Of a stretch of DNA of 64,000 nucleotides, positions 1 to 64,000 are shown piece by piece. Made by a program: the position numbers and the translations under genes. Location: assembly GCF_028641065.1 (NCBI RefSeq), contig NC_073413.1, forward strand, positions 11,160,001 to 11,224,000, read 5' to 3'. The first letter of the stretch is position 1; each line of letters begins with the position of its first letter. This stretch comes from Leucoraja erinacea (Eukaryota). The notes under the pieces were generated by a model that ran no database searches, was not told where the DNA came from, and saw only the letters and a list, made by a program, of their open reading frames with translations.

Positions 1-779
1 ACACGAGAGTTGATGTCTCCCCTTGCTGGGGTATCTAAAGCAGGAGGTCATGGCATCAAAATCATGTTGCTCAATTAGCTTGGAGATGGGAAGAATTTTC
101 CAGAGAGTGTAATCTTGGAACTTCCCAATGCAAGTGGCTCCATAACTGAAGATATTCAGCTACCCAAGCAGGATATGAGATGGCAATTTTTTTAGACGGT
201 GAGGGAACCAAGAGGTATGGAGCTAGTGCAGGAGAAATGTACTGAGGGAAAAGGTCAGCCATGATTGAACTGAACGGCAGACCAGGCTCAAGGGACTGAA
301 TGGCCGACCCCTGTATCTGATGTTTTTATCATTCCCATTGCTTCTGCAATCAGTCCCCATGCTTGTCCCCGTTCAAAAAAAACCCTCAATGTATACACAT
401 CTTCAGCGGAGCTCTGACCTCGGGAAATATATTCCAGGACCTTTGCAAGGACTTGGCTCCAGCATGCAGGAAATGCCTGCGGCTATTTAGGCTGATTGAG
501 CTACCGAAATATTTCCACTAATGCAAAGCTTATGGACATTATCAGTCTCTGCTACTGTCTGTCTGACAACGCCTGAACTGCCAGACCTCCGACCATATAA
601 TGTTTCAAATAATCAACAGTAAATAAACTACTTCCTCAAACAGCAACGGAGACCATGATAAATGTCAATAATATATATGGGATCGATAGAGTTTCATTAT
701 TTGAATATGTTAGTTGATATAAAAGATGTGCAGTGAGGTCTTCTTTCAGCCAAAGGTTTATTAAATTATGAAGCAGCCA

Positions 780-1020
780 ATGTATCGGCAAGATCTAGAA
801 TAGATCAGGCAACTGCTTGCCCTCTGTCCACCAGGGCTGGCTGCATCTCCCTGTTGTTTGCTATTTTAACACCTCTTCCCATTCCCATACCGACTTGTCT
901 GTCCTGGGTCTCCTCCACTGCCAGACCAGGGCCACACATAAACAGGAGGAACTGCACCTCTTATTCCGATTGGATAGCTTACATCCCAATGGTATGAACA
1001 TTGTACTCTCAAATCTCAGC
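780..1020 (+). mobile_element. Penelope-like element fragment, GIY-YIG endonuclease C-terminus
   Basis: [52 protein letters not shown] resembles the PLE endonuclease end (HF..H..E..I.RL..L.P.G[LM]N). Confidence 0.7.
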
Positions 1021-4000
1021 AGGTCAGGCAGCATCCATTAACCAATGCTTGGCCCATATCCCTCTAAGCTTTTCCTGTCTACGTACCTGTCTAAATGTAT
1101 TTTAAACATTGTAATTGTATCTGCCTCTACCTCTTCCTCTGGCAGCGTGTTCCATACACCCAACACTCTGTGGGATAACCATTCCCCTCGGATCTACTAT
1201 AAATCTTGCTCCACTCACCTTAAACCTATTCCCTCCAGGTCTTTACCCTAAGAAACAGATTATGACCATACATCTGTCTATGCTCCTTAGGTTTTTACAA
1301 ATCTATAAAAAATCACCCCACAACTTTCTGAAAAGTATCACAGCTTCTGCAGCCTTTCCTTATAACTCAATAACCTCCATACTTGTAAACCTTTTCTGCA
1401 TCCTTTCCAGTTTAATCACATCCTTCCTATAGCTGGGCGACCAGAATTGAACAGCGCACGATACTCCCAAGTGCAGTCCCATCAACATCTTGTATGGCTG
1501 AAACATGATGTCCAACTATTGTACTCATTGCCCTGTCTGATGAAGCCAAGCGTGCCATTGCGCCTTTCCCACATTCCCACCTCTGCGATTCCCAGCATAC
1601 CTATTTGAGTCACAATGCCATAGAGTCATTTCAGAAGGAACTTTGGAATGGCCCATGACCAAGATAACCTTATCTATTTCCGTATCCTTCCCACATGGTC
1701 CCATCTGAGGAAACTCTCTGCGACTCCCGCCACTGTCCTGGATGCATTTGAGATAGACTTGGTTTTACTAGAATAGGAGATGAGAGGGAGTCTTATACAG
1801 GGGTTGGACACAGAAGAAGATTCCCCTTTGGCCAAAAGGGGTCACCCATGCTTTAAAACCGAGATGAGGACCAAGGAGTTCACCTATTTATGTGGCCCTT
1901 GTGGCCAAGGGGTCAGAGGGTATGGAGAGAAGGCATTTGAGTTGGATGATCCCATATCATATTAAATGGCCCAGGCTCGAAGGGCCGAATGGCCTCTTTC
2001 CTACTAATTTCTATGTTTCTATGTTTCTATGTATCCCTCTAAATCTTTCCTACTCATGCCGATGGTAGACCAGTCAACTGACCAACCTGCACATGTTTGG
2101 GATGAGGGAAGAAAGCCACCTGATCACGGAGAACATGCAAACTTCACACAGACAGTGGCCGAGATCAGGATGTGTCCAAGTCCCAGGTTGTCTGAAACAG
2201 CAGATACAATAACTGGCCCCAACTGATTTGAAATTTAAAAAAAAGTGCTGAAGTAACTCAGTGGGGGCAAGCAGTGGACATGAATAGGCAATGAATCTGT
2301 AGTGGACATGAATAGGCAATGTTTCTAGTTGGGATCTTTCTTCAGACTAATTGTAGTCAGGGAGAGAAAGCTGGAAGAGTGATGGGGCAGAATAAAGTCT
2401 AGCAAGTGACAGGTGGATACAGGTGAGGTGGCCTGATGGGTGGACAAAGGCCGGAGATGAAAAGAAGACAAAAGGCTGTGAGGTAAGGAGAGAAGATACA
2501 TAAAATGTGAAGCCAGAGGAAGGGGACAGGGGGAAGGAAGAAAAGGGGGCAGGACAGTGGGTGTGCATCCAGGTGTGGCACAGTGAAGAGAAGGGGAAGA
2601 AAAGTGTGAGTTTCAGGCAGCAGCCACAGCCACACCATGGTGCTGCCCAGAGGAGGAATTCTCTTGAAGGGGTCAGGGAGGCAACCTTGAGTGGTCATAA
2701 ATCTTTTACGAGTCAATGAAAACCCAGACTAAACAAGAAGTGGCAGATGGGTTTGCCGTGTGACGTACTGTTTAGTTTAGAGATATAGCATGGAAACACT
2801 GACCACCCATTCACACCAGTTCTACCTTATCCAACTTTTGTATCCACTACCTATACACTCGGGGGCAATTAATCTACAAACCCGCATATCTTTGGGAAGT
2901 AGGAGGAAACCAGATCACCCAGAGGAAACCCACGCGGTCACAGGGTGAACATGCAAATTAAGCACAGACAGCACCTGACGTCAGGATCGAACCCAGGTCT
3001 TTGACGCTGTGAGGCAGCAGCACTACCAGCTGCGCCACTGTATATGTTACTCCTGCAATTCAGTAAGCGTAATTCATTTGCTGGGATTGCAGCAGCAGGT
3101 AGTGCCGATGTCTCACGCCCCCTTCCCCTATCCCCGGGTTTAATCCTAACCTCTGCTGCTGTCTGTGTAGAGTTCGCAAGCTTTTCCTGTGAAATAGGCT
3201 TTGCCAGGTGTTGCGGTTTCCTCCCCCGTCGTAAAGATTTTTGGGTTGATTGGCTGTTGTAAATGGCTGCCATCGGTCAGTGTTAGAATCTGTGGGGAAA
3301 ATAAAATGGGATTAGCGTAGGATTAGTGTCAGTAGGCGTTGATGGTGGGCTGAAGGGCTTGTCTCTCTGCTGAATGACTCTACGACTCTATCTGGGTTTG
3401 ATCCTGTCCTTAGATGCTGTCTGTGAGGAGTTTGCATGTTCTTCATGTGACGAAATGTGTTTTCACCGAATACTTTGATTTCCCCCCAAAGCGGTGGGAG
3501 AATCAGGGCAAAATCAATGTGCATGAGAAACAGAAATGATTTGAGAGCTAGTATGGCCTCAACGGGTCAAAAAGCCTCTTATATTGCAAGAACATATAAG
3601 AGCGATAAATAAATGAACATGAAGATTATGGGTTCAAATGCACTCCAGCCTTAAAGTCAGATTCATGTCAGCTGACACATTAATTTTAGAAGTTACTCAT
3701 CTCAACTGTATTGAGGGAATAACCATAAATGTATGCAGTTACCAAAAGGATCATTAAATACCCACACCACATGCAGCCTGTAATGATGTAGTGTGAGTAT
3801 TTACAGCTGGTCCTTTATGTCAGTTGGACCAATGTTTAGTTGAATTAAACTTTCTGCATCAAATCAATGCCAACGCATGAACCTGATACCGTCACCTCGT
3901 TCTGATGGGTTTCTGTGCTTTGAATGGGATATTAAATTGAGGTACTTCTGTACTCCCAAACAAAGGCGAATGGAGAGAGCGAATGTATTTTACGCAGAAA

Positions 4001-4709
4001 AGGGGAATCAAGAATCAGAGGACATAGGTTTGAAGTGAGAGAGGATAGATTTAATAGGAACCTGGGGGACAATTTTTTCACAATGGGCAATGGGTGTCTG
4101 GAACGAGTTGCCAGAGGAGGAAGTTGAGTCAGATACTACAGCAATATTGAAAAGATATTAAGACAGGTAAATAGATTGGAAAGGTTTAGCAGGATAGAGG
4201 CCAAACTCAGACAGGTGGGACTACTGGATAACTTGGTCAGATTGGACAAGTGGTGGAATCCCACACAGTCACAGGGAGAATGTGCAAACGTGCACTAGTG
4301 TTCAGGAGTGAACCTGGGTCTCTGGCACTGTGAGGCCGTAGGTCTACCAGCTGTGGCAACATTTAATTTCCACAGTATTGAACAACACCTCAAAAGGATC
4401 TTCATTGACCATGTGGTACTTTGGAGTTCAAGAAGATGGACACAGAGTTACCAGTGAGTTAGAAATATCACTTTAAGAAAAAGCATCAGACATGTTTGGA
4501 GTCTGTTAGCTCCATTATGTAATGTTGTTTTGATCCTGAGTAAAGTTATTTATCCTGCATTGAGATCACAAACACCCTTCTAAGATATCCAACTAAGAAT
4601 TTTACTAATCCTACTCTCGGGACAGAACAGTCATGTAAGAGGAAGAAATGAGTGCAATTAAAGCTGAGAACTGCCATTGTACACGTGGCGCCTAGATAAT
4701 TTCCTCCAT

Positions 4710-4805
4710 CTGCTCTGAATCTGTGGGTTCAAATCCCGTGACAGAGCCATGAGTCCCTAACCGAAGGCACTCCTGTGCAGTAGCTACGGAGTGCTGCACT
4801 GTCAG
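4710..4805 (+). mobile_element. Old DeuSINE (SacSINE1-like) fragment; possible reverse-strand remnant at ~22720-22890
   Basis: GTGGGTTCAAATCCC..CACTCCTGTGCAGTAGCTACGGAGTGCTGCACTGTC resembles the Deu-SINE core as I recall it. Confidence 0.45.
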
Positions 4806-5355
4806 GGCCCAGGGCCATCACAGGTACTGACCACCCCACCATCAAACGGATCTACATGAGTTGCTGCCTCAGAGATGCAGCCAACAGCATCAAGGACCCA
4901 CACCACTTTGACCACACTCTCATTTCACTCCTGCCATCAGGAAGAAGGTACAGGAACCTGAAAACTGTAATGTTCAGGTTCAGGAACAGCTTCTTCCCTA
5001 CAGCCATCAGACTATTAAATACCACAAACTCCAACTAATCTCCAAACTACGAACTGCCTTGAATGCACTAAGGACTTGGACTTTATTTTTTTTTGCATAA
5101 TATTGTATTTTTTTTCATTTATTGAACTTATTTTCTTTATGTTTGTTTATTATATTATCTATTGAGTATTGAAGAAGAGGCTCGACCCAAAACATCACCC
5201 ATTCATTCTCTGCAGAGATGCTGCCTGTCCCGCTGAGTTACTCCAGCATTTTGTGTCTAACACTGTGTTTACAAACCTGCTATGCTGTTGCATGCAAGAA
5301 TTTCATCATTCCATTTCAGTACATATGACGATCAAACATCTTGACTCTTGACTCG
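4805..5355 (+). mobile_element. Rex1/Babar-type non-LTR retrotransposon 3' end, with a nested PLE repeat at ~5168-5260
   Basis: SIKDPHHFDHTLISLLPSGRRYRNLKT..RFRNSFFPTAIRLLN, a typical Rex1 ORF end. Confidence 0.75.
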
Positions 5356-8300
5356 TTACTCCTTTCAGTTAAATCCATGATTTTTAAATAGATAAAATGA
5401 ATAAAAATCTCCTGATCATCTCATGTAATCAAGACTTCCCAATAATTAATGATGAATGGTTAATCACTGAAGGACGTCCAAACACTGCTGATGCTAGAAA
5501 TCTTATGAAGGGTCTGCAACTTGAAACGTTGCCTCTGGTACCTCCTCCACAGATGCTGCCTGTCCTGATGGGTTTTTCTAGTGCATTTTATCCTGATGGG
5601 CTTTTCCAGTGCATTGATAACTAGGTAATGACAAGCAGAAGAGCTGTTTTAAAGATTTGGTGAGGGGTGAGGAATCGACATTAACCAGGATAGTTTGCTC
5701 CTCTCCAAAATAATTTCCAATGATCACCCAACAATGAACAGCAGCCTTGTTAACTGCCTGTTCGAAAGACGGTTCCTCTGTGTGTGCTGCACTTTCTGTC
5801 TGTGCTGCACTTACAGTATCTTCCATAGCACTTGCGCAGAAAATCCACTAACAAGACGGTTCAAGGTGGCAGAGAATCTCTTCAATATTATCCCTCTGTT
5901 GAAACTGATTCTGTACCTCCACCTTCTCTTCACTGAGGGAGAACACAAAGTGCTGGAGGAACTCAGAGCTCAGGCAGCATCTGTGGAGGGAATGAATAGG
6001 GGATGTTTCGGTTAACCCAAAATGTAGCCTATCCACAGACGTTGCCTGACCCGCTGAGTTCCTCCAGCACTTTGCGTTCTACGTAAGATTCCAGCATCTG
6101 AAGTTCCTTGTGCCTACATTCAGGAATCTTTGCAGGCAAGAGCGAGTGTCTCCATTACAAAAAGTTTATGGAGACACTGTTTTGAAAACCGTCTGTTGAG
6201 CATGGAAATCTTCCACATGTCGACGTTTAATGAGTCAACAAGAAATGTGATCCCTCAGTTTGTTACCTGGTATTTTGTGGACATAGTCACTCTCATATTC
6301 ACAGCGAGTGAGACTTGAGTGGAGGAGTGGCCACTGGCAAAGACACCAGAGACCGTCAAACCCTAACTAGAACATTCCATCCCATCCCTGCCAAAAATAA
6401 GCCTTGAAAAAAATTAAAAGCAATAGGAAATGTAACATTTGCCAGACTCTGTGCAGGAGCCTCAATGAAGGTCTTTCTTGAGTTAGTTTCCCTTTTTAAA
6501 ATTATTTTGGTCCATAGGTCTCTCTGCTCCCACGCCACGCACCCTTCAACCTCCGTTGGGAAGCAACTGGTTCCCAGGCTACAATGCAGATACTTAAAGG
6601 CACCTGTGGTCGCCAGGCCAGCCACCAAGTGCTGCTGCCCCCTCCTGCCTGGGAGGAGGGAGAGAAGAGGCTGGGAGTAGACCAGAGTAAGGCATGTTCA
6701 TGGCCCTAACCAAGCCCAACAAGGGCCACAAATTAAATCCAATCAGGACCCGGAAAGGATCCAACTGCAGCCAATTGAGGCAGAGCAGAGGGGTGGGGGG
6801 AGAAGGTGTTGATGAGGGGAGAGGGAGGCAGGATGTTGTTGCAGGCACCTTGCTTCTTCCAAGAGATAGACACAAAGTGCTGAAGTAACTCGGCGGGTCA
6901 GGCAGCAGCATCTCTGGAAAACATGGGTAGGAGATGTTTGGGGTTGGGACCCTTCTTCACACTGAAGGTAGGGGGTGCGGAGAGAGGGTGGGAGCGGGAT
7001 AAAGAGCTGGAGGAAGAAGCAGTTCCCAGGACTGTTTCTTACTCGACAACAGGCAGCCCACAGGTGTGTGGAGAACAATGCCCTGGGCCGCGTCATCCAC
7101 AAACAGGAACTCTGCGGGACTGTCGAGTATGGCTCAGCCTGCCTCCTGTTGTTTATTCTACTCAGGAATGGAGGAGTAGGGGTTAGACGCTTTAAAAAGT
7201 TGCAGCCACCTCACCATCATCTGCTCCCCCCCCCCCCTGCTCCTTCAGACATTCCTGACTTCTCACACGTCCTGAAGCATAATATCCTGTTTGCATCCTG
7301 CTTTTCGGAGGTTGCAAATTCTTGAATTCATCTCGCTCGCAGTGCTTCATACACGTTGCACTGAACCCCATCCCTTCCCACCCGCTCCTAGACAGTCACT
7401 TTGAACTCCCTTCCTTGCACCTGGGTTAGCCGAAGCCCCATCCACAGCCTCAGTCAACAGACAGCAACGTGAGTGTCTGCAACACCACATTTAGTTTCAT
7501 TCCCAAAGGGGGGAGCGTTGACTCCACAAGCTTTTTTATAAATCGTCTAAAGTAAGTTAGTACTTTGATGGAGACACAGAAGCTTGAATCTTGAGCAGGG
7601 AGGAACCTAATGGGCCAGGCAGCATCTGTGGAGGGAAATGGAACAGGTGACGTTTTGGGTCAGGACTCTTCTTCAGGCTGATTTGGGGAGTGGGGAGAAA
7701 GCTGGAAAAGAGACGTGGGGGCAGGACAAAGTCTGACAGGTGACAGTTTACACGTTAGGGGGAGGTTGGTTGACACACGGATGGACAGAGACTTGAGATG
7801 AAATGGAGACAAAAGGTTGTCAGATAAGGAGAGAAATGTAAAGCTAGAGGGAAGGATTTGAGTGGAAGGGGTCTAGGGGAATAGGGGGAGGCTTAGGTTT
7901 ATTATTGTCACGGGTGCCGAGGAACAGTGAAAAGCTCTGTTTTACATGATATCCCAACAGATCACATATACTATACATAGATACAATCAGTTCAAACCCA
8001 AATATAATAGGTGGAGCAAAGGGGAAGATACAGTGTGCAGAATATAGTTCTCAGCATTGTAGCGCATCAGTTCCAGAGGCAAAGTCCAATGTCCGTAATG
8101 GGGTCGAGGTGAATCAGACAATACCCTAGCTTATGTAAGGACTCGGGCAGTAGAATTTCAAAGGATTCCTAAGAACATGGAAAGTTAGCCAGTGGTGTAT
8201 TGGGAAAGGCAAATCTAGAGGCAATAGTAATTTGCATTTACAGCACAAGAACGAATTTCCAGTTCAATGAAACTGTATCTGTATGGGCTTGTCCACAATG

Positions 8301-9944
8301 GCAGAGGCCGGTCTGTGAGTAATCTTCTTGTAAATATACAAATGAGGAGGGGAAAGCAAGTCTGCCCCTCCAGCCAGTTTTGCCATTTAATAAGATGGTG
8401 GTTGATCAACTCAGGCAACCTTTCCATCTCACCGCCCCTTGCTTCATCAAAATCTGCATTAAATTCATCTGAAGACTCCTTTGAGTAAGAACATTCCAAA
8501 GATTCTCAACTCTCTTCTCGCTCAAGACAACTCTATTTTAAATCCTAGCCTGTCGAACCTTTCCTTATTAGACAACCCACCAATCCCATGTAGTTAATAA
8601 ACTTGTCTGAACTTCTTCCAATAAAAGGACCAATACTTCAAACAGGATCCAGATCTAGTCTCACCATTACCCAATGTACGTGACAAAAAAGACACAGAAT
8701 GCTGGAATAACTCGGAGGGTCAGGTTGCATCACTGGAGAACATGGATAGGAGACATTTTGGGTCAAGACCCTTCTTCAGATTGATTGTAGGGGGGAGAAG
8801 AAAGCTGGAAGAGGCCAGACAAAGCATCACAGTGGACATAGGCGAGAGTGGGTTGTGTATGAGTATGAGGTGCTCATGAGGAATATGAGAGACGTCAACT
8901 AATTAGCCAAGAAACAACTGTAATAGAATTTACAAGCATGTGAGGGCTCAAGAGGCTGAGCTATAGGGAAAGGTTGGGCAGGGTAGCACTTTATTCCTTG
9001 GAGCATAGGAGACTGAGGGGTGATCTTATAGAGGTGTGTACAATCATGAGGGACATTGATAGGTTAAATCTACATGTTTTTTCCCAGGATTGGGGAAGCA
9101 AGAACACATAGGATTGAGGTGAGCATGGAAACATTTAACAGGAAGACTATTTTCAACACAGAGTGTGGTGCAAATATGGAATCAGTCCCTGGAAGAAGAT
9201 ATTTGCACCACACAAGAATAAGAAAGGTTTAGTGGGTTGTGGGCCAAATGCAGGTAAATTAGATTAACTTAGATGCGCATCTTGGTCGGCACGGACAAGT
9301 TGGGCCGATGGGCCACCTTCTATGCTGTATCACTTGGTGACATAGAGTAAGTGGAAATCTGATCCACTGATGTGGAACAGTTGGGGATAAGTTTTAATTA
9401 GAACGTGTTTAGTGGGTTAGAGTTTGGTGCCTGGCAGAGATACAGAACTACTCAGTCATGTCTAAGTAAAATGAAACAGAAAATGCTGTTTGTATTTCAG
9501 ATTTCCAAGCTCTGTAACATTGTGTTTTTGTCAACTTTATCTAACCACCATGGGGATGCCTATTATGGATTACATATTATTTTGGGAAGTTATTGTAAAT
9601 GTGTTACTGGAAACTACCTGGCGAATCAACCTCACCTCTATTTTTAAAGCTGAAGATCGAGTTTTGAGAAATCAGCTTCCCTGAATTTCATTTCTTTTCA
9701 AACATCGCTGAAACTCCCTAGTTTTTATTTTTATATAAAAGGAAATCAAAACAAAAGGCAACAAATTCCCATCAAGTACGTCCAGAGACTGCCGTGAAAT
9801 GCTGGTCACTGATCCAACTGCCCACACTTAGGCATTCTTAACCATGTGTGAACTGAAAGTTGATGTCAGCTGTAAGATCCTGCGTTGATCTCCATTCATT
9901 TCATTTTCATCTCGTGGCTCCCTTGGTGTCAACTGTGACAAGTA

Positions 9945-10722
9945 TTATCTAAATGGTGGCCGATTGGGAAAGGGGGAGATGCAGCGAGACCTGGGTGTCA
10001 TGGTACACCAGTCATTGAAGGTAGGCATGCAGGTGCAGCAGGCAGTAAAGAAAGCGAATGGTATGTTAGCTTTCATTGCAAAAGGATTTGAGTATAGGAG
10101 CAGAGAGGTTCTACTGCAGTTGTACAGGGTCTTGGTGAGACCACACCTGGAGTATTGCGTACAGTTTTGGTCTCCAAATCTGAGGAAGGACATTATTGCC
10201 ATAGAGGGAGTGCAGAGACGGTTCACCAGACTGATTCCTGGGATGTCAGGACTGTCTTATGAAGAACGACTGGATAGACTTGGTTTATACTCTCTAGAAT
10301 TTAGAAGATTGAGAGGGGATCTTATAGAAACTTACAAAATTCTTAAGGGGTTGGACAGGCTAGATGCAGGAAGATTGTTCCCGATGTTAGTGAAGTCCAG
10401 GACAAGGGGTCACAGCTTAAGGATAAAGGGGAAATCCTTTAAAACCGAGATGAGAAGAACTTTTTTCACGCAGAGAGTGGTGAATCTCTGGAACTCTCTG
10501 CCACAGAGGGTAGTTGAGGCCAGTTCATTGGCTATATTTAAGAGGGAGTTAGATGTGGCCCTTGTGGCTAAGGGGATCAGGGGGTATGGAGAGAAGGCAG
10601 GTACGGGATACTGAGTTGGATGATCAGCTATGATCATATTGAATGGCGGTGCAGGCTCGAAGGGCCGAATGGCCTATTCCTGCACCTAATTTCTATGTTT
10701 CTATGTTTCTATGTTTCTATGT
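9945..10722 (+). mobile_element. CR1 (HER1-type) LINE, 5'-truncated, RT C-terminus and 3' tail
   Basis: Open 216-aa frame ([49 protein letters not shown]); ends in (TTTCTATG)n. Confidence 0.92.
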
Positions 10723-11483
10723 AAGTAAACCTGGGCTCGTTCTGACCTCAGTCTCTGTGGATGATGCAATAGATTAGTTTGTTTTAGTTGTGTTTGCTTT
10801 ATAATTGTCACATGTACCGAGGTACGGTAAAAAGTGTTTTGTTACATGCTATCCAGCCACCAAAAAGACCATACGTGATTACAATCAAGCTGTCGGCAGT
10901 GTACAGATACAGGATAAAGGGTATAGCGTTTGGTGCAAGATAAAGCCCAATAAAGTCAGATTAAAGACAGTTCGAGGGTCCTCAGTGTGGACCTGACATC
11001 CTCAGGGATGTCAGGACCACACTCTATCTGCTGAGAGGAGCGTTTAGTTGCCTGGTAACAGCTGGGAAGAATCTGTCCTTAAATACATTTAGTATTATCA
11101 ATCCATTTTTTGAGGAAGGTGGAAGAAAGGTCATTGATCTGAAACATCAACTCTATTTGTCTCTCCATGGATACTGCCTGCTTTGCTGAGTGTTTTGTTT
11201 ACATATATCTGCTGGAACTATGAGAAGCAGAACACAGTAGTTGCAGGAAATCTGAAATAAATGACGGTGGTAGAAAAGGCAAGCAAGCCAGGCAGCTTCA
11301 GCTCACAATGTTCCCTCGCAAAACGTCTGTAGCTGCTGGAAATCTGAAACATAAGCAGTAATGCTCGAAAAAAATGTAAGCAGGACAGGCAGCACCTGCA
11401 GAGAGAGAAACGGAGCTAACCTCTGAGGACAATGACCTCCCAACCAACACCTTGCCCTCCCCAGCTCTCCCCCTCCCCAGCCA

Positions 11484-12003
11484 TAGAGTCACGAGTGATA
11501 CAGCATGGAATCAGGCCCTTCAGCCCAACTTGTGCCCACTGGCCAACATGTCCCAGCTGCACTAGTCCCACCTGCCTGCGTTTGGTCCATATCCCTCCAA
11601 ACATGTCCTATCCATGTACCTGTCTAACTGTTTCTTAAATGTTGGGACAGTCCCTGCCTCAACTACCTCCTCTGGCAGCTCTTTCCATACACCCACCACC
11701 CTTTGTGTGAAAAAAAGTCACCCATCCGATTCCTATTAAATCTTTTCCCCTTCACCTTGAACCTGTGTCCTCTGGTCCTCGATTTCCCCACTCTGGGCAA
11801 GAGACTCTGTGCATCTACCCAATTTATTCCTCTCATGATTTTATACACCTCTATAAGATCATCCCTCATCCTCCTGCGCTCCAAGGAATAGAGTCCCAGC
11901 CTACTCAATCTCTCCCTATAGCTCACACCGTCTGGTCCTGGCAACATCCTCGTAAATCTTCTCTGAACCCTTTCCAGCTTGACAATATCTTTCCTATAAC
12001 ATG
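11484..12003 (-). mobile_element. CR1 LINE 3' fragment
   Basis: ERVQRRFTRMLPG..LGLYSLERRRMRDDLIEVYKIM..SRTRGHRFKV. Confidence 0.85.
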
Positions 12004-12519
12004 GAGCCATTCGAACATGTCCTGCTTTCACAGCTCAGTCACCAGAACCAACCAGTCTGACACAAACTGGAAAGCCTGGTTATCTGAAAGTGGTATTGGT
12101 TTGTCACGTGTCACGTGTATGGAGATACAGTGAAATGCTTTGTGTGCTATCCAGTCAACTCATGCTGTACGTGAGTACAATCAAGCCATGCACAGTGCAA
12201 AGAGAAAAACACAAGAGTACATAGTGTTACATTGTTGCAGTGATTTAGTTACAGAGGAAAGATGCAAGGTCTGCAATGAGGTAGGTTGGAAGATCAGGAC
12301 TAGACCCTTATTTTATGGCAGGCCATTCAGTAGCCTGATAACAGCAGTTCCTGAATCTGTGGGACATACTTTCAAGATTTTGTATGTTTGGAGTGTGGGG
12401 GGAAATGGGAGTGAGTGGTCCTTGATAATGTTGCCTGCTTTCCCGAGGCACTGTGGAGTGCAGATAGAGTCGTTGTGGGGTGGGGGGCTGAATTCAGCCT
12501 TAGATTTAGGGGGATGACG

Positions 12520-12650
12520 CATGATGAGATGTGACATTGCCTCTCGAGCTTGTGTTGGGCGTCATTGGAACTGTGCAAGAGGCCAGAGACAGAGAAGTAA
12601 GTGTGGGAATGAGATGGAGCATTAAAGTGATGTTGGCAATGCTGTGACCT
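12520..12650 (-). mobile_element. Penelope-like GIY-YIG fragment
   Basis: HHFNAPSHSHTYFSVSGLLHSSNDAQHKLERQCHI. Confidence 0.55.
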
Positions 12651-13047
12651 CTGATCCAATAATCCGATCATCCTGTCATTGCTGACGTATCCATTAGTGT
12701 TGCCTCACCCAATAATATGTACTCATGACACATGTTGTTGTTTAACATGGGAAACATACTGGAATTGGTTTATACAGAGATACAACTTTATTTAAACATA
12801 TAAACATATCTGGATTCACAGGAAGAGAGCTCAGGGTAAATGGGTTTTCAAAAGTTAAACATTTTGGATGATTCCGATGATGAGGCAGGTCGATGCAATG
12901 AGTCTGTGGGACATGCTTCACTAGCTTCACTGTAATGGATGTGCCTCGGGAAACAGTGTCCGGATCACTTGGACAATGACACACTAACTGAAAGCACTGG
13001 GCCAAAGACTACGTGATGTACCTTCCCAACTTCCAGTGGCTCTTAGT

Positions 13048-13075
13048 CTGAAGAAGGGTCTCGACCTGAAACGTC
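13048..13075 (+). ncRNA. Minimal hammerhead ribozyme motif in a Penelope-like terminal repeat
   Basis: CTGAAGA-A-GGGTC-TC-GACCT-GAAA-CGTC: CUGANGA box, helix II, GAAA box and GUC cleavage triplet. Confidence 0.6.
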
Positions 13076-14440
13076 ATCTATTCCTTTTCTCCAACGATGC
13101 TGCCTTGACCCGCTGAGTTGCTCCAGAATTTTGTGATAATCTTCAGTGTAAACCAGCATCTGCAATTCCTTCGTACCCACTGATTTTCCATGTGTAGAAA
13201 GGAACTGTAGATGCTTTATTACACCATGTGTTTGATTAAAGGATTACATTTTCCAAAGATCACCCACTTTTTCGTGGTGTTTCAGACTTGTGGTTTAAGG
13301 GACAGAAACTTTCCCTCTTCTCACCCCTCCCATCCACGAATCCCCACTCCATCCAAGGCGACGTGGTTGAAGAGGTGAAGGTGAACTAGGATTAGGGTTC
13401 AGCCTGGGCTTGGCTTTAATGCACTCACAACTAAAGTGGAGGCCAAAAAACAGACAAACAGATTATTTGGATTTTCTACAGTCACCTCTGGTCCCTGCAA
13501 ATGTTTATTTTTTGTTTCCATGAGGTTTAGTTTGCTTTGCACATATTTATTAAGCCAAAGGATTATACAAAAGAGCATTAATTATCCAGATTTCACAGTA
13601 ACACAACGGCAGTGTTTCGGTCTCCTTCAGTGGAGACAACAGAGGTAAATGTGTAGCTTGCTCGTGTGTGCTGATGGCACAATAAAGGCAGACAATCGGT
13701 GATGAATATGGCTAGACAACGCAATTGAAAATGGCAGATGCACATTCTGCAAAATATACAGGCAGCGAATGTAGTGGGATTATTACAAAGGGTTGTGATC
13801 GCCCAGGAACAACGCAGACTTCCCCGGAGAGAAAATAATTTAAAAAGCAGACAGAATAGACGGATGTGGAGCTAATGTTTCAAAGCTCTCCCTCAATCTC
13901 CAACCCTGGAAGTGATTTCCACAGCCCAATTATCCGAGTCGTGCGTGCAGAATGGAAGAGCTTTCCACAGGAAGGTCGCTTAGTAAGATGACTGCTTTAC
14001 GGCACTGTAGAGGCAAAATGGCAAGGCCATGAGGAGTTGGTGTTTGAAGGAACGGGTGATTTGTTAACCTGGTGCTTGTGCATCAGGAGGCCAGACAAAG
14101 CTGACTTGTCAAGTGTGACTTTGGTACATTTTTCTTAGTCTCAGATGACAAGATAACTCAGAAACTTGATTAACAGTAACTCCAGGTCTTAACCACAGAA
14201 TGGAACTCAGAAAGATTTAATTAGGTCATAAACAGAATGTGATGATGATTATTCACAAGTTTAAATTAGTTAACAGTAGATCCAAATGTATGTTCCAATC
14301 ATGGGTGCACGCCTAATCGATGAAATTCCTGTTGGGTCTTCTCTGCAGTTTCCTGTCACCACATTAGCACAATCCACACCCCTGTTTACAAACTATTAGC
14401 CCTCAATATTTACCCTCTAACTATTTACCCTCAATGAATA

Positions 14441-14800
14441 GTGAAAGGCTTGGATAGAGTGGGTGTGGAGAGGATGTTTCCACAAGTGGGAGAGTCTAGG
14501 ACTAGAGGTCATAGCCTCAAAATTAAAGGATGTTCCTTTAGAAAGGAGATGATAAGGGATTTATTTGGTCAGAGAGTGGTGAATCTGTGGAATTCTTTGT
14601 CACTGACGGTTGTGGATGCCAAGTCAATGGATATTTTTTAAGCAGAGGTAGATAGATTCTTGGTTAGTATGGGTGTCAGGGGTTATGGGGAGAAGGCAGG
14701 AGAATGGGGTTAGGAGGGAGAGATAGATCAGCCATGATTGAATGGCGGAGTAGACATGATGGGCCGAATGGCCTAATTCTGCTCCTATTACTTATGACCT
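14441..14800 (+). mobile_element. CR1 LINE 3' fragment
   Basis: [35 protein letters not shown], plus the GGCCGAATGGCCT tail. Confidence 0.85.
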
Positions 14801-15154
14801 CATGAGGTACCAACAGTCCACTGAACATTTACATAGATAGGCACATAGACATGCAGAGAATGGGAGGATATGGAACGTGTGCAGATAGAGGTGATTAGTT
14901 TATCTTGGCATCATGTTCGACACGGACATTGCATGGCCTGTTCCAAGAATTTACTGTCCTATGTTTTATGTTTCTACTAGATCCTTCCCTTCTCACCTCA
15001 TACCCATGTCCTCTAGTTCTTGATTCATCTATCATGAATAAAAAACTCTGTGGAAACAAGGAATTGCAGATGCTGGATTACAAAAGAAAGAGTGGGAACA
15101 GTAGCCACTGGAGAGTGAAATGTCAAAGATTGGATGGAAAAAGACAGACAAAAA

Positions 15155-15560
15155 GCTGGAGTAACTCAGCGGGTCAGGCAGCATCTGTGGAGAACATGGA
15201 TAGGTGACGTTTCACAGAGTGCTGGAGTAACTCAGCGGGTCAGGCAGCATCTGTGGAGAACATGGATAGGTGACGTTTCACAGAGTGCTGGAGTAACTCA
15301 GCGGGTCAGGCAGCATCTGTGGAGAACATGGATAGGTGACGTTTCACAGAGTGCTGGAGTAACTCAGCGGGTCAGGCAGCATCTGTGGAGAACATGGATA
15401 GGTGACGTTTCACAGAGTACTGGAGTAACTCAGCGGGTCAGGCAGCATCTGTGGAGAACATGGATAGGTGACGTTTCACAGAGTACTGGAGTAACTCAGC
15501 GGGACAGGCAGCATCTGTGGAGAACATGGATAGGTGATGTTTCGAGTCAGGACCCTCCTG
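15155..15560. repeat. Tandem array of six 66-bp units derived from the Penelope-like terminal repeat
   Basis: Near-identical units start at 15155, 15221, 15287, 15353, 15419 and 15485. Confidence 0.9.
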
Positions 15561-17824
15561 CCGACTTTGTGATGTGATCAATATACTGATTGCTGTGAGT
15601 TTTTGGATTTGGGCCCAGGGACAGTGGAGGAATGGCCATATATTTCCAGGTGTGTGTACCTGAGAGTGGAAGCTACTGTACCTGCAGAGGTGACACAACC
15701 TGGAGAATCCTGCACAGTTTAAGTCTCCTGGTTTACAAAGGGATGTGCAGGCAGTTGAGAGAAGATTCACAGAGATGATTCCTTGCATAACATGGTTATC
15801 TGATGAGTGTGATGTTTGACCGTGTTGGGCCGGAGCCCCGTGCAGTTTAGAGGAATGAGAGTTGGTCTAGGACTAGTACATGGGTGGGAAATGTGTAGAG
15901 AGATATGGACAAACGGGATTAGCTTGTACGAGGCATCTTGGTCAGCATGGACAGTTTGGCCAAAGGACCCGTTTCTGTGTTGTATGACTATCTTATTGAA
16001 ACATTTAAGATTCAGAGAGGGAACGAGAGAGGATGCTAAAGTTGTTTCTTCCAGGTGCTCCGGTTTCTTCCCACATCACAAAGATGTGCTTGTTGGTAGG
16101 TTAATCGGTCGCTGTAAGTCACCCTAGGTGTGTAGGTGAGTGATAGATACTTGGTGCACATTACAGTGGGTGGGGGACAGATGAAAGAGAGAGTTAGTGG
16201 GGGGATGGGATTGCTGTGTGAGCTGGCCAAAATGACCTTCTTTTACCTTGTATGAAAGCAGACAGCATTCCTCGGCACTCCTGACCTGTGCCTTGTAAAC
16301 TGTGGAACAGTTGTCAGGAGGTGAATCACTCTCTACATAACCCCCCGCGATAGCCCTGGCCTTGACGCACATGTTTATGTGGCTGATCCAGTTATTTCTG
16401 GTTAAGCTGGTTGATGGGGGAAAGAATTTCAATACTTCCAGTCACGGCAAAACACCAGGAAGCCTTCAAAGGTACAAATGTAGGACAGAGAAGGAGCAGG
16501 AGCCCCTGGAAAGTGAAAAGACTGACGATTGGACAAAAAAAGACACAAAGTGCAGGAGTAACTAAGGACCCTTCTTCAGATTGATTGCGTTGGGTGTTTG
16601 GGTCGGTGGGGCAGAGGGGGGGGAGGTGCTTATAGAAACATAGAAACATAGAAATTAGGTGCAGGAGTAGGCCATTCGGCCCTTCGAGCCTGCACCGCCA
16701 TTCATTATGATCATGGCTGATCATCCAACTCAGTATCCCGTACCTGCCTTCTCTCCATACCCCCTGATCCCCTTAGCCACAAGGGCCACATCTAACTCCC
16801 TCTTAAATATAGCTCTTAAATATTATGGTCTAGATAGATGAATGGTCTTTCCTCCTGCCCGTAGAATCATATGGACAGAGGCTGTTCGGCCCATTGTGCC
16901 TGTGATAGCCCTTCAAAGACCTCTCATAGAAACATAGAAACATACAAAATAGGTGCAGGAGTAGGCCATTCGGCCCTTCGAGCTTGCACCGCCATTCAAT
17001 ATGATTATGGCTGATCATCCAACTCAGTATCCTGTACCTGCCTTCTCTCCATACCCCCTGATCCCTCTCCAAGTAGTTGTGGTTTCAATACTGTATTTCC
17101 CTGGAATGATTTCCTTCCCTTATTGATGGAATGACCTTTAAATGTCACTATGAATCTGCTTCCCTTGTCTATTCAGACAAGCACTGTGGATTACAAAAGG
17201 TTGCTGCATAAAAAAGGAATGTCCTTGCCTTCATGCCTGACCTCTGCATGTTAACGCTTGTCTGTGTTATCTGAGGATGTCACATATTAGTAGGAACAGT
17301 TCCTCTCAGCCATTCATAATTTAAAAGAATTCTGTAAAATAAAGTAATGCTGAATGGAAATGGGGGATTCAGCCCACTGAGTCCATGCCAATCATCGATC
17401 ACTCATTCACAATAATCCTACACAAACCCTGTTTTATTTTCCACACACCCCTCTCCACTCTCCCCAGATTCTGCCACTAAACACACTAGGGGCAGTTCAC
17501 AATGGCTGATCAACCTACCAAATGTAGACGTGGAAGGAAACTGGAATGTCCTAAGGAAATTTGCTGGGGTAAAGTGCAGACTCCACCCAGACAGCACCAG
17601 AAGTCAGGATTGAACCTGGGACCCTGGTGCTGAAAGGCAGCAGTTCTACCAGCAGCAACACCATGCTGCCCAAAATCTGGACTATCACTACTGTGAAGAG
17701 AATGATCCTCAGCTGTGACCCCCATTACTGACAACACTCTTGTGGACCTCTTCATGGTGGAGGAAGTGTCAAAGATGTTCTCAAAGTGTCCTTGGGAAGA
17801 ATGTAAGATCCTCAGCAAATGCAT

Positions 17825-18440
17825 TGAGTTTGAGTTTAGTTATTGTCACTTGTACCAAGGTACAGTGAAAAGCTTATGTTGAATACTGGAAAGACAATAC
17901 ATGATTACAATCAAGCCAACCACAGTGTACAGATACATGATAAAGGGAATAACATGAATAATGTTTAATTCAAGATAAAGTCCATTCAAAGATAGTCCGA
18001 AGGTCTCCAATGAGGTATTACTAGTTGGTGGTAGGATGGTTCAGTTGCCTGATAACAGTTGGGAAGAAACTGTCTCTGAATCTGGAGGTGTGCATTTTCA
18101 CACTCTTGCCTGATGAGAGAAGGGGGAAGAGGGAGTGGCCGGGGTGAGACTGGTCCTTGATGATGCTGCTGGCCTTGCCGAGGCAGCGTGAAGTGTAGAT
18201 AGAGTCAATAGATGGAGCCTTGCCGAGGCAGCGTGAGGGAAGATGGAGGTTGAGTTTGTGTGATAGTCTGGGTTGCTGGCCTTGCCGAGGCAGCGTGAGG
18301 TGTAGATGGAGTCAATGGAAGAGGGGTTGGTTTGTGTGATGGTCTGGGTTGCTGGCCTTGCCGAGGCAGCGTGAGGTGTAGATGGAGTCGATGGAAGGGA
18401 GGTTGGTTTGTGTGATAGTCTAGACTGCGTCCACAATTCG
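17825..18440 (-). mobile_element. Rex1-type 3' end with internal tandem duplications at 18170-18430
   Basis: QTITQTNPSSIDSIYTSRCLGKAS is repeated. The 3'UTR is shared with copies near 7890, 10780, 12090, 19015, 39850 and 47295. Confidence 0.75.
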
Positions 18441-21400
18441 GCAATGTCAGGCCAGGGAATCGTGCACAGTTCCCCGTGAGCAGGCTTTGCCCTCTGACTC
18501 AGTGGTGGGATGGCCACCACTGAGAGATGTCTGTAGACGGCATAGACTGCCAGCACATGACCTCCAGCCTCTGACAGTCACTTCATTGGCCACCAGCAGA
18601 TGGTGTGGTGAAGTCTGTGTGGCGGATGGGAACGATTATAATCCACACTGCGGTTTGAACGGAGGGAGCTGTGTGCCAGGAGCCCCTTTCTGCTGAGTTG
18701 CAACCCCCTTGTGCTTACTTGTGCCTTACTCAAGCAGGAGCTTCGTTCCCAGTTGCACGTTACACACAAGTAGAGGCAGGTTGCGGGCCAAGTTTGGTGA
18801 GTGATCGCTGTGAACTCAGCAGACTGTGAGTCACACACTTCAGTGAGATGTCGACCCACTCACCCTCTCTCCACCAGCGGGTCACTTCCTTCCCCAACTA
18901 CTGGGAGAGTGAATCTTGGGATCTAATCTGCATCCCTTCACACCAGCGATCCAAATCCCACTGGGTTTGTGACAGTAATTTCAGTTTTGAAAATATTGGG
19001 TTAAAAGACTGCCATCTTCAGTGTAGCTTAATATTGTCACGTGTACCGAGGTACAGTGAAATGCTTTTTTTGTCAGCTAAAAGACTATGCATGATTACAA
19101 TCAAGTCATCCATAGTGTACATAGTGATAGGCATATGGATGAGAAGGGAATGGGGGGTTATGGTATGAGTGCAGGCAGGTGGGACTAAGGGAAAAAAAAG
19201 TTGTTCGGCACGGACTTGTAGGGCCGAGATGGCCTGTTTCTGTGCTGTAATTGTTATATGGTTGTTATATGTTATATGGTACAGATACAGGGTGAGGAAA
19301 TAAAGTTTAGTGCAAGGTAAAGTCCGATTCAAGTCAAAGGGTCTCCAATGAGGTGGGTGGAAGGTCAGGACCGCTCTCTATTTGGTGATAGGGTGGTTCA
19401 GGAAGAAACTATCCAAGAATCTGTGGTGCATTTTCAAATTCTGCATCTCTTGCCCGATGGGAGAGAGAAGAGGGAGTGATCATGGTGAAACTTGTCCTTG
19501 ATTATGCTGGTGGCCTTGCTGAGGCAATGTGAAGTGTAAATAGAAGTGAAAAAAGGAGAAAATGGACACAAAGTGCAGGAGTAACTCAGCAGACCAAGCA
19601 GCATCTCTGGGGTACGTGGACAGGTCAGGACAAGGACCATCCGAAACATCACCTATCCATGTTCTCCAGAGATGCTGCCTGACCCACTGAGTTACTCCAG
19701 CATTTTGTGTCTTTGTAAACAAGCATACGCAGTTCCTTGTTTCTAGAGACAAGATGGGACTAGCTGCATGTTGCAAAGCCCCATATTTGTGATTGGAGAT
19801 CTCCCCCATCCTGTACCATGACTGTCTGAGACCAGATGTGACTGTTCACACAGTGTGGTCATGCAAATCATTCCATTCTGTCATTCTGCTGCCTCCTACT
19901 GCCTTCTGTGAAGAAGGCAGCCCAAGCCAAATCTGTACAGGGCAACTTTAGATGAGCAGCAGATACTGGTCTCAAACTGCCATTTCCTCTCTCCCTTGCT
20001 CATATCATTCATCCATTCTGTCTCTCTTCAACCTCCTTTCCCACTGCTTCTCTCTTTCCCACACCTTTTTATCCGCCCCATTTTCTCTCTCCCACACACC
20101 TCCTCCAATTGCCAATTCTTCCTCACTCTTTCTTCCATTTCTCTTTCTCACATTCTTTCTCTTTGGCTCTTGCCCATGTCCCCTCTCTCGCACTTCCTCT
20201 TTCACTCTGTCTCTCCCTAATCCTCACCCCCCACTTCCCCTCACATAATCTATCGCTGTTGCTCATGTTATGCAGGCAGTAAAACTGTCAGTGAAAGGGT
20301 CAGAAGTGATGTGATCAAGCATCACAAGCTGGTCTTGGCAGTAATTGGCTCCAATAAAAACCTTTAACCTGCTTGTGGAGCATTTATGATGTTAGTTATT
20401 CCCAAACTGTTTTGCTTGTTGGTGAAAATATGAAAGATAACTAAACAGGATATTAAAAATAATCTCAAATCTTTGCTAAATGATTTGAAAGTCGGTTGAT
20501 TTCCCAAGCAATTTTATTCCACCGTCATATCTTTACTCTTCAATATAACCTTCCGGGCCAATGTTTACTTACGACCTCAATGTGATTATTCTTTCTGTAA
20601 AATGTATTCTACATTATCATGGTGTTTAATCTCATGTACGCACTGTTTGCAAATTCCAAAGCAGTTCTGAAGGTTCGCTGTCTAGTTTTGAGAGATACAG
20701 CATGGAAACAGACCATTTGTCCCACCGAGACCACATCGACCATCAATCACTAGTTCTATGTTATCCCACTTTCTCATCCACTCCCTACACACTAGGGGCA
20801 ATTCACTGAGGCTAATTAACCTACAAGACTGCCTGTCTTTGGGATATGGGAGGAAACCAGAGCACCCGGAGGATACCCACTCGGTCACAAGGAGAATCCA
20901 CACAGACAGGATCAAACTCGGGTCTCTGGCGCTGTGAGGCAGCACCTCCACTCCAGCAACATATCACAATGTTTAAAAGACATTTAGACAGGTGCATGCA
21001 TAGGATAGGTTTAGAGGGATATGTGCCCATCGCAGGCAGGTGGGACTAGTGTAGCTGGGGCATGCATGTTGGTCAGTGTGGGCAAGTCAGGCTGAAGGGC
21101 CTGTTTCCACGTTGTGTCACTCCATGACTAAATGATCTAAGAGAGGGAGATAGGCAGACTGTGCAAACTTGTGCTGCATCCATGAGGTGAGTTGGAAGCT
21201 GCCCACACAAAGTGACGGAGGAACTCAATGGGTCAGGCAGCATCTGTGGAAGGAATGGACAGATCATGTTTCGGGCCGGGACTCTTTTTCTGATGTACAC
21301 TCCTCCAGTACACTCCTCATGTCCATTCTCAAGTCCCTACATCCACCTCAGATGCCCCTGTCCTCTGCTGACCGGTTACATAACTTCTTCAATCTCCTCC

Positions 21401-23207
21401 TTAAACTCCTTTCCTTCCCTCCTCCCTTAAGAACCTCCATAAAAATATCCTCCTTTGCTCTGGTGTCAACTTGCTGCCCAGGTTGCTTACAGTCCTGAGG
21501 TTGGATCCCAGCCTAAAACATTGACCGTGACTCTGCCTCCACGAGGGTGCCCATGGGGCCCATTGAACTCCTCCAGTAGTTTGCTCTTGCTGCAGATCCT
21601 GGCATCTGCAGACTCGAATGCCACCTCGCAATTTACTTTGGAGTGGTTTCTCTCTGCCAAAAGATGCCTATTCAACGCAAGTTGTTATTGAGAGGAAGAA
21701 TTAATGGGGGGTCAGTGTCCGTGGGGACAGATCTATTTGCTTCAGTTTTCCTGTGTCTGAACATTTTGTTACTGTGTGGCTTACAAGTCGCCGTCACTGA
21801 GGTTAATGTTTGTTGCTAAATGCTAAAATTAAGAGCGTTAAGACTCCCTTATTTTGTAAGCTGGTTGATGCTGGACATCTCAGATGATACGGCACAGAAA
21901 TAACCCATCAGCTCTCTGAGTCCACACTGACCGCCAAGCACCCAATTGTACCAATCCTACACTTTAGTCTCCCCATTCTCCCATCAACCTGCCCCTGAGT
22001 CTACCACTCCCCTACACACTGGAGATTATTTACAAACGCCAATTATCCCACCGACCCACGCATCTTTGAGACGTGTGAGGAAACCAGAGCACCTGCGTGA
22101 ACCCACATGGTCCCAGGGAGAGGTATATGAAATCAGGAGAGGAATGCATCATGAGTCTCCTGCCCAGAGTAGGTGAATCGAGGACCAGAGGACATAGGTT
22201 CAAGGTGGAGGCGAAAAGATTTAATATGAATCTGAGGGGTAACTTTTTCACACAAAGGGTGATGGATGTATGGAACAAGCTACGGGGTGGAAGATTGCTA
22301 CTTTCACATGGTCCGCCATGTTTCGACTAATGCAATCAACTCGACGTGCACAAACAGAAGATCAAATAGAACAAGTTGTCCTACAACTTTAGGCTGTGCA
22401 CGCCACATGAAAGAAGACGAAGAATAAGCTGCCAGAGGTGGTAGTTGAGACTGGGACTATCCCAACGTTTTAAGAAACAGTTAGACAGGTACATGGATAG
22501 GACAGGTTTGGAGGGATGTGGACCAAACGCAGGCAGGTGGAACGAGTGTAGCTGGGATATGTTGGTCGATGTGGGCAAGTTGAGCTGTATCACTCTATGA
22601 CTATGACCTGGATCACTGGAGCTCTGAGGCAATGCCTGTACCCGCTGTGCCACTGTGCCGCCCTATCTACACCACATTAAATAATGACCACTTTCATAGC
22701 TTCACTATGAAAAACATCTTGTTTAGTGACTCCCACCATATCTTGCCAGCTATGAAGGTCTTGCTCAAAGTGCAGCCATGGTCATGATGTATCAAACACA
22801 ACAGCCAATTTGAACAAGGAAGCTCCCAAAAACAGCAATGGGAAAAAGATCTAGTGAAAGATAAATATTAGCAAGGAGCACACAGGTAAACACCCCGGTT
22901 TGTGCTTCAGTTAAATTTAGATGACACTCAGACAAATCTATGGGCTTTAAGCAGCATCTTAACGGGTGAGAGGTGGAGCTATGAAATAATTTCAGAGCTC
23001 GGGACCCAAGCTGCTAAAAACACTGCCTTCAGTGGTGAACGGGTTAAATTCCAGGATTTTGAAATCACATTGTGAAGTGCAACATTCTCTTCCAAAGGCT
23101 GCAGGAGAAGATTACAGAGAGGGAAGGTCGAGGGGTTTAAAAACTGAGACAGACATGTTAATATCGACTCATTGAAAAACTGGGAGCTTGTGTATTGTAG
23201 TAAGTAC

Positions 23208-23415
23208 GGGCGGCCAGGTGGCGCAGCGGTAGAGTTGCTGCCTCACAACGTCAGAGACCCGGGTTCCATCCTGACTACGGGTGTTGTCTGTAAGGGGTTT
23301 GCACGTTCTCCCCGTGACCTGCGTGGGTTTTCTCCCAGATCTTCGGCTTCCTCCCACACTCCAAAGACACGCAGATTTGTAGATTAATTGGCTTGGTGTA
23401 ATTTTTCTCCCTAGT
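23208..23415 (+). mobile_element. tRNA-derived V-SINE (HE1-like)
   Basis: A-box GGTGGCGCAGCGG, B-box-like GGGTTCCATCC, V-domain GTTTGCACGTTCTCCCCGTG..GTGGGTTTTCTCC..CCTCCCACACTCCAAAGAC. Confidence 0.85.
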
Positions 23416-26249
23416 GAGATCTTCGGCTTCCGTCCCACATTCCCACTGTAAGACATGGCTGCCAGAGGAAGTACAGAAGTACAGGGCCTCGGACAGAAAT
23501 GTGTTCTGACCCGCAAATGGGAGTTACTGGTCAGCATGTACCTGGGCAGAATGGCCTTTTCGTGTGTATGTCTGTCTGCAATGAGGACAGCATCTCCGGT
23601 TAGGTCAGCCTCGACCAGAAATTCATTCTGACGCTGAGTCCAGAGACATGAGAACTGAGCAGAACATGAAAGGAGATGAGATGAGACTGGAATGGAATTC
23701 AGTAAATCCCTCGGGAAGTGACTCATCCGTGGTGGCACTAGCCTGACCAGCCTCTGTCTCCCAAGAACAGTTTGTGTGTCAGTCTCAAGCATGTTTGTGC
23801 GTCTTGACAAGGCCAGATGGAATTAATGGCCAGCAACCTGCCAAGACGTCTCTCCCAACAAGACCATTAATGAAGAGGCCTCTCTTCTCCAAGGGAAGGA
23901 AATAAATAAGACATTTATTTGTCTGAAGTATTAACATTGGCCTCTCGAAAACAAATCTGTGAAAGATATGCACTGACCTCCTGAAATATTTTCCTGCCGT
24001 AAAGAAAAACATGAAACAAGCTAAAGAACACTAAAAACATACATGACATACTAAAAAAGCAACAAAGAAGAAAGGGACAGACAGACTGTTGGCGAGGCAG
24101 CCATTGCTGGTGCCACCTGGTATTTCTATTTAAGCTGAGAGAGGTAAGTTTTAAAGGAGATGTGCAGGGCAAGTTTTGTACACAGAGGGTGGTGAGTACC
24201 TGTAATGCACTGCTAGGGGGCGGTGGTGGAGGCAGATACCATAGTGGCATTTAAGAGGCTCTTAGATAGGCACATGGCTATGCAGGGAATGGAGGGATAT
24301 GGATCACGTGCAGGTGGAGGAGATTAGTTTCATGGCATCAAGTTTGGCATGGACATTGTGGGCTGGAGGGCCTGTTCTTGTGCTGTAGCGTTCCCTGTTC
24401 CCTCTTAATATTGTTCCTTAATACTGCCCTGTGCCAAGTTCTCACAGTGGAAACGGTGGACAAGGTGATGATGGGGCTGTGGATAGTGCATCCTGGTTTC
24501 CCATCTACTGAACGAGTTCATGCCAACCTTCCGATGGGTGAAAATTCCCCACATTCATCAGCCTAAATTACAGGACATGGCAATTCGGAGAATCGTGGGG
24601 GAAACTTAAATAATTAGTTGGAAAGAGACATCTCTTGTCTCTGTGGGGTCCACATTCTTAAGTGAATGAATCAACATGGAAAATACCTTGAAACTCGAAA
24701 GAATCGTCAGGGATTATTCTCAATATCCGGTCAGAGAGGAAATCAAAGGCATTTCGAAAAGAATTCAACTAACTAAAAATATCTTCAGGAATGCTATGAA
24801 TATTGATGCCAAGCAGCAGGAGTGTGTAACTTGTTAGTGAGGGGGGAGGGCAGCGTTGCAGAAACTCCTGCTGCCCCTGGTCCTCTCTCACCCATCTCCT
24901 GTCCCAGTGATACACCGAACCACACTGCTACCAGGGTTGGGAGAACAAGGGTCAGGGTGGAGGGGTCATCACCTTTGCACTACCCACGGTCAACGAAAGC
25001 TCTGCCCATCAGATGGGGCAGTTGCTGATACTGACACAGGACAAGGCCATTCAGCCAACTAGCCCATACTAACCCCCAAGACAGTAAATCCCTCACATAG
25101 TGTGAATGCACAAAGACTTTTTCCCCAGGGTGAGGGAATCAAGAACTAGAGGGCAGAGATTTAAGGAGGGAGGAGAAAGATTTAATAAGAACCTGAGCGG
25201 TAACCTTTTCACAAACCGATACTGACACACTGCCCCGTTCTTGAGACCACCTATAAACATTGACAATCATTCATTCAATCCCTGGGAAGCCCTGCTGATA
25301 CTGACACTCTCCCAGCCCCAGACTACCTTCGTGGGAATGCAAGCCAACTAGAGGGCCTTAGATGCTATAATTGTGCTCTGTGAGGTCACAGAGTACCTCA
25401 GCTTTATCATTCAGAACCTGAGCGGAAACCTTTTCACTCCGATACGACACACTGCCCCGTAGATAGATGATACCACCTATAAACAGAAATCTTGACATTG
25501 CATCATTCATCCCTGGGAAGCCCTGCTGATACTGACACTCTCCCAGCCCCAGAATCTACTACCTCCGTGGAACTGCTCTGCCATCTTGTGGCCTTACCTG
25601 CTATTACAATTGTGCTCTGTGCTGCCCTCTCGTCACAGCACCCTGGTACCTCAGCTTTATCATTCATTGTGGCTCAGAATAGAAAGCGCTTGTGGAACTC
25701 AGTGGGTCAGGCAGCAGCTGTGGAGGGCATGGATAGGAACTGGTGGGACAGCATAAGATATCCTATTTGGATAGCTTACAACCTAATGGTATGAACATTG
25801 GAGATACAATGAACTGCAGATGTGTAAGAAAGAACTGCAGATGCTGGATAAAATCGAAGGTAGACACAAAATCCTGGAGTACAAAAAAAGCACACAAACG
25901 GATCATGCGGCATCTCTGGAGAACGTGGATAGGTGACATTTCAGCTTGGGACCCCTCTTGACAACTTCCACAGGTGTACTTATAAAGCTTATATTGACTA
26001 GTTGTATTGTGGCCTGGTTTGGCAACTCGAACGCCCAGGAATGAAAATTATAAAATGCAGTGGACATAGCCTAGTCCATCATGGGTACTCACCTCCCCAC
26101 CATCGAAGGGATCTACATCGGGAAGAAGGTCCAGGAGCCTGACAGCTGTGATCTCCAGGTTCAAGAACAGCTTCTTCCCAACAACCACCAGGCTTTTGAA
26201 CGCTGCACAACACTAACCTCAGACTCTGTGGAACCTCTCCGCTTATGGC

Positions 26250-26841
26250 TATAGTTACCAATTTACTCACTCCCAAATAAGGGACAAAAGGTCAAAGTAA
26301 GTGGCAAGTTCCGACGGCAATTCATTGACCGACACGGCCGTGGTTGGGTGAATGATGAGTTGGCCCGACTGCTGGACTGCACACAAAGCCCAGCCGGCCG
26401 GCGGGCCAGCTGTGGAGTTTCAGCCCGGGCGCCGGACGTTGCACGCCAGGGCCAAAACCCCTCAGCTGGCCCGCTGGCTAGACCTTGTGTTCTGCTGCAC
26501 GCAAAGTCCGGCACCCCGTCCAACTCATGAACCGATGATCGGCCATGAGAAGGAGGGGTGGTGGTGGTGGTGGTGTCGGCGGTAAGCGATGGTCTGAAGG
26601 TCAGACAGCTGGCCGGGCTGCCGACCAACGGGGCCACGGGCGAGGCGCTGCTGCTTCACTCCATGGGCTGCACTACGTTGGGATGGGTGAGGGGGGGGGG
26701 CCGGACGCGGCGCGGACTCGACAGTCCCCTCGACCTGAGTAGTAGCGGTCATATACGGAACAAAGGCAGTCCCCTTTGGGACAAACCTATATAGCCCAAT
26801 GTACGCTTTGCCCGGCTAATACGAGACAGTTGGGAACCTTA
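26250..26841. mobile_element. Non-autonomous hAT-type DNA transposon, CpG-rich
   Basis: Degenerate TIRs TATAGTTACCAA / TTGGGAACCTTA, 8-bp TSD CTTATGGC / CCTATGGC, subterminal GGGAC motifs. Confidence 0.65.
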
Positions 26842-28599
26842 CCTATGGCATTACCGACAATTACAATTGTGAATATAGACACAAAATGCTGGAGCAACTC
26901 AACGGGACAGCCAGTATCTCTGGAGAGAAGGAATGGGTGATGTTTCGGGTCAAGACCCTGTCCCACTGAGTTTCTCCAGCGTTTTGTATCTACGGTTTAA
27001 ACCAGCACCTGCAGTTCCTTCTTACAAATTATAATTGTGCTCCGTGTTGCCCTGCTGTGATAGCACCCTGGTATGGCAGCTTTATCATTCATATGGTCAC
27101 AAGTGATAGGAGCAGATAGACCATTCGGCCCATCAAGTCTATTCCCCCATTCAATCATGGCTGATCTATTTCTCCCTCCTAACCCCATTCTCCTGCCTTC
27201 GCCCCATAACCTCTGACACCAGTTCATTGTGGCACAGAACAGAAAGTGCTGGGGGAACTCAGCGGGTCAGGCAGCATCTGTAGAGGGAATAGATAGGAAC
27301 TGGTGGAACAGCATAGCATATTCTACTTGGATAGCTTACGACATTGGAGACACAAGGATCTACAGATGCTGGTTTACACAAACAGACAAAGTGCTGGAGT
27401 AACTCAGTGGGACAGGCAGCATCTCTGGGGGAGGAAATGGATAGGTTACGTTTTGGGTCAGGATCTGAAGGAGGGTCCCAATACATCACCTATTCATTTT
27501 CTCCAGAAATGCTGCCTGACCCGCAAAGCTACTCCATCATTTTGTGTGTTTCTTTGGTATAAACCAGCATCTGCAGTTCCTCCTTATTACACAGCATCTC
27601 TGGAGAACATGCTTAGTTGGGTTGGGACCCTTCTTCAGGCTGCACTCCTGTCTGATTTCACCTATTCACAAGGTCTCTTTGACACTGACTGCATCTCCAC
27701 TGACGTTAATGCAGCTTCCTCACTGAGCCCTGTGCCCCAGGACCCTGTGTAACTGACTGTATTGTCACTGACTGGTATGTGTCACTGACTATATCCCCGC
27801 TGCAGTTAATCTGGTGACCCTCTCCCCTGCGCCCTGTGTCACTTCTTATTATTATCGAGTCCACACACGGGGTGGAAGATTACAACCTTCACGTGGTCCA
27901 CAAACAAGATTAGAAGTTGTTCAGCCAGAGTTGAACACGCCACAAGATTAGAGTTCTAATGTGAGAATGAAACAGGAGAGAGATAGGGAGAGAACACACT
28001 TCTCGGCATCTGCATGCAATGGTGTCTGTCTTGTGTGTGGCGGTGGGAAGATTGGTGAAAACAGGGCCGCGATCGACGTGAATGCTCTTTCCTTGACCCC
28101 CGTGTCACTGACTGTCTCCCCGCTGACGTTAACCCAGCTCACACACACACACACACTGCCACCCGTAGAAGGCCTGCTCTGTAATTGGTCTCAGCCTGGC
28201 TGTGAGAGCTGCTGTTCGTGTTACTCGTGGCCACGGAGAGGCCTGCCTGTTCCCAGTCAGCGTAGAGCTGTGATAACATCCCTGGAGGCTTGTGTCAGCT
28301 GCGGCCCTAGGTCTGTAGGCGTTGTGTGATGATCCACTGCCTGTGTAATTGGCAGACACCAGCAGTTAATTAGTAACAAATGATGCAGAGGGCTCCCTCC
28401 TTCAGGCACAGATTTGCGAGCGCATTCCTCCGTGTGACGGAGAGAGAGAGAGAGAGAGAGAGAGAGCGATTACGGGAGAGGGAGGATTTTCAGGAATGTT
28501 GGATGCTGAGGGGAGACCTGATAGTTTATAAATTGATGAGAGACATAGATAGGGTGGGCAGTCTTTTCCCCAGAGTAGAAATACTGTATCAAAGAGGTC

Positions 28600-28975
28600 A
28601 TAGAAACATAGAAACATAGAAAATAGGTGCAGGAGTAGGCCATTTGGCCCTACGAGCCTGCACCGCCATTCGATATGATCATGGCTGCTCATCGAACTCA
28701 GTATCCCGTCCCTGCCTTCTCTCCATACCCCCCGATCCCTTTAGCCACAAGGGCCACATCTAACTCCCTCTTAAATATAGCCAATGAACTGTGGCCTCAA
28801 CTACCTTCTGTGGCAGAGAGTTCCACAGATTCACCACTCTGTGTGTAAAAAATGATTTTCTCGTCTTGGTCCTAAAAGATTTCCCCCTTATCCTTAAATT
28901 GTGACCCCTAGTTCTGGACTTCCCCAACATCGGGAATAATCTTCCTGCATCTAGCCTGTCCAACCCCTCTAAGAC
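28600..28975 (-). mobile_element. CR1 LINE 3' fragment
   Basis: [33 protein letters not shown], with a CATAGAAA tail on the plus strand. Confidence 0.85.
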
Positions 28976-29059
28976 TATCACACATGTAAATGGTGCTGTG
29001 GAGATTGAAGGAAATCAGGAGAGGAAAGAAGACATGAAAAGTTTGAGAGACATGGAAAC

Positions 29060-29405
29060 AAATCTGACAAAGTTATGAGAGGAATAGATCGGGCAGACGC
29101 ACAGCGTCACTTGCCTAGAGTCGGGGAATCGAGAACCAGAGGACAGAGGTTTTAAGGTGAAGGGGGAAAGGTTTAATAGGAATCCGAGGGGTAACCTTTT
29201 CACACAAAGGGTGGTGGGTGTATGGAACAAGTTGCTGGAGGAGGTAGTTGAGGCAGGGACTATCGCAACATTTAAGAAACAGACAGGTACATGGATAGGG
29301 CAGGTTTAGAGGGATATGGGCCAAACGCAGGCAGGTGGGACTAGTGTAGATGGGGCACATTGGCCGGTGTGGGCAAGTTGGGCCGGAGGGCCTGCTTCCA
29401 CTGTA
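29060..29405 (+). mobile_element. CR1 LINE 3' fragment
   Basis: Same subfamily as 11484-12003, opposite orientation. Confidence 0.8.
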
Positions 29406-30089
29406 TGTGGAACGAAATGTAGAAACAGCAAAAGGAAGAGTGTAACAGAGAGACAAATAGATAAAGGGGAAGATACCAATACAAAAGAATTAAATGAAAT
29501 CATACATTCATTGGGCAGTGTCTATCATTCTCTGTCATCTGCTTCATTCCTGGACTCACGTTACCAAACTAGGTTGCGTCGGTGTGCTCCCTACCATACA
29601 TGTGTGGAGGTTCGGTAGAGTATTCTGCGGAGGAGAGGCTAGGCTTGGGCTATGACTGTGCCAAGAACTGATGAATAATTGACCTCCTCACTGATCCTGT
29701 GTAATATTCAGCAGTGTGTTTATTGTTGATGGCTGCTCATGGAGTACTGCTCTGTGTTCTTGGACCAGGACCAACTCCAAGGGCAGATGGAAGACCATCG
29801 GAATAAACACAATGGGCTGGAAAGGGCTGTGGGAGCTGATCCATTGGGGAATTGAAAATAATTCTGTTGGGAAAGCCATGGGAAAAGGCAACAAGCATGG
29901 AGTTAATTAGTTGGCTCAATCAAAGGGCTAGCATAAACATTACAGACCGAATGGCCTGCTCCTACGTTGTATGACGGAGGGAAAGTGAAGGGACTTTGGG
30001 CTTTTACTGTGAATTATATCCTGTCATTACCTGTGTTGAGCTGAGGAGATGCTGAGCATTTGGATAGTTCCACACAGGTCAAAGCCCCT

Positions 30090-30495
30090 CGATAGACACA
30101 AAATGCAGGACTAACTCAGTGGGTCCAGGCAGCATCTCTGGAGAAAAAGAATGGGTGACGTTTCAGGTCGAGACCCTTCTTCAGACTAAGAGTCATGGGA
30201 AAGGGAAAGAAGAGATATAGATGGTGATGTAGAGAGATATAGAACAAAAAATATGCAACAAAAAAAATCAAGGAAAGGTGGAGCCCACACTGGTCCATTG
30301 TTGGCTGTGGATAGGTGTTAACGAGTTAGACAGATGATGAAACTCAACAGGATAACAGTGAAGCTAGTACGCTGTCTAGGGTGGGATAGAGATGGAGATA
30401 GAAGGAATGCAAAGGTTACTAGAAGCTAGAGAAATCACTACTCATACCGCTGGGCTGTAAGCTGCCCACGCGAAATATGAGGAGCAGTTTGAGTT
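30090..30495 (-). mobile_element. Penelope-like 3' end: ORF terminus, pyrimidine-rich UTR and hammerhead-bearing terminal repeat
   Basis: LLIFRVGSLQPSGMSSDFSSF*, followed ~235 nt later by the hammerhead core and the CTCCAGAGATGCTGCC..GAGTTA tail. Confidence 0.7.
30157..30184 (-). ncRNA. Minimal hammerhead ribozyme motif, downstream of a GIY-YIG ORF end
   Basis: Minus strand reads CTGAAGAAGGGTCTCGACCTGAAACGTC. Confidence 0.6.
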
Positions 30496-30799
30496 TGTTC
30501 TTGATCTGAAAGTCCTTCCCTTGTTTTAATTCCGATGCGTCGAAAGCCACAAGTGCCTTTGACAACCAGATAAAATACTTCATGATCAATAAGGCTCTGC
30601 ACATCCACAGCTGGAGCTGCAGGACTTGAAAGAAGAGCTGAAGGTGAATGAGTCATCATTGCTGCCTATACCTGGGATATCTTGTTCCACAATCCGTCCA
30701 TGAGTCATCCATTCTCTCATCTTTGTATTCAGCAGCTGAGATTTTTACTTCTTGCGCGAGGGGTGTCAGTGGTGCGAATGTAATGTTGCTGACGTCTTC

Positions 30800-31190
30800 A
30801 GTTCAGTTCAGTTTTGTTTATTGTCATGTGTACCGAGGTACAGTGAAAAACTTTATGTTGCGTGCTATCCAGTCAACGGAAAGAAAGGACGTAATTACAA
30901 ACGGGCCGTCCACTGTGTACAGATACATGATAAGGGAATAACGTTTAGTGCAAGGTAAAGTCAGCAAAATCTGATCAAGGATAATCCGAGGGTCTCCAAT
31001 GAGGTAGATAGCAGTTCAGCACTGCTCTCTGGTTGTGGTAGGATGATTCAGTTGCCTGATAACAGCTGGGAAGGAACTGTCCCTGAATCTGGAGGTGTGC
31101 GTTTTCACACTTCTGTACCATTTGCCTGATGGGAGAGGGGAGAAGAGGGAGTGGCCAGGGTGCGACTGGTCCTTGATTGTACTCTCGGCA
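30800..31190 (-). mobile_element. Rex1-type 3' end
   Basis: IKDQSHPGHSLFSPLPSGKWYRSVKTHTSRFRDSSFPAVIRQLNHP. Confidence 0.78.
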
Positions 31191-31640
31191 GCTCTGGTCC
31201 TGGCTGAACCAGCCGCGCTCTGGGTGAGGCACAATACAGTGGCCAGGAACTGTGCTCACATTTCATTGCTCATTTCTCACCTGTCAGTTCCCCTTGGCGT
31301 GCGGTGGGACCATCTGTCACTATCTGAATATCTGTCACTGCCTCGCCTCCCCCACAGCACAGCCGACACAGGCTCACACTCCCTCCTCCGCACAGAGACT
31401 CAAGAAGCACGCTCACCCACACTGCATATCATTCTGCCCTTCAACTCCATGCCAGCTCCCAGTGCCAATCCCCTCAATCCCAACGCCATCTCCTCCAGGT
31501 ACGTCAGAGGCTGAGGGGAGACTTTGATTGAGATGCATAAAACATCGTAGATATATGGTGGACAATCAGAAGCTTTTTAGACACAAAAAGATGGAGTAAC
31601 TCTGTGGGTCAGGCAGCATCTCTGGAGAAAAGGAATAGGT

Positions 31641-31668
31641 GACATTTCGGGTCGTGACCCTTCGTCAG
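31641..31668 (-). ncRNA. Minimal hammerhead ribozyme motif
   Basis: Minus strand reads CTGACGAAGGGTCACGACCCGAAATGTC; variation at N7 and in the loop, core intact. Confidence 0.55.
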
Positions 31669-31814
31669 ACTCAGGCTGACCCCAGGCTTATGCCCTCCAG
31701 TTGATCACACTACCATCCTGGGAATGTAGTTCTCTTTCTGTGTCTCTCATCATTTTATATACTCCTTCTAGGTCACCACTCATCCTCCAGCGTTCTCCAG
31801 AAAACAATCTGTTT

Positions 31815-32240
31815 GTTTGGTTAGTTTTAGTTTTTGTCATATGTACCGAGGTACAGTAAAAAGCATTTGTCACGGGCTAACCAGTCAGCGGAAAGACAAT
31901 ACATGATTACCATCGAGCCATTTGCAGTGTACAGATACATGATAAGGGGATAATGTTTAGTGCAAGGTGAAGCCAGCAAAGTCCGATCAAGGATAGTCCG
32001 AGGGTCACCAATGAGGTAGATAATACTTCAGGATTGGTCTCTAGTTGTGGTAGGATGGTTCAGTTGCCTGATAACAGCTGGGAAGACACTGTCCCTGAAT
32101 CTGGAGGTGTGCGCTTTCACTCTTCTGTACCTCTTGCCCAATGGGAGAGGGGAGAAGAGGGAACGGCCGGGGTGAGACTGGTCCTTGATGATGCTGCTGG
32201 CCTTGCCGAGGCAGCGTGAGGTGTAGATCATGGAGTCGAT
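31815..32240 (-). mobile_element. Rex1-type 3' end
   Basis: IYTSRCLGKASSIIKDQSHPGRSLFSPLPLGKRYRRVKAHTSRFRDSVFPAVIRQLN. Confidence 0.78.
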
Positions 32241-32329
32241 GGGACCAACCTCTCCTTCTAGTTAATGACCCTAATCCATGCAGCGTTCTGGCAAACCTCT
32301 TCTGCCCCTTTTTTATTTTATTTTATTTT

Positions 32330-32632
32330 TTTAGTTTACAGATACGGCACAGACACAGGCCTTTCAGCCCACTGACACCACAACGCCCAGCGATCCCCGC
32401 ACACTAACACTACCCTACACACACTAGGGACAATTCACATTTACACCAGGCCAATTAACCTACAAACCTGTACGTTTTTGGAGTGTGGGAGGAAACGGAA
32501 GAACTCAGAGAAAACCCACGCAGGTCACGGGGAGAACGTACAAACTCCGTAGACAGCACCCGTAGCTGGGTTCGAACCCTGGTCTCCGGCGCTGTGAGGC
32601 AGCAACTCTAGCGCTGCTCCACCATGCCGCCC
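32330..32632 (-). mobile_element. HE1-like V-SINE, near full length
   Basis: tRNA head, V-domain and CR1-derived tail ending in CTAAA repeats. Confidence 0.85.
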
Positions 32633-32786
32633 AAAGCCTCCAAATCCTTCCTGTACTGGAGTAACCAGAACTGCACACAATCCTCCCAATGAGACTGAAC
32701 AAGAGCCCAATGGAACTGCCTCAATGTTCTTCAGGGGGACACTTTCTCCTCTCCCTCATGTAACATTGTGACCTCGTGATTGTATC

Positions 32787-32918
32787 TATTTAAACCCGGT
32801 TGTCACAAAAGCTTCTTACGTCACAAAGGACCAACTTTTCATTGATGTTCTGAGCCCCAAAGGCATGGAACTCGCTGTCAGGCTGCAATATTGTGAGGTC
32901 GTGACTATTTATTTACAG
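32787..32918 (+). promoter_or_regulatory. Candidate promoter or 5'UTR elements of the C1orf94-like gene
   Basis: TATTTAAA at 32787-32794, CRE-like TTACGTCA at 32816-32823, possible splice acceptor tatttacag ending at 32918. Motif matches only. Confidence 0.3.
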
Positions 32919-32985
32919 TTTTACACTGTTGCTCAGTAACAGTAAGATCGCCAATCGGTCTAACCGAGACACTCCCTCTGGGACC

Positions 32986-35035
32986 ATGCTGGCAAAGCTG
33001 GAACTGGTCCACACCCAGAGAGACACCAAGTGCTCCTTCCCTCTGGGTCCATACCCGCGCTATACCTGGATCCACAAGGACACGCCGGAGGATGGGCTGG
33101 ACAAGGCTTGCTACGAGATCTGGAAGCGGGTGCAGCAACTCTCAGCCCAGCTGGACTGCAGCTCCAAGGAGGTGACGGGCTCCGAGCCAGGCCAGGCCGA
33201 GGATGCGGGCGATACAGTGCGGGGCAAGGCGGGCAAGAGGGTGGCGGACAGCTGTGGCAAGGATGACGTCTCCCTGCTGGTGCAGTTGGAGTATCTGAGC
33301 ATCGTGGCGGAGAACAGTGGGGGCGTGGACCTCCAGCAAAACCGTCTGGAAGGGAACGACCAAATGGTGTCCATCCTGGAGACCAAGACGAAGGAGCTGC
33401 AGGACTCTGAAGCAGAATCTCTGGATAAGACCAACTTCTTGAATAATTTCCTGAAGTCCGGCAGTGGGACGGAGCTGAGCAAAGACAGCCTGGCCAAGGA
33501 AGAGGTGGCAGAGGAGAAGCAGGTGAGGTGTGGCTCAAAGGAGGATCTGGAAGTGGGCAGCAGAGTCTCGGTGGCATCCAACAAGGAGATCTGCCAGTTA
33601 CTGGCCCAGTTCTCCCTCAAGCACATCCACGAGTCAGAGGCCCCGGACAACAAGGTGGTGATGGAGGAGGCCCAGATCATCAAAGACTTCCTACAGAACA
33701 GCATGTTCAGCTCTGCCGGGGACAAGAGGGCCCAAGTGTCGCCGCCGCTGCCCCTGGCCTCGCGGGAGCCGCAGGACGAGCAGGCCCGGCGCCAGCTCCC
33801 CGTCTTTGCCAAGCTGTGCGAGGAGCCACCGGCCTGTGAGGACGAGGGCCACAGTGAGCCGCTGGCTCTGACCTCGGGCCCAGGCCTGGCTTCGGGCCTA
33901 GCCCAGGATAGGCCGTCATCGGGCAGCGAGCTGGTACGCCTGCTTTGCGGGGCGCCGAGGGAGGTTTACCGCAAGGAGGCCGAGGGCCGCGACTCGCCAG
34001 AGGCCTCGTCCCCGGATGCCAGGCCCAGCCGCTCGGAGCACAGCTACAGCACCAGCCGCCACTCGCTGAAGGGCCTGGCGCCATCAGCACGCAGGGCCGG
34101 GCCCAAGGATGTGACCAGACCCCGGGAGCTGGCTGGGCCCCAGCACCTGCTGGCCAGGCGAGGTGACGGAGGCAAAGACCTGGCCCCTGAAGCAGCCGCA
34201 GCAGAGGGAGATGCCGGGAGTACAGTGGAGGCCGAGGCTTCGGGGAGCGGCGGCCACTTGGGCCCTGAGTTCCCAGACATGGAGCGGCACCCGGTGGGTC
34301 CTGGGCCTCACAAACACCGGGCCGGCCGTGAGATGGAGGCCGATGCCTCGGTCCTAGTGGGCTCCAACCCTCCCCCTCCCCCTCCCTCCTCCCCCTCCTC
34401 CCCCTCCGCTACCCGACGCTGGCTCCAAGTACAGCAGCAGCGGCTTGTACCCCACCCGCTACCCAGCCCTGCCCGGCCGGCCGGCCCTCATCAACTACCC
34501 AGCTGCTCCGCCAGCCCCCGCTCCCCCCACAGCCACCGCCACTGCCTCACCAGCTACCGGCTACGGGCAGCAGCCCCCCTTCTACCCGGGCCGCGGCCTG
34601 CGCTTGCCGCTGCAGCAGCCTGCCTACCCGCAGGCCGCAGGCTGCTTCCTGCGCTCAGCTGGCCCGGGGCCCGGTCCCGGGGCCTACACCTACGGCCAGG
34701 TGGCACAAGAGTTTGTGCCGCGCCACGCCTACATCCGAGCTGCCTACGCCCCGCTGCTGGGCTACTGGTCCTTCGTGCCCGAGTACCCCTACAGTGCCCG
34801 CGGCAATGCCACCTCCGCTAAGCCCCTGGCCTCTGCCGCCGCTGCTGCCGCTGCCAACAACCCCCCGCCCATGGCCGGCGACGGCCCGCAGTGCCTCTTC
34901 CAGCCCGCCTACGGCTACCTCGACACCAACCTGACCGCCACACGCTTCGGCTCGGCCCGCTCCGGCCCCCTCTACAGCGGCAGCAACTTCCAGGTGTACT
35001 ACCCCGCCGACAGCAGCGGCTACAACTGCTGGTAG
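32986..35035 (+). CDS. c1orf94-like: C1orf94-like protein, apparently intronless CDS (~682 aa after correcting a 1-nt frameshift near 34384-34386)
   Basis: ATG in a GGACCATGC context. Motifs match human C1orf94 as I recall it, in order: LGPYPRYTWIHKDTPEDGLDKACYEIWKRVQ, GKDDVSLLVQLEYLS, QLLAQFSLK..PDNKVV..KDFLQNSMFS, RRQLPVFAKLC. In the +1 frame (ORF 34445-35035): RAAYAPLLGYWSFVPEYPY and PPPMAGDGPQCLFQPAYGY. GC-rich coding-like composition. Confidence 0.85.
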
Positions 35036-35159
35036 CAGGCGGCACAGACAGGGACTCCCCGCCCACTTGCCCACCCCACCACCAAGCACCGAGCCCGTCC
35101 CCACTGGCACCCACTCTGGGGGTCCAAAACAACCCTGTTTCATAGATTAATCTCCCCAC

Positions 35160-35730
35160 ACTAAACTTCCTTCAAAGTCTGTAACCTTTATACAACTTCA
35201 CCAGTCCTTTGTAAAGTTATAACGCACTATAACTTCACTGTGCCTTCCTTAAAAAGTCTAACTTTTATACTTCACTGTAATTTCCTCTATGATGTTACTA
35301 TAATTTCCTTAAGTTTAAATATTCTGTTACTTCACTGTGCCTCCCTTAAATTACTCAACTTTATAAGTGGTATAACTTTACTATGACTTGCTTAACAGAC
35401 AATACTCTATAACTTCCTCAAGTTACGATACTCTTGAACATCACAATGCCTTCCTTAATTTACAATCCTCTATAACATGTATGATTTCCTCAAATTACAT
35501 ACTCTATAAATTCCATGTCTTCCTTAAGTTACAAAACGCTGCCTTTTGTTTAACTTCAATATAACTTCCCAAAGTTACAATACTCAATAACTTCACTATG
35601 CTTTTCTCAAGTTACAAGACTATAATATTTGTAGAACTTCACTAAGACTTCCTTAAGTTACAAATGTCTGTATAACTTCACTATAACCTTTTCTGCTATA
35701 ATTTCCTTGAGTAAGTTACTAAAGTCTGTA
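35160..35730 (+). repeat. Degenerate AT-rich tandem repeat in the C1orf94-like 3'UTR
   Basis: Recurring units like TATAACTTCACTATGACTTCCTTAAGTTACAATACTC. Confidence 0.75.
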
Positions 35731-36314
35731 ATATTTCTGTTTGTCATTGTTACTAAAATGCATAGCGGGCTCCTGTTGGATATAGATGTCCCTCAGTCTA
35801 TCTAATGTATGCTACAGATGTCTATAGATCACATTATATCCTCTGTATTCTATCTATAGCATACAGTGGATCCCCAGATGGCTCACACATATCTCTGCAG
35901 CTGTCTGAAGCACATTTTAGACCCATATGAGGTCCCTATATTTTATCTGGAGAAATTTGCGTCTCACCAATAGCTTCCACAACTCCTACAGCATAACCAA
36001 AGGGAGCTGTGGGCCTCGTTGTTATGCTGTTGGAAGGGATTCGGTTGGAATTGGATAGTTTTGGGAGATTTGCTGGCTCCCTGGTATATGGAATGGTGGT
36101 TAACATTGAGCAGCCCCAGTCTGCAGCCACAGGGACAAGTCTTTGTACGACCGTGAGCATCTAGCGAGGTGTTTCAGACAAAAGTGGCCTCTCACCTACT
36201 GGAACTCCCTGCCCCTCATCGAACAGGCCTGATTACTGACATGTTGGCAAATACTCTCCTCTCTATCGCCCACAGCTTGGGGCAGTTCGGGATGCCTATT
36301 GGTGGTTACTAACA

Positions 36315-36333
36315 AATAAATAAATGTATTAAA
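36315..36333 (+). promoter_or_regulatory. Probable polyadenylation signal of the C1orf94-like gene
   Basis: Overlapping AATAAA at 36315 and 36319, ATTAAA at 36328, followed by T-rich sequence; about 1.3 kb after the stop codon. Confidence 0.6.
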
Positions 36334-36554
36334 AAATGAGGTTATTCATTTCTCTTCTTTGCCTTTCTAAATTATCTTCCTCAACTATTGTGGGAAGTCC
36401 AGCAGGCAATACACAATGCAATACTGACCAGGACAGTATTTTGATTAGATATGGGTAGGAAAGAACTGCAGGTGCTGGTTTAAATCAAAGAAACACACAA
36501 AATGCTGGAGTAACTCAGCGGGACAGGCAGCATCTCTGGAGAGAAGGAATGGGT

Positions 36555-36582
36555 GACTTTTCGGGTCAAGACCCTTCTTCAG
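36555..36582 (-). ncRNA. Minimal hammerhead ribozyme motif
   Basis: Minus strand reads CTGAAGAAGGGTCTTGACCCGAAAAGTC. Confidence 0.5.
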
Positions 36583-37309
36583 ATTTCAACCGTTAACCTT
36601 CCGACACACACGTCTATGAGACGTGGAAGGAAACTGGGGCACCCGGAGGAAACCCACACAGTCACGGGGAGAACGTGCAAATTCCACACACAGACAGCAC
36701 CCGAGGTCAGGATTGAACCTGGGTCTCTGGCGCTTGGTACATGTGATAATAAAGTACCATTGAAACCTTTAAACTTTCCCTCATTTGATGCCCTTGTGAT
36801 TTGTAATTAAAGTGCTGTTTGTGTATGGCACAGAATGGGGCAGCCTTTGCCTCTCAATTAAGAGTCTGTGTGGAGTTCTGACATATTTCCTTGTGATAGA
36901 TGCACTGCCATGCTGACCCAAGGTGCTGCCCAGGGCACCTCATTCAATCTGTTACCTCCAACCTTTGCAGCTTATTATAGAGTTATTTATTTCCCCATCT
37001 GTGCTCCATCCTGAACTAATTGGGAGAGCGGGAGAGTTGAACCTCTGGTGGTGACGGGCCGGGGCAGAGAGGGCAGCAAGCCTTGAGCGGGAGATGGACA
37101 CAAAATGCTGGAGTAACTCAGCGGCACAGGCAGCATCTCTGGAGAGAAGGGATGGGTGATGTCTCGGGTCGAGACCCTTCTTCAGACTCTGAGAGGTTGA
37201 GATTCTGCCTGTCCCACTGAGTTACTCCAGCATTTTGTGTCTACCTTCGATTTAAACCAGCAGTTCATTCCTACACAACAAGCCTTGAGCAGGGTTGGTG
37301 AGAGGGGCA

Positions 37310-37460
37310 ATCTCCCAGCAGAGCGAGATGTCCGTCGGGGAATGTAGACTGCAGGAGTACGTGCTGAGGGACGCACTGAAGCTCGGTGCAGCCAACGCCA
37401 AGGCTCGGTGGGGGAGGTCCACAGTCTAGGGTCCTTCCACTGCGAGGGGGAAGAGGGACC
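37310..37460 (+). mobile_element. Tx1-like L1 ORF2 C-terminal fragment (related piece at 48890-49005)
   Basis: LQEYVLRDALKLGAANAKARWGRSTV*. Confidence 0.55.
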
Positions 37461-39212
37461 ATTGGGACAATATTGAATACTTTCGTAACGTTGTTGGCGT
37501 CGTAAACATGGCGACTCTTTGCACACTTGTGTATTGTGTGCAGAACACAGAATTGCCCTGTACCGAATACGTGTGCAATAAGTTATCAATCAAGCCAATC
37601 AATCATCCTACAGAAAGGGAACCTGCACGTCTTGGGAGTGTGGCAGATCAAATTTTAGGAGAACCAAAGATCTCAGAGAAAACCCACACAGGTCACGGGG
37701 AGAACGTACAAACTCCTTACACCGAATGTAGCGCCAGTCCCGGGTTCGCCAGTCCCGGGTTCGACTACTACGGGTGCTGTCTGTACGGAGTCTGCACGTT
37801 CTCCCCGTGACCTACGTGGGTTTTCTCTGATAACTTCAGTTTCCTCCCACACTCCAAAGATGTACAGGTGTGTAGGTTAATTGGCTTGGTATAAATGTAA
37901 ATTATCCCTTAGTGGGTGCAGGGTCATGTTAATGTGCGGGGATCACTGAGCGGCACGGACACGATGGGCCGAAGGGTCTGTTTGTTTCCCCCCTGTATCC
38001 CTCAACTGAATTTTTTTTAAACGCAACATTTTGTGTCTATCTTCAGCGACTTGCTGCTGTCATGGGACAGATGGTCTCTGCGTGCCCTGTGTATTATCCT
38101 GCCTTCTCTGACAAGGACACGCGCCAAGCCTGGCCTTGCAAAGCTGCAAGGAGTTGGAGGAGGGGCAGCGAGGAGGAGGGGGGGTAACACTGACGTACGA
38201 CACGGGGACTCAGCTGTTCCTGCCTGCCCTTGATGGCTAATGAACATTCAGCCCTGTTGTAACAGAAGGGCAGCTTCTGCGGAATTTACATCACCAGGAA
38301 TTTTAAATGACCGGCTGATTGATGTATGAGTTCGCCATCCTAATTAAGACCAGTTATTTTAGTGAATCAAGGACTGGTTTTCTTGTTTTTTTAACTAACC
38401 AATATCTCCCAAGTGATTACAAACACGGAAACAGGCCCTTTCGCCCAATTAGTCCATGTCAACCTGCACTCCCCATTAGCTTACATTTGGCTTGTATCCC
38501 CCCCTCTAAACCTTTCCTTTCTATGTTCCTGTACAAATGTATTTTAAATGTCGTTATAGTCCCCGTCTCAACCACTTCCTCTGGCAGCTCGTTCCATACA
38601 CCCACCACTCTCTGGGTGAAAAAGTTTCCACTCGGGTAATCGCAATAATGCAATTTAGTTTTTGTAACATTGTCGGTGCCAGAAACGTGCGACTCTTTGT
38701 GTACTGCCCAGGTGAGGTCTGCTGTGTGATTTTACCAGATTGTGTACAAGAATAAGGAATTTCACTGTACCAAGGTACTCACGGCATTAAATGATCACTG
38801 AATCATTGAAACTCTGAAGTTTCCATCTATTAGAACTTTGCATCAGGAGTCATAGTGATACAGCGTGGAAACAGGCCCTTCGGCCCAACCTGCTCACACC
38901 AACCAACATGCCCCAGTTACACTAGTCCCACCTGCCGGCGTGAGGTCCATATCCATCCAAACCTGTCCTATTCATGCACCTGTCCAACTGTTTCGTAACA
39001 TTATGATAGTCCCAGCCTCAACTACCTCCTCCAGCAACTTGTTCCATACATCCACCACCCTTTGTGTGAAAAGGTTATCCCTCAGATTCCTATTAACCCT
39101 TTCCCCCTTCACCTTAAAACCTCTGTCCTCTGGTCCTTGATTCCCCCTACTCTGGACAAGAGACTGTGGGCGTCTCTACCTGATCTATTTCCGATGAAAA
39201 GTATGAGCCTAA

Positions 39213-39543
39213 TGAGCCTGTCCCACTTGCGCGACTTTTTCGGTGACTGCCGGCACCCGTCATAGGACGTTACAGGTTGCCGAAAATTCTCAACATGTTG
39301 AAAATCCAGCGGCAACCAGAACAAGGTTTGACTCTTTGGGCGACCACTCACGACCATACAGGCTTCACCCTGCGACATGTCGCCAGGGTGTCGCCTGTAC
39401 GGTCGTGAGTCGTCTCCTCAGTCGCCCAAAGAGTCGTAGCGTCTTTCTGGTCGCCGCTGGATTTTTAACATGTTGAAAATTTATGGCGACCTATGACGGG
39501 TGCCGGCAGTCGCCGAAACAGTCGCGTAAGTGGGACAGGCCCT
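39213..39543. mobile_element. MITE, PIF/Harbinger-like (related copy at ~56028-56258)
   Basis: TIRs GCCTGTCCCACTT...AAGTGGGACAGGC; palindromy extends through most of the element; TAA flanks both ends. Confidence 0.8.
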
Positions 39544-41756
39544 TAATGCAAGGAAGTTCCAGGCAGCTCTGTTCAGTGATAACAAACAAACGTGGAGAAA
39601 GATGCAAAAGGGGAACGGGTCCCAGGGGTGAGGAGTTTTTGTGAGAAGAATGAATTCTGAGAGAGAATTAGTCCCATACGATCTCTATTTCTTGGAGAAA
39701 AATCACCTAATTTTTTTCAAAATCCCACTAAAAACTGCAAAAAGAATGAAGCATTTTCTGCACTGGATTCATCTTTGGGCGTAGGTCAAATAACTCTCGC
39801 CTACTTTCTCTTAAATAACTTCCAAGTCAAAGAACACGTGTGTAACTAAAATCCTTATCTTGCACTAAATGCTATTCCCGTTATTCCCTTATCATGTATC
39901 TGTACGCTGTGAATAGCTTGATTGTAATCATGTATTGATTTTCCGCTGACTGGTTAGCATGCAACAAAAGCTTTTCACTGCACCTCGGTACACGTGACAT
40001 TAAACTCAACTCAACTAAACATTTATTTCACACCCCCTTGGGTATTTTCCCTGCCCAGAACAGCAGATTGGATATTTTACCTAAATTGACAGAGATATCA
40101 CAATTCCGGAGAAATGGTCAGAAATCTAATGACACCCCGCTCTCGTCACATGAAAAATGCATCAACACAGACTCGGCCTTATCCATTATTTACGCGGTTA
40201 GCAGGCGGTCTGTTGCATTTCCACATAGTGGGTCCCCCACCATTCCTGTTCCCCACCTCCACACATCTCATCTCCATCCACTCCCCACTCCTTCCCCTCC
40301 CCCCATCTCCACACCCCACCCAACATATTACCCTCCCCCTCCCCCTCCCCCACCCCACCTCCACTCCCCTCCCCCCCCCCCCACTCCGCACACCCCCTAT
40401 CCCTTCCCCACCCCCATCACCTGCCCACCCACATATCCCCTGAGCCAGAGGATTAGAGGATTTGGTCTCCATAACTCTGCCGATGACATCTGTTCTATTG
40501 CACGCCGTCCTGGCGTTTTGAGCTCCTGGACTTTCTACGTTTTCTTTCCTTCCTGCTGCCATTTGTTGTAAGCGATCCATATTGAAGATGGTAAATCTGC
40601 CCGGCTTATACTCTTATAGAGAAAAAGATCATGAAAAATCAGATCAGAGCCAGCCTGTGGTATTCAGGGAAGTTTAAGAGGCATTTGTCACTCCCAGAGT
40701 TAGTCTGACAGAAGATGCAGGGGAGACAGTGAGGAGATGGTGAGGAGAGGGTGGGGGCATTATGAAATTATTATCCACCTCCCACCTATTTTCCTTTCCC
40801 TCTTTCTATATATTCGTTCCATTTTTAACATTTGCTTATCAATTGCTATTAATTTCTATGCAGGTATGTATAATGTGTTCATCAATCTACCCAGTAATCT
40901 GTCTTATCTATCAGTCTATCTGTGAATGAGTCCAGCTCCCTCATTGCCCCCTGTCTCCCAGCACCCTGTGTCACTGACTGTGCCCCTGCTGGTGTTAATC
41001 CAGCTCCCTGGTGAATGATGGCAGCTGTTAACCAGTCTTTTATTTGCTGAGAAATTGGGCAGAATTTGAGCGTTGAGCTCCTGGAAGCTGACACCGCAGT
41101 GTGGGGGGGGGGGGGGGGGGTTTACAAAGGCAGAAGTGATGCCCTGCCACACACGAGCTACGCCTGGGACCCGATCAATAAATCATATGGATATAGGCTG
41201 CTCGACGACATCAATTGTGGATGTAATCGTAGGCTGGATAGACCTCTTGGGAGCTGAGGCGGCCTCAACCTTGCTCCTCCACCAGAGCTGAACAAAGAGC
41301 AGCTCATCAAAATTTATTGCGCGCATCGACTACAGGGCTTGTAATACGTGAAAATGACATTAAAATGTCTTCTCCCAGGGCAGACTGATTGAATTATTTA
41401 TTTGTCAGTGCGCTCCTAAATCTGTTTGTAAGCAGCATTCCGGTGTTCCCTGCCTCTTTCCTTCACACTTGCCCTGCCCACACTCTCACCTACCCTGAGA
41501 GAGGGCAAGACTGTAGGTGGGCTCCAGTGGATAGTAGCTGAGCAGCCAAAGCAAGGAGCCAGGATTCATTCACAATGTGGGTGTTGTGGTCAAAGGAATG
41601 TACTGGGCAGTTTCTTTTATTTTTTAAAAGAGGGTTTACTTCATTGTAAATACTTTAATCAAATGTGAATTCTCTCAGTCCTTGCTGATCTCTCTGCATC
41701 GAGTCCTAACAGACCAAAGCCCCCTCCGTAGAAGGTCAAAAAATAAAGACACCTAG

Positions 41757-42070
41757 TGTTTAGTTTAGTTCAGAGATACAGCGCGGAAACAGGCCCTTTG
41801 GCCCACCGAGTCCACTCCGACCAGCGATCCCTGCACACTAACACTATCCCACACACACTAGGGACAATTTACAATTTTTACCAAAGCCAAATAACCTACA
41901 AACCTGCATGTCTTTGGAGTGTGGGAGGAAACCGGAGCACCCGGAGAAAACCCACGCAGGTCACGGGGAGAACGTACAAACTCCGTCCAGACAGCATCCG
42001 TGGTCAGGATCAAACCCGGGTCTCTGGCGCTGTGAGGTAGAGTTGATACCGCTATGCCACCATGCCACCC
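41757..42070 (-). mobile_element. HE1-like V-SINE, near full length
   Basis: tRNA head, V-domain and CR1-derived tail. Confidence 0.85.
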
Positions 42071-42125
42071 AAGTGCTGTAGTAACTCAGCAGGTCAGGCA
42101 GCATCTATGGAGAACGTGGATAGGT

Positions 42126-42153
42126 GACGTTTCGGGACAGGACCCTTCTTCAG
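42126..42153 (-). ncRNA. Minimal hammerhead ribozyme motif
   Basis: Minus strand reads CTGAAGAAGGGTCCTGTCCCGAAACGTC. Confidence 0.5.
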
Positions 42154-42994
42154 ACTTTTCAATACAATGCCGATGGATTTAAGTCCTCACTTCTTTCCTC
42201 ATGTCTGCATTTTCCTTCTGCTTGTGCAGAATTCCAGTGGATGGAAGCTTTCTTGTTCCCTCCCCTCGGATAGTACAGATGTAGAGGGATATGGGCTAAA
42301 GGCAGGCTGGCAGTGAGACTAATGTAGATGGAGCATGTTGGTCGGCATGGGCAACTTGGGCCCAAGGGCCCGTTTCCCCCACAGTATGTCTCTATGACCC
42401 CTTATGACTAGAATTCCATGGATGAATGTCTTTCGCATTTTTGTGTGGAGTTCCCTTGCTCCACATCCCTTCCACATTCAGTGAGCATAGACTTCCAATG
42501 GTCCATATCTGTTACCATACCTCCCTTGCATCAGATCTCCATGGGTTCCCTTGGACCTTGGTGATTCCGATTTTGCTCGGAAGTCCTCAGATGTCTGGAG
42601 AGTTTCATTGGTACTAGAGGCTCCAGTGCAAATGTGGAAATCCCAGCCTTCATGCTCATACTTTATTCAATCCTGCAACCAAAACTGTTGGGTCTGGGAA
42701 GTGGATGTCATGGGTCAAACTCTTCAAACCAGTTTCTGGGGAGAATGCTGGTTTGCAGACCCGAGGCTCCCATAAAACCCATCCTCAAGAACATTGGAAA
42801 AGTGGAAAGAGTTAGCAAAATATAGATGAAAGTAAACTTATCCCTTTATCTGTAAATGTGTTATGGTGCGAGATCCGTCACAGTGTGTATAAGCAACATT
42901 GACCCCGATCTACTTTCATACCGATCTGTTTATCCGCTGAATATTATCCAAAATCCAAAATTAAATTATTAAAAAGCCTCCTTGTGTGATATTT

Positions 42995-43000
42995 TTTATT
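42995..43000 (-). promoter_or_regulatory. Possible distal polyA signal for slc17a7
   Basis: AATAAA on the minus strand within an AT-rich non-repeat block. Another candidate lies at 45259-45264, and the two cannot be distinguished from sequence alone. Confidence 0.25.
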
Positions 43001-45034
43001 CCATTTTTTCCAAGATTGGGGAATAACAATAAGATTCTGCATTCAGGGTTTGTGAAGGAGATAGACACTGGTGGAGTGGGAGCATAGTTATACAAGGGGG
43101 GGGCTTCACATCAGATCCACGTCCGGTCGGGAAGGGGATTGGGATGGGGCTGGAGTCCAGTATCTGTGCGGAGCAAGAGGACAGAAAAAGGCCGTTTGGC
43201 CTCTCATGACGGTACTATCAGTCAGTGCCATCATTCCTGGTCTACTTTTCTATGTATCTGCCTCAATTTCATGGCCTTTAAAACACTTACCAAATAAAAA
43301 TGGTTGGCGTGCACCTCGCTCTTGCCTAGTTGATGTTCCCTGTCGATGTTGAGGGCAAGGGCAGATGATCCTTTTCCGTCGAAGAGTAATATTGGTCACT
43401 CCGACACTTCACTCCCACCGTCACTCTCTGCTCCCAGTCTGTGTGTCCTCTCCCCCCCACCACCAAGTGTTGGCTGCTGCACAAGTGGGTCTCGGATTCA
43501 TCCATCACCGTGCAACCTGGGTCTTTAGGCTTGAGAACGGTTGGGAAATTACCCCCGGCCCCCACACTCTGTGAAACATTTCTCTCAACCAGAGTCACAT
43601 TATAAACCTCCCCCCCCCCCCCACACCCCCAAGTCACCACTCTCTGCGCAACTTCTAAGCACTTTCCTCAAACCCCACTCCCTGAGTCACATCTTGGCCT
43701 CCACTGCCACAGAGGGCAGTGGAAGTCAAGACACTGGATGGATTTAAGAGAGAGTTAGATAGAGCTTTAGGGGCTAGTGGAGTCAAGGGGTATGGGGAGA
43801 AGGCAGGCACGGGTTATTGATAGGGGCCGATCAGCCATGATCACAATGAATGGCGGTGCTGGCTCAAAGGGCCGAATGGCCTCCTCCTGCACCCATTTTC
43901 TATGTTTCTATCTAAACTCTTCCCCCAGTTACCACTCCCCGAGTCACATCTAAACTCTTCTCTCAAACCCACTCCCTGAGTCACATCTAACCACCCCCCT
44001 CATTTACCACTCCCTGAGCAACATGTAAACACATCCCTCAGCTCTCACACCATGAACAACTTCTGCAGCCGTCCCTCACTGTGTCCCTCATTATATGGGG
44101 GTCTGAGGTTGAGGTTTACAGTTGGGAATGACTGGGTTCCATCAATATCACCTGGGCCACCAGACTGAATGTTGTCAGTTGATACAGCATTAAAACATGA
44201 ACACACTTTGGACCAACTCCTCGTGCTATAAAACATCGGGGTTTATAGTTGAAAGTCTCTTTATCTGGTCAATATGAGAATGGCTAAGTTTAGTGAAGTG
44301 ATGAATTAATGGGATCACTAACCATTGACCTGTTTGACCTGATGGTTTGAGGTCCACTGGACCTGGAGATGAAGGGATTGGTGGTTGGGGGTTTACTGCA
44401 CCAAATAATTGGGACATGTTGGCAGGCCGTTGGCCTGGAGGTTGGCACCTTCTTGGACCAGGTGTTTGGCGGTTGCTGGATCCAGATGTTGGCGTTGCTA
44501 TGGTTTTGGTTGGAGGTTTGGTAATTGGGTGCTAATTTACCACAGCCAATTAACCCGCATTAGTAGGTTTACAGGTCATATGGCCAAGGGACGGGGGGGG
44601 GGGGGGGGGGTCACGGAGAATGTGCAAACTCCACACAGTAGGTCAGGATTAAACTTGGAATTATTGGAGACGTGGAACTACGCCACAGTGGAGGTACCCA
44701 TACCAGGTACCTGACTTTGACCCCCAACGACACTAAACTTTTGCAGAGTCCCTGGAAGATTTGGACAATACTTCTCTGGTGAATGCAGGAACAAACTGCA
44801 GATGCTGGTTTACACCAAAGATAGACAGCAAATGCTGGAGTAACTCAGCAGGTCAGGTAGCATCTCTGGAGAAAAGGAATATGCAATGTTTCGGGTCGTA
44901 ACCCTTCTTTAGACCTTTTTTTAGCGACTGAACATCCATAGTAAAGAAGAGGGAACGGGGGCCTGGAAAGCGAAGGTTATTAATGGGGCGAAGGGCACAA
45001 GGGATCTCGGACCGAGCTGGGAAGGGATTGGGCA

Positions 45035-45170
45035 AGCGAGGGATAGGATGGAATCGTGGCATGTGGAAATTATTTCCAGTGGGGTTGGAGCAGGCAGAAA
45101 CAATGGGTCTGTCTGTCTGCCAGGGCAGTTCTGCTTATGGGTTTTGGGGAGAAGGCAAGGGCGGGACTGG
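45035..45170 (-). mobile_element. Penelope-like reverse transcriptase N-terminal fragment
   Basis: LLPKTHKQNCPGR..., compared with the PLE motif YLLPKIHK..PGRPIVS..PTE.IS..D.IL; frameshifted. Confidence 0.6.
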
Positions 45171-46114
45171 AGGCTGTGGAGGGCAAATAATTCTGAAGTG
45201 TCCATCTCTGATCATCTTGGGCAGCCCATGGACCCTGTAACAGCAGTCTGCTGCTCCCTTTATTTCAGCTGGTCCTCACCTCTAGACTGTGTTCACACTG
45301 GCGGTGTCTCGGTAGGTCACTCATGTCATATTAAACTGACTCATTGCAACCACGAGCATACAAGATGGAACCCATCCTTGAGTGATGGTTCCATCATGTG
45401 GCCATGACCTGTGATCTACTCACTTGGTTCAGTAGGTCCAATCATGGACATTGGGTCAACTACTCATTTATGAAGCCATACAATGACTGTGTGTGGGAAG
45501 GAACTGCAGATGCTGGTTTAAACTGAAGATGGACACAAAATGCTGGAGTAACTCAGCTGGTGCAGGCAGCATCTCTGGAATGGGTGACGTTTCAAAGGTC
45601 TGAAGAAGGGTCTTGACCACACCACAGTTATAACTTGATCTTCACTCAACAAACGGTGTCACACATCGTTGGAGTAACTCAGCGGGTCAGGCAGCATCTT
45701 TGGAGGGAGGTCCACAGAGGGCGATGTGGGTCGGGACCCTCCTTCAGACACCGCTCTGCCTCAACCAGCTAACAAAAGTGATGAATCTCTGGCCCCAAGA
45801 CCAAGAGAGGGGATAGCATGAACGAGAGGGGCCAAGGAGGGGGATGGCTTGGTATCCAGGCCACAAGTTGAACGAGGGGTGGGGGAGGGTTCACTCACAC
45901 TTCTCCCAGAACAAGGACCTTTACACAAACACACACTCACACACACCTTGCTTCAGAGGGAGAAATAGTCCGTTAAACACTTGGTTACTTATGTACAGAA
46001 TATTCTACACGTCTTCTCCACTAAAACGGTTCGCTGCTGGAGTTTTGAGCAAAGCACAAAGTACTGGAAGAACTCAGTGGGTCAGGCAGCATCTGTGGAA
46101 GGTAAAGGACAGTC

Positions 46115-46142
46115 GACGTTTCGGGTCAAGACCCTTCTTCAG
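46115..46142 (-). ncRNA. Minimal hammerhead ribozyme motif, sense to slc17a7 and ~550 nt past its stop codon
   Basis: Minus strand reads CTGAAGAAGGGTCTTGACCCGAAACGTC; intact core with a 5-bp helix II. Confidence 0.6.
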
Positions 46143-46620
46143 ACTGATGGAGGGAGGGGGAGAACCTTTTCAAAGTAGGTGTGCTTTCAGGAGATTCCGC
46201 AGTGGAGCGGGAAAATCAGTCTGAAGAAGGTTATTTGATTAGTACGGATGTTAGGGGAGAAACCTGGGCACCCGGAGAAAACCCACACGGGTCACGGGGA
46301 GAATGTACAAACTCCGTACAGACTGCACCCGTAGTCAGGATCGAACCCGGGTCTCTGGCGCTGTGAGGCAGAGAAGGCAGGAGAATGGGGTTGAGAGGGA
46401 GAGTGATTGAATGGCAGAGTGGACTTGATGGGCCGAATGGCCTAATTCTGCTCCCAGAAGGATCCCGGCCCAAAACTTCGTCTGTCCATCCCGTCGACAT
46501 CCACAGATGTCGCTTGACCTGCTGAGTTCCTCCGGCACTTTGTGCTTTGCTCAGGATTCCAGCGCCTGCAGTTCCCCGTGCGGGGGAGCGGTGGTAGGCC
46601 GTGGTTTAGTGGCGGTGTGT

Positions 46621-46660
<40 letters not shown>
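46621..46660. repeat. G40 homopolymer (C40 in the slc17a7 mRNA sense)
   Basis: Direct reading; 28 nt downstream of the stop codon. Confidence 0.9.
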
Positions 46661-46661
<1 letters not shown>

Positions 46662-46688
46662 TATGGTGACCAGCGCGCTGCCCCTCTC

Positions 46689-47021
46689 TCAGGGCAGGTC
46701 CCGGTCCTCAGCACTGCCGTACATGTACACATCCTTGCCCTCTTCCTGCACCAGCTGCTCCTTCTTGTCCCAGTCACTGGCCCAGCCCCCGTTGGTGACC
46801 TGAGTGGTGTTGGTGGCACCGTAGCTGCCGTAGCCCTGTCCGCCCGCCTCCGTCTCCTCCGCCAGCTCATCCTCGTGGATGAAACCGCACTTCTCCTCGC
46901 TCTGATCCTCCGGCTCGGCCCACGGCTGCTTCTCGCCCGACGCAAACAGCCCGTAAAAGATGACACCGGCATAGTGAACCAGCGAGGCGATGAGGAAGAC
47001 GTACTGCCACTCCTCCCGTGT
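46689..47021 (-). CDS. slc17a7: VGLUT1 exon 12, coding part ending in TGA
   Basis: [56 protein letters not shown]...GYGSYGAT...[34 protein letters not shown]. The tail resembles non-mammalian VGLUT1 more than VGLUT2 or VGLUT3 (from memory). Exons 2-12 total 1660 nt and splice in frame to 552 aa plus stop. Confidence 0.88.
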
Positions 47022-47139
47022 CTGACACCCGTTCCGTCCCGTCCGAGGAGGGGAGTGATGTGGGGTAGGGGAGGGCATGGCAAAGGGGGCAGAAACAACA
47101 GCAACAGCAGTGAGAGAGGCTAACAGGTTGTGTGATTGT

Positions 47140-47715
47140 TGTATACACACAGACACAGACACAGACACTCTCCAGTCACACACACACACTCAGACACATG
47201 CACACTCACATACATGCAGGCACTCTCACACATACACTCACTCACATACACAGACATGCACGCACTCTCACACAGACACACACACACACACACACAGCAG
47301 TGCTGAACTATTCATTGGTGACCCTCAGACTATCCTTGATTGGACTTTGCTGGCTTTACATTGCACTAAATGTTATTCCCTTATCATGTATCTGTACACT
47401 GTAAATGGCTCGATTGTAATCATGTGTTGTCTTTCTGCTGACTGGTTAGCATTCAACAAAAGCTTTTCACTGTACCTCGGTACACGTGACAATAAACTAG
47501 ACCGAACCAAACACTAACATACACATGCACACGCACACACACGGTTGAACATGCACACTCATGCATACTCATACTCATGCACATACACACACACACTGTT
47601 GAACATGCACACTCACGCACGCACAGAGTTGAACATGCACACTCAGACATACACACTCATGCACACACACACGCACACACACACACTCAGTCACACACAC
47701 ATTCACCCTCACACA
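47140..47715. repeat. Degenerate (CA)n tracts flanking a Rex1 3'UTR fragment
   Basis: CA-rich at 47140-47295 and 47515-47715. Confidence 0.85.
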
Positions 47716-47753
47716 CGGCACAATCCCGCCTGTCCGTGTTCCTGGCTGCTCAC

Positions 47754-47881
47754 CTTGTGCTTGGTCATGGCACCCACGATGAGCGGGCAGACCATGCCCG
47801 ACAGAGTGCCCACACCATTGGACAGTCCCATCAAGATGCTGGCGTAGCGCGGGGCAATGTCCAGGTGGTTGACGTTGAACC
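47754..47881 (-). CDS. slc17a7: VGLUT1 exon 11 (128 nt)
   Basis: [42 protein letters not shown]. ctccag acceptor, gtgagc donor. Confidence 0.95.
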
Positions 47882-48049
47882 CTGGAGAGTAAACAACAGA
47901 CAGGAGGCAGAGAAGCGGCAAGCGGATTAAACCTCAGTCGTGCTTCTGTCTGTTCGATCGCCAACAAATTACACATGCTAATGTATGGTAATATATGATA
48001 ACGCAGTCACGTTTATGCTAATAGCTGATTCAGGCCATCTACATTTTTG

Positions 48050-48695
48050 CTAAGATGGACACAAAATGCTGGAGTAACTCAGCAAGACAGGCAGCATCTG
48101 TGGAGAGAAGGAATGGGTGACGTTTCAGGTCGAGACCCTTCTGCAGACTGAGAGTCAAAGGGGAGGGAGATACAGAGATAAGCATGGGTAAGGTTTTGGA
48201 GATGAGACATCAAAAGAGATGAGGCTCAAGGAAACTAGAATGGTTCATTGCTAGCTGGGAGAAGGCGACAACGAAGTATACAGATATAAAATGTAATAAG
48301 GGGACAGTCAAACTGGTCTGAGAACAGGTAAGGGGGGGGAGGGATGGAGAGAGAGTGGGAAAGCAAGGGCTACTTGAAGTTAGAGAAGTCAATGTTCATA
48401 CTGAAGGTAGACACAAAATGCTGGAAGAACCTAGCGGGTGAGGCAGTATCTATGGAGAGAAGGAATGGGTCCAAAATCGGAAGGGAGGGGAGGAAATGGT
48501 TAGTGATCGGGAGATCCAGCAGGCCTTGGTGTCACCCATTCCTTCTCTCCAGAGATGCTGCCTCACCCGCTGAATTATTCAAGCATTTTGTGTCTACCTT
48601 CGATTTAAACCAGCATCTGCAGTTGTTTCTTACACTCAATATTCATACGGCTGGGGTGCAAGCTGCCCAAGCGAAGTACAAGATGCTGTTCAGAT
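48050..48695 (-). mobile_element. Penelope-like 3' end with nested inverted terminal-repeat copies
   Basis: [18 protein letters not shown] fragment at about 48635-48690; inverted pair at 48405-48600; hammerhead with a mutated core (CTGCAGA) at 48119-48146. Confidence 0.65.
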
Positions 48696-48705
48696 GATGA
48701 CTCAC

Positions 48706-48816
48706 CTGAGATTGCGAATCCACTGAAGCCCACGGCCAGAACAAGGAAGGAGATGGCGACGCCTTTAGTGTGGGAGAACCCTACCACCAGCAGGAAGGTG
48801 GCTTCCATGCCGAAAC
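48706..48816 (-). CDS. slc17a7: VGLUT1 exon 10 (111 nt)
   Basis: [37 protein letters not shown]. tttgaag acceptor, gtgagt donor. Confidence 0.95.
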
Positions 48817-49544
48817 CTTCAAACAAGAGGAGAGAGAGTGACAGAAGAGAACAAGGTCAATGGAAGGGAGGTAGAGGTCCTTGGTGAGGTTTGAGGGACA
48901 TGTGAAGCTCGGTGCAACCAAAGCCAAGGCTCTGGCGGGGGAGGACCACAGTCTGGGGACCTTCCGCTGCTGGAAATTGAGGAGCAGAGTATGACGGAGA
49001 CACCCCTCAATGAATAATGGGTCGGCCATTTAGGACTGAGATGAGGAAAAACTTTTCCACCCAGAGAGTTGTGAATCTGTGGAATTCTCTGCCACAGAAG
49101 GCAGTGGAGGCCGATTCACTGGATGTATTCAAGAGAGAGTTAGGTTTAGCTCTTAGGGCTAAAGGAATCAAGGGATATGGGGAAAAAGCAGGAACGGGGG
49201 GTACTGATTGGGGATAATCAGCCATGATCATATTGAATGGCGGTGCTGGCTCGAAGGGCCGAATGGCCTACTCCTGCACCTATTTTTCTATGTTTCTCGG
49301 TTTCTAACAAGGGATGGGATATCACCACAGGTGATCAAGAATGTCAATGATGCGACATGTAAAGAGAGGTAGTAACTAACACCCCTTGAGCCTGCACAGT
49401 GGAGCAGCAGTAGAGTTGCTGTCTCACAGCGCCAGAGCCCCGGGTTAGATCCCGACTACAGGTGCTGTCTGTACGGGCACAAAGGGGGTGGAATGGGAGG
49501 GGGTTAGAGGAAAAATGAGAGTAGTGGGGGGGAAGTGTTTTGTA

Positions 49545-49775
49545 GTTACCTAAAAATTGCCAAATTCAATGTGTACACCTTTGGGTTGTGAGCTACCCAA
49601 GTGGAATAAGAGGTGCTGTTCCTCTAGCTTGCGTGTGGCCTCACTCTGGCAATGGAGGAGGCCCAGGACAGAATGGACAGTGTGGGAATGGGAAGGGAGG
49701 GGAGGGAATGGAATGATTAGTGATTGGGAGATCCAACAGGCCTTGGTGGACCGAGCGTGGGTGTTGGGTGAAGCG
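49545..49775 (-). mobile_element. Penelope-like GIY-YIG C-terminal fragment
   Basis: [48 protein letters not shown]. Confidence 0.7.
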
Positions 49776-49816
49776 ATGGAAGATGTTTCCACTCCAGCCC
49801 CTCCGCAGAAACAAAC

Positions 49817-49949
49817 CTCCGCAGTTCATCATCTTCCTGACGTTGGTGGTGGACATGAGGTTCTTGCTCCGGAGGAAGTCCGCCAGCTGCCCGCCGATGG
49901 GGACGATGATGGTCATGACGAGGTGGGGCAGAGCGGACAGCAGGCCCAC
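49817..49949 (-). CDS. slc17a7: VGLUT1 exon 9 (133 nt)
   Basis: [45 protein letters not shown]. caccag acceptor, gtttgt donor. Confidence 0.95.
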
Positions 49950-50527
49950 CTGGTGCAGGGGGAGAGGGACGTGGGTTATCCATCCCAGATGCTCCCGCGC
50001 TGGCAACAACTCTCGTCTTCAGCCATGGGTCGAGATGCAGCAACCCCCCCCCCCCCTTGGCACCTGCCAGCTGTGAGGTGGCACTGTCTGAGTGTGCTCA
50101 CCTGGTCACCTGCTTACCTGGTATCTAGTCACCTGGTGCCTGATCACCTGGTGCCCTGATCACCTGCTCACTTGCTATTCCGTCCCCTTGGTAAAAGAGT
50201 CACCCTATCTATTCACCCTATGAGGGGACTCCCTCAAGATTTTATACAGCTCTATAAGATCACACCTCATCCTCCTGCGCTCCAAGGAGTAAAGTCCCAA
50301 CCTGCCCAACCTTTCCCTATATCTCAGGCACTCGAGTCCTGGCAGTATCCGCATAAATCTTCTCTGCACTCTTTGCAGCTTCATGCAACTTTCTTAGTGC
50401 ATGGTGACCAGAAGCAAACACAATACTACAAATACTAATTTACTGAAATAATCGAGTTTAAATTCTCCAGCTCCCATCTGGATTTGGACTTACCCCACAG
50501 ATCAGTGTTCCAGTATTTGAGCCATTA

Positions 50528-50982
50528 CCAAGTGACCAGGCAACCAGGTAACCAAGTGACCAGGTGACCAAGTGACCAGGTGACCAAGTGACCAGGTGAC
50601 CAAGTGACCAGGTGACCAGGTGACCAAGTGACCAGGTGACCAAGTGACCAGGTGACCAGGTGACCAGGTGACCAGGTGACCAAGGTGACCAGGTGACCAG
50701 GTGACCAAGTGACCAGGTGACCAGGTGACCAGGTGACCAGGTGACCAAGTGACCAGGTGACCAGGTGACCAGGTGACCAGGTGACCAGGTGACCAGGTGA
50801 CCAGGTGACCAAGTGACCAGGTGACCAAGTGACCAGGTAACCAAGTGACCAGGTAACCAAGTGACCAGCCAGGGACCAAGTGACCAGGTAACCAAGTGAC
50901 CAGGTAACCAAGTGACCAGGTAACCAAGTGACCAGGTAACCAAGTGACCAGGTAACCAAGTGACCAAGTGACCAGGTGACCA
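50528..50982. repeat. 8-bp minisatellite (GTGACCAG/GTGACCAA/GTAACCAA)n in slc17a7 intron 8
   Basis: Direct reading; produces the spurious repetitive ORFs at 50458-50985. Confidence 0.95.
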
Positions 50983-51666
50983 CACCTATAAATTATAAAG
51001 TTATGACGTTAAGATGGGAAGGAACTGCAGATGCTGGTTTAAACTGAAGATAGACACAAAAAGCTTGAGTAACTCAGTGGGACAGACAGCATCTCTGGAG
51101 AGAAGGAATGGGTGACGTTTCAGGTCGAGACCCTTCTTCAACTAGTGTGAACGGGTCATCAATGGTTGACGTGGGCCGAATGGCCTGTTGCAATGCTGTA
51201 CCTTTAAATTAAACTAAACTCCACATGAAGTGTGGGTGGCGCGGTGGTAGAGATGCTGCCTTGTAGCGCTTACAGCGCCAGAGATCTGGGTTCAATCCCG
51301 ACTACAGGTGTTTTCTGAATCTTCAGTTTCCTCCCACACTCAAAGACGTACATGTTTGTAGGTTAATTGACTTGATAAAAATGTAAATTGTCCCTGATGT
51401 GTTTGTAGGATAGTGTTAACGTGCGGGGGCTGGTTGGAGCAGACTCAGTGGCAGATGGGTCTGTTTCCGTGCTGTATCTCTAAACTTCACATGAAGAGGA
51501 ATGGGTGACTGAAGAAGGGTCTCGACCCAAAACATCACCCATTCCTTCTCTCCAGAGATGCTGCCTGTCCTGCTGAGTTACTCAAGCTTTTTATGTCTAT
51601 GGTTTAAAGCAGCATCTGCAGTTCCTTCCTACACAAATCTTCACGTGAAGAGGGTGCAAGTTGTAC

Positions 51667-51816
51667 CTTGCTGATTTCGAATCCAAACACCTCCTCAAAG
51701 TAGGCGGGCTGGCTGATGAGAAGCAGGTAAAATGTCCAGCTGCGGCAGAAGTTGGCCACGATGATGGCATAGACGGGCATCGAGGTGAAGAACTTGCGCC
51801 AGGGAGCCTTGAACTT
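51667..51816 (-). CDS. slc17a7: VGLUT1 exon 8 (150 nt)
   Basis: [50 protein letters not shown]. cag acceptor, gtacaa donor. Confidence 0.95.
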
Positions 51817-52624
51817 CTGTCGAGGGCACAATGGAGAGGACAATGAGGTCAAGGCAACATCAAGCTGAGACCGCACCAACACCTTGCCCAGCCTGTCCCC
51901 TATCTCCAAATAGGAACAGAAAGGGCTGCAGGGTGGTGCAATGGTAGAGTTGCTGCCTTACACATCTCACAGCGCCAGAGACCCGGGTTTGATCCCGACT
52001 ACGGGTGCTGTCTGAACCTTCTCCCCGTGATCCGAGTGGGTTTTCCCCGGGTGCTCCGGTTTCCTACCACACTCCAAAGATGTACATGTTTGTAGGTTGA
52101 TTGGCTTGGTGTGTGTAAAATCATCCCTTGTGCGTGTAGGATAGTGTTAGTGTGCGGGGATCGCTGGCCAAAGAGCCAGTTTCCATGCTGTATCATTCAA
52201 CTAAACTAAACTTTAATAGGAACCTGAGGGGTAACTTTTATTACATGAAGGGTGGTGGGTGTATGGAATGAGCTCCCAGAGGAGGTAGTTGAGACTATTG
52301 CAACGATTAAGAAACATTTAGACAAGTACATGGATAGGACAGGGTTAGAGGATATGGGCCAAACATAGGCAGGTGGGACATGTTGGGCAGTGTGGGCAAG
52401 TTGGGCTGAAGGGCCAGTTTCCACACTGTATCACTCTGTGACCTGCTGCTCCCGACTTCACTGGGAAGAGGGCATTTGAGGCCTTTTCCAAACACGGCTC
52501 GCTCTCAACCTGGGGTCCACAGTGACTCCCCCCATCTCTGGACTAGGGGGGTCTGGGCTGGACCTCCCACCCTCTGCTTTGGTCGGTATGGGGGTTACGG
52601 GGGTGGGAGCTCATTCGTACTCAC

Positions 52625-52767
52625 CACCAGTGGGTTCATCAGGTTGCCCCCTTCCCCGATGGCCTCCTCGATGTAAGTCTTCTCTTCTTCAGTGATGGTG
52701 GGATGTTTGGCTGGACTTTCGAACGACACCAGCAACCAGAATACGTACCACACCATGCCAAAACTTC
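52625..52767 (-). CDS. slc17a7: VGLUT1 exon 7 (143 nt)
   Basis: [47 protein letters not shown]. cccatag acceptor, gtgagt donor. Confidence 0.95.
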
Positions 52768-53524
52768 CTATGGGAGCAAACATAATGATGGAAAAGATGA
52801 ATATTGTGGTTTAGAAAATCCAACATATTCTGTCCAACCCTATCATTATTGTTTGGTGCAGGAATTGTTGGTTTGTAGACCAACTGGTTTCCATTGAAAA
52901 AATTGTCGCTAGTGTGTCGGATATTGTACCTTCTCCCCGTGACCACGTGGGTTTGCTCCAGGTGCTCCGGTTTCATCCCACACTTCAAAGACGTGCACAT
53001 TTATAGGTCAATTGGCGGCCTGCAAGTTGTCCCCAGTGTGTGGGCGCGCAAGGGCGTGATAGCTGGTCGGCGTGGACTCAGTGGGCTGAATGGCCCGTTT
53101 CCACGCTGTATCTCTGAACTAGACTAAACTATAAGAGTAGAACAGCTGGCACCAGTTAGGTACGGTCAGCTGGTGAAGTACAACAAGGCTGCTCAGTGGT
53201 GCAGCGGTAGAGTTGCTGCCTTACCAAGCCAAAGCTGGGCTTCATAGCGTGAAGGAGTGAACATTGGGACACGCCGAGCTAAATGAACTACAACCAGGAT
53301 AGTCGGTAGTCCCATCCTGTAATCATGTGCCTTGCTGAGATAGATAGATTCTTAATTAGTGCGGGTGTCAGGGGTTATGGGGAGAAGGCAGGAGAATGGG
53401 GTTAGGAGGGAGAGATAGATCAGCCATGATTCAAAATGGAGGAGTAGACTTGATGGGCCGAATGGCCTAATTTTGCTCCATCACTTATAGACATTGAGCG
53501 AGTCGGACCCCCCCACATACATAC

Positions 53525-53611
53525 CATAGACGTAGAAGACTGAAGGCCACCCTGAGTATTGAACAAGGACGCCAGCCAGAGGCATGGCCACCACTGCCCC
53601 AGCATAGGAAC
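53525..53611 (-). CDS. slc17a7: VGLUT1 exon 6 (87 nt)
   Basis: [29 protein letters not shown]. ttgcag acceptor, gtatgt donor. Confidence 0.95.
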
Positions 53612-54274
53612 CTGCAAGGAAACGGACATGTGAGGCAGGGCAGACAAGGGGACCAGAGACACACTGATCGGTGGAGCATGCCCACATCCCCGCTACTCTT
53701 TAAGATTGAAGCTTCTTCCCACTTCCCCACTGAATATCTGGGTGACCCTCGCATATCGAGGGGTTCAGGTTAAACCCACTCCCATGGGGAAAAACAAGAA
53801 GAGTCCTGACTCGAAACGCCACCCACTCTTTTTCTCCAGAGATGCTGCCTGACCCGCTGAGCTACTCCAGCACTTTGTGTCTATCTTTGGAAAAAACATT
53901 GGCTCAGTTTCCAGTCCAGGAAAGCCGTCAGTTAATCTTCCCCACACCCCCACCCACTGCTTCCGTCTCTTTTTATAACATAGCATCCGATCTGTCTGCA
54001 GAACATTCATCGAGGCTCAGGAACAAGGAACTGCCGATACTGGTTTACAATGAAGATAGACACAAAAGGAAGAGGTGACGTTTCGGCTTGAGTCCCTTCT
54101 TCAGATTGAGCGTCAGGGAGAACGGGAAACTAGTGTACGGAAAGGACTGAAGAAGGGACTCAACCCAAAACGTCACCTATTCCTTTTCGCCAGAGATGCT
54201 GCCTGACCCGCTGAGTTACTCCAGCTTTCTGCATCTTTCAGTGAGTTGACGACATTCAGGGAGAGTCCAACCTA

Positions 54275-54466
<192 letters not shown>

Positions 54467-54544
54467 CTAAAGCCAAACAAACACACATGAAGGTCAGCCA
54501 CACTGGCCTGACCCTGACAGGAGCAAGAATATGGCAAGAACAGG

Positions 54545-54850
54545 TGGTGTGTGTGTGTGTGTGTGTGAGTGTATACCTGTCAGTATGTCTACCTGTGTAT
54601 CTGCATACCTGTGTGTATACCTGTGCATGTACATACCAGTGTCTGTGCATACCTGTGGGTGCATACCTGCGTGTGCATACCTGCGTGTGTGCGTATACAT
54701 GTGCTTGTGCGTACCTCTGACAGGGCATACCTGTGTATATGCATACCTGGGTGCCTGCATATCGGTGTATGTGCAGAACTGTGCCTGTGCATGTGCATAC
54801 CTGTGTCTGTGTACATGCCTGTGTATATGCATACCTGGGTGCCTGCATAT
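54545..54850. repeat. Degenerate (TG)/ATACCTG low-complexity repeat
   Basis: Direct reading. Confidence 0.85.
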
Positions 54851-55058
54851 CTAGCCCAAGTCTCTGCAATAACACCCATCAATCTCTCCTCATAGCAAAG
54901 CAACATCTGCACTAACCTGCTGAAGCTTTGCCCTCACTACCAGGGGCATCTTCCCAGATGGACAATTGTTGTGGGGGCCAGGTGATGGAAAGGAATGAAA
55001 ACCAGGCAAATAAATGAACGCAAGGAGCCTTGCACCAACTTCCTTTGATTCACCTTAC

Positions 55059-55340
55059 GGGCGGCACGGTGGCGCAGTGGTAGAGTTGCTGCCTCACAGC
55101 GCCAGAGAAGCGAATTCGATCTTGTCTACGGGTGCCGTCTGTACGGAGTTTGTACGTTCTCCCATGACCTGCGTGGGTTTTCTCCGGGTGCTCCGGTTTC
55201 CTCCCATATTCTAAAGGCACGCAGGTTTGTTGGTCAATTAGCCTTCTGTGAATCGTCACTAGTGTGTGTAGTATAGAACTCGTGTACGGGGTGGTCAGTG
55301 GCGACTGAAGTGGCCGAAGAGACTGACTTTGGTGCCTTCC
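55059..55340 (+). mobile_element. HE1-like V-SINE
   Basis: GGGCGGCACGGTGGCGCAGTGGTAGAGTTGCTGCCTCACAGCGCC head. Confidence 0.85.
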
Positions 55341-55589
55341 CACACAGTGCGAAACTTTGGTTCTGCTGTGTGGGATGTTTTGTGTGAATTCTATAGTGTG
55401 TTGAGTCCTGTTTATTTTTATTGTATGGCTGTATGGGAATTCATTTCACTGTGCCATCTGGCACACGTGACAATTAAATTCATCTTGTATCTTGTATCTT
55501 GTATCTCAGTGGGCCGAAGGGCCTGTTTTTACACTCTTTCTCTAAACTGGGATCAACAAGCCCATCAGGAACGCTGGCTCCATCCTGGG

Positions 55590-55892
55590 GGGTGGAGTTG
55601 GAGTTGGATTCACGGGGGGTGGGTCTTGGAGGGGAGGGATGCTCCTCAAACTGCAGAGCATCCTGGACAACACAGCTCACCCCCTCCATGACACACTGGT
55701 CAACCTGAGGAGCACCTTCAACAACAGACTGGTCCCACCAAGATGCAGCACAGACGCAGGGTGTTGAATGTATCCTCAATAAGGATTGTATCATAATTGT
55801 ATAATAGTTTATTATGGATATATGTTTGTATTGTATTTATGGTGGTGGGTCCTGGCTTGTTTTATTGCAGTGTAAATATTGAATACATTTTT

Positions 55893-55934
<42 letters not shown>

Positions 55935-56020
55935 TGCAGCACAGAACGCCACAGGAGATCCTTCTTCCCTGTGGCTATCAAACTGTACAACTCCTCCCCC
56001 TTCTGTCATGGGGTAGACTG
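55590..56020 (+). mobile_element. Second Rex1-type subfamily fragment, interrupted by a poly(A)-tailed insertion
   Basis: SILDNTAHPLHDTLVNLRSTFNNRLVPPRCST / ERHRRSFFPVAIKLYNSSP. Confidence 0.65.
55755..55932 (+). mobile_element. 5'-truncated poly(A)-tailed retroposed insert, probably a Tx1-like L1 3' end
   Basis: A34 tail at 55899-55932; 15-bp TSD AAGATGCAGCACAGA at 55740-55754 and 55931-55945; begins with the frame QGVECILNKDCIIIV*. Confidence 0.75.
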
Positions 56021-56421
56021 AGACTGTAGGGCCCGTCCCACATGATGATTTTGTTCGGCGATTTCCGGCATCATTGACTGACATATCAGGTCACCAAAAC
56101 ATTTGTGGCTTGATGACGTATCGAGGCACAGTGTTTTTTCAAGTTTCGCAACATTTTTTTGTCGCCGCTGGATTTTGAAATGTTCAAAACCTTTTGGCAA
56201 CCCTGACATGATGCCGGCAGTCGCTGAAAAAAAATCGCCAAGTAAGACTAGGCGCTTAACTCCCCTCCTCAATCTTTGCACATCCCCCAATCCTTTCCAC
56301 TCGTCACTTTAATCTCATGTTTCACTTATTTTGTGTTTTGATGACTGTTGGCAGATCAATATCCCTGCTGGGATAAATAAAGCTCTATCGTGTCGTATTG
56401 TAAACTAAACTAAACACTTGC

Positions 56422-56536
56422 CTCAACCAGGCCCTGCAGAATCCTGACCAATATTACGCAGCTGTAGTGGGCTTTGGCTGCAGAGGGAATCAGCATGTTG
56501 AGTGAAGATGTGGCTACGATCGCCCAGCCAAACACT
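56422..56536 (-). CDS. slc17a7: VGLUT1 exon 4 (115 nt), with a GC donor
   Basis: Not in the ORF track; translated by hand as [38 protein letters not shown]. cccacag acceptor; donor GAG|gcaagt. Confidence 0.93.
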
Positions 56537-57339
56537 CTGTGGGAAGGAAACACAAATTTGCTTCAAATGGTTAAAAAAAAGATTTTAGCTCAGTTGGATG
56601 GCCACCTGTTCACTAGAAAGACCGCACCCACACCTTGCCCAACCTGTTCCTCCCACCCCTACTGGGGGTCTGAGGCAGTGCCTGTGCCCGCCGTGCCACT
56701 GTGCCGTCCCATCTAGTTTGGGTACTGATTGGGGATGATCAACAACGATCACATTGAATGGCGGTGCTGGCTCGAGGGGCCAAATGACCTACTTCTGCAC
56801 CTATTGTCTATTGAGTTGGTCAAGGTGACCACAAGCTGGGACCACAGGTCACATTGAGCCCCGATTCTCCAGGTCTCTCTTCAAACTAGCATCAGTCACG
56901 GAGCGAGCCGCAGAAATAGAAACATCTCCTGTTCTGGGTTTTAACGAGTTCCCATGGGGTGGGAGCATCACTTGTGAATCTTCCAGCACGCTGCTGATTC
57001 AACTGCGGGCTTTCTGAGGAATGATGGTCATTACCCCAGAAATAGTCCACCTGCGTCAGAGACGGTGCCCAGCGCCGGCGTTAACCCTTTAGCCGCCACC
57101 TCACACTGTCGTCAACATCTGCACTGTTGCGGGAGGCCCACAGATCTAGCGTGATCTCTTCGCCTCAAGTTCACAAGGGCTAGGAGCAGAATTAGGCCAT
57201 TCGGCTTCCGTGGAACTGAAGTTAAAAATAGCTATCCGTTCAATGCTGTTGTTGCTGTGTATCCCATCATTGAGGAAGCAGCCTCACGCCCAGATCATTA
57301 ACGCAGGGCAGGTCAGAGTGTGGGCGGATTTAGGTCATG

Positions 57340-57797
57340 GGTCATAAGTGGCAGGAACAGAATTAGGCCATTCAGCCCATCAAGTCTACTCCACCATTAA
57401 ATCATAGTTGATCGATCTCTCTACCTAACCCCATTCTCCTGCCTTCTCCCCATAACCGCTGACACCGCACTAATCAAGAATCTATCTCTGCCTTAAAAAT
57501 ATTCACTGACTTGGCCTCCACAGCCTTCTGTGGCAATTAATTCCACAGATTCACCACTTAAGAAATTCCTCCTCATCTCCTTTCAAAATGTCCTTTAGTT
57601 CTGAGGCTGTGACCTCCAGTCCTAGACTCTCCCACTAATGGAAACATCCTCTCCACATCCACTCTATCCAGGCCTTTCACTATTCGGTAAGTTTCAATGG
57701 GGTCACCCCTCATCCTTCTAAACTCCAGCGAGTACAGGCCCAGCTCCGTCAAACGCTCATCGTACGTTAACCCACTCAGTCCTGGGAACATTCTCGT
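57340..57797 (-). mobile_element. CR1 LINE 3' fragment
   Basis: PGLSGLTYDERLTELGLYSLEFRRMRGDPIETYRIVKGLDRVD. Confidence 0.85.
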
Positions 57798-58676
57798 AAT
57801 GCAAATGGTAAATGGTTACCAAATGGTAGAAGGCTTGGATAGAGTGGGTGTTTCCACTCGTGGGAGAGTCTCGGACCAGGGGGTCTCGCTGATGTACAGG
57901 AGGCTACATCGGGTACACAGGAAGCAGTAGATGAGGTTGGAGCCATTTTTCAGCAGCTTCTCCTCCGAAGAGCAGAAATTGTGCTCTGAAGTAGGAAAGA
58001 AAGTTTTGGAAGGAAAAGAGGAATGATCAGATGGTGTGAGAGTCGGGCAGATGGGTTAACTGCAGGTCTGGGCAAACGGCCAACCCCCCTGCTCCAGCTT
58101 TGAAAAACTGTTAACTAATCTTACCATCAGCATCACAGTGGGAAGTCTCTCTCTCCCACACGATATTTAATCATTTGTTGAATATGTAATACTGTCTCTG
58201 CAAAGATAGCAGATGTGAAACTCATCTTGACGTAGGTTTAGTTTAGTTTAATTTAGAGATACAGCGTGGAAACAGGCCCTTACCAGGTCAGCACCGACCA
58301 GCGATCCCCGCAAACTAACAATATCCTACTCATACAAGGGTCAATATTTACCTTTACATCTTTGGAGTGTGGGAGAAAACCGAGAAGAGAACGTACAAAC
58401 TCCGTACAGACAGCACCCGTAGTCAGAATCGAACCCAGCTCTCTGGTGCTGCGAGGCATCGGCCCCACCCGCTGCACCACCAAGAGAGCTCACGGCATGC
58501 TATCCAACAGCTGCCTGTCATTATACTTGAAGTCTTCAGTCTGAAGAAGGGTCTCATCCCAAAACTTCTCTCCAGAGATGCTGCCTGTCCCGCAGAGTTA
58601 CTCCAGCGTTTTGTGTCTATATTTGGGGAGAGAGAGAGAGAGAGAGAGAGGGTGTGGGGAGAGGAGAAATTCCTAC

Positions 58677-58795
58677 CTGTTGGCAGCAAACCTCTGTGAG
58701 ATGTATCCTCCGGGAATCTGCGTAACGATGTAGCCCCAGAAGAACGAACCGTGTATCATCCCTACTGTCTCCGGGTCCCAGTTAAAGATGGCTTT
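58677..58795 (-). CDS. slc17a7: VGLUT1 exon 3 (119 nt)
   Basis: [40 protein letters not shown]. cag acceptor, gtagga donor. Confidence 0.95.
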
Positions 58796-59369
58796 CTGCG
58801 GAGAGAAGGGAGAGGGATGAGACCTTTCTGTTCTCCCCCTCTCCTCTTGGTTCCAAAGTGGCACTGAAGAATGTTTTAGTTTAGTTCTCAAACTTGCAGG
58901 AAAGGTTTTCCAGCATCTGCAGTTCCTTCTTAAACAAGAATAAGGGGTCTGCCATTTAGGACTGAGACGAGGAAAAACGTTTTCACCCAGAGAGTTGTGA
59001 ATCTGTGGAATTCTCTGCCACAGAAGGCAGTGGAGGCCAATTCACTGGATGTATTCAAGAGAGAGTTAGATTTAGCTCTTAGGGCTAATGGAATCAAGGG
59101 CTATGGGGAGAAAGCAGGAACGGGGTACTGATTGTGGGTGATCAGCCATGATCATATTGAAGGGCTCGAAGGGCCGAATGGCCTACTCCTGCATCTATTT
59201 TCGACATTACTATGTTTCTTAGTTTAGTTTAGAGATACAGCACGGACACAGGCCCTTTGGCCCACCGAGTCCGTGCACACCATCGACCACCCGGTAACTA
59301 ATTCTGTTGTCCCAGTTCTGCATCCCACATTTCTATGTGCCGGCACTGTGCCCTGCATTGCTATGTGTA

Positions 59370-60075
59370 TGCACCATGCATTTCTTGCTGTGTGGTTGCA
59401 CTATGCCCTGCATTAATGTGTGCATGCATCGTTCCCTGCCTTCCTGTGTGCATGCCCTGTCACCTATGTTGTGGACTGCATGCACCATAACCTGCATTGC
59501 TGTGTGCATGCACCATTTCCTGCGTTGTTGTGTACATGCACCATTTCCTGCCTTGCTGTGTACATGCACCATTTCCTGCCTTGCTGTGTGGTCGCACTCT
59601 GCCTTGCATCGATGTGTGCATGCACCATTTCTTGCATGGCTGTGTACATGCACCATTCCCTGCCTTGTTGTGTGGTCATACTCTGCCTTGCATTGGTGTG
59701 TGCATGCACCATTTCCTGCCTTGTTGTGTGGTCATACTCTGCCTTGCATCGATGTGTGCATGCACCATTTCTTACATGGCTGTGTACATGCACCATTCCC
59801 TGCCTTGTTGTGTGGTCATACTCTGCCTTGCATTGGTGTGTGCATGCACCATTTCCTGCGTTGTTGTGTACAAGCACCATTTCCTGCCTTGCTGTGTACA
59901 TGCACCATTTCCTGCCTTGTTGTGTGGTCGTACTCTGCCTTGCATTGGTGTGTACATGCACCATTTCCTGCCTTGCTGTGTGCATGCACCATTCCCTGCC
60001 TTGTCGTGTGGTCGTACTCTGCCTTGCATTGGTGTGTGCATGCACCATTTCCTGCGTCGTTGTGTACATGCACCA
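59370..60075. repeat. Compound minisatellite (TGCACCATTTCCTGCCTTGCTGTGTACA-type units) in intron 2
   Basis: Repeated ~28-bp units interleaved with GGTCATACTCTGCCTTGCATTGGTGTG units. Confidence 0.9.
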
Positions 60076-60107
60076 TGCGGTGCGGTGCGGTGCAGTGCAT
60101 CTCTCAC

Positions 60108-60360
60108 CTCCATGACCAGCTTGCCATTGCGTTTGACAGAGTGGCTGTTGACCATGCTGACGATGGCCACGCCCAGGTTGCAGCGGATGCCGAAGGAGAT
60201 GCAGAAGCCCAGGCCGCTCATGACGGCGATGAGGTAGCGCTTGGGCAGCCCGAAACAGGTGCAGTCCAGCAGTGGCTTCTGCTTCTCGGCCACGCCGACC
60301 ACTCGCCCCTCCTCCGTCAGCTCGATGGTCTCGCCCACATTCTGTCTCTTCTCCAGCACC
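60108..60360 (-). CDS. slc17a7: Vesicular glutamate transporter 1, exon 2 (253 nt)
   Basis: Encodes (R)[86 protein letters not shown] acceptor at 60362-60361, GT donor at 60107-60106. Confidence 0.95.
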
Positions 60361-60622
60361 CTGACATGAGAAAAAACATCGTCACCCAGACAGCTGTGAA
60401 TCTGTGGAATTCTCTGCCACAGAAGGCAGTGGAGGCCAATTCACTGGATGTTTTTTAAGAGGGAGTTAGATGTGGCCCTTGTGGCTAAGGGGATCAGGGG
60501 GTATGGAGAGAAGGCAGGTACAGGATACTGAGTTGGATGATCAGCCATGATCATATTGAATGGCGGTGCAGGCTCGAAGGGCCGAATGGTCTACTCCTGC
60601 ACCTAATTTCTATGTTTCTATG
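60361..60622 (+). mobile_element. CR1 LINE 3' fragment abutting the slc17a7 exon 2 acceptor
   Basis: Matches the CR1 copies at 49035 and 58961 from CTGA(C/G)ATGAG onward; ends in TTTCTATG repeats. Further CR1 fragments lie near 1045-1560, 3975-4250, 8935-9335, 16634-17070, 22125-22600, 38400-39190, 43700-43912, 49010-49300, 50180-50435, 58938-59215, 60910-61168 and 61585-61940. Confidence 0.85.
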
Positions 60623-62795
60623 TCAGGTAGCAGCTCTGGAGAGAAGGAATGGGTGATGTTTCGGGTCCAGCTTTTTGTGTCGATCTTCCATTTCTGGAAA
60701 ATATTAAGTTGCAGGAAAAGTCGTAATCTGAAACATCGCTCTGGAAGTGTGGAGAAGCTGAGGATAGTAACGCTAACTGGTTAGACAGGTTTGGAGGGAT
60801 ATGAACCAATTGTGGGCAGGTGGGACTAATGTAGCTGGGATATTGTTGGCAGGTGTTGGGCAAGTTGGGCTGAAGGGCCTGTATCATGTATCTGTATCAT
60901 ATGACTGTACGGAGATGGGGGGGGAAACACTTTTTCACACAGAGAATGGCGAGTCTGTGGAATTCTCTGCATCAGAGGGCGGTGGAGGCAGGTTCTCTGG
61001 AAACTTTCAGGATTGAGCTAGATAGGGCTCTTACAGATAGCAGAGTCAGGGGATATGGGGAGAAGGCAGGAACGGGGTACTGATTGTGGACCTTTGATCA
61101 CATTGAATGGCGGTGCTTGCTTGAAGGGGTGTATGGCCTACTCCTGCACTATTGTCTATTGTCTATTACTTTAAACCTGGAGGAATAGAAAGAAGGATTC
61201 TGATCTATTTCACTTACCACAGAGATGAGTGAAACTGAAAGATTGGTCATTGCGATTTCTGAGTGATACGCGCTGTATCACTCTATGACTCTGTGACGAA
61301 CTGGCTGTCAGTGTCATGAGGACAACAGGTTTCAGCGATGGGCAAGATTAATCTCCCGGCTGGTTTTATTTATTGTAGGAATAATTACCCTCTGTGAACA
61401 CAAGACTGCTTTGCAAAGACATGCCGCACTTTAATCCGGATTAAAGACGGATCAAGGCTTCCGTGGAACCGAAGCTAAAAATAGCTAGCCGCTCAATGCT
61501 GTTGTTGCTGTGTATCCCATCATTGAGATAGCAGCCCCACACCCAGAGCATTAACGGCAGGTCAGAGTGTGTGTGGATTTAGGTCATAGGTGATAGGAGC
61601 AGAATTCGGCCATTCGGCCCATCAAGTCTCCTCCACCATTCAATCATGGCTGATCTATCTCTCCCCCCTAACCCCATTCTCCTGCCTTCTCCCCATAACC
61701 CCCGACACCCGTACTAATCAAAAATCTATCCGTCTCTGCTTTAAGAATATCCATTGACTTGGCTGCCTTCTGTGGCAATTAATTCCACAGATTCACCACC
61801 CTCTGACTTAAGAAATCCCTCCTCATCTCCTTCCTAAAAGAACGTCCTTGAATTCTGAGGCTGTGACCTCTGGTCCTAGATCCCTCCACTAGTGGAAACA
61901 TCCTCCTCTACACGTCCATTCTATCCAGGCCTGCACTGCCAGGCTTCACTGCACCTGTATCTGTTTCCATGCTGTATTTTTAAACTAAACCAGCTGAGCA
62001 GTGTGGAATAACATGTCTATAATATCTGATAGATCCAGAGTCTACAGCATTTTGTGCCTATCTTCGCTCCAGATATGCTGCCTGTCCCGCTGAGTTACTA
62101 CTGCAGCATTTTGTGCCTATCTTGGGCTTGTCACACTGACTGAAACCATTGTGTGCCTCTCAGCTGCAAGGCCAATGTCGGCTCATCCTTGAAGGATGGT
62201 CACGAGTTTTCACTGATGTAGAGATGAGTCACTGCAGCAGCAGCAGCGAAATACTCCAGGTAAATGCTGGCGTCAGTCAGACCCCTTGGCTTCACGAAAT
62301 GCCCTTCAGAAATTAGTCACCCGCCGAAACATAGGGAACAGCTTTGACCACAAACTCTTCCAGCTTTCTCCCCCACCCCCACAATTAGTCAGAAGAATAA
62401 GGAATTGCAGATGCTGGTTTGCCAAGGAAAGGCACAAAGTGCTGGAGTAACTGTGCAGGTCCGGCAGTATCTCTGGAGAACACGGATAGGTGACGAAGGG
62501 AAGACCGTTTGAAGAAGGGTCTCGACCCGAAACGGCACCTATCCATGTTCTCCAGAGATGCTGCCTGACTTGGTGAGTTACTCCAGACTCATGAAATAGG
62601 ATCTGAAGGGTCAGGTGCGTCAAGTCTGGACTAACCAGAAACGTCACCTGTCCATGTCCTCCTGAGATGCTGTCTGACCTGCCGTGTTCCTCCAGCACTT
62701 TGTGTTTTGCTCAAGATTGCAGCATCTGCAGTTCCTTGTATCTGCATTTTAAAAGCAGCTTGGTTGACCTTTCACAGTGAACATGGTTTTACCAA

Positions 62796-62929
62796 GTAGA
62801 CAAAAGTGCTGGAGAAACTCGGTGGGTGCAGCAGCATCTATGGAGCGAAGGAAATAGGCAACGTTGCCTATTTCCTTTGCTCCATAGATGCTGCTGCACC
62901 CGCTGAGTTTCTCCAGCACTTTTGTCTAC
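62796..62929. repeat. 134-bp near-perfect loopless palindrome of the Penelope-like terminal repeat
   Basis: Arms GTAGACAAAAGTGCTGGAGAAACTC... and ...GAGTTTCTCCAGCACTTTTGTCTAC, centred on AAC|GTT at 62862/62863. Confidence 0.85.
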
Positions 62930-63233
62930 CTTCGATTTTCCAGCATCTGCAGTGCCTTCTTAAACTCGTGCTTTTACCAAGTATCACCTCATGGCCAATT
63001 ACTGCTGGCCACAGCAATTGGGGGAGGGATGGGAGGGGGGGGTGGGGGCACAACCTTCGATACATCAAAATACACAATAGCAGCATTTGGATCGCCAAGC
63101 TAATAATGAGCAGAAATAGGAAATTGACATTACAACAAACTGTACACAAGCAGCAAGTAATATCAGAGACTATATCCCAATACAACACAAACCTCTACAT
63201 TGTCATTCACTTTCAAGCAAGGTTTTCATAATG

Positions 63234-63548
63234 GTTGGCGCAGTGGTGGAGTTGCTGCTTTACAGCACTTGACATCCGGGTTTGATCCCAACTACGGGTG
63301 CTGTCTGTACGGAGTTTGCACGTTCTCCCCGTGGCTGTGTGGGGTTTTCTCCGGGCGCTCCGGTTTCCTCCCACACTCCAAAGACGTACAGGTTTGTACG
63401 GTAATTGGCTTGGTATGAATGTAAATTGTCCCTAGTACGTGAAGGATGGTGTTGATGTGCGGGGGGCATCAACATCATCCGTGGTGGTGGTCCGTGTGGA
63501 CTCGGTGGGCCAAAAGGCCTGTTTCTGCGCTGTATCTCCAAACTAAAC
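63234..63548 (+). mobile_element. HE1-like V-SINE
   Basis: Same consensus. More copies near 2770-3040, 17370-17672, 20682-20950, 36600-36733, 37640-38010, 46255-46370, 51235-51490, 51925-52210, 52925-53130 and 58236-58480. Confidence 0.85.
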
Positions 63549-64000
63549 AGGGAGGTTGAGAGGGAGAGATAGATCAGCCACGATTGAATGGCGGAGTGGA
63601 CTTAATGGGCCGAATGGCCTAATGATGCTCCTGGAACCTATGAAGTTATGGACGAGGAATTCTGTAGATCAGTAACGTCAATAAGAACAACACTAACTTA
63701 CGCTGACACTGGTACCGAGGAGAAGGCCAACCTGTGGTGCAAGACAAACAAGTTGTTTCGATGTAAACTGGCCAGAGGGAGATCTGAGCCCAACACAGGG
63801 TAACGTTTGGGAGTGACGAAGCACAAAGTGCTGGAGGTACATCTGTGTGTTGCAGCATCCGTGGAGGGAATGGACAGATGCCATTATGGGTCAGGACTCT
63901 TCTTCAGCCTCTTTCAAACACTTGGGGGAGAGAATCTGACCTTGTTCTTTTGCAACTAATGCACGTTGTATCTAATATGACTGCTACTGGCTTCATTAAC

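Follow-up and report, generated by a model that had tools for sequence, protein, structure and literature searches.

A densely scattered hammerhead-bearing repeat of Leucoraja erinacea, very probably the terminal part of a Penelope-like element family

It has been established since 2014 that Penelope-like elements (PLEs) carry minimal hammerhead ribozymes (min-HHRs) and that these are scattered as solo copies. In the accessible text of Cervera and de la Pena (2014, PMC4209133), the min-HHRs of metazoan PLE pseudo-LTRs (pLTRs) show a type I layout with no real helix III, a palindromic 15.2-16.2, an extra base before helix II and a G10.1-C11.1 pair, and are mostly found as solo copies, probably truncated PLEs, with some close opposite-strand pairs. 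All of this is shared by a repeat dispersed over 64,000 nucleotides of Leucoraja erinacea DNA (contig NC_073413.1, positions 11,160,001 to 11,224,000; this whole stretch is hereafter the window, and positions are counted from its first letter). The helices of the window's repeat are short: helix I has 1-2 bp in the intact copies, which agrees only with the 2 bp of the D. virilis variant and not with the 4-5 bp of schistosomes, and helix II has 4 bp, compared with 6-8 bp in the min-HHRs of that report. The repeat is also dense, with ~0.9 copies per kb within the window, compared with 4,000-9,000 descriptor-counted motifs per genome given there for coelacanth and Xenopus. These pLTR fragments stand out by their very high density and unusually short helix I.

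Likenesses are also found with better characterized elements. In the Poseidon PLE PAc of Anolis carolinensis, according to the accessible text of Frangieh et al. (2024, PMC11167929), two reverse transcription start sites bound an optional tail, both strands are cut and extended, and the main template is uncleaved RNA, with RNA-seq ends absent from the cut site; the window family appears to be alike in each respect. Neptune-clade PLEs, as presented in the part of Craig et al. (2021, PMC8557442) at hand, have in common with it a C-terminal GIY-YIG endonuclease, a Cys-rich linker (here in related shark proteins), 5' truncation, inverted truncated copies and a 30-40-bp tail at one end; the tail of 30-40 bp is described as optional at PLE ends (PMC8557442, PMC11167929), and the role of PLE hammerheads is called unclear in PMC8557442. 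Metazoan non-LTR retrozymes (PMC7229834; preprint 10.64898/2026.07.22.740005, both in their accessible parts) likewise carry a type I hammerhead, are mostly non-coding and are related to pLTRs. They are defined there as tandem repeats with complete hammerheads, whereas in the window intact hammerheads do not form tandem arrays, helix I is not canonical and units do not end at the cut site. Finally, the Penelope element of D. virilis is reported, in the accessible text of PMC2377424, to have an internal promoter and an intron that begins 46 bp past the start site.

The abundance of the repeat was measured in several ways. A core pattern of 28 nt matched the window 14 times at up to three mismatches, against 0 in 100 shuffles; pattern scans of metagenome and viral contigs gave 0 matches. 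An nhmmer model, iterated for three rounds from a seed of nine copies, detected 59 copies covering 5,212 bases (8.1% of the window) and 0 in the reversed window, in agreement with the dozens of copies announced in an earlier note on this DNA. That note also called it the most abundant short repeat. By self-BLAST copy depth it is (peak of 47, compared with 17 for the next family), but an iterated model of the window's other repeats gave 62 hits (8,917 bases), apparently SINE and LINE-tail pieces merged into a composite, so that the statement is true per single family only. Several sequence subfamilies of the repeat are present. A DNA sequencing run (X1), in which 83% of the words from a 7-kb stretch are present, placed 112,857 contigs on 30040-30540; its word depth is ~25 million over the motif against 24-27 on unique flanks, which is not a copy number and says only that the repeat family is enormous. 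The massive amplification proposed earlier is supported.

At positions 4-31 of the model, the repeat reads CUGAAGA and a single extra A, then a 4-bp helix II with a loop of four bases, then GAAA, CG and UC, and the predicted cut lies directly after position 31. In the copy at 30155-30187 (-), a 2-bp helix I is followed by CUGAAGA, the extra A, the 4-bp helix II with its tetraloop, GAAA and an ACGU palindrome, and cleavage is predicted between 30157 and 30156 (-); the conserved downstream part of this copy, to its short 3' end, occupies 30086-30154 (-). On sequence grounds, this layout fits the minimal type I hammerhead of PMC4209133, as far as it is described in the accessible text, and the assignment made in the earlier note, including the ACGU palindrome, was borne out, with CUGANGA, GAAA and UH in type I order in the majority sequence. 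All four features of PLE min-HHRs that are visible at the level of a single copy or family, as given in that part of PMC4209133, were found: many subfamilies; an extra base between 9 and 10.1 (30 of 32 copies have A at model position 11); G10.1-C11.1 at the base of helix II (10.1-11.1 is G-C or G-U in 25/27 copies); and a palindromic 15.2-16.2 (CG in the majority at model positions 28-29).

Seven cores had been named as intact, and all seven match the core pattern (54078 being our 54077), but only four, at 13048, 30157, 31641 and 46115, pass a strict test; they are the strictly intact cores among the 28 copies that span the core without gaps. One helix III pair is broken at 36555, a T-T mismatch lies within helix II at 42126, and helix II pairs only 2 of 5 at 54077. 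Besides the 30187 copy, the intact cores belong to a long-tailed copy at 13045-13180 (+), a copy at 31575-31671 (-) that has a U-G in helix III and begins at the 5' edge without UTR, and a copy of another subfamily at 46035-46145 (-), in which helix I has 1 pair only. The earlier caveat on a very short helix I was justified, since the four intact copies have 2, 2, 2 and 1 contiguous pairs and the range over all copies is 0-3.

Conservation was counted as cells that match the majority in 54 aligned copies, five array units having been dropped, and these cells are not independent because the subfamilies are related. Non-CpG core positions match in 274/293 cells (93.5%), compared with 419/589 (71%) in the adjacent linker at 32-44 and 38/68 in loop 2. 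Preferential conservation of the core thus holds against loop 2 and the linker, but not against the downstream block at 45-62 (779/841, 92.6%), and the tail block matches in 199/214 cells. This pattern suggests that the subfamily masters kept the core while loop and linker varied, the downstream blocks being kept equally well. Once inserted, copies lose core bases without protection, notably at CpGs; the catalytic G12, which sits in a CpG, is retained in 24/39 and decays like neutral DNA.

The motif could alternatively be a conserved protein-binding or promoter sequence that never cleaves, its likeness to a hammerhead being a relic or a coincidence; we regard this as a real, if lesser, possibility. 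Helix I has 0-3 pairs with 66% of its cells paired (87.9% in helix II), and the covariation score in helices I and II was not above shuffles (179 of 500 as high), so that the window yields no independent structural proof of a hammerhead. An Rfam search gave no hammerhead match at E up to 1, only seven microRNA-family matches, all under their gathering scores; this miss was to be expected for minimal hammerheads without helix III and is not counter-evidence. RNAalifold on 18 copies retained only 3 pairs of helix II, single-copy folds had no extra stability over shuffles (z -1.7 to +0.9), and, in the predicted monomer fold of the 30187 copy, an alternative pairing of the purine-rich core with the pyrimidine-rich linker (-11.6 kcal/mol) would hide the hammerhead (-2.0 kcal/mol). 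The motif is predicted to be incapable of cleavage as a monomer, and any activity would require a dimer or the PLE protein. However, the core bases, the extra A, the G10.1-C11.1 pair and the palindrome are kept across subfamilies in which loop 2 and the linker vary, and the Anolis PLE hammerhead, in the accessible text of PMC11167929, cleaves only with protein present, so that a poor naked fold does not exclude activity.

The origin of the repeat from a PLE is supported by endonuclease and reverse transcriptase (RT) fragments that have matches among the PLE proteins of sharks and rays, the reversed controls being clean, in line with the earlier proposal. The best-preserved endonuclease C-terminal fragment lies at 49553-49775 (-); its part 49553-49696 served as the protein query and returned 49 relatives, and the closest named relatives of the retroelement fragments are from Hypanus, Mobula, Rhincodon, Stegostoma and Chiloscyllium (rays and sharks). 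A tblastn search with six of the relatives placed endonuclease pieces at 799-1017, 12537-12632, 25737-25799, 30443-30481, 48635-48691, 49553-49775 and 57882-57980, the best control match having an E of 0.38. The piece at 799-1017 (+) is adjoined by an inverted repeat piece (1013-1036, minus strand), and that at 57882-57980 (-) is a fragment of the GIY-YIG core (E 8e-4). The Pfam GIY-YIG model matched the protein relatives at E 0.001-0.008, weaker than the curated cut-off, and gave none on the short window pieces. Four database proteins (P0005, P0028, P0053 and P0055) are predicted host proteins in which PLE endonuclease or RT pieces are joined to unrelated domains, and are likely to be gene-prediction artefacts or exonised PLE pieces.

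At two loci, as had been claimed, the motif sits just downstream of a GIY-YIG C-terminus. At the first, a degraded C-terminus with its stop codon (30419-30500, -) is followed by a pyrimidine-rich 3' UTR or pseudo-LTR (30188-30418, -; last 30 nt 87% pyrimidine) that runs to the hammerhead, with 231 nt from stop to motif. Taken alone, the tblastn piece at 30443-30481 is weak (13 aa, E 0.14-0.88), but besides its translation it is backed by a blastn match to the 48.3-kb copy (E 6e-8), with a co-linear order of stop codon, UTR and motif, and by repeat-level depth in X1. The second unit, at 48048-48402 (-), has a core with one mismatch (CUGCAGA) and 220 nt from stop to motif, its stretch 48150-48369 being co-linear with the UTR of the first. 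Its endonuclease C-terminus is split into 48370-48402 and 48635-48691 (-), the latter being the upstream half (tblastn E 4e-4).

An RT fragment, previously placed at 45035-45170, is real and longer than claimed. It extends over 44922-45196 (-) in two frames, up to the motif with the first catalytic Asp, with tblastn E-values of 5.6e-6 (P0096, a bamboo-shark protein) and 2e-5 (P0151) and none in the reversed control; both proteins were reached from an endonuclease-bearing match, and a protein search with the frameshifted piece itself gave no matches. Since the fragment abuts the 5' edge of a long-tailed repeat copy (44794-44914, -), with the remaining ORF and the UTR missing between them, it does not represent a co-linear remnant, and its fusion to the repeat out of normal order may reflect a separate or internally deleted insertion. 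There is no full-length element, with a single ORF between two pLTRs, within the 64-kb window, so the link of the solo copies to an autonomous partner is drawn from fragments. As for the clade, a Cys-rich linker between RT and endonuclease is present in the relatives P0057, P0060 and P0062 and, in degraded form only, in the window (57882-58103). This linker is a feature of Neptune and Nematis in the accessible part of PMC8557442, and the part of the preprint 10.64898/2026.07.22.740005 at hand reports only Neptune and Poseidon outside coral. On these sequence features, a Neptune-type PLE is the likely source of the repeat, whereas PAc (PMC11167929) is a Poseidon element.

The arrangement of the copies was then compared with that of PLE insertions. 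Among 31 neighbour pairs within 400 bp, 12 were head-to-head, 12 tandem (5 of them inside an array) and 7 tail-to-tail. Direct repeats of 13-15 bp, with one mismatch, were found at the outer ends of 4/12 head-to-head pairs, against 1/132 mismatched controls, and a target duplication was seen in 1/27 of the copies tested singly. The split of the second endonuclease end is due to such a pair (48390-48646 with its duplication; arms 48396-48471 on the minus and 48531-48632 on the plus strand), which landed in the endonuclease end of another copy and is flanked by a 13-bp duplication of that target (1 mismatch); its 3' end is short in one arm and long in the other. The 3' ends fall into two groups, 25/52 at model positions 92-111 and 19/52 at the model end (118-120), and the latter copies run on for ~10-15 bases further. 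In their inverted pairs, target duplications and two tail lengths, the repeat copies behave as 5'-truncated PLE insertions.

Inverted pairs of the repeat form long hairpins and could be a source of dsRNA or a target of editing. They also matter for annotation, since the repeat makes up 8% of the window, as inverted pairs, and one of them, at 48426-48579 (+), produced a sub-threshold match to the Rfam microRNA-precursor family MIR2118 (E 8e-6). At 62793-62953, a near-perfect palindrome of another subfamily (67-nt arms, 96%, no spacer) is flanked by a 15-bp duplication; it is centred on the helix III palindrome of the hammerhead, through which the two arms seem to have joined. Two near-identical composites, at 25675-25799 and 27234-27345, join an endonuclease C-terminal piece to an inverted repeat piece that begins just past the predicted cut site; they may stem from a local duplication or form a small family of composites.

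Several other features share the window. Long open frames at 32905-35032 (+) match Pfam DUF4688 in two different frames (E 4e-22 and 4e-9) and mark a host gene with an intron or frameshift near 34.4 kb. Open frames at 46692-47189 (-) and 59775-60060 (-), with no Pfam match, are presumably exons of a vesicular glutamate transporter of the SLC17A6/7 type; if they are real, many of the repeat copies would be intronic. A 241-aa open frame at 9889-10611 (+), which we take to resemble the 3' end of a CR1-type LINE ORF2, is followed at 10690 by the microsatellite tail TTTCTATG. Tandem arrays unrelated to the repeat occur at 50527-50982 (period 8, 56 copies), 59328-60076 (period 28, 27 copies) and 54569-54837 (period 16, 17 copies), and nested inverted repeats at 39207-39549 (arms of 63, 54 and 34 nt) look like a miniature inverted-repeat element.

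The 5' ends of the copies were found to pile up at the edge of the ribozyme, which in the first locus corresponds to position 30187 (-). Among 54 independent hits (five duplicates, namely four array units and 27299, were dropped), 32 start at model positions 1-8, of which 8 run into the pyrimidine-rich UTR and 24 do not, and 21 start at positions 9-60, mostly as arms of inverted pairs; a hit starting at 71 is in neither class, and 13045 was classed as UTR-less although it keeps ~12 nt of UTR. The share of UTR-less copies that begin at positions 1-8 (24/45) departs from a uniform distribution over 1-60 (p 2e-10). No significant pile-up was observed at the cut site, with 5 of the 21 later starts at 28-33 (p 0.09). 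In agreement with this, 6,011 contigs of X1 break off at 30184-30187 (819, 920, 1,465 and 2,807) and lead into mixed flanks (agreement 0.31-0.33, median length 99-176), while no loose ends at the cut site are among the rows listed; 1,328 further rows lie beyond them and may hide a smaller pile-up there. Over the hammerhead the word depth is ~25 million, and in the UTR it is down to 0.8 million; this drop is exaggerated, since the 80% likeness needed for recruitment leaves out other UTR subfamilies, whose UTRs also account for some of the loose ends at 30187. The accessible text of PMC11167929 holds no mention of such a pile-up for PAc.

Since most cDNAs cross the predicted cut site, their templates were probably uncut, as was found in vitro in the accessible part of PMC11167929, and the insertion templates are likely not to have been cleaved by the ribozyme. 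Copies across the site would equally result if cleaved RNA had been re-ligated or if a template jump had occurred. It is highly probable, in our view, that the repeat is the hammerhead-bearing end (pseudo-LTR and tail) of a PLE family, scattered by the element's own enzymes from uncut RNA. Judging from the two loci, the element would carry, in order, the endonuclease stop, ~225 nt of pyrimidine-rich UTR, the hammerhead motif and 70-105 nt downstream. By analogy with the Anolis PLE, its protein would nick one or both strands, and reverse transcription would be primed at two internal RNA sites 3' of the hammerhead; cDNAs that, like most copies, read past the predicted cut and terminate at the 5' edge of the ribozyme would come from an uncleaved template. 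The copies, losing core bases after insertion, would be inert.

What sets the template's 5' end is less certain. A weak initiator-like pattern with A at position 1 was found in 7/9 UTR-bearing copies (background 1% per base), and an AG acceptor after the pyrimidine tract likewise in 7/9; two of the nine, and a fragment at 16580, have AA in place of AG and keep the initiator-like pattern. Since the AA copies still fit this pattern, and neither a fixed upstream exon nor, among the best 15 of 154 joints in X1, a splice joint is seen, a start site is favoured over a splice acceptor, and we tentatively take the pile-up at positions 1-4 as the transcription start site, a reading to which we give somewhat less than an even chance. 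The fuller proposal, that the PLE mRNA starts at the initiator at the hammerhead's 5' edge and that priming 100-135 nt downstream yields a SINE-like insertion, repeated about a million-fold, is possible yet well short of probable. Priming near the mRNA 5' end would then leave a copy of 100-135 bp, whereas priming in the downstream repeat would leave UTR- or ORF-bearing copies.

The solo copies themselves might instead be the masters of a SINE-like, non-autonomous sub-family, transcribed from the ribozyme's 5' edge and outnumbering the ORF-bearing copies. This would be consistent with the excess of solo over UTR-bearing copies among the early starts (24 vs 8), with the several subfamilies in the window and with the non-autonomous PLE derivatives of Chlamydomonas described in the accessible text of PMC8557442. 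We find it doubtful, however, as the same subfamily sequences are also attached to UTR and endonuclease (30187 and 48149), and a solo copy would be without the upstream pLTR, which is the site of the Penelope promoter in the accessible text of PMC2377424.

An unlikely source of the pile-up is a 3' splice site, with spliced RNAs, bearing a short exon of their own or host exons, as templates. The AG that follows the pyrimidine tract in most UTR-bearing copies would suit it, and so would the intron of D. virilis Penelope, which ends at the 5' end of helix I in the accessible part of PMC4209133. Against it, besides the AA copies and the 16580 fragment with their initiator-like pattern, no constant upstream exon emerges from the flanks, given their low agreement, and no splice-type joint is found at the pile-up position among the best 15 of 154 joints in X1. 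Moreover, the loose-end share at 30185-30186 in poly(A) RNA (558 and 811 vs 2,363) is no larger than that in DNA (920 and 1,465 vs 2,807), a comparison in which species and data types differ.

It is very improbable that this is a retrozyme-like family (the label used in the earlier note), in which tandem hammerhead repeats self-cleave and the circularised unit RNAs are re-inserted by PLE machinery: joints back to position 1 after 38, 62 and 102 nt, in 13, 19 and 1 contigs (among the best 15 of 154 joints in X1), show that rare head-to-tail units exist, and the accessible part of the preprint 10.64898/2026.07.22.740005 finds tandem retrozymes in its one chondrichthyan genome and derives retrozymes from pLTRs, but the tandem joints listed are a few dozen among 112,857 contigs, the copies lie dispersed or in inverted orientation, no intact copy has more than 2 bp of helix I compared with a canonical 6 bp, the unit boundaries are off the cut site, and the sole tandem array of the repeat in the window (15155-15565, -; 66-bp period, 5.9 copies, 99% matches) has, within 15155-15543, five of six units that begin at GAAA without the CUGANGA half and a sixth that is degenerate. 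For the window, a retrozyme identity is therefore largely refuted, there being no two consecutive units with a complete hammerhead, no long helix I and no Rfam match.

RNA reads on the motif region were taken from a poly(A) run of a relative (11,331 reads) and from two single-cell runs labelled as the X1 species (42,723 and 43,774); among the indexed runs, apart from two guesses of small share, no RNA run containing the stretch was listed. Nearly all of the reads were less than 95% alike and ran over into dissimilar sequence, and their distribution mirrors the DNA profile, as would be the case for copies that lie within host transcripts. In the three runs, whose fragmented or 3'-type libraries are poor tests of cleavage, neither read starts nor read ends peak at the cut site. 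Single-cell reads antisense to the hammerhead were in 7:1 excess, with poly(A) loose ends at 30248-30251; this was attributed to oligo-dT priming inside an A-rich tract and not taken as evidence of expression.

Among openly available papers searched by title and abstract, the only instance of the motif in cartilaginous fish was the single chondrichthyan genome of the preprint, whose supplements may list more, and no report of a 5' pile-up at the hammerhead edge was found. Shark, skate or ray terms were absent from two of the three supplementary files of PMC4209133, of which file 1 may list some.

What the window adds to the known scatter of PLE hammerheads is a genomic signature that can be counted, namely that insertions stop at the 5' edge of the ribozyme and not at its cut site. 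If it holds genome-wide and across clades, this signature would extend the in vitro result on the Anolis element, an uncleaved template, to the germ line, and would provide a direct test of where PLE transcripts start. If the pile-up does mark the start of the PLE mRNA, the genome would hold a fossil record of a ribozyme that stays uncut in the templates of transposition in vivo, restrained by an alternative fold that pairs its core with the linker, and this would explain how solo minimal hammerheads come to swamp full-length PLEs in animal genomes.
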